Source of the DNA: Gammaproteobacteria bacterium
Lineage (GTDB): Bacteria; Pseudomonadota; Gammaproteobacteria; Xanthomonadales; SZUA-36
Assembly (NCBI GenBank): GCA_030431095.1
Contig: JAUIJU010000002.1
Span: 22,092 to 86,091, forward strand
DNA length: 64,000 nucleotides
Direction of reading: 5' to 3'
Shown here: positions 1-64,000 of the stretch, piece by piece
Layout of the letters: every line of letters starts with the position of its first letter
Numbering within the stretch: position 1 is the stretch's first letter
Position numbers and translations under genes: made by a program
Notes under the pieces: model-generated
What the model was told of the DNA's origin: nothing
The model's input: only the letters and a program-made list of their open reading frames with translations
Database searches by the model: none

Positions 1-501
1 GTTGTTCCTGACGTACCAGAGTTGCTCGATCAACGAGACCAGGACGGCGTTCTGCGTCGCATTGGCGATGATCTGATGGAATTCCCGGTCCGCGTCCCCG
101 GACGCCAGGTCGCCATTGTCCGACTCGTCCGCCATGTCATCCAGGGTGCGATTCAGATCCTTCAACTGCTCTTCGGTGATCAGCGAGGCTGCAAGGGCCG
201 CGGCTTCGCCCTCGATCAATGAGCGGGACTCGGTCAGTTCAAACGGGCTGATGTCTTCGAGTCCGTTGCTCAGCGACAAGCGATTCTTGAGCACGTAGAT
301 GCCGGAACCGGTTTTGACCTCCACGCGGCCCAGCGCTTCCAGGGCGATGATGGCTTCGCGCACCGTGGGGCGACTCACCTCGAACCGGTCGGCCAATTCG
401 CGCTCGGGCGGCAAACGCCCACCCACCGGGAATTCGCCATTGTCAATCAATTCCGTCAGCTGATTCATCACGCCGACATACAAACGCTTGGACTTCGACA
501 T
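1..501 (-). CDS. GntR/FadR-family transcriptional regulator (3' end outside window), likely regulator of the alginate locus
   Basis: Not in ORF track; manual minus-strand translation from ATG at 501 (GAGGAG RBS upstream): MSKSKRLYVGVMNQLTELIDNGEFPVGGRLPPERELADRFEVSRPTVREAIIALEALGRVEVKTGSGIYV = GntR wHTH; divergent from the TBDR. Confidence 0.9.
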   Translation of the reverse strand, partial: MSKSKRLYVGVMNQLTELIDNGEFPVGGRLPPERELADRFEVSRPTVREAIIALEALGRVEVKTGSGIYVLKNRLSLSNGLEDISPFELTESRSLIEGEAAALAASLITEEQLKDLNRTLDDMADESDNGDLASGDADREFHQIIANATQNAVLVSLIEQLWYVRNN

Positions 502-539
502 GGCCGGTCTCCTCGATTGGCCCATTACATTCAGTCAAA

Positions 540-805
540 TCAGTCTAACATAACTTTATGAATTGGACAGAACATGATTATTCCGTTTTTTTGGCGTCAA
601 AATAGCGATGTATAACAGCAAGATATGTGGTGAGGTGCGGAACGATAAATCACGATCACGGTCTGCCACTCGAATGATCGTCAGATTGCTCATTAAAATT
701 GGTAAAGATGTAATACAAGAATATATCTGAATATAAGTTGATAGAAAACTTGACCATTATTTAATTTTTTGGTTATTGTTCTTTACCGTCCAATTGGCTG
801 GCCTG
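540..805. promoter_or_regulatory. AT-rich divergent promoter region with candidate GntR operator half-sites
   Basis: AT-rich; AATTGG at 561, 697, 792, plus TTGACCATT (750) and TTTGGTT (768); resembles FadR-subfamily TGGT-N-ACCA boxes. Confidence 0.5.
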
Positions 806-881
806 CACTGCACAGCCTGAACAACAACACATTCGGACAGGTCGGGATCACCCCCGTTGGCTCACACATCAGGGTAAACAA

Positions 882-3800
882 ATGCATCATTCAGGCTCAT
901 CAATCACCGTGGGGAAGAACAGCAGGAAGTTATTGCCGCTCGCCATCAGCGCCGCCGTCCTCGTCATGGCGCTGGGGCACGGGCCGGCATTCGGGCAGGA
1001 AGAGGATGAAAACCTCCTCGAAGAGGTGGTCGTGACCGGCATCCGCCAGTACATCCAGGACGCGATCTCGATCAAGCGGGACTCGGTACTCGTCGTGGAC
1101 GGATTTTCCGCCCAGGACATCGGCGACTTGCCCGCCCTGTCCATCGGCGAAGCACTCGAATCCCTGACGGGGGTAGCTTCTCACCGGGAAAACGGCGGGG
1201 CGACCGAGGTGTCCATCCGCGGCCTGGGACCGTTCCTGAGCATGACCACCTTCAATGGCCGCGAAGCCTCCAATGGCAGCGGCGACCGGTCGGTCAACTT
1301 TTCCCAGTTTCCGTCTGAGTTGATGAACAAGATCGCCGTCTACAAAACGCAGGATGCGTCGATGATCGAGGGCGGCGTCGCGGGCGTCATCGCCCTTGAA
1401 ACCCTAAAACCCCTGGAATACGGCGATCGACGAATCCAGTTTGATGTGAAGGGCAACTACAACCCGGACCAGCAACACATCGATGCCCAGTTGTCCGACG
1501 ATATCGGCTATCGCGCGACACTCAGTTATGTCGACCAGTTCGAATTTTCCAACGGCGCGCAGCTCGGTGTGTCACTGGGTTACCAGAACAGCGACATATC
1601 GCAGCCCGAGCAGGAAGTCCGCAGTTCCAGTCCGACAGGAACGTCGCTCTACGCCTGCATCAACGATCCCGGAGTGACCAACGAAGGTTTCTTCCGCTCT
1701 TCGAGCGGCGATTGCGAGGACCAGGTCGACGGCAGTTCGAACCAGGGCTACAACACCACCATCAATCCGGATACGGGACTGGCCTACAGTGACGGACTGG
1801 CCTGGGGCTTCGCTCCGAGCTCCCGTGGCTACCGGCAGAACGACACCAACGACGATCGTGAGGCGTTCTTCGTCGCGCTGCAGTGGCAACCGAACGAGCG
1901 CTGGGACATCAACCTCGACGTCGAGCTGTCGGAACGTACCCAGTCCGAGCTTCGCCACGACCTCAACTTCGCCAACCAGAAGCGCGCAACCGACGGTGTG
2001 ACAGGGCCGAACCTGGTCACGTTGCCAAGCGGCGCGATCACGAGCTGGTTGGGCGAGACCGCGATCGAATCCAACAGCGAACGTTACGCCCGTACGGAGG
2101 ACTACCAGGGGGGCGGGCTCGGTGTGAGCTTCCAGGCGACCGACCGCCTCACCTTGTCCGGCGACCTGGCTTTTTCGGAAACGACCCGCATCGAGAAGCA
2201 GGTTTCCGTGCGCATCCAGTCCGACGACCAGGACATCTACGGTGAAGATACGCCTGGTGGATACCGTCCGCTGGTCGCTTGGAACCTCGGCTCCGGCATC
2301 CCGCAATACACGATCACCGACTTCGATGTCACGGATCCGACCCTGTTCTCGGACGAATACCGGGTGCGGATCGACTCTGATGTCGACCGCAAGAACACGA
2401 TTCACTCGGCGCGCGGTGACTTCTTTCTGGAGACTGAATGGGGCGCCATCAACGGCCTCGAGGGCGGTCTGCGTATCTCGGAACTCGAATACCTGAATCT
2501 CGGCGGCACCCGCTTCGACCCGGGCACGATCGACGACAGTTCCGAGGAGGAGCGTGCCGCCATCGTCGCCATGAATGAGGCCTGCCGGATGGCATTTCCC
2601 GAATCAGGCTTCCTGTCCGCCGAGGCGAGCGGTGACCCCATTACCGTGATCGATGGCAGCACCGGCCAGTCCGGCAGCGGCACCGGCAACAGTTGGGCGG
2701 TGTTCGACAACGAGTGCATCACCAATGCAATCCTTGATTACCACGGCATCGCATTCATGTATCCGGAGCAGACACTGGAGAGTTCAGCCACGACGGACGT
2801 GACCGAAACCACCATCGCCGGCTACCTCATGGCCAACTTCCAGACGGAGTGGGGTGGTCGTAACGTCACCGGCAACTTCGGCGTGCGCGTCGTCAATACC
2901 GAGGTGGAAGCAAACGCCTGGCGCGCGGCCTACCAAATCGTCGAAGACGACAGTGGGTTTCTCTCGATCGAGGAAACCGGCGACCTGGAAAAGGTGCAGG
3001 CCAGGCATGACTACACGGAAGTGCTGCCGAGCTTCAACATGGTCATGGACCTGACCGACGAAGTGTTGCTGCGTGGTGCGGTCTACCGTGGCATGTCACG
3101 CGCCGACCCCGGGGACCTGGGCTACAACCGCTCGTTCAATGTGAACACGGCGGATGACATCACCGACCCGAATGACCTGATCAGCAGTGTATCTGGATCG
3201 GGTAACCCGGCCACCGATCCCCTCATGTCCTGGAATGCGGATGCGTCCATCGAGTGGTATCCCAACGACGACACGATCCTGTCGTTCGGCGTGTACTACA
3301 AGGATTTCACCGGTGGTTTCGAGCAGATTCGGTCCTTTGAAACCTTCGTCGTCGACGGCGAGAACATCACCTCGCCCGTGACCGTGACGCAGACGGATTC
3401 CGGCACGAACACGCTGTACGGCGTCGAGGTCACAGCCGCGCACAACTTCTCCTACCTGGACAGCGCCTTTTGGCGGGGTTTCGGCGTGAAGCTGGGTCTG
3501 AACGTGGGTGATTCGGACTTCGAATTCGAGGACAGCCTGTATGGCGACGTCACCATCCGCGACACTGACGGCACGGTGGTGCCGCTCACCATCGGTATCG
3601 TGGAGCCGGGCAACGTTCCCGGGTTCTCCAACACGGTGTTCTCGGGCAATCTGTACTATGACATCGGTGGCTTCGGCGCCAGCCTAATCTACAAGTACCG
3701 GAGCGAATACTTTCAGCCTTACACCAGCAACGGCACGCGACTGCGCTACGTGGGAGACGTCGGCGTCTGGGAAGCCAGAGTGTCCTACCAGTTCACGGAC

Positions 3801-3935
3801 AACCTGCGCCTGTCGCTGGAAGGCATCAACCTGTTCAATGAACCGAAAAAGCAGTACTTCTTCACGACGGACAACCTTGGGGAAGTGAACATTTATGGCC
3901 CGCGCTACTTCCTGGGCCTGCGAGGCAAGTTCTGA
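882..3935 (+). CDS. TonB-dependent receptor (putative alginate-oligosaccharide uptake)
   Basis: 1017 aa; signal peptide, TonB box LEEVVVTG, plug motifs (SIRGLG, VYKTQ...EGG), C-terminal F; heads the lyase operon. Confidence 0.93.
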   Translation: MHHSGSSITVGKNSRKLLPLAISAAVLVMALGHGPAFGQEEDENLLEEVVVTGIRQYIQDAISIKRDSVLVVDGFSAQDIGDLPALSIGEALESLTGVASHRENGGATEVSIRGLGPFLSMTTFNGREASNGSGDRSVNFSQFPSELMNKIAVYKTQDASMIEGGVAGVIALETLKPLEYGDRRIQFDVKGNYNPDQQHIDAQLSDDIGYRATLSYVDQFEFSNGAQLGVSLGYQNSDISQPEQEVRSSSPTGTSLYACINDPGVTNEGFFRSSSGDCEDQVDGSSNQGYNTTINPDTGLAYSDGLAWGFAPSSRGYRQNDTNDDREAFFVALQWQPNERWDINLDVELSERTQSELRHDLNFANQKRATDGVTGPNLVTLPSGAITSWLGETAIESNSERYARTEDYQGGGLGVSFQATDRLTLSGDLAFSETTRIEKQVSVRIQSDDQDIYGEDTPGGYRPLVAWNLGSGIPQYTITDFDVTDPTLFSDEYRVRIDSDVDRKNTIHSARGDFFLETEWGAINGLEGGLRISELEYLNLGGTRFDPGTIDDSSEEERAAIVAMNEACRMAFPESGFLSAEASGDPITVIDGSTGQSGSGTGNSWAVFDNECITNAILDYHGIAFMYPEQTLESSATTDVTETTIAGYLMANFQTEWGGRNVTGNFGVRVVNTEVEANAWRAAYQIVEDDSGFLSIEETGDLEKVQARHDYTEVLPSFNMVMDLTDEVLLRGAVYRGMSRADPGDLGYNRSFNVNTADDITDPNDLISSVSGSGNPATDPLMSWNADASIEWYPNDDTILSFGVYYKDFTGGFEQIRSFETFVVDGENITSPVTVTQTDSGTNTLYGVEVTAAHNFSYLDSAFWRGFGVKLGLNVGDSDFEFEDSLYGDVTIRDTDGTVVPLTIGIVEPGNVPGFSNTVFSGNLYYDIGGFGASLIYKYRSEYFQPYTSNGTRLRYVGDVGVWEARVSYQFTDNLRLSLEGINLFNEPKKQYFFTTDNLGEVNIYGPRYFLGLRGKF

Positions 3936-3961
3936 CGGACTGACAGGGGGCTGGGAACCGT

Positions 3962-3990
3962 CCGGCGGACCGGTCAGCGACCGTCCGCCG
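3962..3990 (+). other. GC-rich stem-loop after the TBDR stop
   Basis: CCGGCGGAC-CGGTC agc GACCG-TCCGCCGG inverted repeat, no U-tract. Confidence 0.45.
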
Positions 3991-4135
3991 GGATTTCCGC
4001 CCCGAACACCCGAACCGAGACGTGAATCCCCTCCTTTCACCGCCACCCCGGGCGTTCGGCGCCAGGATCGTTGTGCCAGGAGGCGCGTCGGGCACACTTG
4101 ACCCCGACCTGCAATTTGAACCGGAATCACCAGGC

Positions 4136-6388
4136 ATGAATCGATCGTTCCATCCATTGCCGACCCTGCTGCTGGCCCTGTGTGGACTCGGCGCCGCCGC
4201 GCCCGCGCAGGCCGAGTCGTTCCTCGTCCACTCCCAGGAGGAGTACACCGCGGCCAGCAAGCGGGTGCAGGCCGGGGACACGATCATCCTGGCGAACGGC
4301 ACGTGGGAAGACTTCGAGGTCCGTTTCACCGGCGAAGGCACGGCCGACCGGCCGATCACGCTCACCGCCGAAGAAAAGGGCAGGGTGGTGCTTTCGGGTC
4401 AATCCAACCTGCGACTGTCGGGAAGGCACCTGGTGGTGTCCGGACTGGTCTTCCGCAATGGACATACCGCGACATCCGAAGTCGTCGCCTTTCGCACCAA
4501 CAAGGAAAACCTGGCCTTTCATTCCCGCGTGACCGAAGTCGTGATCGACGGATTCAACAACCCGGAGCGGAGCGAGACCGACTTCTGGGTGGTGATGTAT
4601 GGCCAGCACAACCGCTTCGACCACAACTACCTGGCCGGCAAGAGCAACAACGGGGTGACGATGGCCGTACGCCTCGACTCCGCCGACAGTCTCGAGAACC
4701 ACCACCGCATCGATCACAACTTTTTCGGCCACCGCCCGGTCCTGGGCTCCAATGGGGGCGAGACTCTGCGCATCGGCACCAGCAGGTATTCCCTCGAAGA
4801 TTCCTTCACGGTCGTGGAAAACAACTATTTCGAACGCTGCGACGGCGAGGTGGAGATCATCTCCAGCAAGTCGGGCGGCAACGTGTTCAGGGGCAACGTG
4901 TTTTTCGAATCGCGCGGCACGCTGACCCTCAGGCATGGGAACGACAACCTGGTCGAAAACAACGTGTTCTTCGGCAACGGGGTGGACCACACCGGGGGAA
5001 TCCGCGTCATCAACAAGCGACAGACGGTGCGCAACAACTACCTCGAAGGACTCACGGGATCCCGGTTCGGCAGCGCGCTGACCATCATGAACGGCGTGCC
5101 GGATTCCCCAATCAACCGCTACCACCAGGTCGAGGGCGCGCTGGTCCGGAACAACACGCTGATCGACAGCGAACACATCCACCTGGCGGCCGGCAGCGAC
5201 GCTGAACGTTCTGCCGTTCCAATTGACTCCCGGTTCCTCGAAAACCTCGTCTTCAACAACGACGGACGCGATCCTTTCAGCGTTTTCGACGACATTTCAG
5301 GCATCGAATTCGATGGGAACGTGGCGAATCCGGTCGATGCTCCCGCCCTGGAAACGGGGTTCCGCCGTTCGCCGGTAAAGCTCGAGCGTTCCGATTCGGG
5401 CCTGCTGTACCCCGTCGGGGACGCGTTTGCGGACATCGGTGTGCCACGCGGATTGCCGGTCCTGAGTCGCAATCAAACCGGGCCTGCCTGGTTCACCAAG
5501 CCGGCGCAGCGCCGTGAATTCGGTTCCGGGGAAACGCGCCCGGTTCCCGACCGGGCCGATCTCGCCAGGGCAGTCGCCGGCGCCGGTCCAGGGGATGTCC
5601 TGCAACTGACCGGCAGGCATTACCTGGCGGAAAAGGTGCTGGTCATCGACAAGCCGCTGACGCTGAAGGCTGCCGACGGCGTCCGCCCGGTCATCGAGTT
5701 CGAGCGAAACACGCTGTTTGAGATTGCCGACGGGGGCAGCCTGAGACTCGAAGGACTGCGCATTTCAGGCGGCAGCGCACCGGACGTGGCGGGTAACACA
5801 CTGTTGCGGACCAGTCGCTATTCCATGCTGAACAACTACCGGCTGCACCTGGTGGACGTGGAAGTCGTGGACCTGAACGTGAATCATTCATTCAACGTAC
5901 TGACCGTTTCCAGGAGCACGTTCGCCGACGAGATTCTGATCGAAGACTCGACCTTCCAGAATGTCACTGGCGCCGTGCTCGAACTGAATCGGGAAACCGA
6001 CGATCTCGGGCTGTACAACGCCGAGTACGTCACAGTCCGGAATTCCGAATTCGAGGACATTGGCGAAGCGCTGATGGTAGTTTATCGCGGCGGAACGGAC
6101 GAGAGTACCTTCGGCCCGCACGTCCTGGTCAGCGACAACCAGTTGCATCGGATCGGGCTGTCGACACGCAACCGCGCCGGCGCGTCCATGCTCCTGCACG
6201 GGGCGCAGCAGACCCGCATTTTCGGCAACCGGTTTGAAGACAGCCGGGGAATCCTGATCGAACACACAGTGGGCGAACCGCGCACCCGTATCGAGGGGAA
6301 CGCGTTCATCGGCACGCCTGCGCCGGAGGTCAGCGGCGATCCCGCCACGGTCCTGGACAACACCCTCGCCCCGGGGCGCGACTCATGA
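4136..6388 (+). CDS. Polysaccharide lyase family 6 (chondroitinase-B-like beta-helix) alginate lyase, two-domain
   Basis: Signal peptide from ATG 4136; NGGETLRIG, EIISSKS (catalytic Lys) and TLRHG (catalytic Arg) motifs; C-terminal second beta-helix with DESTFGP. Confidence 0.9.
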   Translation: MNRSFHPLPTLLLALCGLGAAAPAQAESFLVHSQEEYTAASKRVQAGDTIILANGTWEDFEVRFTGEGTADRPITLTAEEKGRVVLSGQSNLRLSGRHLVVSGLVFRNGHTATSEVVAFRTNKENLAFHSRVTEVVIDGFNNPERSETDFWVVMYGQHNRFDHNYLAGKSNNGVTMAVRLDSADSLENHHRIDHNFFGHRPVLGSNGGETLRIGTSRYSLEDSFTVVENNYFERCDGEVEIISSKSGGNVFRGNVFFESRGTLTLRHGNDNLVENNVFFGNGVDHTGGIRVINKRQTVRNNYLEGLTGSRFGSALTIMNGVPDSPINRYHQVEGALVRNNTLIDSEHIHLAAGSDAERSAVPIDSRFLENLVFNNDGRDPFSVFDDISGIEFDGNVANPVDAPALETGFRRSPVKLERSDSGLLYPVGDAFADIGVPRGLPVLSRNQTGPAWFTKPAQRREFGSGETRPVPDRADLARAVAGAGPGDVLQLTGRHYLAEKVLVIDKPLTLKAADGVRPVIEFERNTLFEIADGGSLRLEGLRISGGSAPDVAGNTLLRTSRYSMLNNYRLHLVDVEVVDLNVNHSFNVLTVSRSTFADEILIEDSTFQNVTGAVLELNRETDDLGLYNAEYVTVRNSEFEDIGEALMVVYRGGTDESTFGPHVLVSDNQLHRIGLSTRNRAGASMLLHGAQQTRIFGNRFEDSRGILIEHTVGEPRTRIEGNAFIGTPAPEVSGDPATVLDNTLAPGRDS

Positions 6389-8565
6389 ACGCCTGGTTCA
6401 GGGCAGGGGCGGTGCTGGCAGGTACCGGGCTGCTGTCCCTGGCGGCGTGGGCCGACGCCGGACTGTTGTTGACCGCAGAAGACGTGACGCAGATCCGCGC
6501 AGCTTCTCCCATGCCTGCACGCTTCGCCGCCGCCGTCGAGGCGGCGGAACAGCGCATCGCGCCGTTTCTCGACACCTTGCCGGACGTTCCCGTGCCGCAG
6601 GATGCCGGTGGCGGGTATACGCACGAGCAGCACAAACGCAATGCGCTGACGATCCACGAGGCCGGAATCGTCAGCAGAATCACGGGCAGCGAGGATGCCG
6701 CGGATCTCGCGCGACGCCTGCTGCTTTCCTATGCCGCGCTGTATCCGACCCTGGGCGAACATCCGGCCAGGAAGGAGCAGTCCCCGGGTCGGCTGTTCTG
6801 GCAAAGCCTCAACGAGGCCGTCTGGCTGGTCTACGCCATCCAGGGTTACGACGCCATCCGGGACGGGCTGCCGGCCGAAGACCGGGCGCGGATCGAAACC
6901 GGCCTGTTCCGCCCCCTGGCTGAATTCCTGTCAATCGAATCGCCCAGGACTTTCGACCGGATCCACAACCATGGCACCTGGGCGGTCGCCGCGGTGGGAA
7001 TGACCGGCTATGTGCTGGGCGACGAGTTGATGGTCGAGCAATCCCTGCTGGGCCTGGATCGGTCGGGAAATTCCGGGTTCATCCGGCAACTCGACGAACT
7101 GTTTTCACCAGACGGCTACTACAACGAAGGTCCGTACTACCAGCGCTACGCGCTGATGCCGTTCGCGCTGTTCGCACGGGTGATCGACGAAAACGACCCT
7201 GAGCGGGACATTTTCGGTTACCGGGACCAGGTTCTTCTCAAGGCCATCTTCGCCACCATCAACCTCAGTTACGCCGGCTACTTCTTTCCGATCAACGACG
7301 CCATCAAGGACAAGGATCTGGCCACGGCCGAACTGACCTACGCAATACCCATCGCGTTCGCTAAAACGGGTGATGCACAACTGCTGTCCATCGTCGAGCG
7401 CCAGCGCGGCCTGGTGCTGACCGGGGATGCCTTCGACATGGCCAGGGCCATGGATGCCGGCCTGGCGACGCCGTTCCGGTTCAAGTCGATGCAGTACCGG
7501 GATGGTGGTGACGGCCAGCGGGGCGCGTTGAGCGTGCTGCGTCGTGGCGACGGAGACAGCGGTCAGGCGCTGTTGCTCAAGGCCACCTCGCAAGGGCAGG
7601 GCCACGGTCACTTCGACCGGCTGGGCTGGTTGTTCTTCGATGACGGTCGCGCGATCGTGCGTGACTACGGCGCTGCGCGGTTCCTGAACGTCGAGCAGAA
7701 GAATGGCGGGCACTACCTGCCCGAAAACGACGCCTGGGCCAAGCAGACGGTCGCCCACAATACCCTCGTGGTCGACGAGACCAGCCATTTCGCGGGGGAC
7801 TGGAAACAGGGCGAGCAAATCGACACCGAACCGCTGGCGTTCGATCCCGGTCCCGGGCACCAGCTCGCCGCCGCACGCATGACCGGCGCCTATGCCGACG
7901 TCGGGTTCGAACGCGCACTCCTGTCACTGGACACCCGTGCGTTCCAGCACCCGGTCGTGCTCGATGTCCTGAAGGCGCGCGGCGAACAACCGCACCAGTA
8001 TGACCTCCCGTTGTATTTCCAGGGCCACCTGGTCCACAGCAGCCATCCGCTCGACACGGAGACCCGGCAGCTGGTTCCGCTCGGCGAGCAGAACGGCTAC
8101 CAGTTCCTGTGGCAGCGCGCAGCGGCCGCCATTCCAACGGGAGAAGCGCACCAGCTGACCTGGCTGACAGTGCGCCGCTTTTACACGCTTACGCAGCTGG
8201 CGACACAGCCGGCGCGGCTGTTGCTGACCGAAACCGGGGCGAACGATCCGGAGTTCAACCTGCGGTGGGAGCCGGGGCTGGTCTGGAGATTCGAGTCATC
8301 ACGGAATGCGACCTTCGTGTCCGTGCTGGAGCCGCATGGAGAGTACGACGGGTCGCGGGAGTTCACGACGCGAAGCGCCAGCGCCCTGGCCACCCTCGGT
8401 CACGTCAGCGATGGACCACGCGATGTCGTCCGCCTGGTGAACCGAAATGGGGAACAGATCCTGGTCGCCCTGTCCTGGGACGACGACGCGTCCCGCCAAC
8501 ACCAGGCCGAGGCCTTCGGAGAGCGCCTCGAATGGTCGGGTTTCCATGGGGTATTCGAGAAATGA
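6385..8565 (+). CDS. Polysaccharide lyase family 17 oligoalginate lyase (alginate lyase + heparinase II/III-like domain)
   Basis: LFWQSLNEAVW, HNHGTW, YYNEGPYYQRY, GHGHFD, AHNTLVVD motifs; 4-nt overlap with PL6 gene. Confidence 0.9.
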   Translation: MNAWFRAGAVLAGTGLLSLAAWADAGLLLTAEDVTQIRAASPMPARFAAAVEAAEQRIAPFLDTLPDVPVPQDAGGGYTHEQHKRNALTIHEAGIVSRITGSEDAADLARRLLLSYAALYPTLGEHPARKEQSPGRLFWQSLNEAVWLVYAIQGYDAIRDGLPAEDRARIETGLFRPLAEFLSIESPRTFDRIHNHGTWAVAAVGMTGYVLGDELMVEQSLLGLDRSGNSGFIRQLDELFSPDGYYNEGPYYQRYALMPFALFARVIDENDPERDIFGYRDQVLLKAIFATINLSYAGYFFPINDAIKDKDLATAELTYAIPIAFAKTGDAQLLSIVERQRGLVLTGDAFDMARAMDAGLATPFRFKSMQYRDGGDGQRGALSVLRRGDGDSGQALLLKATSQGQGHGHFDRLGWLFFDDGRAIVRDYGAARFLNVEQKNGGHYLPENDAWAKQTVAHNTLVVDETSHFAGDWKQGEQIDTEPLAFDPGPGHQLAAARMTGAYADVGFERALLSLDTRAFQHPVVLDVLKARGEQPHQYDLPLYFQGHLVHSSHPLDTETRQLVPLGEQNGYQFLWQRAAAAIPTGEAHQLTWLTVRRFYTLTQLATQPARLLLTETGANDPEFNLRWEPGLVWRFESSRNATFVSVLEPHGEYDGSREFTTRSASALATLGHVSDGPRDVVRLVNRNGEQILVALSWDDDASRQHQAEAFGERLEWSGFHGVFEK

Positions 8566-8608
8566 ACACACTTCACGCCTGCCAAGGCCATCCACAGGAG
8601 CCGAAACC

Positions 8609-9931
8609 ATGATGAAAATCAGAGGTATGCGGTGGTTTATCGTTTCGCTCGTGGCCACGGCCACGGTCATCAACTACGTCGACCGGAATGCGCTGGCGGT
8701 CATGTGGCCCGGCATATCGGAAGAGCTGGGCATGGACAAGAACGACTACGCCCTGATCCTGTCGTTCTTCATGGTCGGCTACGCGATCGGGCAGTCCCTG
8801 TTCGGCAAGATCTTCGACATGATCGGCACGCGCCTGGGCTTTTTGCTGTCGATCATCGTCTGGTCCATCAGCATCGCCCTGCATGCCGTCGTCAAAACCG
8901 CCACGGCCTTCGGTATCGTGCGCTTCGGCCTGGGGGTCGGCGAAGCCGGCAACTGGCCCGGCGCCACCAAGGCGAATGCCGAATGGTTCCCCATTCACCA
9001 GCGTGCGCTGGCGCAGGGCATCTTCAATTCCGGTGCGTCGATCGGCGCGGTGATCTCCGCGCCGCTCATCGCCTGGCTCTATCTCGTGCTGGGATGGAAA
9101 ACCACGTTTGTCGTCATCGCGTTGCTGGGCGTGGTCTGGATGGTGCCGTGGATTGTCCTGTACAAGTCCGGACCCGACTCGCACCCCTGGCTGACCGATG
9201 AAGAGCGGGACTTCATCCTGACCGGGCAAAAGGCGCAGAACGCCGATGGTGTCGAGGTCGATGCGGCGGCGCCGAGCTGGTTTGAGATGCTGCGTCACCG
9301 GCAAAGCTGGGCCGTGATCAGCTCGCGGTTCTTCCTCGATCCGGTGTGGTGGCTGTTCGTTTCATGGCTGCCCATCTACCTGGCGGAGACCTTCGGCTTC
9401 GACATCAAGCAGATCGGGCTGTTCGCCTGGGTGCCGTACACGGGCGCGGCCATTGGCAGCATCTTCGGCGGCTGGCTGGCCGGTTACCTGCTGAAGCGTG
9501 GCTGGAGCGTGAACGCCGCCCGCAAATTCACCATCACGCTGGGCGGCATCATCATGCTGCCGACCCTGCTGGCGACCGCCACGGCGGCCACGCCGCTGCT
9601 CGCGGTAATCCTGATTGCCGTCATCCTGTTCGGCTTCCAGATCGCGATCGGCAACATCCAGACGTTGCCCAGTGATTTTTTCTCGGGCAAGTCCGTCGGC
9701 TCCCTGGCGGGCGTCGGCGGCACGGCGGCCGTGGTGGGCGTTCTGATCACCATTTGGATCGTTCCGATCATCACCACCGAGTCCTATGCACCGTTTTTCA
9801 TCATGGGGGCCTTGCTGGTGCCCATCGCCGTTCTCTCGGTCTGGCTGTTCGGTGGGCGAATCGCACCCGTGAGCACAGGCCCGTCTTCCCAATCCACCAA
9901 CCCAACTGGGGGAAATTCCAATGAAGCTTGA
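8609..9931 (+). CDS. MFS hexuronate transporter (ExuT-like)
   Basis: RWFIVSL..INYVDRN, GEAGNWPGATKANAEWFP, RFFLDPVWW; multi-TM; ATG 8609 preceded by AGGAG. Confidence 0.88.
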   Translation: MMKIRGMRWFIVSLVATATVINYVDRNALAVMWPGISEELGMDKNDYALILSFFMVGYAIGQSLFGKIFDMIGTRLGFLLSIIVWSISIALHAVVKTATAFGIVRFGLGVGEAGNWPGATKANAEWFPIHQRALAQGIFNSGASIGAVISAPLIAWLYLVLGWKTTFVVIALLGVVWMVPWIVLYKSGPDSHPWLTDEERDFILTGQKAQNADGVEVDAAAPSWFEMLRHRQSWAVISSRFFLDPVWWLFVSWLPIYLAETFGFDIKQIGLFAWVPYTGAAIGSIFGGWLAGYLLKRGWSVNAARKFTITLGGIIMLPTLLATATAATPLLAVILIAVILFGFQIAIGNIQTLPSDFFSGKSVGSLAGVGGTAAVVGVLITIWIVPIITTESYAPFFIMGALLVPIAVLSVWLFGGRIAPVSTGPSSQSTNPTGGNSNEA

Positions 9932-10673
9932 AAACAAGGTCGCCATCGTCACCGGTGGTGCGCGTGACATCGGCCGGGCCGTGTCCGTGAAACTCGCCTC
10001 CGAAGGCGCACGGGTCGTGGTCAATTACTTCAACAACGACCAGAATGCCCTGGACACGATTACCGAGATCGAAAATGCCGGCGGCCAGGCCATCGCCGTC
10101 AAGGGGGACATGACGAATGCTGGTGATGTCGCAGCACTGGTCGCCGCCACCACGGAGGCCTTCGGGGACGCCATCCACGTGCTGGTCAACGTGGCTGGCG
10201 GCATGGTCGCTCGCAAGAGCTTGCAGGAAATGGACGAGGACTTCTTTGAAAGAGTCATGCGACTGAACATGACCAGTACCTTCATGGCCACCAAGGCCGT
10301 CGCGCCGTCGATGCCCGGGGGCGCCTCCATCGTCAACATTGCCTCCCAGGCGGGGCGTGATGGCGGTGGTCCCGGCGCCGCGGCCTATGCGACATCCAAG
10401 GGCGCCGTCATGACGTTCACCCGGGCAATGGCGAAAGAACTTGGGCCATCCAACATCCGAGTCAACGCGCTGTGTCCCGGCATGATCGCGACCACGTTCC
10501 ACGATGTCTTCACCAAGGACGAAGTTCGGGCGAACGTCGCCGGCGCGACGCCGCTCAAACGGCAAGGCAATGCCGGCGAGGTGGCCGACCTGGTTGCCTA
10601 CCTGGCGTCCGCGGAGTCCAGCTTCGTGACGGGGGCGAACATCGATATCAACGGCGGTCTCTTTTTCTCCTGA
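9921..10673 (+). CDS. SDR oxidoreductase, probable DEH (4-deoxy-L-erythro-5-hexoseulose uronate) reductase
   Basis: TGGARDIG cofactor motif, YATSK catalytic motif; position in alginate operon. Confidence 0.8.
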   Translation: MKLENKVAIVTGGARDIGRAVSVKLASEGARVVVNYFNNDQNALDTITEIENAGGQAIAVKGDMTNAGDVAALVAATTEAFGDAIHVLVNVAGGMVARKSLQEMDEDFFERVMRLNMTSTFMATKAVAPSMPGGASIVNIASQAGRDGGGPGAAAYATSKGAVMTFTRAMAKELGPSNIRVNALCPGMIATTFHDVFTKDEVRANVAGATPLKRQGNAGEVADLVAYLASAESSFVTGANIDINGGLFFS

Positions 10674-10773
10674 GGCCGGTTCCGACGCCGCTCGAATGCG
10701 GTGGTGACATCAGCTTTCTTGCGCGACCCGGGACAGGCGTCGCGCCAGGCAACAGGCAAGCGAGGGCCTGACC

Positions 10774-11799
10774 ATGTCCAAATATGTTTCCCTGGGCGAA
10801 ATCATGCTGCGGCTGAAGTCGCCCAACCATGAACGCTTTTTCCAGAGTCCGGCCTTCGAGGCTACGTTTGGCGGGGGTGAAGCCAATGTGGCGGTAGCCC
10901 TGTCCAACTATGGCCTCGACGCCCGGTTTGTCACGGCACTTCCAGACAACGCGATCGGCGACGCGGCCATCCGGGAGCTGCGCGGCTTCGGCGTGGATAC
11001 CGGCGCCATCGCCCGGTGTGGCGAGCGTGTCGGTATCTACTACCTGGAGGCCGGCGCCAACCAGCGTCCGTCCAAGGTCGTCTACGACCGCGACCACTCC
11101 TCGATTTGCCGGTGTTCGGCAGACGAGTTCGACTGGGACGCGGTTTTCGCGGATGCCAGGTGGTTTCACATCACCGGCATCACGCCGGCACTCAGCGAAA
11201 GTGCTGCCGCGCTCAGCCTTGAATCGGTTCGGCAGGCGAAATCACGGGGTGTGACGGTTTCGTGCGACTTCAACTTCCGCGGCAAGCTGTGGAAGTACGG
11301 AAAATCCGCGCCCGAGGTCATGACGGAACTGGTGAAATTCGTGGACGTCGGCATCGCCAACGAGGAGGACTGCCAGAAATCCCTGGGCATCGAGGCCGGT
11401 GTCGACGTGCACAGCGGAATGCTCGATACGGCGAAATACGAAGTTCTGAGCGAGCGCGTTCTGGAGGCCTTTCCCGACATGTCGGCTATCGCGATCACGC
11501 TGCGCGAATCCCACAGCGCCGACCGGAACGGCTGGGCTGCGTGCCTGCGGGATGCTGAAGGCTTCAGGCTGTCACGGCATTACGAGATTACCGACATCAT
11601 TGACCGCGTCGGTGGCGGAGACAGCTTCGCGTCTGCGCTGATCTACGGCCTGAACGCCTATGAAGGGCAGGCCTCGCTGGAATTCGCCGTGGCCGCCAGT
11701 TGCCTGAAGCACTCCATCCTGGGTGATTTCAACCGCGTATCGGTGAGCGAGGTAGAAGCCCTGATGGGCGGGGACGGTTCCGGGCGCGTGCAGCGCTAA
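10774..11799 (+). CDS. kdgK: 2-keto-3-deoxygluconate kinase (PfkB family)
   Basis: [35 protein letters not shown] motifs. Confidence 0.88.
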
Positions 11800-11938
11800 C
11801 CGCCCTCCAGTGCGTATGATCCTCCGAATCTGACAGGAGGCGCACAGGCGAACGGATCGGCGGCCCACGGTAGAATGCACCAGGACAGGGTCATGGACGC
11901 CTTCCATGGCCCGGCACCACCCCGGGAAACGCATCGCC

Positions 11939-12412
11939 ATGGAACGCATACTCTTTGTCTGCATGGGCAACATCTGCAGATCGCCCACCGCCGAGGGCTA
12001 CTTCCGCCACCACCTGGCCGGCTCCGAACTGGCCGGGCAGGTGGAAATCGACTCGGCGGGCACCCACGGCTATCACGTGGGCAATCCGCCGGATGCGCGC
12101 GCCGTGGCCACCCTGGCCGGGCGTGGCGTGGACATCTCCGACCTGCGCGCGCGCCGCGTGGACGAGAGTGACTTCCACCGCTTCGACCTGGTCCTGGCCA
12201 TGGACGAAGCGAATCTGTCGCAGCTGCAGGCCATGGACCCCGGGGGCAGGGCGGCGGTCCGACTCATGCTCAGCTACTCGCCGCGTTTCGACCAGCTGCG
12301 CGAGGTGCCCGACCCCTACTACGGCGGCCAGGACGGATTCGACTTCATGTGCGATCTGCTGGACGAGGCCACCCGTGCACTGCTGGACGAATTGAGCCAA
12401 CACGACGGCTGA
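11939..12412 (+). CDS. Low-molecular-weight protein-tyrosine phosphatase
   Basis: CMGNICRS P-loop, DSAGT, DPYYG. Confidence 0.93.
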   Translation: MERILFVCMGNICRSPTAEGYFRHHLAGSELAGQVEIDSAGTHGYHVGNPPDARAVATLAGRGVDISDLRARRVDESDFHRFDLVLAMDEANLSQLQAMDPGGRAAVRLMLSYSPRFDQLREVPDPYYGGQDGFDFMCDLLDEATRALLDELSQHDG

Positions 12413-14248
12413 ATGGAAAATCCGAGCCAGGCAAAGAAGCCACGCGCTTTCGACGGCAAGAAAGCCGCCCGCAAGCTCCCCACCGGCCCCGGCGTGTATC
12501 TCTTTCGCGACGCCGCCGACACCGTGCTGTACGTGGGCAAGGCCGCGGATCTGCGCAAGCGCGTGTCCAGCTACTTCGATGCCCGCCCCAAGGGGGCGCG
12601 CACCATGCGCATGGTCTCGCGCATCGCGCGCATCGAGACCGCCCTGACCCGCAACGAGGGCGAGGCCCTGTTGCTGGAGAACGAGTGGATCAAGGCGCAC
12701 CGCCCGCGCTACAACGTGCTGCTGCGCGACGACAAGTCCTACCCCTGGATCGTGATGACCACCGATCACGACTTTCCGCGTATCGCCTTCCACCGCGGCA
12801 AGCGCCTGAAGGGGCGCACCTACCTGGGCCCCTATCCCTCGGCCAGTTCGGTGCGCGAGAGCATCAACCTGATCCAGAAGACCTTTCGCGTGCGCAACTG
12901 CGAGGACAGCGTCTACGCCAACCGCTCACGGCCCTGCCTGCAGTACCAGATCAAGCGCTGCACCGCGCCGTGCGTGGACTACGTCAGCGAAGAGGAATAC
13001 GCCGCGCAGGTGGACGACGCGCTGCTGTTCCTGCGTGGGCAGAGCGACAAGGTGATCACGCGTCTGATCGGACGCATGGAGGCCGCCTCGGAGGCGCTGG
13101 AATTCGAGGAGGCCGCCCTGTGCCGCGACCGCATCAACATTCTGAAGAAGATGCAGGCGCAGCAGTTCGTCTCGCACGGCAGCGGTGACATCGATGTGAT
13201 CGCCCTGGCCCGTGAGCAGGGCCAGGCCTGCGTCCAGGTCATGACCTTTCGCGGCGGGCGCAACCTGGGCCAGCGCAGCTACTTTCCCACGCAGACCGCG
13301 GGGGTGGACGATGCCGACGTGGTGGAAGCGTTCCTCGGCCAGTTCTACCGCGAGCGCATGCCGCCCGCCGACATCCTGCTCAGCCATGCCCCGGAGCGTC
13401 TCGAACTGTATGCCACGGCTTTCGGCGAACGCGCCGGGCGCAAGGTCACCCTGCAGCCGCACCCGCGCGGTGAACGCCGCCAGTGGCTGGAGCTGACCCG
13501 TCGCAATGCCGAGCACGCCCTGCAGATGAACCTGGCCTCGGACGCGCGCATCGCCGCGCAGTTCGAGGCGCTGCAGGAACTGCTGGACCTTGATGAGCCG
13601 CCGGCCACCCTGGAGTGCTTCGACATTTCCCACACCTCGGGCAACCAGGCGGTGGGTTCCTGCGTGGTGTTCGACCAGACCGGCCCGGTGAAATCACATT
13701 ACCGCCGCTACAACCTCAAGGGCATCACGCCGGGCGACGACTACGCGGCGATGCGCCAGGTGCTGGAGCGCCGCTACCGCAAGGTCAACGAAGAAGAAGG
13801 CGCCATGCCGGGACTGCTGATCGTCGACGGCGGCAAAGGGCAGGTCACCCAGGCGCTGGAGGTGCTGGGCGAACTGGGTCTGAACGACGTGCCCTTGATG
13901 GGCGTGGCCAAGGGGCCGTCACGCCGCGCCGGCCACGAGGAATGGATCGTGCCGGGGCGCCGCTTGGCCCTGAGCCCCGGACCGGAATCCCCGGCCTCCC
14001 ACCTGGTGCAGCAGGTGCGCGACGAGGCGCACCGCTTCGCCATCACCGGTCACCGGGGCCGCCGCCAGAAAGCCGCCACGGAATCCCCGCTGGAAGGCAT
14101 TCCCGGCATCGGGGCAGGGCGGCGCAAGGCCCTGCTCAGCCACTTCGGGGGCATCCGCGGCGTGCGCCAGGCCGGGGTGGAGGAACTGGCCAGCGTGCCG
14201 GGTGTCAGCCAGAACCTGGCGCAGCGGATTTTCGACGCGCTGCACTGA
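12413..14248 (+). CDS. uvrC: Excinuclease ABC subunit C
   Basis: GIY-YIG (GVY..YVGKA), RPCLQYQIKRCTAPC, ECFDISH, DGGKGQ, RDEAHRFA, C-terminal HhH. Confidence 0.97.
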   Translation: MENPSQAKKPRAFDGKKAARKLPTGPGVYLFRDAADTVLYVGKAADLRKRVSSYFDARPKGARTMRMVSRIARIETALTRNEGEALLLENEWIKAHRPRYNVLLRDDKSYPWIVMTTDHDFPRIAFHRGKRLKGRTYLGPYPSASSVRESINLIQKTFRVRNCEDSVYANRSRPCLQYQIKRCTAPCVDYVSEEEYAAQVDDALLFLRGQSDKVITRLIGRMEAASEALEFEEAALCRDRINILKKMQAQQFVSHGSGDIDVIALAREQGQACVQVMTFRGGRNLGQRSYFPTQTAGVDDADVVEAFLGQFYRERMPPADILLSHAPERLELYATAFGERAGRKVTLQPHPRGERRQWLELTRRNAEHALQMNLASDARIAAQFEALQELLDLDEPPATLECFDISHTSGNQAVGSCVVFDQTGPVKSHYRRYNLKGITPGDDYAAMRQVLERRYRKVNEEEGAMPGLLIVDGGKGQVTQALEVLGELGLNDVPLMGVAKGPSRRAGHEEWIVPGRRLALSPGPESPASHLVQQVRDEAHRFAITGHRGRRQKAATESPLEGIPGIGAGRRKALLSHFGGIRGVRQAGVEELASVPGVSQNLAQRIFDALH

Positions 14249-14339
14249 GCCGATACGCCCATGCTGGCGCGGCGGGGCGAGTGTTTGAGATAATGCGCGG
14301 CGTTCCCGCCCGGCGCCAGCCCAGCGACCTCCGAGAATC

Positions 14340-15005
14340 ATGCACCTCAACGCCCCCATCATCCTGACCCTGCTGCGGATCGCCCTGATCCCGGTGCTGG
14401 TGCTGTTTTTCTACCTGCCGTACGGCTGGTCGAACATTCTGACCGTGGTGGTGTTCGTGGTCGCCGCCGTCACCGACTGGGTGGACGGCTTCCTGGCGCG
14501 GCGCTGGAACCAGCTGAGCGACTTCGGCGCCTTCCTGGACCCGGTGGCCGACAAGCTGATCGTGGCGGTGGCCCTGGTGCTGCTGGTGCAAAGCCATCCG
14601 ACGGTGATCTTCGCGCTGGCGGCCGCCACCATCATCGGGCGCGAAATCGTGATTTCAGCGCTGCGCGAGTGGATGGCGGAGATGGGCGAACGCGGCCGCG
14701 TCAAGGTCTCGGCCGTGGGCAAACTCAAGACCATCTTCCAGATGGTGGCCATCAGCATGCTGCTCTATGGCGAGCCGATCGGGCCGATTCCCGTGGCCTT
14801 CATCGGTGAGATTCTGCTTTACGTCGCCGCCGCGCTGACGCTCTGGTCGATGTGGGTCTACCTGTCCTCGGCCTGGCCGATCCTGGTCAGCGGCTCGACG
14901 CCGTCGCCCCCGCCGGACGCGACGCTGGAAGTCGGCGAGCAAACGGCCGGGGACGGAGAAGACCCGGCGACGCCGCACGCGGTGGAGGTCGAAAACCGTG
15001 ACTGA
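14340..15005 (+). CDS. pgsA: CDP-diacylglycerol--glycerol-3-phosphate 3-phosphatidyltransferase
   Basis: [24 protein letters not shown]-alcohol motif; follows uvrC. Confidence 0.95.
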
Positions 15006-16224
15006 GGTGCGCACCCGCCGCGAGACCCCCACGGTGGATATTGCCGGCATCAAAGTCGGTTCGGACCACCCGGTCATGGTGCAGTCCATGACCAATACCG
15101 ACACGGAAGACGCGAAGGCCACGGCCCGCCAGGTGGCGGAGCTGGCTCGCGCCGGCTCCGAAGTGGTGCGCATTACGGTCAACACCGAGGCGGCCGCCGC
15201 GGCGGTGCCGGAGATCGTCGAGCGCATGGGAATGATGGGTTGCGAGGTGCCGCTGGTGGGCGACTTCCACTACAACGGCCATACCCTGCTCAGCCAGTAC
15301 CCGGACTGCGCCCGCCTGCTCGCCAAGTACCGCATCAACCCTGGCAACGTGGGTTTCGGCCGAAAACGCGACGACCAGTTCTCCACCATCGTCGAACAGG
15401 CCATCGAGTACGACAAGCCGGTGCGCATCGGGGTCAACTGGGGCAGCCTGGACCAGAAGCTGCTGGCCGCGCTGATGGACGAGAACGCCCGGCTGGACAG
15501 CCCGCGCGAGGCCCAGCAGGTGACCCGCGAGGCGCTGGTGGTGTCCGCCCTGCAGAGCGCCGAGCAGGCGGAGAAGATCGGCCTGGCGCACGACCGGATC
15601 ATCCTCTCGGCCAAGGTCAGCGCGGTGCAGGACCTGGTCGCGGTGTACCGCGCCCTGGCCGGGCGCTGCGACTACCCGCTGCACCTGGGTCTGACCGAGG
15701 CCGGCATGGGCAGCAAGGGCATCGTGTCCTCCAGCGCCGCGCTGGCGGTGCTGCTGCAGGAGGGCATCGGTGACACCATTCGCATTTCGCTGACCCCGGC
15801 GCCCGGCCAGGCCCGCACCGACGAGGTCACCGTGGCCCAGGAACTGCTGCAGAGCATGGGTTTTCGCGCTTTTTCGCCCATGGTCACGGCCTGCCCGGGT
15901 TGCGGGCGCACCACCAGCAGTTTCTTCCAGGAACTGGCGCGCGACACCACCCGGTTCGTGCGCGAAAAAATGCCGGAATGGAAACTGCGCTATCCCGGCG
16001 CCGAGAACCTGTCGCTGGCGGTCATGGGGTGCGTGGTGAACGGCCCCGGCGAGAGCCGCCACGCCGACATCGGCATCTCGCTGCCGGGTACCGGCGAAGC
16101 GCCGGTGGCGCCGGTGTTCATCGACGGCAAGAAAAGCGTCACCCTGCGGGGCGACGGGCTGACCGGCGAGTTTCTCGAGCTCATCGAGGACTACGTCAGG
16201 ACGCGGTACGCCCCCGGCGGCTGA
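14998..16224 (+). CDS. ispG: (E)-4-hydroxy-3-methylbut-2-enyl-diphosphate synthase
   Basis: [37 protein letters not shown]. Confidence 0.97.
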
Positions 16225-16228
16225 ACCC

Positions 16229-17083
16229 ATGGCCCCGTTCCGCCGCAAGCGCGACGCCCGTCCACAGGCCGAGCGTGAAGACCTCCACGACCTCTACCAG
16301 CGCGCCGTGCAGGACGTGGTCGCTGAAATCGACTTTGTCGAGGAGACCTGGGGCACGCTGCGGCCACGCCCCCTGGAACTGCTGCGCGAGGATTTCTGCG
16401 GCACCGCCAACACCAGTTGCGAATGGGTGCGCCGCGCCGACAACCACCGGTCGCTGGGCGTGGATCTCGATTCCGACGTGCTCGAGTGGGGCAGGGCGCA
16501 CAACCTGGCGACCCTCGACGAGCGCCAGCGCGAACGTATCGCCCTGCACTGCGCGGATGTCAGCGCGGGCACGGCCGAGGCCCCGGACGCGGTGCTGGCC
16601 ATGAACTTCAGCTACTACCTGCTGATGGAACGTGAACGCCTGGGCGCTTATTTCCGCTCGGTGCACGACAACCTGGTGGCCGACGGCGTGTTCTTCCTGG
16701 ATGCCTACGGCGGCTACGAAGCGCCCATGGTGCTGGAGGAAAAACGCGACTGCGACGGTTTCACCTACGTCTGGGAGCAGGTCAGCTTCAACCCCATCGA
16801 CTCGCTGATGGAATGCGCGATTCACTTCGAGTTTCCCGACGGCAGCCGGATGAACGACGCCTTCCGCTATCACTGGCGGCTGTGGACCCTGCCGGAAATC
16901 CGTGAGCTGCTGCTCGAGGCCGGCTTCGCCTCCGCCACCGTGTACTGGGAGGGCACCGACGAGGAAACCGGCGAGGGCGACGGCGTGTACGCGCCGGCCA
17001 CCGTCGGTGACGCCGACCCGGGCTGGGTCTGTTACATCGTGGCGGAGAAGGGCGTCAGCCGCGCTTCGGCAAGGCTTCGTTGA
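16229..17083 (+). CDS. Class I SAM-dependent methyltransferase, uncharacterised
   Basis: LREDFCGTA, GVDLD, AMNFSY motifs; 3' end overlaps the ygfZ 3' end. Confidence 0.75.
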   Translation: MAPFRRKRDARPQAEREDLHDLYQRAVQDVVAEIDFVEETWGTLRPRPLELLREDFCGTANTSCEWVRRADNHRSLGVDLDSDVLEWGRAHNLATLDERQRERIALHCADVSAGTAEAPDAVLAMNFSYYLLMERERLGAYFRSVHDNLVADGVFFLDAYGGYEAPMVLEEKRDCDGFTYVWEQVSFNPIDSLMECAIHFEFPDGSRMNDAFRYHWRLWTLPEIRELLLEAGFASATVYWEGTDEETGEGDGVYAPATVGDADPGWVCYIVAEKGVSRASARLR

Positions 17084-17870
17084 TCCAGCGGCCCGTGGCC
17101 GCGAGCGTGGCGTCGCCCGCCACCAGGCGTTCGACCGCGAAGGGTTCTTCCGCGCGCGCCACCACCAGCACCTGCCAGCCGCCCGCGGCCAGGGGCCGCG
17201 CATCGACCAGCACCGCGGACGCGGCCTGATCGCCGCCAACCAGTTCCAGCTTGTCCATGGGTGCCACGCCGGGGGCGCCTTCCACGCGGCCGCTCCAGGG
17301 GTGGCGCTTGTTCTTGCCCAGGTAGCGCATGCGCGCGATGACTTCCTGTCCGGGAAAGCAGCCTTTGCGGAAGTTCAGGGCGCCGATGGCCTCGTGGCCC
17401 AGCATCTGCGGCAGGAACTGTTCGCTGGTCGCCGGCGTCAGCCAGCACACGCCGGCGGCCAGCTCGCGGGCGTGGAAATCGGCTTCGTCGCCTTCGCTGC
17501 CGGACCCCACTCCGTAGGCCAGGCCGGGCAGGGGGGGGGCCACCATGTCCGGCCCCGGGTCGGCATCGGCGCCACCGAGGACCGCCACCGACGCGTCCAG
17601 CGAGAGCGTCACCTTGTCGCGGAACACGAAGCGCCGTAGGTGACTGAGCAGGCCCTCGGCCAGGTCGCGGTGGCACAGCACCCGGAAACCGTCGTCGGTG
17701 GCGATGAGCAGCAACAGCGCAATTACGCGGCCCTTGGGTTGGCACAGGGCGGCGAATCGTGATTCATCCGGGGCCAGGCCCTGCACGTCCACCGTCAGCT
17801 GGTTGTGCAGAAACCGACCGGCATCGGCGCCGGTGACCGAGATCACGCGGAGTTCATCCAGTTCGATCAT
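17055..17870 (-). CDS. ygfZ: YgfZ/GcvT folate-binding Fe-S repair protein
   Basis: KGCFPGQEVIAR signature; GADAGRFLHNQLT. Confidence 0.92.
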   Translation of the reverse strand: MIELDELRVISVTGADAGRFLHNQLTVDVQGLAPDESRFAALCQPKGRVIALLLLIATDDGFRVLCHRDLAEGLLSHLRRFVFRDKVTLSLDASVAVLGGADADPGPDMVAPPLPGLAYGVGSGSEGDEADFHARELAAGVCWLTPATSEQFLPQMLGHEAIGALNFRKGCFPGQEVIARMRYLGKNKRHPWSGRVEGAPGVAPMDKLELVGGDQAASAVLVDARPLAAGGWQVLVVARAEEPFAVERLVAGDATLAATGRWINEALPKRG

Positions 17871-18018
17871 GATGAAGAGGCTAACAAATGGCGATGGATC
17901 CTTCTGTGATGGCGGCGAATTTGCGCGTTACAAGCCCCTTCGCGGTTGCGGTGTACGGCACGGTTCAGTACCCTTGCAAGCCGCGGCCAGCGGCGCATTC
18001 ACGAGAGATGGTCAGCCG

Positions 18019-18189
18019 ATGAACGACAAGAACGACACGAATTCCGAAGACCGTCACGAAGGCGCGTCGCCGGGCGAACAGCATACCGGCAAAGACCCGC
18101 AGCCCCGGCGCGAAATCGGCGGCCGGAAAGGTCCCGATCCCACGCGCTTCGGCGACTGGGAGAAAGCCGGTCGATGTATTGATTTCTGA
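18019..18189 (+). CDS. DUF1674 / SDHAF4-like small protein
   Basis: C-terminal EIGGRKGPDPTRFGDWEKAGRCIDF; immediately upstream of sdhC. Confidence 0.85.
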   Translation: MNDKNDTNSEDRHEGASPGEQHTGKDPQPRREIGGRKGPDPTRFGDWEKAGRCIDF

Positions 18190-18257
18190 CGTCGCGCGAC
18201 CAGGCAGCGCCCCCTGAATCCGGGCCGCCACCCCATCGCGCGCCAGCAGGCGTACCC

Positions 18258-18650
18258 ATGAGCAGCAAATCCAAGTTGAGACCCCTGTCGCCCTACATGC
18301 TGGGGCCTTACTACCGGTTCGAATTCCAGACCCTGATGTCCATCGCGTTCCGTCTCTCGGGCGTGTTCATGGCGCTGGTCCTGGCGCCGCTGGGCTGCCT
18401 GTGGATGCTGATGCTGGTGATGGGGCCGGAATCGTTCGCCGCCATGCAGTCCTTCATGGCCAGCTGGCTGGGCACCGCCATTGGCTGGCTGGGCGCCCTG
18501 GCGGTCAGTTTTCACCTGTGCGCCGGCATCCGCCACCTGGCCTGGGATACGGCCCGGTTCCTGGAAAAACCCCAGATTCGCGCCACCGGCTGGCTGGCGG
18601 TGTTCGGCACGCTGGTGCTGTTCGCCCTGACCCTGTGGGTGGCCTCGTGA
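18258..18650 (+). CDS. sdhC: Succinate dehydrogenase cytochrome b556 subunit
   Basis: RPLSP, FHLCAGIRHLAWD; 3 TM. Confidence 0.92.
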   Translation: MSSKSKLRPLSPYMLGPYYRFEFQTLMSIAFRLSGVFMALVLAPLGCLWMLMLVMGPESFAAMQSFMASWLGTAIGWLGALAVSFHLCAGIRHLAWDTARFLEKPQIRATGWLAVFGTLVLFALTLWVAS

Positions 18651-18979
18651 GCGCCGGTTCGAAAGACTGGTTCCGCCAACGCGTCGCCGCCGTCGCCCTG
18701 ATCCCGCTCAGCGCCTGGTTGCTGTGGGCCGGCGCCAGCCTGGCCGGCGCTGACTACGCGGCCGCCACCGCATTTTTCAGCCAGCCGCTGAACGGCATCG
18801 CCGCGCTGTTGCTGGCGATTGTCGGCCTGTACCACACCCAGTCGGGCGTGACCTCGATCATCGAGGACTACATTCCGTCCGGCGCACGGGGTGTGCTGAT
18901 CTTCGTGACCCATGTGGGTTGTGGCGCCGGCGTCGTTGCGGTCATCTGGGCCGTGGTCAACGTCACCTTCGGAGCCTGA
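18647..18979 (+). CDS. sdhD: Succinate dehydrogenase membrane anchor
   Basis: GTG start overlapping the sdhC stop; WFRQRVAAV, H..G...IIEDY. Confidence 0.88.
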   Translation: MSAGSKDWFRQRVAAVALIPLSAWLLWAGASLAGADYAAATAFFSQPLNGIAALLLAIVGLYHTQSGVTSIIEDYIPSGARGVLIFVTHVGCGAGVVAVIWAVVNVTFGA

Positions 18980-18982
18980 GGC

Positions 18983-20773
18983 ATGAGCGATGCTTACAAG
19001 CTGATCGAGCACGAATACGACGTGGTGGTGGTCGGCGCCGGCGGCGCCGGATTGCGCGCCACCATGGGCCTGGCCGCGACCGGGCTGTCCACGGCCTGCG
19101 TGACCAAGCTGTTTCCGACCCGCAGCCACACCGTGGCCGCCCAGGGTGGTATGTCCGCGGCGCTGGGCAACATGGGCGAGGACGACTGGCGCTGGCACAT
19201 GTACGACACCATCAAGGGTTCGGACTGGCTGGGCGACCAGGACGCCATCGAGTACATGTGCCGCGAGGCCATTCCCTCGGTGATCGAACTGGAGCATTTC
19301 GGCGTGCCGTTCTCGCGCACCGAGGAAGGCAAGATCTACCAGCGGCCCTTCGGCGGCATGACCACGCACTACGGTGAAGGCACCGCGCAGCGCACCTGCG
19401 CCGCGGCCGACCGCACCGGCCACGCCATCCTGCACACGCTGTACCAGCAGTCCCTCGCCCACGACGCGCAGTTCTTCATCGAGTATTTCGCCGTAGACCT
19501 GCTGATGGACGAGGACGGCGCCTGCCGCGGCGTGCTGGCCTGGGACCTGGCCGACGGCAGCCTGCACCTGTTCCGCGCGCATGCCGTGATCCTGGCCACC
19601 GGCGGCTACGGACGCAGCTACTTTTCCTGCACCTCGGCGCACACCTGCACCGGCGACGGCAACGGCATGGTGCTGCGCGCCGGCCTGCCCATGCAGGACA
19701 TGGAGTTCGTACAGTTTCACCCCACCGGCGTCTACGGCGCCGGCGTGCTGATCACCGAAGGCGTGCGCGGCGAGGGCGGCTTCCTGACCAACTCCGAGGG
19801 CGAGCGGTTCATGGAACGCTACGCCCCCAATGCCAAGGACCTGGCCAGCCGCGACGTGGTCAGCCGCTCCATGACCATCGAGATCCGCGAGGGCAGGGGG
19901 GTGGGCCCGAAGAGTGACCACATCCACCTGAACCTGCAGCACCTGGGCTCGGAAGTCATCGAGGAGCGCCTGCCGGGCATTGCCGAAAGCGCACGCATTT
20001 TTGCCGGTGTAGACGTGACGAAAGACCCGATTCCTGTATTGCCTACCGTGCACTACAACATGGGCGGCATCCCCACCAACTACCACGGCGAGGTGGTGAC
20101 CCTGAAGGACGGCGATCCGGACCACGTCGTGCCGGGCCTGTTTTCCATTGGCGAGGCAGCCTGCGTGTCGGTGCACGGCGCCAACCGCCTGGGTTCCAAT
20201 TCCCTGCTCGACCTGATCGTGTTCGGTCGCGCCGTGGCGCACCGCTGCGCGGAAGTGATTCAGCCCGGCACGCCACACCCGGCGGTGCCGCAGCCCTCCC
20301 TCGACAAGGCCCTGGGCGAATTCGACCGCCTGCGCCACGCCGGCGGCGAAAAGAGCACGGCCAGCATCCGGGAAGACATGCAGCAGACCATGCAGGCCAA
20401 CGCCGCCGTGTTCCGCACCAGCGAAACCCTGGCCGAGGGGGTGAGCCTGATGCAGAAGGTGAACGATTCCTTCGCCGAGGTTTCCGTGGGGGATCGCTCC
20501 CTGGTGTGGAATTCGGACCTGGCGGAAACCCTGGAACTGCGCAACCTGCTGGCCTGCGCCCAGGCCACCATCGTGGGCGCCGAGAATCGCAAGGAGAGCC
20601 GCGGCGCGCATGCGCACGAGGATTTCCCGGAGCGGGACGACGAGAACTGGATGAAGCACTCCCTGCAGTGGGTCGACGCGCAGGGCCGGGTGAGCATCGA
20701 CTATCGCCCCGTACACATGTACACATTGACCGATGACGTGGAAGTGGTGCCGCCCAAGGCCCGCGTCTACTGA
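18983..20773 (+). CDS. sdhA: Succinate dehydrogenase flavoprotein
   Basis: [28 protein letters not shown]. Confidence 0.98.
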
Positions 20774-20792
20774 CCCGAACGAGCGCCGAACC

Positions 20793-21578
20793 ATGCTTCA
20801 GCTACGCCTGCCCAAGAATGCCCGTCCCCAGGAAGGCAAGACCTTTCCCGCGGCCGAGGGCGCCAAGCGCACCAAGACCCTGCGCATTTACCGCTGGGAC
20901 CCCGACAGCGGCGACAACCCGCGCGTGGATCGCTACGTCATCGACCTGGACGATTGCGGACCGATGTTGCTCGACGCCATCAACAAGGTGAAGAACGAGA
21001 TCGACCCCACGGTGACCTACCGGCGCTCCTGCCGCGAGGGAATTTGCGGTTCCTGCGCCATGAACATCGACGGCAAGAACGCGCTGGCCTGCACCACGGC
21101 ACTGGATGCGCTGGACGACGACGTGACCGTGTTCCCCCTGCCGCACCTGCCGGTGGTCAAGGACTTGGTGCCGGACATGTCCGGTTTCTACGAGCAGTAC
21201 GCCAGCATCAAACCCTGGCTGCGCAACGAGGCCGTTCCGGTGGAGGAGGGCGAACGCCTGCAGTCCCACGACGAGCGCGAGAAACTCGACGGATTGTACG
21301 AGTGCATCCTCTGCGCCTGCTGCCAGACCTCCTGCCCCAGCTACTGGTGGAACGGCGACAAGTACCTCGGCCCGGCGATTCTCCTGCAGGCCTACCGCTG
21401 GCTGGCCGACAGTCGCGACGGCGACACAGACGCGCGACTCGACGAGCTGGACGACGCCTACAAACTCTACCGCTGTCACACCATCCTCAGCTGCACATCC
21501 GCCTGCCCGAAGGGCCTGAACCCGGGCCTGGCCATCGCGGAAACCAAGAAAATGCTGCTGGAGCGTCGGGGGCGCTAG
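20793..21578 (+). CDS. sdhB: Succinate dehydrogenase iron-sulfur subunit
   Basis: [35 protein letters not shown]. Confidence 0.97.
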
Positions 21579-21583
21579 CCTCC

Positions 21584-21841
21584 ATGGCATCGGTCGCGTC
21601 GGGGCAGGGCGGCGCCCGCCTCAAACGGCTGCGCTGGCTGGCCCGGCGCGGCATGAAAGAACTCGACCTGCTCCTGGAAGGCTTTATCGCACGCGAATCC
21701 GCGGCGTTGTCGGACGGCGCCTGGCCCGAATTCGAGGCACTCTTGTCCTGTGAAGACGACAGGCTCTGGGACTGGCTCCAGGGACATGCTGACGACGAAT
21801 CCCGGCAGTTCCAGACCCTTATCGACGCCATTCGAGGATGA
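21584..21841 (+). CDS. sdhE: Succinate dehydrogenase flavinylation factor
   Basis: RLRWLARRGMKELD (RGxxE) motif. Confidence 0.9.
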   Translation: MASVASGQGGARLKRLRWLARRGMKELDLLLEGFIARESAALSDGAWPEFEALLSCEDDRLWDWLQGHADDESRQFQTLIDAIRG

Positions 21842-22277
21842 ATTCAACGCGCCCCTGCGTTTGCGCAGCGGGTTTGGTGCGCCCCTGATTCAGCTGTTGG
21901 CGTTGCTCGGCGCCTGCGGAGGGAGCAGCGCCTTTATCGCAGCCCCTGTAAACCCCTGGCTAAGCGTGGTGGGCATCGTGGTATCACTGGTGGTCTCCGG
22001 CCATTGGATACGTGCCCGGCAGGCTCGTCCCGACGCACGCATCACCATCGACCGCCAGGGCCAGGTCACCTGGCGGGAAAACCCCCACATGTCCTGGCGA
22101 GGGCGTCTAGAGCCGGACTTCTGGCAATGCCGCCATCTCGCAACGGTCACCGTTCGGCTTCCCTACGGACGCGAACACTGCTGCATTCTGCGTCACCGCC
22201 AATCGCCAGGTGAATTCCGGCGTTTGCGTGTGTGGTTGCGTCACAGCGCAGTTCGTCCCACCGAACATCCAGGGTAG
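21786..22277 (+). CDS. YgfX-like small membrane protein (start uncertain)
   Basis: Two N-terminal hydrophobic segments, C-terminal FRRLRVWLR; overlaps sdhE as ygfX does. Confidence 0.6.
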   Translation: MLTTNPGSSRPLSTPFEDEFNAPLRLRSGFGAPLIQLLALLGACGGSSAFIAAPVNPWLSVVGIVVSLVVSGHWIRARQARPDARITIDRQGQVTWRENPHMSWRGRLEPDFWQCRHLATVTVRLPYGREHCCILRHRQSPGEFRRLRVWLRHSAVRPTEHPG

Positions 22278-22339
22278 GCGGAGGAGGTCAACTTGCTGTC
22301 GAGCTGCTGACCATCGCTGGCGTGCCTTACACAATTCCA

Positions 22340-22367
22340 TATGCGTATAATGTATATTATGTAAAAT
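22340..22367. other. dif: dif site (XerC/XerD chromosome dimer resolution)
   Basis: TATGCGTATAA-TGTATA-TTATGTAAAAT versus E. coli GGTGCGCATAA-TGTATA-TTATGTTAAAT; intergenic; KOPS polarity converges here. Confidence 0.9.
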
Positions 22368-22750
22368 AATTGGTGCGGAGGAATCGATCCAATGACGGGT
22401 TTCCAGGGAAATCCGGCGAACGGGATCTCCTGAACCGACCGTTTCGAGCAGGAAGTCGGGTTTCGCTGGCCTCCGGTAACCGATCTTCAGGAAAACGCTG
22501 CACGGTGTGGGCGCGTCCAGGAATCGGCCTGGGGAACCCCGGGGATGATTCACGAGTTCCTATCTGTATTGAACAATAGAGAATCTGAATAGAGATAAAG
22601 GATAAATAAAAAGAATAAATACAATGTAATAACACATTTACATAGAATATAAATTAAATAAATTCCGGGTTGACGCTTTCACCCCGATAGGCAGGTTCGA
22701 TTGGCGGCAGACCTGCCCATTGCGCCGGAAATTCCCGTACCCTTGACCCC

Positions 22751-24781
22751 ATGCTCCACAGCCTTCTCCCGACGCTTCTCCTGCAGGCCGTCAACGCGTC
22801 CCAATCCGTTCCCACGCCTCTCGAAACCGTCGAGGTGCGCGCCACGGCGCGTCAGGCGGAAATCGGCAGCATTCCGGGCGTCAGCGCAATCACCGCGGAC
22901 GACATTGACATCGAGGCCGCGACGCACGCCAACGAACTGCTGGATCGCACACCCGGCACCTGGATCAGCCGTGGATCCGGACAGGAATCCCTGGTCGCGA
23001 TTCGCTCCCCGGTACTGACCGGCCCCGGCGCCTGCGGCGCCTTTGCCATCCTGGAAGACCGCGTACCGATTCGGCCGGCAGGTTTTTGCAACGTCAACGC
23101 GCTGTTCGAGGTCAATTTGCTCCAGGCGCAGCGCGTGGACGTGGTGCGCGGTCCCGGCAATGCCCTGTACGGCGCCAACGCGCTGCACGGCGTGATCGAC
23201 GTCAGCTCCGGGGATCCCGTGACCGGCGGCGCCCTGGGTGGTGGCCTGATGATCGGCACGGACGACTATTACCGCGGTCGTGTCACCCTGTCCGGCGAAC
23301 AGGCCGCCCTCCTCGCAAACTACACTAATTCTCGTAGTTTTCGTGAGGAAGAGGGCTTCGAGCAGACCTTTATCAACGGCACCTGGCGGAGCAACGCCCT
23401 GGGCGCGGAGGTGCGAACGCAGTTCTCCTGGGCTGAGCTGGACCAGGAAACCGCCGGATTCATCCTGGGCGAAAACGCCTATGAAGACCCCCTGCTTCGC
23501 ACGCAGAACCTGAATCCTGAGGCGTTTCGGCGCCTGGATGCGTTTCGTCTGACCAGCCGCTGGACCTGGCAGCAACGCGGCGGCGCGGAGTTCGAACTGA
23601 TTCCCTACCTGCGCAGCAGCGACATGGATTTTCTGCAGCACTTTCTGCCCGGCAAACCCCTGGAGCGTAACGGCCAGCAGTCCGCCGGCATGCTGTTCAG
23701 CTGGAGGCCCGCCGATCGCTGGACCCTGGGGTTCGACCTGGAATGGGCAGAAGGCGATCTCGTCGAGTTCCAGGAAAATCCGACCGAAGGTTCAGATTTC
23801 CTCGTTGAAACGCGCCCACGGGGGTTTCACTACGACTACAACGTGCGCAGCCTGATGGGCGCCGCCTGGGCACAGTTCACGCACGAGGTTTCCGACGCCC
23901 TGCGATTGACCGCCGGCCTGCGCATCGAGCGCCTGGACTACGACTACGACAACCGCATGCTCGACGGCAACACGCGTGACGACGGAACCAGTTGTGGTTT
24001 TGGCGGCTGTCTGTACACGCGACCGGCGGACCGCGACGATCATTTCGATAACCTGGCGCCGGACATCGGGCTGAACTGGCGACTGAGTGACAGCACCACG
24101 CTGTTCACCCGACTGGCGCGCGGTTTTCGCCCGCCGCAAGCCACCGAGCTGTACCGGTTGCAGAGCGGTCAGCGGGTGGCGGACATTGACAGTGAGATCC
24201 TCGATTCCCTGGAAATCGGCCTGCGCGGCGACAGCCTGACGCTGGATTGGCAGATCACGGTTTTCGCCATGCGCAAGGATAAGGTCATCTTCCGCGATGC
24301 CGATGGCTACAACGTCAGTGACGGAAAAACCGATCACCGGGGGCTGGAAGCCGCCGTGGACTGGCAGCTGGCTGAGCCATGGCGACTGTCGGCCAATGCC
24401 GCCTGGGCGAATCACGAATACGCCTTCGAACGGCCGGCGTCAGGCATCCTGGAAGGCAACGACGTGGACACCGCGCCCGAGTGGCTGGCCGCTGCCCGCC
24501 TGGCCTGGGCGCCCTCCCCCGCCTTCGGCACCGAGCTCGAATGGGTGCACCAGGGGGGCTACTACCTGGAACCGACCAACGCGTACCGCTACGGCGGGCA
24601 CGAGCTGTTCAACCTGCGCGCGGTCTACCGGCCAGCCGACAGCCGACACCTGCTGGCCATACGCGTCACCAACCTGCTGGATACGGACTACGCCGAGCGA
24701 GCCGACTTTGCTTTTGGTAACTTTCGCTATTTTCCCGGCGCCGGACGGCGCTTTTTCGTGGAGTGGCGTTATGTGCCGTGA
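22751..24781 (+). CDS. TonB-dependent receptor, substrate unknown
   Basis: LETVEVRA TonB box, RVDVVRGPGNALYG plug motif, barrel-type C-terminus. Confidence 0.9.
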   Translation: MLHSLLPTLLLQAVNASQSVPTPLETVEVRATARQAEIGSIPGVSAITADDIDIEAATHANELLDRTPGTWISRGSGQESLVAIRSPVLTGPGACGAFAILEDRVPIRPAGFCNVNALFEVNLLQAQRVDVVRGPGNALYGANALHGVIDVSSGDPVTGGALGGGLMIGTDDYYRGRVTLSGEQAALLANYTNSRSFREEEGFEQTFINGTWRSNALGAEVRTQFSWAELDQETAGFILGENAYEDPLLRTQNLNPEAFRRLDAFRLTSRWTWQQRGGAEFELIPYLRSSDMDFLQHFLPGKPLERNGQQSAGMLFSWRPADRWTLGFDLEWAEGDLVEFQENPTEGSDFLVETRPRGFHYDYNVRSLMGAAWAQFTHEVSDALRLTAGLRIERLDYDYDNRMLDGNTRDDGTSCGFGGCLYTRPADRDDHFDNLAPDIGLNWRLSDSTTLFTRLARGFRPPQATELYRLQSGQRVADIDSEILDSLEIGLRGDSLTLDWQITVFAMRKDKVIFRDADGYNVSDGKTDHRGLEAAVDWQLAEPWRLSANAAWANHEYAFERPASGILEGNDVDTAPEWLAAARLAWAPSPAFGTELEWVHQGGYYLEPTNAYRYGGHELFNLRAVYRPADSRHLLAIRVTNLLDTDYAERADFAFGNFRYFPGAGRRFFVEWRYVP

Positions 24782-24859
24782 AAAAGGGATACTGCCGCGT
24801 TCCGGGCGAATCTCACCCGTGAGCGGACGGGCCGGTCTTTCATTGTAGAATTGCCGCGG

Positions 24860-24946
24860 GCCCGGGTGGCGGAACTGGTAGACGCAAGGGACTTAAAATC
24901 CCTCGACCGCAAGGTCATGCGGGTTCGATTCCCGCCCCGGGCACCA
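24860..24946 (+). tRNA. tRNA-Leu (anticodon TAA)
   Basis: GCCCGGG acceptor stem, AGGGA-CTTAAAA-TCCCT anticodon arm, long variable arm, GGTTCGATTCC, CCA; TAGAAT -10 at 24846. Confidence 0.97.
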
Positions 24947-25056
24947 TTCTATTCGTGAGGTGCTTCTTTCGCCCTGTTCCAGGGCGAAAACCGCTCCTCA
25001 CTTTCCTCTTTCCCGATCGCACCTTGCCCTCCTCATTCCTGGTTCGTCATCCACAG

Positions 25057-25100
25057 GTTCAGCGCGTGTTCAGCGGGCTGTTGGCACCCTTTGGCACCCT
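25057..25100. repeat. Short direct repeats downstream of tRNA-Leu
   Basis: GTTCAGCG x2 (25057, 25068) and tandem TTGGCACCCT x2 (25081-25100). Confidence 0.6.
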
Positions 25101-25454
25101 GAACTTTCTGCTTTAATTCCATTAATATTGATATTTATCAGTAGATTTCATCGTTATTACATAATTAACTTAAAAAAAAGCTTTTATCCTGATGAAATCT
25201 ATGTTTATATAGTAACCGTATCGAGTCTCGCAGGAGCAGCGGAGGCGCAGGGAAGCGCCAATATCACCGCCGAGACGGAGTTCTTTCAGGTGATGTCGAT
25301 GCACGATGTATCGTCGCTGCTATGGCCATGGATGGCCGCGGGGCGCCCTCCCCTACCCCGCCTCAGGGGTACGTAAAACCCCGAAAAAACGTGTTTTTTC
25401 CCCACCGATGCGCCTTGCCGGGCGGTTTTTCGTTCGGGTGCTATGCTCTGAATC

Positions 25455-26231
25455 ATGCGCCGCACCATCCGTGAAGCCGTGTTCGATCTGCTCCTGGCGC
25501 TGCCCGGGACGGAGGAAGCGCGCTCTCACGGGGCGCCCACCTTCAAGGTCGGTGGCAAGACATTCGCTTACTGGACCCAGAATCATCATGGGGACGAACG
25601 CGTGTCGCTGTGGCTGGGCACCTCTTCCGAGACGCAGGCGCAGCTGGTCGCCCTCGATCCCGAAACCTATTTCATCCCGCCCTACGTGGGCGTCAAGGGG
25701 TGGACCGGAATGGACCTGGGGATGGCGCGTTCCTGGGACGACGTCCGGCAGCGGGTGCTGGACGCCTGGACACATTGCGCGCCCCCCAGGTTCAATAGGC
25801 ACACCCCTGGTCTACCCGACATCGACCCACCCACCGACACCTTGCGGCCCGAGGACATCAACCCGATGCTCGGCGAGCACGCGCAGGCGATTTTGAAAGG
25901 ACTTGCCGCGTACTGTCTCCGCCTGCCGGAAACGCAGGCCGAAGATGCGCATGCCAGCGCCACGTGGCGGGCGGGCAAGAAGCCGTTCGTGCGGGGGCGC
26001 CACGACGAGGGTCGCCTGAAGCTGCAGTTCCTGGTCGGCCCGGAACAGCAGGCCCTGATGCTCGACGACCCTCGCTGCGCCCTGCCCCCTTACTACGGCA
26101 ACGCGGGCTGGATCGAGCTGGACGTGCAGGATGCCGTGCACTGGCCGGAAATCGAGTCCCTGCTGGAAACCGGGTATCGCCGGGTGGCGCTCAAGCGCAT
26201 GCTCAGGGCGCTGGACGGGCAAGTGCGGTAA
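25455..26231 (+). CDS. Tandem MmcQ/YjbR-family DNA-binding protein
   Basis: Two repeats: LPGTEE..HGAPTFKVGGKTFA..PPYVGVKGW and LPETQ..WRAGKKPF..PPYYGNAGWI. Confidence 0.8.
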   Translation: MRRTIREAVFDLLLALPGTEEARSHGAPTFKVGGKTFAYWTQNHHGDERVSLWLGTSSETQAQLVALDPETYFIPPYVGVKGWTGMDLGMARSWDDVRQRVLDAWTHCAPPRFNRHTPGLPDIDPPTDTLRPEDINPMLGEHAQAILKGLAAYCLRLPETQAEDAHASATWRAGKKPFVRGRHDEGRLKLQFLVGPEQQALMLDDPRCALPPYYGNAGWIELDVQDAVHWPEIESLLETGYRRVALKRMLRALDGQVR

Positions 26232-27189
26232 AGCGCCGTTCCTCCCAGGCCAGGAACGCGGCGCCCAGCATCGCCCAGACCAACTGCACCGCCAGGTAGA
26301 CGAAGCCGGCCGCCACCAGGTCCTCGGCGGGAATGCCATAACGCGCCAGCAACAGGATTGAAACCCCTTCGCGCACCCCCGCGCCACCGAAGCTCGTCGG
26401 CAAGGCAGCTACGGCAGTAATCAGGGGAAAGGTCCACAGCAGGTCCCGCCAGGGTACGTCGGCCGCGGTGATGGACCACAGCGCCACGGCCATGGCCAGG
26501 CTCATCAGCAACTGGCTGCCCAGCCCCAGCAGGCTGCCGGCTATGACACTGCCGGGTCGCCGCACAGCGCCGCGAAACGTCGAGCGCAGCGAACGCGCCA
26601 TATTCTGCATGAACGGCAAGTGTCGCAGACGGTACGTGACGCCCACGCTGACCAGCGCCAGGGCCAGCGCCAGCAGACTCCAGCCGCCCAGGGAGAGGTC
26701 CGGCATCAAGGCCCCCGGGGAAATTGGGGTGTCGCTGACCAGCACCAGTGCGACGGTCAGGGCAATGAACAGCACGGAGGCCAGTGCCGCCATGCTGCGG
26801 TCCATGATGGACGAGGCCAGCAACTGGTGCAAAGGCTGGTCATACCAGCGCGAATAGGCCGCGGACTTGGCCACGTCCCCGCCGGCGGGGCCCAGCAAAA
26901 TCATGTTGAAACAGTGTCCGCCGAACATGGCGCGGGCCACCACCGGAAGTGACAAGGGCACGTCCGCCAGGCGCAGTCCGATGCGCCAGCGCAGCCCGGT
27001 CGCGACGATGGCGCAACCGAACATCGTCACGGTCAACATGAATGCACGCCCGTCGACCGCCGCCAGCGAATGCGCCAGGCTGCCCAGGTCCAGCCGCGAC
27101 AGGATGATGGCCAGCAATCCGCCGGAGACCAGCAGGCTGACCAGCACCTTGCGATGAAAGCCCCGGGATGTCTTCCGGCTCGGGTTCAT
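26203..27189 (-). CDS. Lysylphosphatidylglycerol-synthase TM / YbhN (UPF0104) flippase-like membrane protein
   Basis: LRW, FN..LGPAGGDVAK, DR, P.SFGGAGVRE motifs; multi-TM. Confidence 0.82.
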   Translation of the reverse strand: MNPSRKTSRGFHRKVLVSLLVSGGLLAIILSRLDLGSLAHSLAAVDGRAFMLTVTMFGCAIVATGLRWRIGLRLADVPLSLPVVARAMFGGHCFNMILLGPAGGDVAKSAAYSRWYDQPLHQLLASSIMDRSMAALASVLFIALTVALVLVSDTPISPGALMPDLSLGGWSLLALALALVSVGVTYRLRHLPFMQNMARSLRSTFRGAVRRPGSVIAGSLLGLGSQLLMSLAMAVALWSITAADVPWRDLLWTFPLITAVAALPTSFGGAGVREGVSILLLARYGIPAEDLVAAGFVYLAVQLVWAMLGAAFLAWEERRFTALARPAP

Positions 27190-27227
27190 AAAAGTTTCAC
27201 AGGTTCGCGATTCGTCACGGATCAGTC

Positions 27228-28046
27228 ATGAAACAGTGCAAACATGAAAGCCTGAAGTCAGCAGAAGAAGATTTCGTGCAGGAGAACGAAACATGCACGC
27301 GCCCCCATTGGACCCGCTCACAGCTCTGGAAGCAACCGCTTCCCGGGATGCGCCGGCAATGGCTGTCGCAGTGCTTCACGCGCGGCGCCCTGCTGCTGCG
27401 GCGGAGGCGGGTACTGACCATCGAAGGCGCCGAACACGTGCTGGGCGGGCGCGACCCGTTTATTTTCGTGGCCAACCACAGCCAGCGCACCGAGGCGCTG
27501 GTCGTCCCCTGCCTGCTGGCCTTTCTGCGCGGCGGCAAGCGGGTGCACTTTCTGGCCGACTGGAACTTTGCACTGATTCCACCGGTGGGGCTGATGTACT
27601 GGTGCGGCGGCACCATCCTGCTGACGCGAAAGTCCGCCCGGCCACGCTTCCTGAACCTGTTCAAGCCGCTGTTCATGCGCCAGGCAACCGGTTTCGAGCG
27701 GGCTCGCGAGCGCCTCGCCCAGGGCGCGAGCATCGGCCTGTATCCCGAGGGAACGGTCAATCGGCGACCCGGTCGCCTGTTGCGTGGGTACCCGGGGGCG
27801 GCGCGCCTTTCACTGGAGACCGGGGTGCCGGTGGTGGCGGCGGGGATCAGCTATCCCGGCCACGAGGGCCCGGCACCGGTACCCGAGAGCGCCGCCATGC
27901 AATTGACGATAGGACCGGCGCTGTGCCCCGGGCCGCCAAGCGCTAGGCCTTCCGTGCACGACGTGCGCGAATGGCACGCACGCATCATGAGCAGGATTGC
28001 CGAATTGAGCGGCCAGTCCTGGACCCCTGAATCGACACGCCGTTGA
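27228..28046 (+). CDS. PlsC-like lysophospholipid acyltransferase with HX4E motif
   Basis: FIFVANHSQRTE, YPEGTVN, GAARLSLETGVPVV; start uncertain. Confidence 0.8.
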   Translation: MKQCKHESLKSAEEDFVQENETCTRPHWTRSQLWKQPLPGMRRQWLSQCFTRGALLLRRRRVLTIEGAEHVLGGRDPFIFVANHSQRTEALVVPCLLAFLRGGKRVHFLADWNFALIPPVGLMYWCGGTILLTRKSARPRFLNLFKPLFMRQATGFERARERLAQGASIGLYPEGTVNRRPGRLLRGYPGAARLSLETGVPVVAAGISYPGHEGPAPVPESAAMQLTIGPALCPGPPSARPSVHDVREWHARIMSRIAELSGQSWTPESTRR

Positions 28047-28055
28047 GGAGGCAGG

Positions 28056-28706
28056 ATGAGCCACGAACTGACCGTCAAGAGAGTGGAAACCACGCAGGAC
28101 CGCCACGATGCCATCGAGGTGCTCAAGGCCACCTACCTGGACGAAAAACGCTGGGTCGACAACGAGAACCAGATGTTTCCCGAGGAAGACCTGTCGCGCG
28201 AGGTGATTTCCTGGTTCACCTGTTACCGCGGCCGGCGGCCGGTGGGGGTGGTCCGCGTGCTGTACGAGCCGCCGATCGAACTGTACGAGGAGTACGGCTT
28301 TTCCCAGATCGATACCGACATCGACGTCGAGGCATTCGTCAAGCACCACCGCATCGCGGAAATCGGCCGTTTCGCCGTGATCCCCGAATACCGGCGTTTC
28401 GTGGTGTTCGCCGCTTCGCTGATGCGCGCGGCCAGCGAGGAAACCGTCCGCCTTGGTTTTTCGCACTACGTCACCGACGTGTTCGAGGGTGAGCAACACA
28501 GCCCCTACGACTTTCACACACGCGTCATGGGCTTCATCCCCGTCGCCACGCACGAAGTGGGCGAACTGAACTGCGCCAACCGGCGCATCACGCTGATTCT
28601 TGACCTGCGCCAGGCTTACTACCGCCTGAAGAAGTCGAAGAACAAGATCTACCGCATGCTGACCGAAGGCTGGACCGAGGACATGCACCAGCGACTGGCT
28701 TCCTGA
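28056..28706 (+). CDS. GNAT-fold N-acyltransferase (FeeM/LuxI/OlsB-like fold)
   Basis: PVGVVRV, IAEIGRFAV, MGF motifs typical of acyl-ACP-using GNATs; GAGG RBS; 9 bp after the acyltransferase. Confidence 0.7.
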   Translation: MSHELTVKRVETTQDRHDAIEVLKATYLDEKRWVDNENQMFPEEDLSREVISWFTCYRGRRPVGVVRVLYEPPIELYEEYGFSQIDTDIDVEAFVKHHRIAEIGRFAVIPEYRRFVVFAASLMRAASEETVRLGFSHYVTDVFEGEQHSPYDFHTRVMGFIPVATHEVGELNCANRRITLILDLRQAYYRLKKSKNKIYRMLTEGWTEDMHQRLAS

Positions 28707-28724
28707 ATCGGAACGCGCCTGTCC

Positions 28725-30158
28725 TCACAGTATGGGCGAGAGCAACCGGCAAAAATTCACCGCCAGCTGCCAGCCCAGCCCCTTGCTCTTCAGGGCCTCC
28801 GGGTCCAAAACCTTGCAGTGGTCGATGGTGTTTTCGAACATGGTTTCCATCTTTTCGGCAAAGGCCTCGTCCAGCAGCACCGCGGTGAGCTCAAAGTTCA
28901 GGCGAAACGAGCGGTTGTCGAAATTGGCCGTACCGATCGAGCTGACGTGATCGTCCACCAGCAGGGTTTTCTCGTGCAGGAAACCGGGGCTGTAAGCGTA
29001 AAAGCGGATGCCCAGCCCGGACAGGGCCATGATGTAGTGGTAGGCGGCAAAGTACACCAGCAGACTGTCATTGGTGCCGGTGGTGACGATGCGCACGTCC
29101 ACGCCACGCAGTGCCGCCAGCTTCAGGGCCTTCATGACCGCTTCGTCGGGGACGAAGTATGGGGCGGAAATCCAGGCGCGTTTCCGGGCCAGGTTCAGCG
29201 CCGCCACGAAAAACAGCGACGCCGTTTCGTGCACGTGGGTCGGCGCAAACGGCACCACCATGCCCGGAATGCCCCCGTTGGAGGCGGCACGGGGCGTCCA
29301 GTTCAGCGTGGGCAGTTCGCGTGCGGCCCAGTACCAGTCCGAAAAGAACACCAGCTGCAGCTGGGTGACCATGGGGCCTTCCAGGCGCACGTGCGTGTCG
29401 CGCCAGGGGGTCAGCTTGGGATTATGTCCCAGGTACTCGTCACCCACATTGTGGCCGCCCACCCAGCCGACCCGGCCGTCCACCACCACGATCTTGCGAT
29501 GGTTGCGAAAGTTCTGTTGAAAGCGATTGCGGCGGCCCTGGTCCGGTTTGAAGGAGCGGGCCTTCGCGCCGGCGCTTTCCAGTTCGCTGCAGTAGCGCCT
29601 GGGCAGCCCCAGGCTGCCGATGTCGTCATACAGCACGCGCACGTCCACACCCGCTCTGGCCCGCTCGAGCAGGGCCTCCTGCAGCCTCCGACCCAGCTTG
29701 TCGTCGCGGATGGTGTAGAACTGCACCAGGACGTAGTCACGGGCCTCGCCAATCCCCGCCAGAATGCTCTCGAAAGTCGCTTCCCCGTTGATCAGCAACT
29801 CCGCGAAGTTGCCGGCGACCACGTCCAGACCAGACAGGGCGCCGATGGCACGGCGCGCGTCACCCAGCCCGGACGGGGGCGCACGCTGCGCGTCCAGCGC
29901 TTCGGTGACTTCCGCGTACAGGCGATCGATGTCCTCGGCATTCTCCTGGTAGGCCTCGACCATGCCCTGGAAACGGTTTCGCCCCAAAACCAGGTACAGC
30001 GGCACGGAAAGAAAGGGAAACGATGCCAGGGCCAGTGACCAGGCAATGGCGCCTGTGGGCGTGCGGGCCTTCATGATCGCCTCGATGGCAAAGACCACGC
30101 CGAGCAGGTAGATGACGGCGGCAAAAAAAATCCACAGGGTCGCAACCATGGCGTTCAT
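28725..30158 (-). CDS. cls: Cardiolipin synthase (PLD family, ClsA-type architecture)
   Basis: Two HKD motifs (HRKIVVVD, HEKTLLVD), N-terminal TM domain, PYFVP. Confidence 0.92.
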   Translation of the reverse strand: MNAMVATLWIFFAAVIYLLGVVFAIEAIMKARTPTGAIAWSLALASFPFLSVPLYLVLGRNRFQGMVEAYQENAEDIDRLYAEVTEALDAQRAPPSGLGDARRAIGALSGLDVVAGNFAELLINGEATFESILAGIGEARDYVLVQFYTIRDDKLGRRLQEALLERARAGVDVRVLYDDIGSLGLPRRYCSELESAGAKARSFKPDQGRRNRFQQNFRNHRKIVVVDGRVGWVGGHNVGDEYLGHNPKLTPWRDTHVRLEGPMVTQLQLVFFSDWYWAARELPTLNWTPRAASNGGIPGMVVPFAPTHVHETASLFFVAALNLARKRAWISAPYFVPDEAVMKALKLAALRGVDVRIVTTGTNDSLLVYFAAYHYIMALSGLGIRFYAYSPGFLHEKTLLVDDHVSSIGTANFDNRSFRLNFELTAVLLDEAFAEKMETMFENTIDHCKVLDPEALKSKGLGWQLAVNFCRLLSPIL

Positions 30159-30270
30159 CCTGGCCAGGAACGGCGTGGCGAAGCAGCGCCCATCCTAGCC
30201 CAAGACCCGTCTCCGCCAAAGGTCCCCGTGGCCGGTCACGTTCCGGCAATGCAATTGGGATTAGAATACC

Positions 30271-31098
30271 GTGGTGGCGCATTCACCTCCCAAGCACGAC
30301 ACGCCCCGGCATTTGCGGCTGTTGACCTTCAACATCCAGTCCGGCACCCCGGCCAACAGTTACCGTGAATACCTCACCAACAGCTGGCGACAGGTGCTGC
30401 CCAGCGCGGTGCGCATCGAAAACCTGGACGCCATTGCGGGCCTGGTCATGGACTACGATATGGTTGGCTTACAGGAAGTGGATTCGGGCAGTCTGCGTTC
30501 CGGATTCATCAACCAGTCGCGCTATATCGCCACTCACGCGGCCCTGCCCTACTGGTTTCACCAGTCCAACCGCAAGGTGGGAACGATGGCCTACTCCGGC
30601 AACGGCTTCCTCGCCCGTTACCAGCCCGACGCCATCGAGGAACACCGCCTGCCCGGCGCGATTCCCGGCCGCGGGGCGCTGTTTCTGAATTTTGGCGGAG
30701 CGTCCGGCCTGACCATCGCCGTCGTGCACCTGGCGCTGGGCCAGCTGGCCCGGGGCGCGCAACTGAAATACCTGTGCAGGAAACTGCAGGGGCGGCGCCA
30801 CGTGGTGGTGATGGGAGATTTCAATGCTGGCGCGGACAGCACCAAGCTACGCAATTTCTGTGAGCGGCTGGACCTGGACGCGCCAACGCGCGATCTGCCC
30901 AGTTATCCTTCGTGGAAGCCACAACGCGCGCTGGATCACGTGCTGGTCAGCCGCACCCTGGTCACGGGGTCAGCTGAGGTCATCGACGTGGGGTATTCGG
31001 ACCACCTGCCGGTGGGGCTGAAAATCGAGGTGCCCGAAGGGCTGCAACTGAAGAGTGCGGAACCGCCCCTGGCAGGATTCGAGGCCGTGCGCGGCTAA
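30271..31098 (+). CDS. Endonuclease/exonuclease/phosphatase family protein
   Basis: TFNI, LQEVD, GDFN, LDH, SDHLP motifs. Confidence 0.9.
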   Translation: MVAHSPPKHDTPRHLRLLTFNIQSGTPANSYREYLTNSWRQVLPSAVRIENLDAIAGLVMDYDMVGLQEVDSGSLRSGFINQSRYIATHAALPYWFHQSNRKVGTMAYSGNGFLARYQPDAIEEHRLPGAIPGRGALFLNFGGASGLTIAVVHLALGQLARGAQLKYLCRKLQGRRHVVVMGDFNAGADSTKLRNFCERLDLDAPTRDLPSYPSWKPQRALDHVLVSRTLVTGSAEVIDVGYSDHLPVGLKIEVPEGLQLKSAEPPLAGFEAVRG

Positions 31099-31111
31099 TT
31101 CCGCCCGGGCG

Positions 31112-31321
31112 TCAGTAGAGAAAGAAGTTGAGGCCGGTCAGGGCCGCGTAGCCCAATCCGAGGATCCCGCCCACGTACAGCAGACCACGCAGGAAGGAGT
31201 GCCATTGCTCGGAACGGTACTCGGCCTGGATGTCGCGGTGCAGTTTCATCCACTGCACCTCGAGGTCGCCGTTAAAGACGAAATTGCCGTTGTCATCGTA
31301 CTGGATGGGATCGTTACGCAT
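31112..31321 (-). CDS. Small hypothetical protein with C-terminal TM helix
   Basis: 69 aa ORF, host-like codon usage, co-oriented with the upstream lipoprotein. Confidence 0.55.
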   Translation of the reverse strand: MRNDPIQYDDNGNFVFNGDLEVQWMKLHRDIQAEYRSEQWHSFLRGLLYVGGILGLGYAALTGLNFFLY

Positions 31322-31360
31322 GGGAACCTGTCCGCCCGCACCGTGTGCGAAGCGTTGTTG

Positions 31361-31831
31361 TCAGCTGCAGTTGGTCTTGACGGTGTCACCGCTCACGTCG
31401 GAATAGCATCGCAGCGTGCTCTCACTCGGCGAATGGGTCACTTCCCAGTAGAGCTGTCCGTTGGGTGCGACGCGTTTGAGCGGGGGCTTCACGCCATTGT
31501 TCGCCGTTTGCGTTCCGAGCGTCCCAGGAAAGCCTTCAGGGTAGGTGAAGAGAAACTGCTGGTCTCGCTGCTGGGTATCGCAGACATTGATGGTGGAGAC
31601 CCGCGCCTGGGCGCCGCTGTCCCACTCGACCATGATCGGCTTGGTGCCCATGCAGCCGCCTTCCTGGAAATCAGCCGAGCCGGTGTAGGCCAGGGTGACC
31701 GGGGCATGGCCCCAGAACTTGCCGCCTTCGTAAATGGCGGCGCCCGGCGGTTCAGATTCGATGGTCAGCAGGACCTGCGAAGAACAGGCGCTGAGCAGGC
31801 AGGCAGCAAGTACGGCGATTCCCCTTTTCAT
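31361..31831 (-). CDS. Lipoprotein with PEGA-like domain
   Basis: Lipobox LSAC; TIESEPPGAAIY..G.AP PEGA-like motif; 4 further Cys. Confidence 0.72.
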   Translation of the reverse strand: MKRGIAVLAACLLSACSSQVLLTIESEPPGAAIYEGGKFWGHAPVTLAYTGSADFQEGGCMGTKPIMVEWDSGAQARVSTINVCDTQQRDQQFLFTYPEGFPGTLGTQTANNGVKPPLKRVAPNGQLYWEVTHSPSESTLRCYSDVSGDTVKTNCS

Positions 31832-32007
31832 CCCGGTTCCTTCCCTCTAATTTCTGGTTGCATCATGCGCCTTTACACGCATCGCTTCAAATGTATGAAA
31901 TACCCCGCCAACCACTTCATTGCAGGGTGAAGGGCGACCTAATTGAACATACGCGAAAGCCGCCCAAACCATCTCACCGAAACAGGCGCGATCGGGATAA
32001 ATAGGTT

Positions 32008-32289
32008 TCACCCTCTTGAACCGGTGATTTCACGGCGCGACAATGCGCCCGGTGACGCTGCCGGGGTCGCTGCAGTCGTTGCCACCGAAACGCGGGAGTG
32101 CGCACTCCCGCGTTTCTTTTTTCTTCGGGTCGTCAGCGCCAGGCCGGCGACCAGGGCAAGCCCAAATCCAACGGCGCCGCCGATCCACAACGCCACCCCA
32201 CCGATATAGGCGAACCACAGTCCCGGCACCACTGCGTAAAGGGCGTAGTGGGCCAGGAACTGCACCAGGTTGTCGACTCGCTTGTGCAT
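32008..32289 (-). CDS. Small hydrophobic membrane protein with basic RRKKKR segment
   Basis: GGAGA RBS before ATG; two TM-like segments; 3' part antisense to the sRNA. Confidence 0.55.
   Translation of the reverse strand: MHKRVDNLVQFLAHYALYAVVPGLWFAYIGGVALWIGGAVGFGLALVAGLALTTRRKKKRGSAHSRVSVATTAATPAASPGALSRREITGSRG
32016..32044 (+). promoter_or_regulatory. Sigma70-like promoter of putative sRNA
   Basis: TTGAAC-17 bp-GACAAT. Confidence 0.6.
32051..32122 (+). ncRNA. Putative ~72-nt two-hairpin sRNA
   Basis: Promoter upstream; hairpin 1 GGTGACG-CTGC/loop CGGGGTCGCT/GCAG-T-CGTTGCC; hairpin 2 perfect AAACGCGGGAGTGCGCACTCCCGCGTTT followed by a T-tract; no plausible + strand CDS ends here. Confidence 0.7.
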
Positions 32290-32389
32290 GCACTGTCTCC
32301 CGAATTCATTCAGTCGACAGTTTCCATTGACGCCCGTTCCGGCGCTTGACCCGATCAGACATTCTGTTGACGAAATAATACGCGCTGAA

Positions 32390-33226
32390 TCAGCGAGTTG
32401 AAGCGGGGTTCATCTCGGCGAGCCCCTCCACGGCGAGGAATCTGCCGCCGTCTTCGATGGGGGGGACCATGGCCAGGTTGCGCTCCATTTCCCGTGGATC
32501 ACGATAGGGCCTGCCGTGATCCAGGTGCAGGAGGTTGGCGGTCCAGCGAACGGTGGAGGCAGTAACGCCGAAATTGGCCAGGCGGTTGCCGAAATCACCG
32601 TCCTCGAAACCGTAGCTGAAACGATTGTCGAAGCCGTTGACCGCCAGTGCGTCGCTGCGCCAGCAGGCGGAATTGGAACCCAGCCAGTAGAGTTTCGTGG
32701 TCGAGAATCGATTGAGCCGCCCGCGCACTCCGCGCGGCAGGGAGAGTTTTAGGTACCGGCGGTTCCAGCGCCCGCCGGTGCGCCGCAGCCAGGTGCTGTC
32801 GAACACCGTGCCCTCCGTGATCAGCGGCTTGCTGACGGCCCCGGACAGGGCTTCGTCCAGGCGGATGATGGCGCCATTCTGGTACCGACCTGGCCTGGCG
32901 GCCAGGCGGTGTTCGCTCACATAGTCCGGGTGGGCGACGCAATCGCCGTCGAGGAACACCAGGTAGTCGGCCTGCGTGGCCTGGATGCAGCGATTGAGGA
33001 TGCGGGTTTTGCGGAAGCCCTGGTCTGACTGCCACTGGTGATTAATTCTTTCTTCGAAGAAGTCTCTATAACTATCTATAATTTCTTTAGTTTCATCTCC
33101 GGAACCGTCGTCGGCAATCAGCAGTTCGAAGCCCTGGTCGCGCTGCCGGGTAAGGGCGAACAGGCAGCGATCAAGGTGCTTCGGCTGCTGGTACGTGGAG
33201 ACGATGAGCGCCATGGTGAAGGCCAT
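32390..33226 (-). CDS. Glycosyltransferase family 2 (with galactosyltransferase-like C-terminal domain)
   Basis: IVSTY, ADDGS, FLDGDC, NGFD..YGFEDGD, LLHLDH. Confidence 0.9.
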   Translation of the reverse strand: MAFTMALIVSTYQQPKHLDRCLFALTRQRDQGFELLIADDGSGDETKEIIDSYRDFFEERINHQWQSDQGFRKTRILNRCIQATQADYLVFLDGDCVAHPDYVSEHRLAARPGRYQNGAIIRLDEALSGAVSKPLITEGTVFDSTWLRRTGGRWNRRYLKLSLPRGVRGRLNRFSTTKLYWLGSNSACWRSDALAVNGFDNRFSYGFEDGDFGNRLANFGVTASTVRWTANLLHLDHGRPYRDPREMERNLAMVPPIEDGGRFLAVEGLAEMNPASTR

Positions 33227-33281
33227 GGCCGAGAGTGTACGACACCCCCTGCCCCACGCTCCAACCACCGGCACCCGGCGA

Positions 33282-35465
33282 TCAGTCTCCCAGTGGCGTT
33301 CCCCGGGCCGCCATGACCCGGCGCAGCCCCGTTTCGACCTCGTCCTGGCGCGCGATCGCGGCGCGTTCCAGGACCCTGGAAATGCTCGGTGAGGCTTCGC
33401 CGCCGTGCACCCGCTCCACCGGCTGGTCCAGCCAGTCGAGACAGCGTCTCTGGACTTCGTCCGCCAGCCAGCCGCCGTAGGAGGTGCCCAGGGCGCCTTG
33501 CTCCACGATCAGTACGTTGTGGGTTTTACGCACGCTGGCCTCGACCGTTTCCCAGTCCAGGCCGGCTCGGTCGAGCGAGCGCAGGTCGATGACCTCGGCA
33601 TCTACGCCCAGCGCGTCCGCGGCGGCCACGCTTTCGCCCACCATCGAGAGATAGGTGAGCACAGTCAAGTCGTTGCCGGGACGCGCCACCCGGGCGCTGC
33701 CCAGAGGAATGTAATAGTCGAGATCGTCTTCGGGAATATCGCCGCGCTCGGCGTACAGGTCGACGTGCTCGAGCACCAGTACCGGGTCGCGGCATTCCAG
33801 CGCCGCGTTCATCAGCCCCACGTAGTCGAACGGCGTGGCCGGCGCCACGATGCGCCAGCCCGGGGACGTGGCGAAGATGCCGGCAGGGTCCATGGAGTGC
33901 TGCGATCCGTAACCGGTGCCCATGGCGACCTTGGTGCGCAGCACCAGCGGCACATCGGTGTCGCCGCCGAACATGTGGCGAAACTTGGCCACCTGGTTAA
34001 AGACCTGGTCCGCGGCCACCCACAGGAAGTCCGGGTACATGAACTCCACCACGGGCTTGTGCCGGCCGTCCGTGGCCAGGCCGCCGGCCAGGCCGATAAA
34101 GGCATTCTCGCTGATCGGCGTGCCCAGCACGCGATCGGGAAAGTCCTCCGCCAGGCCACGGGTGGCGCCGTTGGTGCCGCCCTTCAGGCGATGAATGTCC
34201 TCGCCCATGCAGACGATGGACTCATCCTGCGACATGCGCCGGTGCATGACGGAAGCCACCGCCTGGACGAAGCGGACCGATTTCATCGGGCCGTCGAAAC
34301 CGTCCTGCTCGGCGGTGCGCACCCCGGCCAGCTCCTGCAGGTCGCCACGAACGCCTACGTCCACGAAGGCGCGGTCGGGCCAGAGCTCCGGGCGGATGCG
34401 CCGCCCCTGCCCTTCAGGCTCCACGATGCGCTCGACGCAGCGCGCCATCAGATCCTGTGCCCGGCCGCGCAGCGCATCGAGATCGGCCTCGGTCAGCAAC
34501 TGGCGCTGCACCATGGCCATGCCCACGCGCGTCAGCGGGTCGCGCTGGCGCCAGTCTGCTTCTTCTTCCTTGCTGCGGTAACCGAATGCACTGCCCGCCA
34601 GCGGTCCGTTCTGGTGAAAGTAGCGATAGCAATCGGCCTCGATGATGGCCGGACCACCACCGGTGCGCAGGGTGTCCAGCGCGGCGTCGGTGGCCAGCTT
34701 GACGGCCAGTGGGTCCATGCCGTCCACGCGCCAGGCGGGGATGCCGAAGCCCTGTCCGCGGCCGGACAAACGGTGCTCGCGGGTCACCTCTTCGACGTGG
34801 GTGGCCACCGCGTACAGGTTGTTCTCGATAAAGAACAGCAGGGGCAGGTCCCATGCCGCGGCCAGGTTCATGGTTTCCAGCACCGAACCGATATTGACCG
34901 CGCCGTCACCGAAATAGGTGACCGCCACGTCGCCCGCGCCCGCGCGTCGGTGGGCGAAGGCCGCGCCGGCTGCCGAGGGCACGCCGCCGCCCACGATGGC
35001 ATTGCTGCCCAGCACACCAGCCTCGGCCCAGCGCAGGTGCATGGAGCCGCCACGGCCCTTGCAGAAGCCGTCCCGGAGACCGGCGATTTCCGCCAACGTG
35101 CGGTACAGCAGATGCTCCACGGGCTCGCCGAATCCGGCCAGTGGATCGAACTTGGGCTGCACGTGGTACAGGGCCTTGGCCAGGAACTGGTGGTGGGCGC
35201 GGTGCGAACCGTTCACCTGGTCACTGGACCGCAAGGCGATGCACGAGCCGATGGCCCCACCTTCCTGTCCGATGGAGGAATGCGCGGGGCCGTGGACCAG
35301 GCCTTCACCGGCCAGTTCCAGCACGGATTCCTCGAAGGCGCGCACCAGGTGCAGTCCGGTGAGCAGATTGCCCAGCAGATCGGCCGGCGCCTCCGCCCAG
35401 TCACTTTCCGTGGCGGCGAGGTCGAACCAGTCCGCGCCGGGCTGGAGGGGTGTCAATTCAGGCAT
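33282..35465 (-). CDS. Fused 2-oxoacid dehydrogenase E1 alpha/beta subunit
   Basis: HSSIGQEG, GRGGSMH, GDGA..N ThDP motif, TPISE, SQHS, IDLRSL; ATG 35465 with GGAG RBS. Confidence 0.9.
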   Translation of the reverse strand: MPELTPLQPGADWFDLAATESDWAEAPADLLGNLLTGLHLVRAFEESVLELAGEGLVHGPAHSSIGQEGGAIGSCIALRSSDQVNGSHRAHHQFLAKALYHVQPKFDPLAGFGEPVEHLLYRTLAEIAGLRDGFCKGRGGSMHLRWAEAGVLGSNAIVGGGVPSAAGAAFAHRRAGAGDVAVTYFGDGAVNIGSVLETMNLAAAWDLPLLFFIENNLYAVATHVEEVTREHRLSGRGQGFGIPAWRVDGMDPLAVKLATDAALDTLRTGGGPAIIEADCYRYFHQNGPLAGSAFGYRSKEEEADWRQRDPLTRVGMAMVQRQLLTEADLDALRGRAQDLMARCVERIVEPEGQGRRIRPELWPDRAFVDVGVRGDLQELAGVRTAEQDGFDGPMKSVRFVQAVASVMHRRMSQDESIVCMGEDIHRLKGGTNGATRGLAEDFPDRVLGTPISENAFIGLAGGLATDGRHKPVVEFMYPDFLWVAADQVFNQVAKFRHMFGGDTDVPLVLRTKVAMGTGYGSQHSMDPAGIFATSPGWRIVAPATPFDYVGLMNAALECRDPVLVLEHVDLYAERGDIPEDDLDYYIPLGSARVARPGNDLTVLTYLSMVGESVAAADALGVDAEVIDLRSLDRAGLDWETVEASVRKTHNVLIVEQGALGTSYGGWLADEVQRRCLDWLDQPVERVHGGEASPSISRVLERAAIARQDEVETGLRRVMAARGTPLGD

Positions 35466-35522
35466 GGTTGTCTCCGACACGACCGGGCCGGCGCCACGGC
35501 GCCGGCCCGGAACGCAACACGG

Positions 35523-37706
35523 TCAGTAGCGGTAGTCGACCTGCACACCCCAACTGGCGGGTGCGCCGTAGATGTGGTTGTTGCCCAGGAAGCCGGCCGC
35601 CGAGAAAATCAGGTACTCCTCGTCCAGCACGTTGTTGCCATAAACCGACACGCCCCAGGTGCCCTCTTCCGAGGTCCAGCCGGCGCGCAGCGCGAGCAGG
35701 CCGTAGCTGTCCTGCGTCAGCTCGTTACCGGGTGACAGCGGGATGTCGTCGGTCCAGTAGTAGTTGCCGGAGAGATCCAGGCTGCCGCCGCTGGCCAGCG
35801 GACGCACGTAATTGAGGGCCACGCTGCTGGTCCATTCCGGTGTGCGAATCATCTGGCGGCCGGAGAAGTCCGTGGGCACCACGGCGAAACCGTAGCTCGG
35901 CGGGAAGTACGGGTCGCCCGAAATGCCCTGGCCGATATATTCCTTGTATTCGGCATGCGTGTAGGCAACGCCCATGTTCACGGTCAGGTTGTCCGTCAGG
36001 TTGGCGCCGAAGTGCGCTTCCCAGCCGTAGGTTTCCGCCTTGGGCGCGTTGTCCAGCACGAAGCAGGCGCACTCGTTGTTGAAGATGTAGACCTGCAGGT
36101 TGTCGTAGTCGGAGAAATACACCGCCGTGTCAAAGGTCCAGCCGTCGACATCCACCTTGTAGCCGATTTCATACTGCGTGATTTCTTCCGGGTCGACGGG
36201 TGTCTGCGGTCCGACCTGGGTGTAGATGTAGTTGCCGCTCATGAAGCCGCGGCTGACGGAGGCGTACAGGCTGGAAATGTCGGAGGCCTGGTGGCGCAGC
36301 ACCACGCGTGGCGTGAACTCGGTCCAGCGCTCTGAATCGGTGAAGTAGACGAACGGGTCGAGCAGGCCCTGGCTGACCAGTTCCTTCTCTTCCGACGTGA
36401 AACGCCCACCCAGGGTGAGAAACCAGTCCTCGGCGAACTCGAACACACCGTCGGCGTAGACGCCGATGGAGTCGGTGGTGACTTCGGCGTCCGAGTAGAG
36501 CCAGTTGGTCCGCGTACCGGTGTTGAAGAAGTCGTTGTAGGCGTTGTTTCGCAGGGAACCCACGTCGTGGTAGTAGAACACGCCGGCCACCCAGTCCAGG
36601 CGGCCTTCTCCGGCGTTGCCGATGTTGATTTCCTGGGTGAAGGTCTTTTCCTTCTCGGTGTATTCCACCTGCCAGTACTGCACCGTGGTGCCGTCGAGGT
36701 CGGCACGGATGTCCGCCTCCTGGTCGCGGTACTGGGTGTACCAGTTCACGTCCAGGCCGGCCAGGTCGAATTCGCCGTGCAGCTGGGCCGCGAAGGCCTG
36801 CGGGTTGGCCATGACGTCGTAGTTGAACGAGTTCTTGTACGGCTCGATGGTGTGCACGATGGGCACGCCGAATGCATCGTTGTAGAACTGCGCGATGGGC
36901 TGCCGGCTGACCTGGGCCAGGCCCGTGGGATCATTGATGTCGGTGTACTCCAGGGTCAGCACCCACTTGGTGGTATCACTGGGCATCCACAGGAGCTTGC
37001 CGCGTGCCGCCTTGTAGTCCAGTGGCGCGGTGGGTTCGCCGGTGGCGATGTTGTCGAAATAGTTGTCGCTTTCGCGGTAGTACAGGGACCAGTCCATGGC
37101 GAACGTGTCGCTCAGGCCGGTGGTGCCGTACACGGAGGCGCGACGATCATCCCAGCTGCCCACGGCCAGGCGAAAATGCCCGGAGGATTCGAACTGGGGA
37201 TCCGGCGTCTTGATCAGGATGGCGCCGCCGGTCGCATTCTGGCCGAATAGCGTGCCCTGCGGCCCTTTCAGCACGTCAACACGTTCGATGTTGGTGAACT
37301 CGAACAGGTTGCCGGCCTGGCTGGGCATGTAAAAGCCGTCCATGTAGATGGCCACGTTTGCGTTGGCCCCAGGCCCTTGTACGTCCTGCGTGCCGATGCC
37401 GCGGATGGTTGGCTGGGCATAGGCGCCGTAGTGATCGACCCGAAGCCCGGGCACCACCGTGTTCAGGTCGAACAGGCCGGTCACGACGGCCGCGTCGAGC
37501 TGTTGTTCGGAGAGGCTGGAAATGGAAATCGGTACGTCCAGCAGCCGTTCCTCGCGGCGCTGGGCGGTGACCATCACCTCTTCCAGGGCGCCGGCGCCTG
37601 CCTCGGCCTCCTGGGCGTTGACATGGGTAGGTACGGTGGCGGCGAGCGCCAGGAGCATGGCGCCTGCCAGCGGTGTGCGAACGATCTGGATTCCACGGTA
37701 TTTCAT
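35523..37706 (-). CDS. TonB-dependent receptor
   Basis: Signal peptide from ATG 37706; LEEVMVTAQRRE, IERVDVLKGPQGTLFG. Confidence 0.92.
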   Translation of the reverse strand: MKYRGIQIVRTPLAGAMLLALAATVPTHVNAQEAEAGAGALEEVMVTAQRREERLLDVPISISSLSEQQLDAAVVTGLFDLNTVVPGLRVDHYGAYAQPTIRGIGTQDVQGPGANANVAIYMDGFYMPSQAGNLFEFTNIERVDVLKGPQGTLFGQNATGGAILIKTPDPQFESSGHFRLAVGSWDDRRASVYGTTGLSDTFAMDWSLYYRESDNYFDNIATGEPTAPLDYKAARGKLLWMPSDTTKWVLTLEYTDINDPTGLAQVSRQPIAQFYNDAFGVPIVHTIEPYKNSFNYDVMANPQAFAAQLHGEFDLAGLDVNWYTQYRDQEADIRADLDGTTVQYWQVEYTEKEKTFTQEINIGNAGEGRLDWVAGVFYYHDVGSLRNNAYNDFFNTGTRTNWLYSDAEVTTDSIGVYADGVFEFAEDWFLTLGGRFTSEEKELVSQGLLDPFVYFTDSERWTEFTPRVVLRHQASDISSLYASVSRGFMSGNYIYTQVGPQTPVDPEEITQYEIGYKVDVDGWTFDTAVYFSDYDNLQVYIFNNECACFVLDNAPKAETYGWEAHFGANLTDNLTVNMGVAYTHAEYKEYIGQGISGDPYFPPSYGFAVVPTDFSGRQMIRTPEWTSSVALNYVRPLASGGSLDLSGNYYWTDDIPLSPGNELTQDSYGLLALRAGWTSEEGTWGVSVYGNNVLDEEYLIFSAAGFLGNNHIYGAPASWGVQVDYRY

Positions 37707-37848
37707 CGACGATACCTTTTGCGAATGACTGAGCCAGGGGGGTGTCGAAGCGCACCGGTTGCCGGTGTCTTTCTGTTGTACGTCCGCTGCAACCGGCGGT
37801 TCGAACCGCGGCGTCAGTCTGACCGAGCAGGACGCGCCTGTCAATAAA

Positions 37849-37920
37849 TTGTATCCGATTATCCAAATGACACCCGAAATTCGGGTGAAATAGCGCATCT
37901 ATATTGATTGATGTATCCAA
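37849..37920. promoter_or_regulatory. Candidate GntR operator region in divergent promoter
   Basis: TTGTATCCGA (37849) and ATGTATCCAA (37911); palindrome CACCCGAAATTCGGGTG (37871-37887). Confidence 0.6.
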
Positions 37921-38007
37921 TTTATGCCACGATGGGCCCTGTGAACCATTGAACCAGGTCACGAACCTGGCGTTCAGTCCTGGCCGGCTCCGGAGAACAC
38001 CAAGACA

Positions 38008-38571
38008 ATGACCGACCCTGAAAACGCCCCGTCGGCGCAGACCGGCATACCCGGTTTGCGCGGTACCGACCACATCGGATTCACCGTACCCGACATCGAA
38101 CAGGCCACCCGCTTTTTCGTCGACGTCATCGGTTGTGAACTGATTTACAGCCTGGGTCGCATCGAGGACGCCGAGGGCGACTGGATGCAACGTCACCTGG
38201 GCGTCGACCGTCGGGCGGTGGTGAACGACTTGCGACTGCTGCGTTGCCGCCACGGCGCCAATTTCGAAATCTTCGAATACGAAGTGCCGGAACAGGTCAG
38301 CACGCCTCCGCGCAACAGCGACGTGGGCGGCCATCACCTGGCCTTTTACGTGGATGATTTCGACCTCGCCCTGGACTACCTGCGCGAGCAGGGCCTGCGC
38401 ATTCTCGGCGAACCGACGGTGCGGCACGAAGGCCCCAGCGCGGGCCAGACCTGGGTGTATTTTCTCTCGCCCTGGGGCATGCAACTCGAGTTGCTGAGCT
38501 TTCCCGGCGGCAAGGGCTACGAACGCGACGCCACCACCCTGCTGTGGCACCCGGCCCACCCGGCCGACTGA
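38008..38571 (+). CDS. VOC/glyoxalase-family protein
   Basis: DHIGFTVPD, EIFEY, GGHHLAFYVDD, YFLSPWGMQLEL (H/E/H/E metal ligands). Confidence 0.88.
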   Translation: MTDPENAPSAQTGIPGLRGTDHIGFTVPDIEQATRFFVDVIGCELIYSLGRIEDAEGDWMQRHLGVDRRAVVNDLRLLRCRHGANFEIFEYEVPEQVSTPPRNSDVGGHHLAFYVDDFDLALDYLREQGLRILGEPTVRHEGPSAGQTWVYFLSPWGMQLELLSFPGGKGYERDATTLLWHPAHPAD

Positions 38572-38584
38572 CAGGAACCGCACC

Positions 38585-39787
38585 ATGATCCAGGACATCA
38601 CCCTTCCCTCCTTCGGTTCCTCGGTGGGCGAAGCCACCGTGGTGGAATGGCTGGTCGAGCCCGGCAGCGCGGTGTCGGCCGGACAGCTCATCGCGGAGAT
38701 CGAAACCGACAAGGCCATGGCCGAGCTCGAAGCGCCGGCTGACGGCGTGATCGAATCGATCGAAGTGGCAGCCGGCAGCGAGGGGGTCGAAGTGGGTTCG
38801 GTGCTGGCGCGCCTGCGCACGGCGGGTGAAGCCGAGCCGCCGACGGAAGAGACGGCCACCACGCCGGCGCCGCCGGAACGACCGGAATCGCCCGCACCCG
38901 GCGCCCTGGCATCGCAGGTACAGACCCCGCCCGCGGTCCACGCGGACAGCGAGCGGACCCTGGCCTCCCCGTACGCCCGGAAGCTGGCCCGGGAAAACGA
39001 TCTCGAGCTGGCCGGCCTGCCCGGCTCGGGCCCGGGCGGACGCATCGTGAGCCGGGACCTGGAAGAGCTGGCTTCGACCGCCGCGCCCACCGACGTCCTG
39101 GCGCAATACGGTTTTGCACCGGACAGCTACCGGCTCGAACCCCTGAGCCGCATGCGGCGCGCCATCGCGCAGGGACTGACCCAAAGCAACCGGGACATTC
39201 CCCATTTCTCGCTGACCGTGGACCTGGACCTTGCCGCCGTGCTGGCCCACCGCGCGGCCTGGCCGGGCGACAAGCCGCCCAGCATCAACGACTACCTGCT
39301 GTGGGCCTGCGCACGCGCCCTGCTGGATGTGCCGGCCGCCAACACCTCCTGGACCGAAGATGGCATCGCCTGGCATGCGCAGGCCAACGTGGCGGTTGCC
39401 GTGGCCCTGGAAGATGGCCTGGTGACACCGGTCATCCACGACGCGGGTTCGCTGACGCTGGAAGCCATGGCGCTGGCCAGCCGCGATGCCGTGAACAAGG
39501 CGCGGTCCGGAGCCCTGAAAACCCGGGACCTGCAGGGCGCCACCTTCACCGTGTCCAACCTGGGGATGATGGGCATCCGTTCCTTCAATTCCATCCTGAG
39601 CGCGCCGCAGTCCTGCATCCTGTCGGTGGGCGTGGCGGAAGAACGTGCGGTGGTGCGCGGAGGCGAACTGGCTGTCGCCACCCAGGTGACGGTCACCCTG
39701 ACCTGTGATCACCGGGCGGTGGACGGCGCCGTGGGTGCGCGCTACCTGCAGGCCCTGGCGGCGCGACTGGACGCGCCCGGCGACTGA
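38585..39787 (+). CDS. Dihydrolipoamide acyltransferase (E2)
   Basis: Lipoyl motif ETDKA, E3-binding ASPYARKLA..GSGPGGRI, catalytic DHRAVDG. Confidence 0.92.
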   Translation: MIQDITLPSFGSSVGEATVVEWLVEPGSAVSAGQLIAEIETDKAMAELEAPADGVIESIEVAAGSEGVEVGSVLARLRTAGEAEPPTEETATTPAPPERPESPAPGALASQVQTPPAVHADSERTLASPYARKLARENDLELAGLPGSGPGGRIVSRDLEELASTAAPTDVLAQYGFAPDSYRLEPLSRMRRAIAQGLTQSNRDIPHFSLTVDLDLAAVLAHRAAWPGDKPPSINDYLLWACARALLDVPAANTSWTEDGIAWHAQANVAVAVALEDGLVTPVIHDAGSLTLEAMALASRDAVNKARSGALKTRDLQGATFTVSNLGMMGIRSFNSILSAPQSCILSVGVAEERAVVRGGELAVATQVTVTLTCDHRAVDGAVGARYLQALAARLDAPGD

Positions 39788-39852
39788 TCGAGACGCCGGG
39801 GTCCGTTGCAGGACCCGGATGCGTCATTCAGGGTGCAAGGGTGCGACCCCGA

Positions 39853-40545
39853 TCAGCCCCCGTCCGCGCCGACCCCGTCGAACAGCTCGGGATGGCGCAC
39901 CAGTTGCTGCCGGGTGCGACGGATGTGCATGGTCAGAACGTTCCCGGCGTCCACCGTGTCGCGCCGCCGAATGGCTTCCATCAGCAATCGGTGTTCGGCA
40001 TTGATGATCCAGTTGCCCTGCTGCCACACCATCTTGGTGTAGGCCCTGCGGTAGTGCTGCGTGGTGTTCCAGAAGCGCTCCACCAGGGCCTTGAGCTGGG
40101 GCATGGGCGCTGCCGCGTAGCTCGACAGGTGAAAGGCGCGGTCCAGCTTGAGAAACACATCGCTGTCGCGTGTTGCCTCCATTTCCGCGACCTGCTCGTC
40201 CAGGCCAGACACGTCCTCGTCGCTCATGTGCGGAATGGATTCTGACAGCGCCAGCGGCTCGACCAGTTCACGGATCTTGTAGATCTCGGCGAACTCGTCC
40301 AGCTCCAGCCGCGCCACCCGGGCGCTGGAATTGGGCGTGAGCAGCACCAGGCCCTCGCTTTCCAGCTGGCGTAGGGCGTCACGCACGGGGATGCGGCTGG
40401 TGCCGAAGCGCTGGGCCAGGGCGTCCTGGCCAATGCGGATGCCCGGCGGCAGTTCGCCCGAGAGAATCAGGTCGCGGATGCCGCTGGTCACCTGTTGACC
40501 GAGCGGAACGCTTTTGCCCATTTCCGCCGCTTCCTGCCTTGCCAT
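39853..40545 (-). CDS. GntR-family regulator with FCD domain
   Basis: LAQRFGTSRIPVRDAL wHTH; DRAFH..EH FCD motifs. Confidence 0.9.
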   Translation of the reverse strand: MARQEAAEMGKSVPLGQQVTSGIRDLILSGELPPGIRIGQDALAQRFGTSRIPVRDALRQLESEGLVLLTPNSSARVARLELDEFAEIYKIRELVEPLALSESIPHMSDEDVSGLDEQVAEMEATRDSDVFLKLDRAFHLSSYAAAPMPQLKALVERFWNTTQHYRRAYTKMVWQQGNWIINAEHRLLMEAIRRRDTVDAGNVLTMHIRRTRQQLVRHPELFDGVGADGG

Positions 40546-40621
40546 GCGTATTGTCTCCTTGCCGATCTTGCGTGTTGTCCGGGTTTCGGCTCGTGCAACG
40601 AGCCAGCGGCAAACGCCGCGT

Positions 40622-42034
40622 TCAGACCTGGCCGCGCACCCGCTCGATGGTTTCCCGAGGCAGGGTCAGGGCCGAGGCGAAGTAGTGCAGCGCGCCCCAG
40701 AGGTAGAAACCCAGGGTGACCAGAATACCGTATCGGGTGCCTTCGGCCACCGCCGCCCGGCACTGCGCATCCAGCGCGGCCCCACCGCCTTCGGCGCCAA
40801 TGCCGCCCGGGCACAACTCGACGAAGCTCCCCGTGGCGGCCACGGTGGCCTGGGCGTGAAACAGCCATTCGCTGAAGTTGTCGATCATCCAGCCCGACAG
40901 GGGCGGCCCGACGCCCAGGCCGAGCAGGTTGACGATGAACAGCAGCAGCGCCGCCGAGGTGGCCCGCATGGGTCCAGGCATGGCGTTCTGGATCAGGGCG
41001 AAGGTCGGCCCCGAGTACATGAAATGAAACACCCCGGGCAGGAACAGCAGCCAGGCGGCCGCCGTCCAGCTGGTGCTGGTGTAGACCAGCACGTAGAGCG
41101 GCAGCGCGACGGCCGCGCCGATGCCGGGCACCAGTGCGTACCAGCGGGGATTCCTGCGCCCCCGGCGATCGGCCAGCCAGCCGCCCAGCAAAGTACCCAG
41201 GGCGCAGCTGAGACCGCCCACCAGGCCGAACACCAGGCCCACGGCCGTGTAGCTCACGCCGAATGCGCGGATGAAATACGCCTGCGCGTAGGTCGAAGTG
41301 CCGTAAGCGGCCAGCGACACCAGGGTGCAGCCCACCACCAGGTGGAGCAGCCCCCAGTTGCCGAACAGGCCGCGAACCACCGTGAACAGCGAGGGCGTGT
41401 CCACGGCGGATGATGCGCCCGCCAGGTGACGCTCGGACCAGCCCCGGGGCGGCTCCTTCACGAACAGCTTGATGGCCAGGGCCACGGCCAGTCCCGGCAG
41501 ACCGACGATCAGGAAGGCGATGCGCCAGGAGAAATGGTCCGCCAGCCAGCCCCCGGCCGCTGCACCGAACATCACCCCCAGGGGGATGCCCAGGGCGTAG
41601 ATGGACAGCGCAAAGCCACGTTTGGCCGGCGCGTAATAGTCCGAAACCAGGGAATGCGCCGGCGGTGACAGGCCGGCCTCTCCCACCCCGACGCCCATGC
41701 GCATCACCAGCAGCTGCAGGTAACTTCCGGCCAGGCCGCAGGCGGCGGTGAACGCCGACCACAGCGCCACCGCCGCGGCGATGATGTTCACCCGCTTGCC
41801 ACGGTCGGCCCAGCGGGCGATGGGGATACCGAGCACCGTGTAGAACACCGCGAAGGCCAGGCCGCCCAGCAGGCCCAGCTGCGTGTCCGTCAGTTGCAGG
41901 TCTTCCTTGATGGCCTGGCCGATGGTGTAAATGATCGTGCGGTCGATGAAATTGAAGGTATAGGCCAGCACCAGCAGGCCGAGGACGCCGCTGCGGTAGC
42001 GCTGTGAATAGTCGGGATCTCGGATCTCAGGCAT
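40622..42034 (-). CDS. MFS transporter (spinster-like)
   Basis: FNFIDR, DTQLGLL, RMGVGVGEA..PPAHSLVSDYY. Confidence 0.9.
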   Translation of the reverse strand: MPEIRDPDYSQRYRSGVLGLLVLAYTFNFIDRTIIYTIGQAIKEDLQLTDTQLGLLGGLAFAVFYTVLGIPIARWADRGKRVNIIAAAVALWSAFTAACGLAGSYLQLLVMRMGVGVGEAGLSPPAHSLVSDYYAPAKRGFALSIYALGIPLGVMFGAAAGGWLADHFSWRIAFLIVGLPGLAVALAIKLFVKEPPRGWSERHLAGASSAVDTPSLFTVVRGLFGNWGLLHLVVGCTLVSLAAYGTSTYAQAYFIRAFGVSYTAVGLVFGLVGGLSCALGTLLGGWLADRRGRRNPRWYALVPGIGAAVALPLYVLVYTSTSWTAAAWLLFLPGVFHFMYSGPTFALIQNAMPGPMRATSAALLLFIVNLLGLGVGPPLSGWMIDNFSEWLFHAQATVAATGSFVELCPGGIGAEGGGAALDAQCRAAVAEGTRYGILVTLGFYLWGALHYFASALTLPRETIERVRGQV

Positions 42035-42035
42035 T

Positions 42036-42106
42036 TTGTATCCAATCAGTCATTATTCGCCCGTCAAGCGGGCCAACTCTACCGGATTGGCTGAGATTTG
42101 GATACA
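42036..42106. promoter_or_regulatory. Second pair of candidate GntR operator boxes
   Basis: TTGTATCCAA (42036) and inverted TTGGATACA (42098) upstream of the MFS-GntR unit. Confidence 0.6.
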
Positions 42107-42183
42107 TGGAACATGTAGTTCCCCGGCCGTACCCGTTGTGTGCAAGCACTGCCCAATCTGGCCGGCTATCGCGGCGGCCCGGT

Positions 42184-42978
42184 TCAGCGAGCGCCGGAAT
42201 CGAGAAAATCGCTGACCAGGCGAACCGTCAGTCCGGGCTGATCGGTGGTGAACACGTGGCTGGCATCGTCCAGCAGTTGCAGCCGGGCGCCGGGAATGTG
42301 CTTCGCCAGCAGTTCCCCGTTGGCCGGCGGCACCAGGCGGTCATTGCGGCCATGCAGGATCAGCGTGGGCGTGTGGAGTTGATCGAGTCGATCATGGGAC
42401 GACCAGCGACCAACCGCCTCGATCTGCGCCAGGTAGGTCTCCGCCTCGGGCCAGTTCGCCAGCCGCACCGCCATGTCGGCTTCGATGCGTTCACGGGGCG
42501 TGGCGCTGTCGTAAATGTAGGGAATCATCGCCCGCACCCCTTCTTCCGGTGGCATGTGCGCCCGGGCCATGAGTACGTCCAGCACTTCCTGGTCGGCGAA
42601 CACCGAGCCTTCTCCCAGGCTGGCGGTGCAACCCAGGACCAGGGAGTCCACCCGGTCCGGGTGAGACAAGGCCAGCTCCTGGGCGATGTACCCCCCCATG
42701 GAGATGCCGAACACGTGCGCCGAGCCCTCTCCGGCCGCATCCAGCACGGCGGCGGCGTCCGCCGCCATGTCCGAAATGTCGATCGCCCCTCGAGCCGAAC
42801 CGCTGCGGCCAATCCCCCGATTGTCGAATACGATCACGCGGAAGCGCCCGGCCAGCGCCTCCTCGACGTGCTGCCACATGTCAGAGGAGTACCCGAGGCC
42901 CATGATGAGCAGCAACGGCTCGCCGCTGCCGCGGCTGCGCCAGAAAAGCGGCGTGTCTCGGTGGTGGGTCATGGGCAT
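42184..42978 (-). CDS. Alpha/beta hydrolase
   Basis: DNRGIGRS, GISMGG nucleophile elbow, HGRNDRLVP, ASH. Confidence 0.9.
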   Translation of the reverse strand: MPMTHHRDTPLFWRSRGSGEPLLLIMGLGYSSDMWQHVEEALAGRFRVIVFDNRGIGRSGSARGAIDISDMAADAAAVLDAAGEGSAHVFGISMGGYIAQELALSHPDRVDSLVLGCTASLGEGSVFADQEVLDVLMARAHMPPEEGVRAMIPYIYDSATPRERIEADMAVRLANWPEAETYLAQIEAVGRWSSHDRLDQLHTPTLILHGRNDRLVPPANGELLAKHIPGARLQLLDDASHVFTTDQPGLTVRLVSDFLDSGAR

Positions 42979-43035
42979 GATCAGGAAGTGTTTGTCGTCA
43001 TGGTTGAATGGAACGGTTGTGGTCTGTCGGCCACG

Positions 43036-44706
43036 CTAGGGCATCGACCTGCGCCGGGCAGAACACAGGAGCAAGGGGCGGCGAAATCGATTCCTGATGA
43101 CCTCGCAGGCGGACTCCTCGAACGCCAACCCGTGAAATTCCGCATCATCTCGCGCGATGCCCGCTTCACCCTCGGCGTAAAGAACATAGAACCGTCCCGA
43201 ATGCCCCGAGATCGCTTCCGTCATTGTACGACCCAGCCCGTTGTCGTAAGCCTGTGCCAGGCTCTGGTAGCCCTGGTCGTACCGAATGTTGCCACCAGTC
43301 CGTACGAAACGCGCTGAAGCAGGCGCGGAGGGCACCAGGAAGGACATGGCCTCGCCACCGGCAACGATGACCAGCGCACCGTCCAGCGGCATGCCGGCAG
43401 GCCAGCTGACCTCGAATGGAGTGTCCGCCCAGGCGCGCCGGGGTCCCCATGGGTACGGCTTGCTCCAGCTGGGCACCGCGGAGGCGATCATGGCGATGAT
43501 CAGCACGCCAAGCCAAGCGCTGCGCGCCTTGCCCCAATGGCCGTACAGCCCCAGGGCCGCCAGCAGGAGCACGGGAACCAGTAGCTCCAGGACCATGACG
43601 TAGCGAACGACGGGAAACACCGTCAGCCAGAGCCCGTAGGCCACTGCGCTGAACACCAGCAACACGGATGCGCCGAGCACCGGTTGCGACGAAGCGCTCC
43701 AGCCGCGCCTGGTCGACAGCCACGCGAAAACCGGAATGGCCAGCAATGCCAGGGCCATCCGCAGGTCACCGAACTGCTGGCGTGAGATGGACGTGCCAAA
43801 CGGGTTGTAGAACCACGGATACAACACGGCGTGCAACATCGTGGGTGGATCGAACCGGTTGTCCGTGTAGGCGCCCTGCCCCACGAAATCCGAAGCGAAC
43901 AGGTTATTGAACTGGGGAAAGAAGGGATTGCCCAGTTCTGCCCACAGCTTCATGCCCCAGGGTCCGTAACTGAGCAGAAACCCGAACAGGCCGCCGATCC
44001 CCACGAAAACGACGGCTGGACCGCGATCCCGGTACGCCCGGGAGAGCGGCAGGGCGGCGCAGGCGCCCGCCACCAGGTACGGGGCATTGGTCAGCTTGAG
44101 GCCCGTCGCCACGCCCAGTATCAGGCCCGCCGTCACCAGGCAACCCGATACGGCGTCCAGGCGGGCGTTGCCCCGGTCCTGTCGGGCTGTCATGCCGAAT
44201 ACCAGCAAGGCGACGCCCGCGAGCACCAGGGTGGCGGTCAGGCTGTCACCAAAACTGGTGCCCACCTGGGCCAGGTGACCCGGTGCGACCATGGCCACGA
44301 CGGTCAGCAGTTGCGCGACCCAGGGCGCGGTTCGATTCGTCGCGCCGACTTCACTCGCCAGTCTCCAGGCCAGCAGGAACAGGAACGGCGCCTTCAGGCC
44401 CTGCACGACGGCAATCGCGGCGCCGGCGTCCCTCATGCCGAACCGCTCGCTCAACCAAAACAACGGCACGTCGAGATAGGGGCTGAAAAACGACTGCCTC
44501 TGGGCTGGCTGTATATCGACGGCCCAGCGGTCGTGGAGCCAGGCGAAGGGGTTGTAGTAGTGGTAGTTGAGCAGGTCCCAGTTCATGTCCTGCCCGGCCA
44601 TTCCGGACAGCGCCACGAATCCCCCCGCCCAGGCGAGGGCATTCAGCGCCAGGAACCACGACACCCGCCGGTCGATGCGGTTTGAGCGTCGTTGGTCGTC
44701 TTTCAT
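43036..44706 (-). CDS. Polytopic membrane protein, GT-C glycosyltransferase-like
   Basis: QDMNWDLLNYHYY loop after TM1, GLKLTN, GNPFFPQFN, many TM segments. Confidence 0.65.
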   Translation of the reverse strand: MKDDQRRSNRIDRRVSWFLALNALAWAGGFVALSGMAGQDMNWDLLNYHYYNPFAWLHDRWAVDIQPAQRQSFFSPYLDVPLFWLSERFGMRDAGAAIAVVQGLKAPFLFLLAWRLASEVGATNRTAPWVAQLLTVVAMVAPGHLAQVGTSFGDSLTATLVLAGVALLVFGMTARQDRGNARLDAVSGCLVTAGLILGVATGLKLTNAPYLVAGACAALPLSRAYRDRGPAVVFVGIGGLFGFLLSYGPWGMKLWAELGNPFFPQFNNLFASDFVGQGAYTDNRFDPPTMLHAVLYPWFYNPFGTSISRQQFGDLRMALALLAIPVFAWLSTRRGWSASSQPVLGASVLLVFSAVAYGLWLTVFPVVRYVMVLELLVPVLLLAALGLYGHWGKARSAWLGVLIIAMIASAVPSWSKPYPWGPRRAWADTPFEVSWPAGMPLDGALVIVAGGEAMSFLVPSAPASARFVRTGGNIRYDQGYQSLAQAYDNGLGRTMTEAISGHSGRFYVLYAEGEAGIARDDAEFHGLAFEESACEVIRNRFRRPLLLCSARRRSMP

Positions 44707-44734
44707 TGGTGGCAACAGATCAACGGATTGCCGT

Positions 44735-44971
44735 TCAGGAGGATTCGACCGTGAAACGGTCCGCCAGATCCGCGACTGCGCGGCAGATTTCACCGGCCGC
44801 CACGCCAAAAATCGGCCAGGCCCAGCGCGGCTCCAGGGGCTGCAGACCGAACTGCCAGATCGACAGGAGGTAGCCGGGAACGATGAGCAGGAGCAGAATG
44901 AGGGAAAAGACGGTCAGGAACCGTCCGGTCAATCGAAGCAGCAAGTAGCGGCCTGGTGTGCGTGAGCGCAT
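44735..44971 (-). CDS. Small membrane protein
   Basis: 78 aa with 2 hydrophobic segments, GAGAGA upstream, co-oriented with the GT-C-like gene. Confidence 0.5.
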   Translation of the reverse strand: MRSRTPGRYLLLRLTGRFLTVFSLILLLLIVPGYLLSIWQFGLQPLEPRWAWPIFGVAAGEICRAVADLADRFTVESS

Positions 44972-45035
44972 TCGGGGTGTCTCTCGAGTTCTTCTGGATG
45001 GTTACCCCCCTTCCCTTCGATCAAGCGGGCACATG

Positions 45036-46094
45036 CTAACCAATCGGTGGGAAGGCGACAATGCGCCTCGTTGACTGATCCGCTCCCGAATGTGCTGTCA
45101 AATGTCGACGATACTGACGGGGGGACATCCCTGTATTGCTGCGAAATGCGCGGGCAAAGTTTGCTGGGGTGGAATAAAACAGTTCAGCTGAAATGTGGGC
45201 AATCGTTAAATCGGGTTCCTGTAACAATTCTTTCGCCCGAAGGAGTTTTACGCTCTGCGCGAGCTCGCGAAACGTGATGCCACGACGTTCCAGTTGACGC
45301 TGCAGCGTTCGCGGCCCGAAACCCAATTGTCGCGCTGTGCTGTCCAGGTCGGGCTGCTGATCGAGGATCTGTACCCGTGTGATCGACTGCACCACTTCGA
45401 CCAATCCACGTGGAGACCGCCCCCTACGATCACGATGAACATCCGCCAAAGACGGTGAGCCCCTGTTGATTTGCCGACGAAACTTCAGGCAGTGCGCGGG
45501 TACGGGAAATGCAACGGCATCGGCACCGAGCCTTACCTGTGACTGGAACGCCTGTTCGAGCGCCGAACATCCCCGCCGCTTCTGAATATTCAGCTCAATC
45601 CACCCTGGATGCCAGGATTGACCGATGTAGGCACGCACGAGACTCAGCATGACGGCCACTGCGACAAAAGCCACGTTTTCGTACGTGCGGCCAAAGGACT
45701 CAGCGAAACGGTAGATGAACCGGATGTCCTGACCCTGTGGCACGAAACGCAGCGAGTCGAACGTGCTGTGATAACAAAGAGCGGATCGGGCCCGGTTCAT
45801 AGAGTCCCCGAGCGTGGGCGCCGAGAGCACGTAGTTTCCCCAGAGCCCGTAGTCGAGAATGGACAGTTCAGGCGCGGCAATCAAGCCCAGGTCGCGCTCA
45901 CCCAGTTCGCGGCTGCCTTCTGCGACAAACGACTTGAGTGAAGCCTGCGGGATGAAATGGTTCTTGTCGTAACGCAGGCACGGCGAAAGATCACTTCGTG
46001 AAAACACCCGGTTCAATGCACGTTCGCCGCATTCCTGCGCCAGCAATTCCGGCATTTGACCCAGGGTCAGGGCCGTAATCATGGCGACTGACAT
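45036..46094 (-). CDS. AraC-family transcriptional regulator
   Basis: RTLQRQL, FYSTPANFARAFRSNTGMSPRQYR HTH; N-terminal YGLWG..LSAPTL ligand domain; start uncertain. Confidence 0.88.
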   Translation of the reverse strand: MSVAMITALTLGQMPELLAQECGERALNRVFSRSDLSPCLRYDKNHFIPQASLKSFVAEGSRELGERDLGLIAAPELSILDYGLWGNYVLSAPTLGDSMNRARSALCYHSTFDSLRFVPQGQDIRFIYRFAESFGRTYENVAFVAVAVMLSLVRAYIGQSWHPGWIELNIQKRRGCSALEQAFQSQVRLGADAVAFPVPAHCLKFRRQINRGSPSLADVHRDRRGRSPRGLVEVVQSITRVQILDQQPDLDSTARQLGFGPRTLQRQLERRGITFRELAQSVKLLRAKELLQEPDLTIAHISAELFYSTPANFARAFRSNTGMSPRQYRRHLTAHSGADQSTRRIVAFPPIG

Positions 46095-46195
46095 GGCATG
46101 AATCCACAACGATCCTGCGGTGAGTATGTCGTAAAATGAGTGGAATTGTTTACGAGGGTGATTGAACGTGTTCTCTTTGAACAGGAGAATCACCC

Positions 46196-47218
46196 ATGTC
46201 GAAATCAAGATTCCTGGCGCTCGCCTGCGTCCTCGCTTGCCTTACAGGCAAGCCAATTCTGGCGGATGAGTCCGAAGTACCCGTCAATGTCCTGAATTTC
46301 GTCAGGGCGGAAAGCGATCACCAGTTCAGTGGCTACGCGGCAAAGGCCGGAGGCGTTGGCAGGTTGATGCATCTCCGTGAGCCGTATTCCCTGGAAGACC
46401 AGACAACCATCCGGGTCAATCGTGACACCTTGTACTCCATCGGCGTGTTCGACCTGACGGTACCGGTGACGGTCGTTAAACCGCCATCTCCGGATCGCTT
46501 CCAATCGATGATGACCATAAACCAGAACCACTCGATCCCACCTACCGAACATGGTGCGGGGACGTTTACGTTCACTCAGGACTTGATTGGCACACGCTAC
46601 GTTCTCGTGCTGTTTCGGACTTTCGCCGATCCCGATGATACGGAAGATCTTCGGGCCGCCCACGCTCTGCAGGATCAAATTGTCGTCAAACAGGAGGCCT
46701 CCGGCGCCCTGGCATTGCCTCATTGGGACGAGCATTCGCTCAACCTGACCCGTCGGCAGGTCAATGCGCTCACCGTTGGCCTCAGCGATACGTCTGACTG
46801 GTTCGGCGAAGTCGGTAAAGTGGATCCGATCAAGCACCTGCTGGGCACTGCCTGGGGTTGGGGAGCCAACACCCGGGACGCAGCCATGTATTTCGGATTC
46901 ACACCGGATCGCAACGACGGGAAGACACCCCATGTCCTGAAAGTGCCTGCTGAGGTCCCCGTCGATGGGTTCTGGTCGGTGACGGTTTATAACGCAGATG
47001 GATTCATCGACATCAACGAACTGAATGCCTATTCATTCAACAGCATTACCGCGGAACCGAACGCTGACGGAAGCGTGAGCATTCACTTCGGCGGCGACCC
47101 CACCGAACCCAATTACCTGCCGATCATGAATGGCTGGAACTACCTTGTGCGCCTGTATCAGCCGAAAGCCGACTTGCTGGAAGGAAACTGGAAGTTCCCC
47201 GAAGCGACAATCGATTAA
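46196..47218 (+). CDS. Exported DUF1254/DUF1214-like protein
   Basis: Signal peptide; IRVNRDTLYS, PVDGFWSVTVY, WNYLVRLY motifs. Confidence 0.8.
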   Translation: MSKSRFLALACVLACLTGKPILADESEVPVNVLNFVRAESDHQFSGYAAKAGGVGRLMHLREPYSLEDQTTIRVNRDTLYSIGVFDLTVPVTVVKPPSPDRFQSMMTINQNHSIPPTEHGAGTFTFTQDLIGTRYVLVLFRTFADPDDTEDLRAAHALQDQIVVKQEASGALALPHWDEHSLNLTRRQVNALTVGLSDTSDWFGEVGKVDPIKHLLGTAWGWGANTRDAAMYFGFTPDRNDGKTPHVLKVPAEVPVDGFWSVTVYNADGFIDINELNAYSFNSITAEPNADGSVSIHFGGDPTEPNYLPIMNGWNYLVRLYQPKADLLEGNWKFPEATID

Positions 47219-47483
47219 AACTGAGCCGGCCGGGGGCGATGCATCGCGGAGAAAGGAAGCTCACCGGATTTCGACCAGATGAACTCGCGTTGCTGCATTG
47301 AAACGTGATGTCACCGGTACACTGGCAAACGTCGTTCAATGGATTCCAGACTTCATTCAAGTGCAAGTGTCTCCCGCAGGTTCAATGTGGCAGGATAGCG
47401 AATGTGCCAGGCTCCGCAGCCTCCGGTCGACCGGGTACTCAACGGATCGACGACCTGAACCATGCGACTTTCAGACATTCCTC

Positions 47484-48389
47484 ATGATGAAAAGACTCAT
47501 CGCCGCTGCCCTGCTAGTGTTCAGCTGCATGGGCGCTGCCAGAGCCGCAGTCACCGACTGGACCGATTTTAAGCTCGATAGCGGCCACATCAGTTTTTCC
47601 GGCAAGGTGATGGACGAGGACGTCGAAATCATCATCGACTCCGGTGCCGGTATCAACGGTATTTCCTTGTCGCTCGTCATGAACCTTGAAGACCGGCTGC
47701 ATCATTCGGAGCAAGCCACAATCCAGGGTGTCTTCGGCACTGAGCGGAAGAACGTCTACAACCAGGTACCCGTGGAATTGTTCGGTGTCGAGACGCGAAT
47801 CGACAGGCTCGCGGAGTTTCGCTCTTTTAACGACCTCATTATCCTTGGGCTCGGGTTCTTCGATCAGTTCATCGTACAACTGGATTATCCGAACCGGCGG
47901 ATGCGCCTCATTGGTCGTGACAGCATCGACCTGGCGGAATTCGACAATGTTCCCATTGATCGTCAACGAGACTCCGGGCTGCCGGTAGTGAGGGTTACGC
48001 TTCCAGGTGATATCGATGCCTGGCTGACGTTCGACACGGGCAACTCGGGTGGGATCATCATGGATCGGGCCATGGCCCTGGAGAACGGATGGCTCGATGA
48101 GCCTGGGGAAGCCGGCGTGTCCATGGGAGTCAACCGCACGGCAACCACTGAACAGTTCAGCCTGACGACGCTGAAAATCGGCCCTTACGAACTGGAAAAC
48201 GTCCGTGCCAGTGTGCCTGGAGAGGGTCAGAATCTGCGCATCAGCGACGGGGTTGCCTCAGGCGGGATTCGCGGTGCCCGACGCGGACGACGCAGCGAGG
48301 GGATTCTTGGCTACGACGTGCTCCAGCACTTCGTGGTCACCATCGATTTCCGGAACAATTTGTTGCATCTCGGGCTTCCGGATGAGTGA
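47484..48389 (+). CDS. Exported aspartyl protease with two retropepsin-like domains
   Basis: Signal peptide; IIDSGA..ILGLGF and FDTGN..GILGYD motifs. Confidence 0.82.
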   Translation: MMKRLIAAALLVFSCMGAARAAVTDWTDFKLDSGHISFSGKVMDEDVEIIIDSGAGINGISLSLVMNLEDRLHHSEQATIQGVFGTERKNVYNQVPVELFGVETRIDRLAEFRSFNDLIILGLGFFDQFIVQLDYPNRRMRLIGRDSIDLAEFDNVPIDRQRDSGLPVVRVTLPGDIDAWLTFDTGNSGGIIMDRAMALENGWLDEPGEAGVSMGVNRTATTEQFSLTTLKIGPYELENVRASVPGEGQNLRISDGVASGGIRGARRGRRSEGILGYDVLQHFVVTIDFRNNLLHLGLPDE

Positions 48390-48544
48390 GCGTCTCCATT
48401 GCCTGGTCCTTGCCGCGTCAGCAGCAAAGTGATCGCATGAATTTCGAGCGTCTTCATTCGCCGGGTCGAGCCAGTGGGGCGCGGACCCGAAACCCTCTTG
48501 CTGAATGCGGTTTGAGGTCCGCCCGGAATGGTTGGAAGGAAAAA

Positions 48545-48618
48545 TGGAGGCCAGGGTCGGAATCGAACCGGCGTACACGGCTTTGCAGGCCGCTGCATAA
48601 CCACTCTGCCACCTGGCC
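48545..48618 (-). tRNA. tRNA-Cys (anticodon GCA)
   Basis: Reverse complement GGCCAGGTGGCAGAGTGGTTATGCAGCGGCCTGCAAAGCCG..GGTTCGATTCCGACCCTGGCCTCCA; own TAGAAT -10 upstream. Confidence 0.97.
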
Positions 48619-48694
48619 ACAGGTGAAGGTGCGTGATTCTACACGCCCCGCCGCGGAGCGTCACCCCTGCCGGGGTTCGTATCCTGGCGGCATG

Positions 48695-48730
48695 AAAAAG
48701 CCCGGTGCTGTCGCCAGTACCGGGCTTTTC
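48695..48730 (-). terminator. Intrinsic (bidirectional-looking) terminator between tRNA-Gly and tRNA-Cys
   Basis: AAAAAGCCCGGTGCTG..CAGTACCGGGCTTTTC. Confidence 0.75.
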
Positions 48731-48739
48731 CCTGAATCT

Positions 48740-48815
48740 TGGAGCGGGTGATCGGGCTTGAACCGACGACCTTCTCGTTGGCAACGAGATGCTCTACCAG
48801 CTGAGCTACACCCGC
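48740..48815 (-). tRNA. tRNA-Gly (anticodon GCC)
   Basis: Reverse complement GCGGGTGTAGCTCAGCTGGTAGAGCATCTCGTTGCCAACGAGA..GGTTCAAGCCCGATCACCCGCTCCA. Confidence 0.97.
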
Positions 48816-48828
48816 GAAGAGGAGGCGT

Positions 48829-48856
48829 ATTGTAGTGCTTTACGCTTCCGTGTCAA
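48829..48856 (-). promoter_or_regulatory. Sigma70 promoter of tRNA-Gly
   Basis: TTGACA-16 bp-TACAAT on the minus strand. Confidence 0.75.
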
Positions 48857-48964
48857 CACCCCTTTCGAACTTCGCCCCCAGTCCCGTCAACCCGTGCGGC
48901 AGCGACCCTTTCGCGCCGCGAATGTCGTACAATACCGCCCTTTTCCGCAACCTGACAGGACCTC

Positions 48965-49183
48965 ATGGCCAAAGAAGACGTCATTGAAATGGAAGGCAAG
49001 GTGCTCGAAACCCTGCCCAACACCATGTTCCGCGTGGAGCTGGACAACGGGCACATCGTCACCGCCCACATTTCCGGCCGCATGCGCAAGAACTACATCC
49101 GCATCCTGACCGGCGACAAGGTCAAGGTGGAGCTGACCCCTTACGACCTGTCCAAGGGCCGTATCACCTACCGCATGAAGTAA
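48965..49183 (+). CDS. infA: Translation initiation factor IF-1
   Basis: [27 protein letters not shown]. Confidence 0.99.
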
Positions 49184-49260
49184 GCCGGCCGGCTTGCCCC
49201 GCGGGGCCCCTGCCCCGCCCGGAAATTCCGAGTCTCGAATTGGGTAGTGCCTAGCAGGCC

Positions 49261-51555
49261 CTAGTTGTCCGTGGATGCAGGCAGCGCTTTCGGCGCGTCC
49301 GAACGTTTGCGGCTGTGCACCACCAGCTTCTCGCCTTCTTCGTCGAGGTCCACGCTGACTTCGCCGCCCTCGGCCAGTTCGCCGAACAGCAGGTCGTCGG
49401 CCAGGTTGCGCTTGATGTGCTCCTGGATGACGCGCTTCATGGGCCGCGCGCCCATCTTCGGGTCGAAGCCTTTCTCAGCCAGCCAGGCGCGCGCCTCGGA
49501 CGTCACCGACAGGCTCACATCCTTCTGCGCCAGCTGCGCCTCCAGCTCGAGAACGAACTTGTCCACGATCAGCAGGATGACCTCGAAGTCGAGGCTGCCG
49601 AACTGGATGATGGCGTCCAGGCGGTTGCGAAACTCGGGTGAAAACGCCTTGCGGATTACCTCCATCGAATCGCTGGCGTGGTCCTGCTCCATGAAGCCGA
49701 TGCTGCGCCGCGCGCTCTCACGGGCGCCGGCATTGGTGGTCATGATGATGATCACGTTGCGGAAGTCCGCCTCGCGCCCGTTGGCGTCGGTCAGTTTTCC
49801 GTGGTCCATGATCTGCAGCAGGATATTGAGCAGGTCCGGGTGAGCCTTCTCGATCTCGTCCAGCAACAGCACCGCGTGCGGCGTCTTGTTCACCGCCTCG
49901 GTCAGCAGGCCGCCCTGGTCGAAGCCCACGTAGCCCGGCGGCGCGCCCACCAGGCGTGACACCGAATGCGCCTCCATGTACTCGGACATGTCAAAGCGCA
50001 CCAGCTCGATGCCCATGATCATGGCCAGCTGGCGCGTGACCTCCGTCTTGCCCACACCCGTGGGGCCGGCAAACAGGAAGCTGCCGATGGGCTTGTCCTC
50101 GTCGCCCAGGCCGGAACGGGCCATCTTGATGGCCGCGGTCAGGGCGCCGATGGCGTCGTCCTGGCCAAAGACCACCAGCTTGAGGTCGCGGTCCAGGTTT
50201 TTCAGCGCGTCGCGATCGGAACGCGAGACCTGGCGCGGCGGGATGCGCGCCATGCGCGCGATGATTTCCTCGATGTCGTGCTCGTCCAGCACCTGCTTGC
50301 GCTCGTCCTCGGGCAGCAGCCGCTGGCGCGCGCCGGCCTCGTCGATAACGTCGATGGCCTTGTCCGGCAGGTGGCGGTCATTGATGTGGCGCCCGGCCAG
50401 CTCGGCGGCCGCGACCAGCGCCTCGTCCTCGTACTCCACGTGGTGGTGTTCCTCGAACCGGCTTTTCAGGCCGCGCAGAATTTCCACGGTCTCGGGAATG
50501 CTGGGCTCCACGATGTCGATTTTCTGAAAGCGCCGCGCCAGCGCGCGGTCCTTTTCGAACACCCCGCGAAATTCCTGGAAGGTGGTCGAGCCGATGCAGC
50601 GCAACTCACCGGAAGCCAGCACCGGCTTGATCAGGTTCGAGGCGTCCATCACCCCGCCCGAGGCGGCCCCGGCGCCGATGATGGTGTGAATCTCGTCGAT
50701 GAACAGGATGCCCCCTTCCTGGCGCTGCAGCTCGGCCAGCACGGCCTTGAGGCGCTTCTCGAAATCGCCGCGGTACTTGGTGCCGGCCAGCAATGCGCCG
50801 AGGTCCAGGGCGAAGATGGTGGCGTCTTCGAGCACCTCGGGTACGTCGCCCTCGACGATGCGCTTGGCCAGGCCTTCGGCCATGGCGGTCTTGCCCACGC
50901 CCGCCTCGCCCACGAACAGCGGGTTGTTCTTGCGCCGGCGGCACAAGACCTGGATGGTCCGCTCGATTTCCAGGTCGCGGCCGATCAGCGGGTCGATGTG
51001 CCCGGCAGCGGCGCGCTCGTTCAGGTTGGTGGCGTAAAGGTCCAGCGGACTTTGCGAGGCCTCGACGTTCTCTTCCACCGTTTCGGGCCCGGTGGCGGCG
51101 TCGGATGGCTCGGCCTCGCCCTCGATCTTGGCGATGCCGTGACTGACGTAGTTCACCACGTCCAGCCGGGTGATGTCGTTCTTGTTCAGCAGATAGGTCG
51201 CGTAGGAGTCCTTCTCGCTGAACAGGGCGATCAGCACGTTGGTGCCGGTCACTTCCTGCTTGCCGGACGACTGCACGTGGTACAGCGCGCGCTGCAGCAC
51301 CCGCTGGAAGCCGATGGTGGGCTGGGTGTCGCGACTGTCCTCGTCACCCAGCTCGGGCACGGTCTCGGCGATGACCTGCTTGATCTCCGCGCGCAGGCGT
51401 TCCAGGTCGGCGTTGCAGGCGGTGAGCACGCTGACCGCGGCCGAGTTGTCCAGCAGGGCCAGCAGCAGGTGCTCCACGGTCAGAAATTCGTGTCGCTTGC
51501 CGCGCGCCTCCTGGTAGGCCTCGCTGATGGTGATTTCCAGTTCCTTGCTGAACAT
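49261..51555 (-). CDS. clpA: ATP-dependent Clp protease ATP-binding subunit
   Basis: Two Walker A motifs (GEAGVGKT, GPTGVGKT), IGF loop, next to clpS. Confidence 0.97.
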   Translation of the reverse strand: MFSKELEITISEAYQEARGKRHEFLTVEHLLLALLDNSAAVSVLTACNADLERLRAEIKQVIAETVPELGDEDSRDTQPTIGFQRVLQRALYHVQSSGKQEVTGTNVLIALFSEKDSYATYLLNKNDITRLDVVNYVSHGIAKIEGEAEPSDAATGPETVEENVEASQSPLDLYATNLNERAAAGHIDPLIGRDLEIERTIQVLCRRRKNNPLFVGEAGVGKTAMAEGLAKRIVEGDVPEVLEDATIFALDLGALLAGTKYRGDFEKRLKAVLAELQRQEGGILFIDEIHTIIGAGAASGGVMDASNLIKPVLASGELRCIGSTTFQEFRGVFEKDRALARRFQKIDIVEPSIPETVEILRGLKSRFEEHHHVEYEDEALVAAAELAGRHINDRHLPDKAIDVIDEAGARQRLLPEDERKQVLDEHDIEEIIARMARIPPRQVSRSDRDALKNLDRDLKLVVFGQDDAIGALTAAIKMARSGLGDEDKPIGSFLFAGPTGVGKTEVTRQLAMIMGIELVRFDMSEYMEAHSVSRLVGAPPGYVGFDQGGLLTEAVNKTPHAVLLLDEIEKAHPDLLNILLQIMDHGKLTDANGREADFRNVIIIMTTNAGARESARRSIGFMEQDHASDSMEVIRKAFSPEFRNRLDAIIQFGSLDFEVILLIVDKFVLELEAQLAQKDVSLSVTSEARAWLAEKGFDPKMGARPMKRVIQEHIKRNLADDLLFGELAEGGEVSVDLDEEGEKLVVHSRKRSDAPKALPASTDN

Positions 51556-51627
51556 CGTTTCCCTACCTCTCAGAAGGTGAGACCCGCGGTGCGAGGAAGG
51601 GTTCGCTGGCGTCGACTGCCGATGACG

Positions 51628-51948
51628 TCAGGCCTTTTCCATGGTGCACTTGAGCGGATGCTCGTTCTGGCGCGAAAACTCGTTGACCTGGGCCACCTTG
51701 GTTTCCGCGATCTCGAATGTGAAGACGCCGCACACGCCCTTACCCCGGGTGTGTACGTGCAGCATGATCTGGGTGGCGCGGTCGTGCCCCATGTTGAAGA
51801 AGATCTTCAGCACGTCGACCACGAAATCCATGGGCGTGAAGTCGTCATTGAGCAGCACCACCTTGTACAGGGGGGGCTTGCGGACCTCCGGGCGCACCTC
51901 TTCGAGGGTGACCCCGCGGTCCTGGTGGGATTCGTTTTCCTTCGCCAT
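51628..51948 (-). CDS. clpS: Clp protease adaptor
   Basis: [21 protein letters not shown]. Confidence 0.97.
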
Positions 51949-52104
51949 GGCCTCGACAGTTTATCGCAGTCCAATTCGGGCTGAAAAGAATCTTGGGTCA
52001 GGACGAGGGCATTTCCAGCAGGCGCCGCGTGTCAGCGGTTTGCAATGTCACCGCCGCAACCCCATGTGCATTGCTGTCATGAAATGTGATTCGGAATCCC
52101 ACTC

Positions 52105-53226
52105 TTGAACGCCAGCGGCGAACTGATCATGGTGGCCATGTCCGGCGGTGTGGACTCGTCGGTCTCCGCCCTGCTCTTGCAGGATCGCGGTGAGCGCATT
52201 GCCGGCATGTTCATGAAAAACTGGGAAGAGGATGACCGCCACGGCGCCTGTCCCGCGGAGCAGGATGCCGAGGACGCCCGCGCAGTGGCCGCACGCATCG
52301 GCATCGAACTGCACACGCGCAACTTCGCCGATGAATACTGGGACAACGTGTTCGAAACCTTTCTTGCCGAGTATCGCGCCGGGCGCACCCCCAACCCGGA
52401 CATCCTGTGCAACCGCGAGATCAAGTTCAAAACCTTTCTCGAGCACGCTGAGGACCTCGGGGCGGAGACCATCGCCACCGGGCACTATTGCCGCACCGAA
52501 CTGCGCGACGGTCGGGCGCGTCTGCTGCGCGGCGTCGACGGCAACAAGGACCAGAGCTACTTCCTGTACGCGGTGGGCCACGAACAACTGGCCCGCACGC
52601 GATTTCCGGTGGGTGAACTGGAAAAGCCCGCGGTGCGCGAGCGCGCCGAGGCCGCCGGCCTGGCCGTGCACGACAAGAGGGACAGCACCGGCATCTGCTT
52701 CATCGGCGAACGTGATTTCAAGGGCTTCCTGGCGCAGTACCTGGACACGCAACCCGGTGAGATCCAGACGCCGGAAGGCCAGGTCATCGGCCGACACCAG
52801 GGGCTGGCCTTTCACACCCTGGGCCAACGCCAGGGCCTGGGCATCGGCGGCGTCAGTGGGCACCCCGACGCACCGTGGTACGTCCTGCACAAGGACCTGG
52901 ACAACAACGTGCTCTATGCCGGCCAGGGACACGACCACCCCTGGCTGCTGTCCACCCGCGTGAGCGCCGAACAACTGACCTGGGTCAGCGGCGAAGCGCC
53001 GTCCGCCGGCGCGCGCCTGGGCGCCAAGCTGCGCTACCGGCAGGCCGACCAGGCCTGCACGGTGGAAACCATCGACGACGAACGCCTGGTGGTGGTCTTC
53101 GACACGCCCCAGCGCGCCGCTACCCCCGGCCAGTCGCTGGTGCTCTATGACGGCGACGAGTGCCTCGGCGGCGGCATTATCGACGCCTGCGACGCGCCGC
53201 CGGTGCCACCGGAGCAACGCCCGTGA
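52105..53226 (+). CDS. mnmA: tRNA 2-thiouridylase
   Basis: [31 protein letters not shown]. Confidence 0.97.
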
Positions 53227-53831
53227 ACGAACAGGTGCTCGCACTTTCCGGCGTGTTCCAGGCCACCGAGCTGGTGCGCCAGGCCGCGCAACACGGCGCC
53301 TGGTCTGGCTACGCCGCCAGCGCCAGCCTGCAGAGCCTGTTCCGCCTGGAGTCGGACAGCGTGGACGAGATCTACGGCGATCTCGGACGCATGCGCCTGG
53401 GCCTGGAAACCCTGGTCGCGGTGCTCGGTGGCGAAGGCGCCAACGGGCAGAGCCTGCAGATGGCGGTTGGCCTGTTGCAGGTCCAGCGAAAATTCACCCG
53501 CGACACGGCGATGATGAACGAGGTGGGTGAAACGCTGGCGCGAATCCAACGCGATGCCGCCGACCTGGAAGAGCACGAGCGGGAAGATTTCCAGACCGAG
53601 GCCGTTGCCGAACTGTACACACACACCGTGTCCGGGCTGACGCCGCGCATCGTGGTCAACGGACGACCGCAACACCTGCAGAATCCGCGTACCGTGAACT
53701 GGATCCGTTCGCTGTTGTTCGCCGGGCTGCGCTCCGCGGTGCTGTGGCAACAACTCGGGGGCAGTCGATTCCGCCTGCTGTTCGGACGCAAGGGATTGTT
53801 ACGTGACGCGCGCGAATGCCTGCACGGATGA
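53223..53831 (+). CDS. hflD: High-frequency lysogenization protein HflD
   Basis: GTG start overlapping the mnmA stop; [35 protein letters not shown]. Confidence 0.92.
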
Positions 53832-53925
53832 TCCCGGACACCCTGTGAACCCGTTGGCGAATCGGCGATAATAGGCGGTTCTCCGACACCCAAGTTTCAT
53901 TAGGCAAATTTCCCTGGAGCACCGC

Positions 53926-56691
<2,766 letters not shown>

Positions 56692-56715
56692 ACCGCTGCG
56701 TTTCACGGCAATCGC

Positions 56716-56744
56716 AAGGGCGCCCACGTGGCGCCCTTTTTTTT
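56716..56744 (+). terminator. Rho-independent terminator after acnA
   Basis: AAGGGCGCC-cacgt-GGCGCCCTT followed by a T-run. Confidence 0.88.
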
Positions 56745-56818
56745 GCTGTGAGCCACTTCATTGATGCGGTCACCGCCAGGGGCTAGTCTCTCGGGATACG
56801 AAGCGGGGGAGCCGCCAC

Positions 56819-59506
56819 TTGTCGGACGCTCATGAACGTCACCTTAAGGAACTCCTGGACCAGGCCATGGCGCTGGAGGGCCGGGCGCGGCAACGTTTCG
56901 TGGAGGCGCATTGCGCGCAGGACAGCGAACTGCGCGAGGCGCTGGAAACCTTGCTGGGCCAGGAGGACGAAACCCTGGTCGCGCCCCTGATCGAGCGCTT
57001 CGGCGAAGCCCGCCGCGGCGGGGGCCTGGAAGACACCACCATCGGCGCCTACCACCTGCTGCGCCGCATCGGCGCCGGCGGCATGGGTTCGGTGTACCTG
57101 GCCGAGCGCGCCGACGGCACCTTTGAACGCAGGGTGGCCCTGAAGGTGGTCAAGCGGGGCATGGATTCCGAATCCGTGCTGCGCCGCTTCGAGCAGGAAC
57201 GCCAGATCCTGGCCCGCCTCAATCACCCCAACATCGCGGGCCTGCTTGACGGCGGCATGACCGGGGACGGGCGTCCCTACTTCGTGATGGAGTACGTGGA
57301 TGGCGTACCCATCACGCGCTACTGCGACCAGCATCGCCTCAACGTGGCGCAGCGTCTGCACGTGTTCCAGGACGTGTGCCAGGCCGTGCACCACGCCCAC
57401 CAGTCGCTGATCATCCACCGCGACCTGAAGCCCTCCAACATCCTGGTCACACCGGACGGCACGGTCAAACTGCTGGATTTCGGCATCGCCAAGGTGCTGG
57501 ACGACACCGAATCCCCGGACCTGACCTCCACCGGCATGCAGGTGCTCACACCGGCCTACGCAGCGCCCGAACAGCTCCGTGGCGAGGCGCTGACCACCGC
57601 AGTGGACATTTACGCCCTGGGCGTGGTGCTGTACGAGTTGCTGACCGGCGCGCGTCCCTTCGAGGCCCGGCTCAAGCCCGCGGAACTGCGCGAAATGATC
57701 CTGACCAGCGAGCCGGAAAAGCCCAGCACCGTGGTGGCCCAGGCGCCGGCGGACGACGACGGCAGACCCGACACGCAAACCATCGAGCAACGCGTGGAGC
57801 GGCGCTCCATGACCCTGCAGCGTCTGCGCCAGGCGCTGTCGGGCGACCTCGACACCATTTGCCTGATGGCCCTGCGCAAGGCGCCGGAATCGCGCTATCG
57901 CTCCAGCGAACAGATGGCGGAGGATCTGCAGCGCCACCTGGAGGGCCAGCCGGTGCGCGCCCGGCCCGACTCGCTGACCTATCGCCTGAAGAAATTCACC
58001 CGGCGACACCGCGCCGGTATCGGCCTGACCGTGCTGGTGATCGCCGCCATTGCGTCGCTGGTCACCTATTACACCCGGCAACTGGCGCATGAGCGAGACG
58101 CCGCCCTGGCCGAACAGGCGCGCACCGCGCAGGTGGTGGACTTCGTGATCGGGCTGTTCACCGTGTCCGATCCGGCCGAATCCCGCGGCGCGGACATCAC
58201 CGCGCGGGAACTGCTCGAGGCCGGCGCCCGCGACATCGAGACCGGCCTGACCGACCAGCCGGACCTGCAGGCCACCATGCGCCAGGTGCTTGGTGGCGTG
58301 TTCTACGAACTGAACGAAGCGGAACGGGCCGAGGAACTGCTGGAGCCCGCCCTGGAGACACAGCGCGAACTTCCCGGCGCCGAGCTGGACGCCGCCACCA
58401 CCGAACTGATGCTGGCGCGCATCGCCCAGGACCGAGGTGACTACGAGGAGGCCGGCGAGATCATGCGCCGCGCGCTGGCCCTGCGCCGGGCGCAACTGGA
58501 GGCGCCGCACGTGCTGATCATCGAGGCGATCAGCGACCTGGCGTTTCTCGAGGAGACGCTGGTCAACCTGGAAGCCGCCGGCGAACTGCATGCCGAGGCC
58601 CTGGCCATGGCGCGCGACATGCACCCGGAAGATCATCTGACCGTGGCCCAGATGATGGCCGACCTGGCGGGCTTCCACCGCACCCAGGACCGGCCCGACC
58701 TGGCCGAGCCCCTGCTGCGCGACGGCATCGCCATGCTCGGACGGCTGTACGACGGCGAGCACCCCCAGACCGCCAAGATGCAGCGACAGCTGGCCGGCCT
58801 GCTGCGCAACACGGGCCGCTTCGATGAGGCCGAACCGCTGTACCGGGACACCATCGACCTGCAGACCCGCATGCTGGGCGCGGACCACTATGAACTGGCC
58901 GTCACCTGGAACAGCTATTCACAGTTGCTGACCGACATGGGCCGTCACGAAGAAGGCGTGGAGGCCAACCAGACCTTCATCGCCATCGTGGAAAACGCCT
59001 ACGATGGCCCGCATCCCAGCCTGGGCGCGGCCTACAACAACCTGGCCTGGATGCTCATGGATCTCGAAAGGGAAGAAGAAGCACGCCAGAACTTCTTGAA
59101 ATCACTGGCTATGCAGGACGCCGTAGACCTCCCTCCGGATCACCTGAACCGCACCTTCCCGACTTCGGGCATCGCCAAGATTTACCGACGCCAGGGCCGT
59201 CTGGACGAAGCTGAAACCCTGTATCGGGACATGTTGGCCATCCGTATGAACGTGCTGGAGGAAGACCATCGCCTGGTGTCCGAGCTCAAGACCAACCTGG
59301 CCAGCACCCTGATGGAACAGCAGCGCTACGACGAAGCCGAGGTGCTGCTGCTGGACGCGAAGGAACGCCTGGTGCGCGATCGCGGCCCGGAGGACATGCG
59401 CAGCCAGGACGCCATCGGCCTGCTGATCCGCCTGTACGAGGCCACCGGGCGCGAGGCCGAGGCAACGGCCCTGCGGCCCCTGTTTACCGGCAAGGTTCGC
59501 GATTGA
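56819..59506 (+). CDS. Hanks-type Ser/Thr kinase with TM helix and TPR repeats
   Basis: GAGGMG, VALK, HRDLKPSN, DFG, TPAYAAPE; TM; HP-type TPR repeats; TTG start after GGGGAG. Confidence 0.92.
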   Translation: MSDAHERHLKELLDQAMALEGRARQRFVEAHCAQDSELREALETLLGQEDETLVAPLIERFGEARRGGGLEDTTIGAYHLLRRIGAGGMGSVYLAERADGTFERRVALKVVKRGMDSESVLRRFEQERQILARLNHPNIAGLLDGGMTGDGRPYFVMEYVDGVPITRYCDQHRLNVAQRLHVFQDVCQAVHHAHQSLIIHRDLKPSNILVTPDGTVKLLDFGIAKVLDDTESPDLTSTGMQVLTPAYAAPEQLRGEALTTAVDIYALGVVLYELLTGARPFEARLKPAELREMILTSEPEKPSTVVAQAPADDDGRPDTQTIEQRVERRSMTLQRLRQALSGDLDTICLMALRKAPESRYRSSEQMAEDLQRHLEGQPVRARPDSLTYRLKKFTRRHRAGIGLTVLVIAAIASLVTYYTRQLAHERDAALAEQARTAQVVDFVIGLFTVSDPAESRGADITARELLEAGARDIETGLTDQPDLQATMRQVLGGVFYELNEAERAEELLEPALETQRELPGAELDAATTELMLARIAQDRGDYEEAGEIMRRALALRRAQLEAPHVLIIEAISDLAFLEETLVNLEAAGELHAEALAMARDMHPEDHLTVAQMMADLAGFHRTQDRPDLAEPLLRDGIAMLGRLYDGEHPQTAKMQRQLAGLLRNTGRFDEAEPLYRDTIDLQTRMLGADHYELAVTWNSYSQLLTDMGRHEEGVEANQTFIAIVENAYDGPHPSLGAAYNNLAWMLMDLEREEEARQNFLKSLAMQDAVDLPPDHLNRTFPTSGIAKIYRRQGRLDEAETLYRDMLAIRMNVLEEDHRLVSELKTNLASTLMEQQRYDEAEVLLLDAKERLVRDRGPEDMRSQDAIGLLIRLYEATGREAEATALRPLFTGKVRD

Positions 59507-59578
59507 CACGTGCGACCGGCCACACAAACAACAGGCGCGGCGCGCAACAAAACCGTCAATGAAGTGACCCGGCCTGGA

Positions 59579-62500
59579 TCAACGGGCGCCCCACCGACGC
59601 CACGGCGTTACCACCCTGAGCGATTCCTCGGCCTGGCGTAGCGCCTCGCGGCTGCCCCCGGGCAGGGGCTCGACCTGTTCACCCAGCAGACGGGCCGCCG
59701 GCAGGCCGTCTTCCAGCAAAATCCGGTTGCCGGCCTGGGCCGGGGTCTTGGGGCCGGGCACGATGATGCCGCCCAGGTTCAGCGGGTCCGCGGCGGCGAT
59801 CGATGCATAGGATGGCCGCGCGGCAGACTCCAGGCACTGGCGCAGCAGACCCACCGCCTCGGGCAGGGCGAACTGCTCACCGGAAAAGCCGTCCACGAAC
59901 CGCCCACCCAGCGCTTCGCCCCGGTCTTCCATGCGCCGCAGGTAGCGCAGCAGATCCCGCCAGGGCGGCAACAGGGGTTCGCGCTGGATCACGGCACGAA
60001 AGACCACGCCGTAGCGGCGCAGCAGGGCGTCACAGATCACGCCGAGCCTGGCCTGGTGGCGAGCCTGTCCGGGCGTACCGGATTCGGGGTCCAGCGGTCG
60101 CAACAGGCTCCAGCGTCCCACCGGCGCCAGCGCCCTGCCCCGCCCGCGCGCCATGCGTTGTCGCGCCCGGGTTTTCTGGCGGTCGGGTCGCAACAGCCAG
60201 CGCAGGGGCGAAAACGCGTCCGCGGTGACCTCCCCGGCATAGACCAGGGCCTTGAGGCCTTCCTCCAGCTGTGGGGCCAGCAGGCCGCTGGCCCGCTCCA
60301 GGTCGGGCATGAACGTGGCGCCCTGGCGGTCGAGAATCTCGCGGATGCGTTCGGCGTACGCGCTTTCCGGCGACGCCACGGTGCCACCTTCCTGCGTGCT
60401 GGACTCCTCGAGTCCGCGCCAGTCGTCCAGCCGCCCGCGCGGCACAAGGGCCACCGGCGAAGCGGCCACCACTTGGCGCTTGCCGTCGCCGGCCAGCAGG
60501 GGCCGAAACCAGGCCAGTTCGCCGCTGAGAAACCGCTGGTCGAGCGAGGACGGATCGGGGTCCTTTACCCGGCAACGCAGCAGGCCGTTTTCCCAGGCAT
60601 CCACCGGTGCGGACCAGCCTTCCAGGCGCTCCAGCGCCTGGTCCAGGCTGGCCGGGTCGTCAAGGGCATGCCAACGCGCCAGGAAGCGCATGAACACTTG
60701 CGGGCTGACCGGTTTGACCGCTTTGCGCCGCTGCTCCCGGCTGTATCGATGGATGCGCGCCAGCAGCCGGCGCTCGCACCACAGGTCGGCGACGCCGGCC
60801 TGCTCCATGCGGATGACGTAGCCCTGCCCCTGCAGCCGGACCAGGGCCGCATCCATGTGTTCGCGGTCCACGGCCAGCGCCACGGCCAGCTGGCCGCGGG
60901 TAACCGGACCCAGGCCGGCCAGGCGATCGCGCACCAGCGCCACCAGCGCGTCGTCGGCCGCCCACGCGTCATCGAAGCCGGGCGCCGGGGCGATGGCCGG
61001 CGTGGCCACGGCACCAGGGTGCAGCGCCCGCCACTCGGCCAGGCGTTCAGCCGCCACCCACAGCACCTCGCCCCCCGATGTGCGCAACGTGGTGGCGCGG
61101 TGTTCCTCTTTCAGCGCCTCGAACCAGGCCGGCCAGCGACGCGCGTCGCCCGGCGCCCCGGTCAGGGAATTGCCCGTGCTGAATTCGGCCTGCGCCAGGC
61201 CACCGAACTGCACCAGCAGGTCATGCAATTCATCCGGGCCGCGTGGACGCGACCAGGCCTCGTCTCGTACTTGCTCACGCGCCGCCTGGCTGACGATGCG
61301 CAGGGTGGCGGCCTTGCCCAGGTCGGCCGGGGAGCCGCTGATGGCGCGGGTGCGGCGCTCCTCCGCTTCGCCGTCGTCGAGGAAGGCGTAGGGTTTGGCG
61401 TTGATCACTTCCTGGGCCAGCGGCGAAGGGTCGGTCAGGTCCGCGCAGCGAATCTCGATACCGCCCTCGCGCAGGCGCCCGAGCACCGCCACCAGGCCGT
61501 CGATGTCCATGGTGTCGCGCAGGCAATCGTCGATGGTCTGACGTACCAGCGGGTGGTCGGGAATCTCGCGCGCGCCGGCCAGGTTCTCGGCGCAGGCGAT
61601 CTGGTCGGGAAACACCACGGACACCAGGTCCTCTGCCTGGTTGCGCTGCCACTGCGCAGGCAGTCGCTTGCCATTGCGCATGCGCTGCACGGCAAGGGCG
61701 ATGGTGGCGTTCCAGCGCCAGCGCGCCTCGAACATGGGCGCGTCCAGCAGGGCCTGCACCAGCACCTGCTCCACGGTCTCGGGCTTGAGGTATTTCATGA
61801 CCGAGGCCAGGTCGAAGCTGTGCGTTTCACCCAGGCTGAGAATCAGGCAGTCTTCCAGCGCGGCGGCCTGCAGCTCGAAATTGAACTGGCGACAGAATCG
61901 TTTGCGCAGGCTTAGCCCCCAGGCGCGCATGATGCGTGAGCCCAGGGTGGCGTGCAGCACCAGGTGCATGTCGCCGGTGTCGTCGAAGAAGCGCTCCAGC
62001 ACCACCCGATCACGCGTGGGCAGGCAATCCAGGGCCTGCCAGGCGGCGTGCAGGTAGGCCACCAGTTGTTCGCTGACGGACGGATCAAAACCCTCGGCAC
62101 GCAGCAGCGCATGCCCCGCCGGCTCGCCTCCCGATTCGAACGCCCCGGCGAGATTTTCGCGCAGCTGCGCCACGGCCGCGCTGAGCTCGTCGCTGCGCCC
62201 TGGTCGGTCGCCGAACCAGAACGGCAGGGTCGGCGGCTCGCCGTGGGCGTCTTCGACCAGCACCCGGCTCTGGTCGGTTTTCAGGATGCGGTAGCTGTTG
62301 TTGCCCAGCTGAAAGATGTCGCCGGGAATGCTTTCAAAGGAAAAATCCTCGCCCAGGGTGCCGATGCGATGGCCGCCGGGCATCAGGATCACGTCATAGT
62401 CGAACTGGTCCGGAATCGCGCCGCCGTTCTGCAGGGCGGTCAGTCGTGCGGCCGGTCGGGCGCGCAGGCGCTGGTTGACCGGGTCGTGGTAGACCCAGGC

Positions 62501-63946
62501 CGAACGCCGCCCGCGCCGGGTGGTGTAGCCCTCGGCCAGCATCATGACCACGGCCTGGAAATCGTCTGCCGACAATGCACGGTAAGGCCAGGCCCGGCGC
62601 ATCGCGTGCAGCAGCTCTTCGGTGTTCCACTCGCGGGCACTGACCTCGGCAACGATCTGCTGGGCCAGCACGTCCAGTGGGCCTGCGGGCACCTCGATGG
62701 CGTCCAGGTCGCCGGCCGCCACCGCGCGCAGCAGCGCGACCGATTCCACCAGGTCGTCACGCGTCAGCGGGAACAGTCGCCCACGCGGCACGCCGCCGAC
62801 CTGGTGACCGGAGCGCCCGACCCGCTGCAGGAAGGCCGCAATGGAACCGGGCGAGCCCAGCTGGCAGACCAGGTCCACCGAACCGATGTCGATGCCCAGT
62901 TCCAGCGAAGCAGTCGCCACCAGGACGCGTAATCGGCCGGCCTTCAGTGCCTGTTCGGACTCGAAGCGGTGCTTGCGCGACAGGCTGCCGTGGTGGGCCA
63001 TCACGGCGTCCTCCCCTAACCGTTCGGCCACGTGGCGCGCCACGCGCTCGGCCAGGCGGCGGGTATTGACGAACACCAGGGTGGTGGTGTGCTCGGCGAC
63101 CAGTGCCGCCAGGCGGTCATAGACCTCCGCCCAGTGTTCGTTGGCCATGACAGGCGTCAGCGGCGAGCCGGTCAACTCAATGGACAGGTCACGCTCGCGC
63201 TGGTGGCCACTGTCGACCACCGCGCAATCACCGCTGCCGGTGAGGAAGCCGGCGATGGTTTCGATGGGTTTTTGCGTGGCCGACAGGCCGATGCGCCGCG
63301 GTGGACGCCCGCAGAGGGCGTCCAGCCGGGCCAGCGATAACGCCAGGTGACAACCGCGCTTGTTGCCGGCCACGGCGTGGATCTCGTCGACGATGACCGT
63401 TTCGGTGCCGGTCAGCATGCGCCGGCCGGAATCGGCGGTCAGCAACAGGTACAGCGACTCGGGAGTGGTGACCAGGATGTGCGGCGGGCGTCTGGCCATC
63501 TTCGCCCGCTCGCCGGCCGGGGTGTCGCCGGTACGCACCGCGGCGCGAATGCCGGTCGGTGGTTCACGCGCCGCGGCCAGGCGTTCCTCGATGCCGTTCA
63601 GCGGCGCCTGAAGATTGCTGTGGATGTCGTTGGACAGGGCCTTGAGCGGCGACACGTACAGCACATGCACGCGCTCTTCCAGCGGCGCACGGCGGCTCGC
63701 GCGGGCCAGGTCGTCGATGGCGCAGAGAAAGGCCGCCAGGGTCTTGCCGCTGCCGGTGGGCGCAGCCACCAGCGTGTCGCTGCCCTCGCGGATGCGCTGC
63801 CAGGCGGCGATCTGGGTGGGCGTAGGCGCGGCGAAGGCGTCCCCGAACCAGTCGCGCACCGGGGCGGAAAACAGGTCCGCCAGCTCGGTCGCCGCGGTTT
63901 CCGGGTACGGATCTGCCGGGGTTGACGGTGGTGAGACGGGGGCCAT
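59579..63946 (-). CDS. lhr: Lhr-family ATP-dependent helicase (long form)
   Basis: APTGSGKT, PLKAL, DEIH, LSAT, LELGID, QRVGRSG; C-terminal LLRRYGVV..G.FV.GFSGEQF. Confidence 0.9.
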   Translation of the reverse strand: MAPVSPPSTPADPYPETAATELADLFSAPVRDWFGDAFAAPTPTQIAAWQRIREGSDTLVAAPTGSGKTLAAFLCAIDDLARASRRAPLEERVHVLYVSPLKALSNDIHSNLQAPLNGIEERLAAAREPPTGIRAAVRTGDTPAGERAKMARRPPHILVTTPESLYLLLTADSGRRMLTGTETVIVDEIHAVAGNKRGCHLALSLARLDALCGRPPRRIGLSATQKPIETIAGFLTGSGDCAVVDSGHQRERDLSIELTGSPLTPVMANEHWAEVYDRLAALVAEHTTTLVFVNTRRLAERVARHVAERLGEDAVMAHHGSLSRKHRFESEQALKAGRLRVLVATASLELGIDIGSVDLVCQLGSPGSIAAFLQRVGRSGHQVGGVPRGRLFPLTRDDLVESVALLRAVAAGDLDAIEVPAGPLDVLAQQIVAEVSAREWNTEELLHAMRRAWPYRALSADDFQAVVMMLAEGYTTRRGRRSAWVYHDPVNQRLRARPAARLTALQNGGAIPDQFDYDVILMPGGHRIGTLGEDFSFESIPGDIFQLGNNSYRILKTDQSRVLVEDAHGEPPTLPFWFGDRPGRSDELSAAVAQLRENLAGAFESGGEPAGHALLRAEGFDPSVSEQLVAYLHAAWQALDCLPTRDRVVLERFFDDTGDMHLVLHATLGSRIMRAWGLSLRKRFCRQFNFELQAAALEDCLILSLGETHSFDLASVMKYLKPETVEQVLVQALLDAPMFEARWRWNATIALAVQRMRNGKRLPAQWQRNQAEDLVSVVFPDQIACAENLAGAREIPDHPLVRQTIDDCLRDTMDIDGLVAVLGRLREGGIEIRCADLTDPSPLAQEVINAKPYAFLDDGEAEERRTRAISGSPADLGKAATLRIVSQAAREQVRDEAWSRPRGPDELHDLLVQFGGLAQAEFSTGNSLTGAPGDARRWPAWFEALKEEHRATTLRTSGGEVLWVAAERLAEWRALHPGAVATPAIAPAPGFDDAWAADDALVALVRDRLAGLGPVTRGQLAVALAVDREHMDAALVRLQGQGYVIRMEQAGVADLWCERRLLARIHRYSREQRRKAVKPVSPQVFMRFLARWHALDDPASLDQALERLEGWSAPVDAWENGLLRCRVKDPDPSSLDQRFLSGELAWFRPLLAGDGKRQVVAASPVALVPRGRLDDWRGLEESSTQEGGTVASPESAYAERIREILDRQGATFMPDLERASGLLAPQLEEGLKALVYAGEVTADAFSPLRWLLRPDRQKTRARQRMARGRGRALAPVGRWSLLRPLDPESGTPGQARHQARLGVICDALLRRYGVVFRAVIQREPLLPPWRDLLRYLRRMEDRGEALGGRFVDGFSGEQFALPEAVGLLRQCLESAARPSYASIAAADPLNLGGIIVPGPKTPAQAGNRILLEDGLPAARLLGEQVEPLPGGSREALRQAEESLRVVTPWRRWGAR

Positions 63947-64000
63947 GATTACAGTGTAGCCGGGCGGTTCTCAAAACCCGATAAAGGCGCCGTCGATCAA

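Follow-up and report, generated by a model that had tools for sequence, protein, structure and literature searches.

A patchily distributed PlsC-GNAT gene cassette as a candidate aminolipid synthase

Bacterial amino-acid lipids of the acyloxyacyl type are made by an N-acyltransferase and a PlsC-like O-acyltransferase whose genes are neighbors, as in OlsB/OlsA (ornithine), GluB/OlsA (glutamine) and GlsB/GlsA (glycine lipid). The two activities also occur in a single protein, OlsF, the bifunctional ornithine/lysine lipid synthase of Serratia proteamaculans and Flavobacterium johnsoniae, in which the O-acyltransferase domain comes first and the N-acyltransferase domain second (PMC12971839). Enzymes of the FeeM type, in turn, make N-acyl amino acids, often without the 3-hydroxyl on which a second acylation depends (PMC11631085). 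Finally, the secondary acyltransferases of lipid A form acyloxyacyl ester bonds and have an H-x4-E catalytic motif, as reported for LpxM (PMC6286764). We describe here a pair of genes that resembles each of these systems in part.

Gene arrangement in the window

The window, that is, the whole 64,000-nucleotide stretch of DNA that we analyzed, carries five adjacent genes of interest. A PlsC-type O-acyltransferase gene of the LPLAT superfamily (27228-28046, plus strand, 272 aa; Acyltransferase PF01553, 57.8 bits) is followed after 9 bp (28047-28055) by a gene for a putative FeeM-like GNAT N-acyltransferase (28056-28706, plus strand, 216 aa), a weak GNAT match scoring 21.8 bits for FeeM. On one side, across a divergent intergenic region of 38 bp (27190-27227), lies a gene for a YbhN-like, flippase-like membrane protein (26203-27189, minus strand; LPG_synthase_TM, PF03706, 89.9 bits), while the other side is occupied by a ClsA-type cardiolipin synthase gene (28725-30158, minus strand; TIGR04265, 369 bits against a cut-off of 290) and by a gene for an EEP (endonuclease/exonuclease/phosphatase) protein (30271-31098, plus strand; Exo_endo_phos PF03372, 75.2 bits). 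All five open reading frames and both gaps are where the first-pass annotation had placed them, and Pfam and TIGR models return the families it had named. The start of the PlsC-like gene at 27228 is probably right because the invariant residues P37 and P39 precede the next methionine.

This arrangement is not an assembly chimera. Every junction is bridged, with zero differences, by contigs of Logan, a public run-assembly collection, in runs X1 and X2 (26857-27345, 27513-29227 and 29587-31255), two runs that may represent the source sample itself or a single data set deposited twice, and contigs of run X3 bridge both cassette junctions. With strands alternating along the five genes, there must be at least four transcription units. 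A consensus scan of 27190-27227 found no sigma-70-like promoter, a single Pho-box-like match at 27244-27261 (three mismatches) is within chance expectation, and none of the RNA runs checked for the stretch carries it.

The EEP, PLD-type Cls and PF03706 families also stand together in the Escherichia coli operon ybhP-clsB-ybhN, and in one genome of the same genus (G159), at a site without the PlsC-GNAT pair, cls is followed after ~12 bp by a YbhN-like gene, as in E. coli. In the window, however, the three genes do not share a strand, and cls is separated from the YbhN-like gene by the pair. The proteins differ as well. The window Cls is of the ClsA type, with an N-terminal membrane part, and is 30% identical to ClsB; a ClsB-type assignment was rejected because the ClsB model scores 192.6 bits, below its cut-off of 281. 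A second Cls paralogue, 51% identical, is found on contig C50, making two in the genome. The EEP protein, 23% identical to YbhP over 254 aa (E = 2e-6), is a distant homologue, and BLASTP detects no significant similarity between the YbhN-like protein and YbhN (E = 0.49).

As for the YbhN-like protein, the product of the only PF03706 gene in the genome, it belongs to the same family as the flippase domain of MprF. This domain translocates lysyl-phosphatidylglycerol, an amino-acid-bearing lipid, whereas the flippase activity of the YbhN-like subfamily is putative. Unlike MprF, the YbhN-like protein stands alone, with no synthase domain, and scores 20 bits with the bifunctional MprF model, for which the cut-off is 600.

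Two acyltransferases related to known lipid synthases

Pfam and the modeled fold assign the PlsC-like protein to the LPLAT family. Its AF2 model (pLDDT 86.7) matches only LPLAT enzymes in Foldseek at E<=1e-3 (21 of 21), the best being PlsC of T. maritima (5kym, 3.1e-9), and the sequence contains a (Y/F)PEGT motif. In place of H-x4-D, it displays N-H84-x4-E89, and this NH-x4-E form is invariant in the 74 family members compared, in contrast to the OlsA-like partners at canonical olsBA loci, all ten of which have NH-x4-D. The motif and the LPLAT fold are shared with the acyloxyacyl-forming LpxL/LpxM, and LpxM (5kn7) is a Foldseek match at 7.4e-5. Nevertheless, those enzymes belong to a different Pfam family from the PF01553 found here, the predicted fold resembles PlsC more closely than LpxM, and the pair has no linked lipid A genes.

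The GNAT is, as far as profiles and a predicted structure indicate, nearest to FeeM. The window copy scores 21.8 bits for FeeM, 21.6 for Acetyltransf_5 and 21.2 for Acetyltransf_1, which is below the Pfam cut-offs of the first two (27 and 22.4, respectively) and passes only that of the generic third (20.7). FeeM (PF21926) is nevertheless the best Pfam family across all 16 aligned family members, with a best E value of 3.5e-9, and the AF2 model of the window protein (pLDDT also 86.7) has FeeM (2g0b) as its top Foldseek match (6e-9, TM 0.63-0.77) and longest structural alignment (177 residues), at an identity of only 13-14%. When searched against the PDB, a profile of the family alignment retrieved neither FeeM nor any other GNAT, even at E<=10. 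The comparison with OlsB, FeeM and LuxI that the first-pass annotation had called for thus favors FeeM, with no match to LuxI (PF00765) at E<=0.01.

The same annotation had noted that the GNAT does not look like canonical OlsB, and it does not: it scores 22 bits with PF13444, against 77-128 bits for real members, which led us to reject an assignment to OlsB or OlsF. Alignment by hhalign with 13 OlsB-like proteins spans 178 columns (E = 1.9e-4) at only 47% probability, and brings out a common E-x-G-R...P-x-Y-R segment. In the GNAT family the strand-4 segment (AEIGRFAV-PEYR) lacks the CoA-binding Q/R-x-x-G-x-G/A loop in all 16 members, and the same loop is missing from the OlsB-like proteins, judged by the 10 whose segment could be located.

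The pair across phyla

We examined 80 related loci, from Verrucomicrobiota, Acidobacteriota and a few Gammaproteobacteria. In 79 of them a PlsC-like gene lies directly upstream of the GNAT gene on the same strand, the exception (L051) being a GNAT gene with no PlsC-like gene beside it. Natural fusions exist as well: seven representative proteins (436-509 aa), together with P0123, have PF01553 in the N-terminal half and the GNAT in the C-terminal half, the named copies coming from Acidobacteriota and Thermoanaerobaculia MAGs. The adjacency and the fusions argue for a two-step acyltransferase unit, as originally proposed. No other neighbor family occurs in more than 12 of the 80 loci. The PlsC-like and GNAT genes are a two-gene cassette, probably mobile, and the conserved core of the locus, and its distribution is patchy. 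Carriers include a cultured bacterium, Lamprocystis purpurea DSM 4197. Identity to GNAT relatives in other phyla is 55-64%, and by a quick tree the cassette may have come from a foreign, Verrucomicrobiota-like source. The family is compact and undescribed, with 204 representatives at E<=1e-3 among 1.84 billion, and the source names of its members are all generic.

In gene order and domain order the cassette is closer to OlsF than to olsBA. Sampled canonical loci read olsB then olsA, the reverse of the cassette, while OlsF likewise places the LPLAT first and the GNAT-type domain second and has a counterpart in the fused proteins. The chemistry predicted for the cassette has the same two steps as that of OlsF. 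The differences from OlsF, judged from OlsF-like frames and the published description, are in size and family: OlsF-like frames in the class sample have 578-662 aa and score 44-91 bits with PF13444, whereas the shorter fused forms score 17-23 bits where they match it and, in seven cases out of eight, 26-45 bits with FeeM (one has no GNAT-family Pfam match). Moreover, the window version is split into two genes and its O-acyltransferase has H-x4-E.

The YbhN-like gene is a probable lineage-restricted accessory partner of the cassette. It adjoins the pair in 8 of the 80 loci, and, viewed from its own subfamily, 6 of 11 informative metagenome loci carry the cassette, divergently. The window protein scores 105-145 bits against the cassette-linked copies of other phyla tested and 50-59 bits against three Limisphaerales copies 2.2 kb from the pair, the best matches in its own order outside the genus scoring 32-39 bits. 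The first-pass annotation had asked whether a flippase-PlsC-GNAT triplet is conserved, with the flippase-like gene as a partner; this holds for a sub-clade and some lineages, but most carriers do not keep the three together. Accessory genes differ among lineages, and those of one Limisphaerales group include genes for a MOP-type flippase, an FkbM methyltransferase and a MacB-type ABC exporter.

Predicted pathway and alternatives

By analogy with OlsB/OlsA and OlsF, we propose, with a probability of about 0.6, that the pair is a variant two-step aminolipid synthase, which likely produces a two-tailed (acyloxyacyl) N-acyl amino-acid lipid, the YbhN-like protein being a likely accessory. In the first step, the GNAT would transfer a fatty acyl chain, probably of the 3-hydroxyacyl type and supplied by acyl carrier protein (an ACP-dependent mechanism is expected), to an amino acid or comparable amine, forming an amide and giving a one-tailed lyso-lipid. 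Esterification of this lyso-lipid with a second acyl chain would be the task of the PlsC-like enzyme, and in lineages carrying it the YbhN-like protein would probably move the product across the inner membrane. A canonical PF13444 gene (OlsB- or OlsF-like, at least 78 bits) is also present in 28 of the 35 carrier genomes searched, and because most carriers hold such a gene, we infer that the head group is probably not ornithine and the product probably other than ornithine lipid, although the co-occurrence could also mean redundancy under different regulation. Counting against the proposal, the pair has no conserved ACP or amino-acid-supply neighbor across the 80 loci. For enzymes of the FeeM type, neither pairing nor fusion with an O-acyltransferase is known, and no further acylation of their products has been reported (PMC11631085).

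That kinship with FeeM, whose known products are single-chain N-acyl amino acids (PMC11631085), would also fit a pair making a secreted or signaling N-acyl amino acid, either a biosurfactant or a signal, which the PlsC-like enzyme would tailor, for example on a head-group hydroxyl. The accessory genes, which vary with lineage and include those of the Limisphaerales group, do resemble a tailoring-and-export cluster. We consider this reading unlikely, since fusion to an LPLAT in the domain order of OlsF fits a two-tailed lipid better, as does the H-x4-E of acyloxyacyl-forming enzymes, and no conserved sensor or regulator gene lies near the pair in the 80 loci.

Remodeling of an existing envelope lipid, by N-acylation of PE or a lyso-lipid followed by re-acylation, or by decoration of lipid A, is quite unlikely. 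It would be consistent with a PlsC-like fold closest to the lysophosphatidate acyltransferase PlsC, with H-x4-E being found in lipid A acyltransferases too and with the phospholipid genes (cls, YbhN-like, EEP) among which the cassette sits in this genus. These neighbors are, however, specific to the genus, the pair has no conserved lipid A or phospholipid neighbor in other phyla, and the nearest family of the GNAT acts on free amino acids.

The first-pass annotation had gone further and drawn the PLD-type Cls and the EEP protein into the system, giving Cls a possible role in head-group transfer to the new lipid. All five genes are indeed adjacent, they include the three families of the E. coli operon, and EEP genes adjoin the cassette in 10 of the 80 loci, which belong to two lineages, the second being Limisphaerales with 8 loci. 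However, Cls is beside none of the 80 cassette loci and none of the 16 YbhN loci. In the two closest relatives the cassette and the EEP gene are direct neighbors, without Cls at the site (window positions 28712-30315 correspond to 95 bp in L002), while G159 has cls and the YbhN-like gene without the cassette. Of the 9 same-genus genomes, 7 have an EEP orthologue (67-85% identity), cassette-less ones included, which marks EEP as a resident gene of the genus. The slot has four states within the genus, and Cls and EEP are neighbors in it, not parts of the pathway, Cls being only a local one; with the alternating strands in addition, a five-gene system is highly improbable. Equally so is an ordinary acetyl-CoA-dependent acetyltransferase or LuxI-type AHL synthase that shares no pathway with the PlsC-like enzyme encoded beside it, given the missing CoA-binding glycine loop, the lack of both a PF00765 match and a conserved LuxR-type neighbor, and the near-constant synteny and repeated fusion with an acyltransferase.

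Beyond the EEP gene, two overlapping frames compete for the same DNA. The minus-strand frame at 31361-31831 encodes a 156-aa predicted lipoprotein, with a signal peptide, a lipobox cysteine and a weak PEGA domain (23.3 bits), that is 74-78% identical in L001 and L002, whereas for the plus-strand frame at 31055-31930 identity across this DNA is only 45-47%. Judged by this conservation, the former is the real gene and the latter a shadow ORF.

Gene arrangement at the locus

The first-pass annotation had described five genes, their families and spacings of 9 bp and 38 bp, all of which were confirmed by ORF coordinates and profile scores. An LPG_synthase_TM/YbhN-like gene (PF03706; 26203-27189, minus strand) diverges across 38 bp from a gene for a PlsC-type acyltransferase (PF01553; 27228-28046, plus strand), followed after 9 bp by a gene for a weak GNAT (28056-28706, plus strand) that scores 21.8 bits with FeeM, 21.6 bits with Acetyltransf_5 and 21.2 bits with Acetyltransf_1. 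Beyond this two-gene cassette lie genes for a cardiolipin synthase (Cls; TIGR04265, 369.3 bits for a cut-off of 290; 28725-30158, minus strand), an EEP protein (PF03372, 75.2 bits; 30271-31098, plus strand) and a 156-aa lipoprotein with a weak PEGA domain (31361-31831, minus strand). Since every gene junction is spanned, with zero differences, by Logan contigs, that is, assemblies of public runs (two of which may be the source data), the arrangement is not an assembly artefact.

A plus-strand ORF downstream of the EEP gene (31055-31930, 291 aa) was considered as an additional operon gene and rejected as a shadow ORF lying over the minus-strand lipoprotein gene: over the same DNA, its frame shares only 45-47% identity with L001 and L002, the nearest relatives, versus 74-78% for the lipoprotein. 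No sigma-70-like site was found by a promoter consensus scan, and control by phosphate starvation is unsupported, a Pho-box consensus scan having returned two matches, each with three mismatches, versus 3.3 expected by chance. No RNA runs containing this stretch are listed. Further downstream, a short stretch (32035-32116) shares 82-86% identity with L001 and L002, versus ~74% for the flanking coding DNA, and contains a strong terminator-like hairpin of 13 pairs followed by a T run (32087-32116). One ORF of 732 aa (33282-35480, minus strand) unites the alpha (E1_dh) and beta (Transket_pyr, Transketolase_C) parts of a 2-oxoacid dehydrogenase E1; another (25455-26231, plus strand) encodes a 258-aa protein in which the YjbR domain is matched in two stretches and which looks like a tandem YjbR protein.

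A FeeM-like GNAT paired with a PlsC-type acyltransferase

In 79 of 80 loci from species genomes, the best 80 of 205 confirmed matches, the PlsC-like gene lies directly upstream of the GNAT gene on the same strand; in the sole exception (L051), it is truly absent. Moreover, the two enzymes occur as fused forms, namely seven representative proteins of 436-509 aa and one further protein (P0123), with the PlsC-type domain N-terminal and the GNAT C-terminal. The named fused copies, whose names are all generic, come from Acidobacteriota and Thermoanaerobaculia MAGs. That the two genes are almost always adjacent and have fused repeatedly shows that both enzymes operate in one pathway. When all ORFs in these best 80 of 205 loci were clustered, no other neighbor family occurred in more than 12 of the 80, the flanks being at least 3.3 kb upstream in 65 loci and at least 1.5 kb downstream in 72. 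The neighbors specific to Acidobacteriota gave no functional lead; upstream is a secreted protein and downstream one of 104-144 aa, and a DUF218 protein also occurs.

Ten Limisphaerales loci (L006, L013, L014, L016, L020, L022, L029, L030, L041 and L044) carry, after the cassette and on the same strand, a Polysacc_synt gene (MOP-type, flippase-like) and an FkbM methyltransferase gene. In eight of the ten, an EEP gene precedes the cassette, most of these eight also having a divergent MacB-type ABC exporter, and this neighborhood may be a larger lineage-specific cluster.

The GNATs form a compact, strongly conserved family. Relatives number 748 in a 90%-clustered database and are 55-64% identical across phyla, an alignment of 16 sequences has 63 invariant columns, and only 204 family representatives are found at E ≤ 1e-3 among 1.84 billion. 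All 16 aligned members match FeeM (PF21926; best 3.5e-9), while 13 match Acetyltransf_5 and 10 Acetyltransf_1; the window copy itself falls under the Pfam cut-offs for FeeM and Acetyltransf_5. With Acetyltransf_5 (PF13444), a domain common to aminolipid N-acyltransferases (PMC11631085, section 4), it scores 21.6 bits for a cut-off of 22.4, and 22.6 bits in a six-frame search of the genome. By comparison, PF13444 gives 77-128 bits for its 30 top matches among 121 sampled genomes of the class, OlsB-like frames (~250-350 aa) and OlsF-like ones (578-662 aa) included, which bears out the earlier view that this GNAT is unlike canonical OlsB. A profile alignment (hhalign) of the family with 13 OlsB-like proteins gave 47% probability (E 1.9e-4), with the E-x-G-R...P-x-Y-R segment aligned.

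An affinity with AHL synthases had also been raised as something to check. It is not apparent: the LuxI profile (PF00765, Autoind_synth) has no match to the window GNAT at E ≤ 0.01, and BjaI appears only at rank 49 among the Foldseek matches of the GNAT model (pLDDT 86.7). Searching the PDB with the family profile returned one chance match (E 2.7). The GNAT is probably nearest to FeeM-type N-acyl amino acid synthases. The Q/R-x-x-G-x-G/A loop, which is the pyrophosphate-binding motif of CoA-dependent GNATs, is absent after the E-x-G-R strand in all 16 members, as it is in the OlsB-like proteins checked. Its absence would fit, without proving, an acyl-carrier-protein donor.

As for the PlsC-like enzyme, its profile score (57.8 bits with PF01553, for a cut-off of 23) is matched by its predicted fold. 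The model (pLDDT 86.7) has 21 significant Foldseek matches, all to LPLAT proteins, led by PlsC (5kym, 3.1e-9) and followed by PatA, GPATs and LpxM. An N-H-x4-E motif (H84, E89) is invariant in 74 of 74 family members, and (F/Y)PEGT is conserved. By profile, fold, catalytic histidine motif and PEGT, the protein is therefore an LPLAT member in which the acidic residue is Glu, not Asp; it scores 38 bits with the equivalog TIGR00530, under the cut-off of 103. At canonical olsBA loci, ten of ten OlsA-like partners carry N-H-x4-D. For LpxM, a lipid A secondary acyltransferase that makes acyloxyacyl bonds, the H-x4-E form has been described (PMC6286764).

Neighboring genes and a variable slot

The first-pass annotation had drawn both the flippase-like gene and the cardiolipin synthase into the pathway, an interpretation that is partly supported: it is correct for the pair, correct in part for the flippase-like gene and incorrect for the PLD protein. 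The YbhN-like protein has a predicted flippase domain (89.9 bits with PF03706, for a cut-off of 33.4, over profile positions 1-296 of 302) and is encoded by the only PF03706 gene in the genome. Searches with tblastn, phmmer and jackhmmer placed a YbhN-like gene close to the cassette in eight of the 80 loci, directly divergent in five and ~2.2 kb away in three. The window protein scores 105-145 bits (33-37% identity) with the cassette-linked copies tested from other phyla, 50-59 bits with three Limisphaerales copies 2.2 kb from the pair, and 32-39 bits with the best copies from the same order outside the genus. Among 100 genomes of that order, a close homologue is found only in one genome of the same genus, with weak ones in two others.

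Scanning metagenomes with an alignment of the YbhN subfamily yielded 16 loci, six of which have a divergent cassette (complete in four, cut by the contig end in two) and five of which have none despite enough flank, the other five being uninformative. No lipid theme is apparent in the surroundings of the YbhN-like relatives without a cassette. Taken with the score pattern, these loci indicate that the flippase-PlsC-GNAT triplet is real in a sub-clade, where the cassette and the YbhN-like gene probably move together; in most carriers, the three genes do not stay together.

The cardiolipin synthase is of the ClsA type: it is above the equivalog cut-off of TIGR04265, and PLDc_2 and PLDc are each matched in two stretches. 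A second ClsA-type paralogue, 51% identical, is encoded elsewhere in the genome (contig C50, locus L084, 1468-2913, plus strand), and the genome of L002 has a single ClsA-type gene, also located elsewhere. The same three search methods detected no Cls gene next to the cassette in any of the 80 loci, and none is present in the 16 metagenome YbhN loci. Cls was therefore rejected as a pathway member, being an indel relative to the closest relatives. The EEP gene, whose product has no PDB match, lies beside the cassette in ten of the 80 loci, in two lineages and at two positions, and its orthologue (67-85% identical) is present in seven of nine same-genus genomes, with or without the cassette. Neither the EEP gene nor Cls is a dedicated part of the cassette.

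Within the genus, the slot flanked by yjbR and the EEP gene exists in four states. It is empty in two genomes (G162 and G163). In a third (G159), it holds cls and then, after ~12 bp, the YbhN-like gene, a tight pair like clsB-ybhN of E. coli, and no cassette. In the window, cls and the YbhN-like gene are separated by the cassette, which is oriented oppositely to both. In G164, the source of L002, Cls is missing, and the YbhN-like gene together with the cassette immediately adjoins the EEP gene. On a short contig of G160, the genome of L001, the cassette likewise immediately adjoins the EEP gene, again without Cls. As to the ancestral state, the data fit two histories equally well: the cassette was inserted into a cls-ybhN pair, or it was deleted from a window-like state. 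In L002, ~2.9 kb of additional DNA separates yjbR from the YbhN-like gene and includes a sulfatase gene (2699-4105, plus strand) that the window lacks, a further sign of the variability of this slot. Four slot states in one genus offer a clean natural comparison for lipidomics.

The analogy with ybhP-clsB-ybhN of E. coli is valid at the family level only. That group is a co-oriented operon, whereas the window genes are on alternating strands, with the cassette splitting cls from the YbhN-like gene; a tight cls-ybhN pair does occur in G159. The window Cls and EEP proteins are 30% and 23% identical to ClsB and YbhP, respectively, and the YbhN-like protein shows no significant similarity to YbhN.

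Likely product and origin of the cassette

Two-step aminolipid synthesis is already known from OlsB/OlsA, OlsF, GlsB/GlsA and OlsH/OlsI. The cassette resembles OlsF and GlsB/GlsA in domain order and in having split and fused forms; it differs from the OlsB/OlsF family in its PF13444 score, its gene order and the H-x4-D motif. For OlsB/OlsA, an O-acyltransferase gene with H-x4-D would be expected downstream, whereas that of the cassette is upstream and encodes NH-x4-E (74 of 74). While OlsF is one polypeptide, the window cassette consists of two genes, and eight relatives are fused in the OlsF order; the C-terminal domain of these fusions is FeeM-like, not PF13444-like, so that they agree with OlsF in architecture and differ in family. 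FeeM-type synthases are probably nearest to the cassette GNAT; further acylation of their products is unreported (PMC11631085, section 4). The cassette combines a FeeM-like enzyme locked to, and sometimes fused with, a PlsC-type O-acyltransferase. No description of this family was found in a literature search, the coverage of which is without most subscription journals. The earlier claim of a non-canonical two-step pair of the aminolipid type was right, given the adjacency, the fusions and a PF13444 score far below that of real members.

We searched for PF13444 in 35 carrier genomes, picked from the 80 for their longer contigs. Besides the cassette, 28 of them have a canonical PF13444 gene scoring at least 78 bits, three have only the weak match of the cassette itself and four have none; neither the window's genome (87% complete) nor that of L002 has a canonical copy. 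The cassette usually adds to an OlsB- or OlsF-type enzyme rather than replacing one, which points to a difference in head group or in regulation. On contig C24 of genome G154 (locus L079), the cassette is ~4-5 kb away from a canonical OlsB-like gene that scores 108.9 bits with PF13444.

The most economical mechanism for the cassette would follow the known two-step aminolipid scheme (PMC12971839, section 6; PMC11631085, section 4). The N-acyltransferase would join an activated, probably 3-hydroxy, acyl chain to an amino acid, giving a lyso-lipid onto which the LPLAT enzyme would esterify a second chain. At a probability of roughly 0.35, we tentatively propose that the cassette represents a fourth way, derived from FeeM, of making two-tailed amino-acid membrane lipids, with split and fused synthases whose evolution was independent of OlsB/OlsF and OlsH/OlsI, that its product is an undescribed class with a non-ornithine head group, possibly an aromatic or unusual amino acid, and that it moves between phyla with its own YbhN-type flippase. 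The link to the YbhN-like protein may point to a substrate for a widely distributed family of membrane proteins and, if the proposal is true, to the first one for this orphan family.

By record title, the best 80 of 205 loci comprise 58 from Verrucomicrobiota, 12 from Acidobacteriota, seven from Pseudomonadota and three labeled Bacteroidota. One carrier, Lamprocystis purpurea DSM 4197 (locus L068), is in culture. The main carriers, Verrucomicrobiota and Acidobacteriota, are abundant in soil and fresh water and their lipidomes are poorly known; the cassette product could therefore account for some of the unassigned polar lipids in environmental lipidomics.

Closer to the window, the GNAT was found in two of nine same-genus genomes, in none of 15 from the other genera of its family and in none of 16 from the order. 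In a quick maximum-likelihood tree, midpoint-rooted for drawing only, the window forms a clade with L001 and L002 (support 100) on the Verrucomicrobiota side of a split (support 96), the Chromatiaceae and Steroidobacteraceae copies are on the Acidobacteriota side, and the Pseudomonadota need at least three changes. Most simply, the cassette would have been acquired horizontally. Two other copies group tightly with those of uncultured Verrucomicrobiota, L034 (titled Chitinophaga pinensis MAG) with L040 and L042 (Akkermansia muciniphila MAG) with L048; the bin label of L034, whose title names another phylum, may be wrong.

Follow-up and report, generated by a model that had tools for sequence, protein, structure and literature searches.

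A predicted GntR-controlled gene module around a fused E1 enzyme of the BqdL family

The 64,000-nucleotide stretch of DNA analysed here (the window) carries what we predict to be a GntR-repressed uptake-and-cleavage module, centred on a fused E1 alpha/beta ThDP enzyme. The sequence-only reading had suggested that this E1 may serve an uncharacterised pathway, a view that needs changing because E1 and its linked VOC protein are close homologs of bqd-cluster gene products. The Bqd enzyme serves nitrate-respiring bacteria in the oxygen-independent opening of hydroxylated aromatic rings. Our leading reading, still a tentative one, is that the module would produce an acyl-CoA and succinic semialdehyde by cleaving an alpha-hydroxyketone or 1,2-dione. 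The likely kind of substrate is a small alpha-hydroxyketone or 1,2-dione acid, as hydroxyquinol breakdown would give.

Gene content of the locus

The seven ORFs are all intact, with the order and orientation first described: TBDR-E1 divergent from VOC-E2, which converges on MFS-GntR, plus a hydrolase. The starts of E1 and TBDR are better set at 35465 and 37706, giving 727 aa each, and a protein collection holds exactly these 727-aa sequences. The features are as follows.

33282..35465, minus strand: fused E1 alpha/beta ThDP enzyme, 727 aa, with E1_dh, Transket_pyr and Transketolase_C domains; BqdL-family, HQ-loop type
35523..37706, minus strand: TonB-dependent receptor (TBDR), 727 aa
37846..37861, no strand: predicted GntR operator 1, core TTGTATCCGAT, in the divergent promoter
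37908..37923, no strand: predicted GntR operator 2, core ATGTATCCAAT, 62 bp from operator 1
38008..38571, plus strand: single-domain VOC protein, 187 aa, with His22, Glu87, His110 and Glu161
38585..39787, plus strand: E2 dihydrolipoamide acyltransferase, 400 aa, with lipoyl, E3-binding and catalytic domains
39853..40545, minus strand: GntR-family regulator with FCD domain, 230 aa
40622..42034, minus strand: MFS transporter, 470 aa
42033..42048, no strand: predicted GntR operator 3, core TTGTATCCAAT, touching the MFS start codon
42095..42110, no strand: predicted GntR operator 4, core TTGGATACAT, 62 bp from operator 3
42184..42978, minus strand: alpha/beta hydrolase, 264 aa, with Ser93 and His241

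The whole seven-gene block is syntenic in a genome of the same genus (G004), where the TBDR ortholog is 87.5% identical. This synteny, together with the recurrence of GntR, VOC and E2 genes beside E1 in GTDB loci, indicates that the clustering is more than chance. An Rfam scan of positions 30000-46000 gave zero matches, and a scan for sigma-70 promoters and terminators gave nothing exceeding shuffles. Sequencing runs with matching DNA came from two studies, one labelled as a biofloc metagenome, and the two best-matching runs may be the source of the sequence; the same search listed no RNA run with the locus.

The TBDR, previously put forward as a defining feature, is better described as a local Gram-negative uptake add-on, since it lies beside E1 in the window, in G004 and in one further locus (L069). 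MFS transporters of one family adjoin E1 in these three loci and in L209.

A predicted regulon with paired operators

The GntR protein is 49% identical to the family representative from actinobacterial loci. The operator motif learned from those loci is present in 43 of the 55 divergent promoters, where shuffled sequences gave 1.7 on average. With a matrix trained without the window, the four predicted sites of the window rank 1, 2, 4 and 7 genome-wide, operator 3 scoring best. Only two site pairs 60-66 bp apart exist in the 3.2 Mb genome, and both lie at this locus, preceding TBDR-E1/VOC-E2 and MFS-GntR. This restriction to two promoters supports co-regulation of TBDR-E1, VOC-E2 and MFS-GntR to the exclusion of the hydrolase; we thus predict that six neighbouring genes share one repressor, GntR. 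The paired predicted operators agree with the earlier view of a self-contained catabolic module that is probably co-regulated.

The motif matches the vanO consensus ATTGGATCCAAT (excerpted in PMC5377333), and paired, predicted vanO-like operators stand before each transcription unit, as in a VanR-like GntR regulon. Caulobacter VanR is likewise a repressor of the GntR type, with a divergent promoter that contains two ATTGGATCCAAT-like vanO operators (PMC5377333, in part), whereas the predicted sites in the window are degenerate (TGKATMCA), lie 62-64 bp apart and would control other genes, vanAB being absent from the locus.

The hydrolase had been counted within the locus. It is present, intact and in the expected place, but it probably falls outside the regulon, beyond the operator-controlled units. 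Its best NCBIfam matches are PcaD-like and below cut-off, and a homolog occurs near E1 in only 2 of 80 GTDB loci. As it lies upstream of the operator pair, we regard it as probably a flanking gene, although it is syntenic in G004. We considered the hydrolase and a downstream GT2 gene as pathway members and rejected them, the hydrolase being outside the operator-controlled units.

The E1 belongs with BqdL but outside its subclade

Over its full length, E1 is 61% identical (440/727) to Aromatoleum anaerobium ABK58621.1, and it reaches 63% (460/731) with a protein of Thauera aromatica that shares its 90% cluster with entries named "Benzoquinone dehydrogenase alpha subunit" (AIO06095.1) and "BqdL". 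Identity to E1s of the PDH, BCKDH and Aco types is only 29-41%, and E1 misses every NCBIfam cut-off for these types; in the comparison with pyruvate and branched-chain E1s its scores fall far short (236 vs 394; 221 vs 321; 183 vs 411). Phylogeny, identities and scores thus bear out the suggestion that this E1 is distinct from PDH, BCKDH and acetoin dehydrogenase. These identities were rejected as candidates, as E1 misses the cut-offs and does not group with the enzymes.

Catalytic residues are intact (GDGA..NN motif, Glu453, His523). The fold is that of a heterotetrameric-type E1, with TM scores of 0.88-0.94 to E1 beta chains. E1 shares this fold, GDGA..NN, the catalytic Glu and the beta-His with PDH and branched-chain E1 alpha2beta2 enzymes (PDB 1ni4, 1w85, 1um9, 1qs0). 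It differs in its 29-38% identity, in a 20-residue alpha insertion and N-terminal extension, and in the replacement of the alpha-loop His by Gln; Gln285 occupies the position of human E1alpha His263.

This loop also separates E1 from BqdL: it reads YRYFHQNG (HQN) here and YRxFHH(G) (HHG) in BqdL. Among 203 sequences, 182 have the HQ type, 17 the HH type and four another. The BqdL subclade had a support of 100 and excluded the window E1 in both a FastTree analysis (100 rows) and a quick IQ-TREE analysis (30 rows); it is sister to the HQ group or nested within it, and nested in the IQ-TREE tree. Given this position and the loop difference, the specificity of the window E1 may differ from that of BqdL.

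VOC, E2 and E3 components

The VOC protein is 69% identical to the Thauera chlorobenzoica VOC APR04339.1, whose preceding accession, APR04338.1, is the BqdL of that organism, and 65-69% identical to VOCs of bqd-type loci. His22, Glu87, His110 and Glu161, which we take to be metal ligands as in isomerases and epimerases, are invariant in 60 of 60 aligned homologs and align with the metal-site region of 1jc4. The protein is therefore predicted to be of the four-ligand metal isomerase/epimerase type, following the pattern of glyoxalase I and methylmalonyl-CoA epimerase; of the roles first offered for it, this His/Glu/His/Glu pattern favours metal-dependent isomerase or epimerase. An extradiol dioxygenase role was rejected (TIGR03211, 30.9 bits against a cut-off of 320; fourth ligand Glu87 conserved). 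An ESM Atlas search returned unnamed VOC clusters only. Complex prediction of E1 with VOC as a possible bound subunit scored 0.00, which speaks neither for nor against.

E2 retains lipoyl Lys43, the E3-binding domain and the catalytic His376 (DHRAVDG), and is 38-42% identical to E2s of bqd-type loci. As had been noted, E3 is missing locally: the window's contig has no lipoamide dehydrogenase match. The sole lipoamide dehydrogenase over the TIGR01350 cut-off lies on another contig (C114), after AceE/AceF-like genes, so the housekeeping E3 invoked earlier is available. With the E1 ThDP motif and Glu/His, a complete E2 and an E3 in the genome, the components are predicted to form a complex of the 2-oxoacid dehydrogenase type.

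The genome also encodes AceEF, Bkd-like and Aco-like systems, the last including a separate, split operon on contig C113 (33% identity to the window E1). A GabD gene lies outside the locus on contig C14; no operator stands at the SSADH/GabD of the genome among the top matrix matches. In the source genome (G000, 87% complete), we found no close RehL/RehS-like, SadB, DoxX, M24 or BtdL-like gene, and no close M24 gene was found in G004 (97% complete).

Relation to bqd and sulfonamide-degradation clusters

According to excerpts of PMC10084136, the ring is cleaved by the bqdLMS products in the step that follows rehLS and btdLS, and BtdS belongs to the DoxX family; RehL and pyrogallol transhydroxylase are relatives, according to part of PMC10100899. 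The module resembles BqdLMS hydroxybenzoquinone dehydrogenase (A. anaerobium resorcinol cluster EF078692; AIO06095.1; APR04338.1) in its fused E1 (61-63% over full length), its linked VOC (65-69%) and its E2 (38-42% to E2s of bqd-type loci). BqdM is presumably the E2 of BqdLMS. By comparison, the window E1 lies outside the BqdL subclade with an HQN rather than HHG loop, and is divergent from VOC-E2, whereas bqd genes run E1-VOC-E2 in a row. The locus also adds TBDR and MFS uptake, and lacks reh/dbh, btd, M24, OYE and CobW genes. Predicted GntR operators stand where bqd has the sigma-54 activators RedR1/2 (PMC10084136, in part). The hydroxylase and HHQ dehydrogenase of the oxidative hydroxyhydroquinone pathway (rehLS/dbhLS, btdLS, bqdLMS) were not found in the 87%-complete source genome.

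In ten genome loci with a BqdL-like E1 (65-86% to named BqdL-type proteins or near kin), an intact VOC gene lies between E1 and E2 in eight, DoxX and hydroxyacid dehydrogenase genes occur in four, and a pyrogallol-transhydroxylase-like Mo enzyme pair in one. M24 proteins encoded in HQ-type loci share 42-56% identity with that of a bqd-type locus.

A second link comes from plasmids of Paenarthrobacter SD-1 and R1, in which VOC-E1-E2 of the HQ group (E1 57-58%) stands beside monooxygenase, amidase, flavin reductase, M24 and hydroxyacid dehydrogenase genes. The adjoining monooxygenase is 73.2% identical to the gene beside sulR, the identity reported for type II sadB in part of PMC10873849; the portion of its main text consulted does not discuss the E1 genes. 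Through its tie to BqdL, the family becomes a candidate for what follows SadB in organisms that degrade sulfonamides and aminophenols. The window's own genome has no SadB homolog. In another locus, L052, a monooxygenase resembling HsaA/SadB occurs together with a LigM-like demethylase. Gene calls from 168 stretches, most of them HQ-type, gave no hit to RehL-like, DoxX or CobW proteins and a single SadB-like one, at 30%; the hydroxyquinol link of the HQ group therefore rests on two contexts.

Distribution across genomes and metagenomes

The family matched at least 568 stretches in GTDB genomes and 513 or more in metagenomes. Across 80 GTDB loci, the neighbours of E1 include GntR (55/80), VOC (58/80) and E2 (65/80). 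The GntR-VOC-E1-E2 set is found in different phyla, frequently accompanied by an SSADH-like enzyme and a protein of the M24 fold; the SSADH-like dehydrogenase lies near E1 in 43 of 80 GTDB and 38 of 80 metagenome loci, with true GabD over cut-off at two plasmid loci and a below-cut-off paralog at others. Related Microbacteriaceae are heavily represented among the sampled loci, which are not independent; the counts come from a codon-model gene caller and vary with the caller. Of the 197 singleton neighbours selected, 120 were scanned for annotation, which may leave rare partners unnoticed. A literature search found no paper on the GntR-VOC-E1-E2 group, and for bqd only PMC10084136, the primary bqd papers lying outside the search. 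The BqdL link gives a large, generically annotated family a chemical hypothesis.

Proposed function and alternatives

The reading we favour, though we hold it tentatively, would run as follows. TBDR and MFS would import the substrate, as their families and shared predicted operators suggest, and GntR would leave its two operator pairs, switching on TBDR-E1, VOC-E2 and MFS-GntR. VOC would shift the carbonyl via an enediol, for example from 5-hydroxy-4-oxohexanoate to 4-hydroxy-5-oxohexanoate. ThDP bound to E1, whose catalytic motifs are present, would attack the ketone and break the neighbouring C-C bond without release of CO2, as in acetoin dehydrogenase, in which ThDP cleaves an alpha-hydroxyketone and the acyl group passes to lipoate and CoA. 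This proposed chemistry is the likeness to AcoABCL; the window E1 is only 33-34% identical to proteins annotated as acetoin:DCPIP oxidoreductase alpha, and its subunits are fused. The acyl group would then pass to lipoyl-Lys43 and to CoA at His376 of E2, the Lpd of contig C114 presumably reoxidising lipoate, and the GabD of contig C14 may oxidise the semialdehyde to succinate. Against this proposal, SSADH is not in the locus. As the upstream enzymes searched for are absent from the genome, the organism would import a late intermediate.

Alternatively, the module itself might open the ring, which we judge unlikely: imported hydroxyquinol or hydroxybenzoquinone would be tautomerised by VOC to cyclohexane-1,2,4-trione, and E1/E2/E3 would then cleave this cyclic 1,2-dione, yielding 3-oxoadipyl-CoA or a semialdehyde-CoA without any oxygenase or M24 step. 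ThDP-dependent cleavage of cyclohexane-1,2-dione occurs in Azoarcus, and both the window and G004 hold only VOC, E1 and E2, without M24 or hydroxyacid dehydrogenase, as suits a minimal unit. The regulator is of vanO type, the flanking hydrolase is PcaD-like, and the best plasmid matches of the TBDR are in sphingomonads, but at identities of only 29-36%. The His-to-Gln change in the E1 loop and the separate tree position count against ring opening, free quinones are unstable as uptake substrates, and the frequent SSADH has no role unless the product is a semialdehyde. BqdLMS is nonetheless described as a ring-cleaving enzyme (PMC10084136, in part). That VOC, fused E1 and E2 form a minimal oxygen-independent machine, taking hydroxyquinol or reduced hydroxybenzoquinone through a cyclic trione to a CoA ester, is doubtful. 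If true, many aerobes, among them streamlined freshwater actinobacteria and sulfonamide degraders, would use it in place of hydroxyquinol dioxygenase, and its smallest natural version would be that of the window, with its own TBDR/MFS uptake.

It is likewise improbable, in our estimate, that the same chemistry serves a non-aromatic source, HQ-type enzymes cleaving a common natural acyloin or dioxo acid, with the bqd and sadB contexts as later recruitments. Examples would be a hydroxyketone that neighbouring SDRs make from a sugar or cyclitol, or 4,5-dioxovalerate formed from 5-aminolevulinate. Freshwater actinobacterial loci do pair the module with sugar-type ABC binding proteins, and proteobacterial ones with SDRs and shikimate-dehydrogenase-like and quinone-reductase-like genes; L062 has two glutamate-semialdehyde-aminomutase-like genes, and a 52% relative shares its operon with genes for an SDR, a Zn-ADH and a histidinol-dehydrogenase-like protein. 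The nesting of BqdL inside the HQ group in the IQ-TREE tree also fits. However, M24 and VOC families are common to the HQ and BqdL groups, which suggests a shared intermediate, and phenol-hydroxylating monooxygenases occur in two HQ-type contexts.

A substrate-specific but ordinary 2-oxoacid dehydrogenase, for example one forming levulinyl-CoA from 2,5-dioxohexanoate with VOC as an epimerase or glyoxalase before or after it, would suit the heterotetrameric-type fold, the intact ThDP and reductive-acylation residues and the complete E2, but is quite improbable, as the canonical alpha-loop His is Gln, decarboxylation yields no aldehyde and so leaves the recurrent SSADH unexplained, in several loci E1 adjoins an ALDH or SDR and the stretch lacks an E2 gene, and AceEF, Bkd-like and Aco-like systems are already in the genome. 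We favour acyloin or dione cleavage over 2-oxoacid decarboxylation as the predicted chemistry.

The shared predicted operator offers a ligand screen for the substrate, and the three-enzyme version in the window is a compact system in which to ask whether a PDH-like complex opens a ring or cleaves an acyloin acid. Members of the E1 family carry generic and often wrong annotations, such as "MFS transporter" and "2-oxoisovalerate dehydrogenase".

A three-enzyme locus with its own predicted uptake genes

All seven open reading frames of the locus are present and intact, in the order and orientation proposed by the sequence-only reading, and the same-genus genome G004 carries the entire block in identical order.

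Genes of the locus, with identity of the G004 ortholog
33282–35465, minus strand: fused E1, 82%
35523–37706, minus strand: TBDR, 87.5%
38008–38571, plus strand: VOC, 78.5%
38585–39787, plus strand: E2, 64%
39853–40545, minus strand: GntR, 85%
40622–42034, minus strand: MFS, 86%
42184–42978, minus strand: hydrolase, 71%

The E1 is a single 727-aa chain uniting alpha and beta domains; structure comparison of its AlphaFold model (mean pLDDT 90.4, pTM 0.91) with E1 beta chains gave target TM-scores of 0.88–0.94 at 29–34% identity. E2 carries lipoyl Lys43, an E3-binding domain and His376. The ThDP, lipoyl and acyl-transfer motifs of the locus enzymes are all intact, and the VOC ligands His22, Glu87, His110 and Glu161 were invariant in 60/60 aligned homologs. 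As claimed earlier, no E3 gene lies at the locus, or elsewhere on the window's contig, and the housekeeping E3 assumed to serve it exists: one Lpd exceeded the cut-off in the window's genome (G000; 3.23 Mb, 87% complete), on contig C114. Because this genome has three other such operons, AceEF-like on C114, Bkd-like on C90 and Aco-like on C113 (names assigned by sequence reading), the fused E1 is an extra system.

Around the block, a GT2 glycosyltransferase directly after E1 on the same strand (32390–33226), syntenic in G004 and non-recurrent in other loci, is probably host flank. Beside the hydrolase, a membrane-type protein of ~556–590 aa (43036–44706) had no Pfam or NCBIfam match and was unmatched in the G004 stretch compared. 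An AraC regulator, a DUF1254/DUF1214 protein and an aspartyl-protease-like gene (45036–48815), in a lower-GC stretch (0.55 at 46–48 kb) ahead of tRNA-Cys and tRNA-Gly, form a possible small island.

Recurrent neighbours of the fused E1

The E1 is patchy among kin, with matches at E ≤ 1e-100 in 2 of 40 relatives. In a protein search, 7212 of 7997 scored candidates matched; the top 120, leaving out the window E1 itself, were 68–82% identical. Co-occurrence of VOC and E1, a check named by the sequence-only reading, was seen in many neighbourhoods.

Neighbours of E1 in GTDB loci (best 80 of at least 568 confirmed stretches, genes called with a codon-model gene caller) and metagenome loci (80 of at least 513); counts are descriptive tallies, many loci being truncated and related
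E2: GTDB 65, metagenome 71
VOC: GTDB 58, metagenome 51
GntR: GTDB 55, metagenome 52
ALDH: GTDB 43 (SSADH-like), metagenome 38
M24: GTDB 32 (M24-fold, DddP-like, below cut-off), metagenome 25
SDRs: GTDB 34
Hydroxyisobutyrate-dehydrogenase-like: GTDB 25
Ketopantoate-reductase-like: GTDB 15
Window-type hydrolase: GTDB 2
Window-type MFS: GTDB 1

One locus (L069) holds GntR, VOC, TBDR, window-type MFS, E1 and ALDH, and several proteobacterial loci of the family have their own E3. SSADH-type genes recur: two plasmid loci encode a true GabD, and the remaining representatives that were tested have a paralog scoring under the cut-off. GabD exceeded the cut-off in both G000 and G004.

NCBI records give five fused E1s (P0014, P0025, P0079, P0125 and P0303) the name 'MFS transporter', an annotation error that has been propagated. 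In Castellaniella (L062:2914–7740), two glutamate-1-semialdehyde-aminomutase-like genes and a TRAP system precede E1, making an amino-keto-acid substrate possible. A 52% E1 relative (L111:4347–13581; G205:C12) shares its operon with genes for an NMT1-type binding protein, histidinol-dehydrogenase-like protein, SDR, Zn-ADH, VOC and a lipoyl/hydrolase-fused E2; the operon resembles the hpsNOP sulfonate genes and may encode an undescribed dihydroxypropanesulfonate cleavage route.

The locus resembles bqd genes and its E1 lies outside the BqdL subclade

Sampled Burkholderiales genomes contain loci with E1s 60–64% identical to the window E1. A cluster on G632:C1 (L129:6056 to L130:4129) encodes TRAP transport, cupin, M24, aldehyde:ferredoxin oxidoreductase, E1, E2 and E3, together with a pair of Mo enzymes that match pyrogallol transhydroxylase at E 1.5e-299 and 1.6e-68. 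G632:C3 and G714 carry DoxX, hydroxyacid dehydrogenase, OYE, M24, CobW, E1, VOC and E2; G632 thus has two bqd-type clusters, on C1 and C3.

Searching from one Burkholderiales-locus E1 reached named relatives: AIO06095.1 ('Benzoquinone dehydrogenase alpha subunit', Thauera aromatica), APR04338.1 ('BqdL', T. chlorobenzoica) and ABK58621.1 (Aromatoleum anaerobium), which its record names only 'Dehydrogenase' and which we regard as BqdL because it is 73% identical to the other two. The window E1 is 61% identical over its full length to ABK58621.1 and 62–63% to the Thauera proteins, and the window VOC matches APR04339.1, the accession following BqdL in T. chlorobenzoica, at 69% identity (121/175). 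VOC stands intact between E1 and E2 in 8/10 BqdL-like loci, with a fragment in one and none called in one. According to a passage of PMC10084136, the bqdLMS-encoded enzyme cleaves the ring of hydroxybenzoquinone once rehLS and btdLS have acted, with sigma-54 controlling expression.

The named BqdL proteins formed a subclade with support 100 that excluded the window E1 in both trees. FastTree placed this subclade as sister to the large group with a window-like HQ(N) loop (HQ group); IQ-TREE quick (30 of FastTree's 100 rows) nested it within that group, as part of an unresolved cluster that also contains the branch of the window E1. BqdL has the alpha-subunit loop YRYFHHGG (HH type), whereas the window E1 has YRYFHQNG, and its Gln285 aligns with human His263 (HMMER alignment). 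G000 (87% complete) had no close RehL, RehS, SadB, DoxX, BtdL-like, M24 or intradiol dioxygenase match, no close M24 match turned up in G004 (97% complete), and gene calls from 168 stretches, most of them HQ-type, had no RehL, DoxX or CobW match. The locus probably works like BqdLM, yet tree position, the loop residue, the upstream enzymes and its regulation set it apart from that system. The suggestion of an uncharacterised pathway needs adjusting, as E1 and VOC are close homologs of bqd gene products. The locus is a variant of a partly characterised kind; the window contributes a minimal version with three enzymes and TBDR/MFS uptake, along with the paired operators, the division into HH and HQ loops and the sadB neighbourhood. 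Within the open-access literature searched, no publication described the HQ group.

The taxonomic family to which the window belongs includes both HH and HQ types: one member genome (L093; G011:C210) carries a BqdL-subclade HH enzyme in the order ALDH–E1–VOC–E2–SDR and encodes an M24 homolog (36%) at another site.

Hydroxylated-aromatic contexts and a proposed reaction

On the 42-kb SD-1 and R1 plasmids of sulfonamide degraders (L082:825–19790, NZ_CP101190.1; L235, NZ_CP127118.1), VOC–E1–E2 accompanies an amidase gene and adjoins a monooxygenase gene that is 73.2% identical to the monooxygenase beside sulR and matches type II sadB of PMC10873849. The introduction of that paper gives the SadB step as 4-aminophenol to 1,2,4-trihydroxybenzene, and its section 14 describes type II sadB expression as unclear. 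SD-1 additionally has M24, hydroxyacid dehydrogenase and flavin reductase; these plasmid clusters are candidates for a complete aminophenol-to-acyl-CoA route. In Streptomyces (L052:5500–12190), an HsaA/SadB-like monooxygenase, a LigM-like O-demethylase, VOC and flavin reductase precede E1–E2, a possible methoxyphenol route. Both HQ-type contexts point to hydroxylated aromatics.

In the route we propose, the M24 protein would hydrolyse the hydroxyquinol ring, as its cyclohexane-1,2,4-trione tautomer, to 4,5-dioxohexanoate, which would be reduced, isomerised by VOC and split. Acetate and malate are reportedly the end products in A. anaerobium. Because it has neither M24 nor the reductase, the window would import a late intermediate, and acyloin-type cleavage of this compound to acetyl-CoA and succinic semialdehyde is our tentative preference, held at somewhat short of an even chance. 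Direct ring opening by the locus enzymes, with the M24 step missing, seems unlikely. A non-aromatic acyloin would keep the same chemistry and is equally doubtful beside the two aromatic contexts. Ordinary 2-oxoacid decarboxylation is less probable still, since the putative aldehyde product would point to cleavage next to a carbinol.

Predicted regulation by paired operators

The TBDR–VOC intergenic region contains two TGKATMC(A/G) sites 62 bp apart, and G004 has the same pair at 63 bp. The core, picked after viewing these two genomes, occurred in 43 of 55 divergent promoters (53 GTDB loci, the window and G004; 500 shuffles: mean 1.7, maximum 6). The independent test was a matrix scan trained on 54 sites from other loci, with the window left out: window sites 42033, 37908, 37846 and 42095 ranked 1, 2, 4 and 7 among 18 G000 matches >13 bits, and the only two pairs spaced 60–66 bp genome-wide were both at this locus. 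A site pair also precedes the G004 MFS. The earlier picture of one co-regulated locus is thus retained in part: paired sites precede TBDR–E1, VOC–E2 and MFS–GntR, which are predicted to form one regulon, but the hydrolase, upstream of the second pair, probably lies outside it. The motif resembles vanO, ATTGGATCCAAT, given in a passage of PMC5377333 as the target of the GntR-type VanR.
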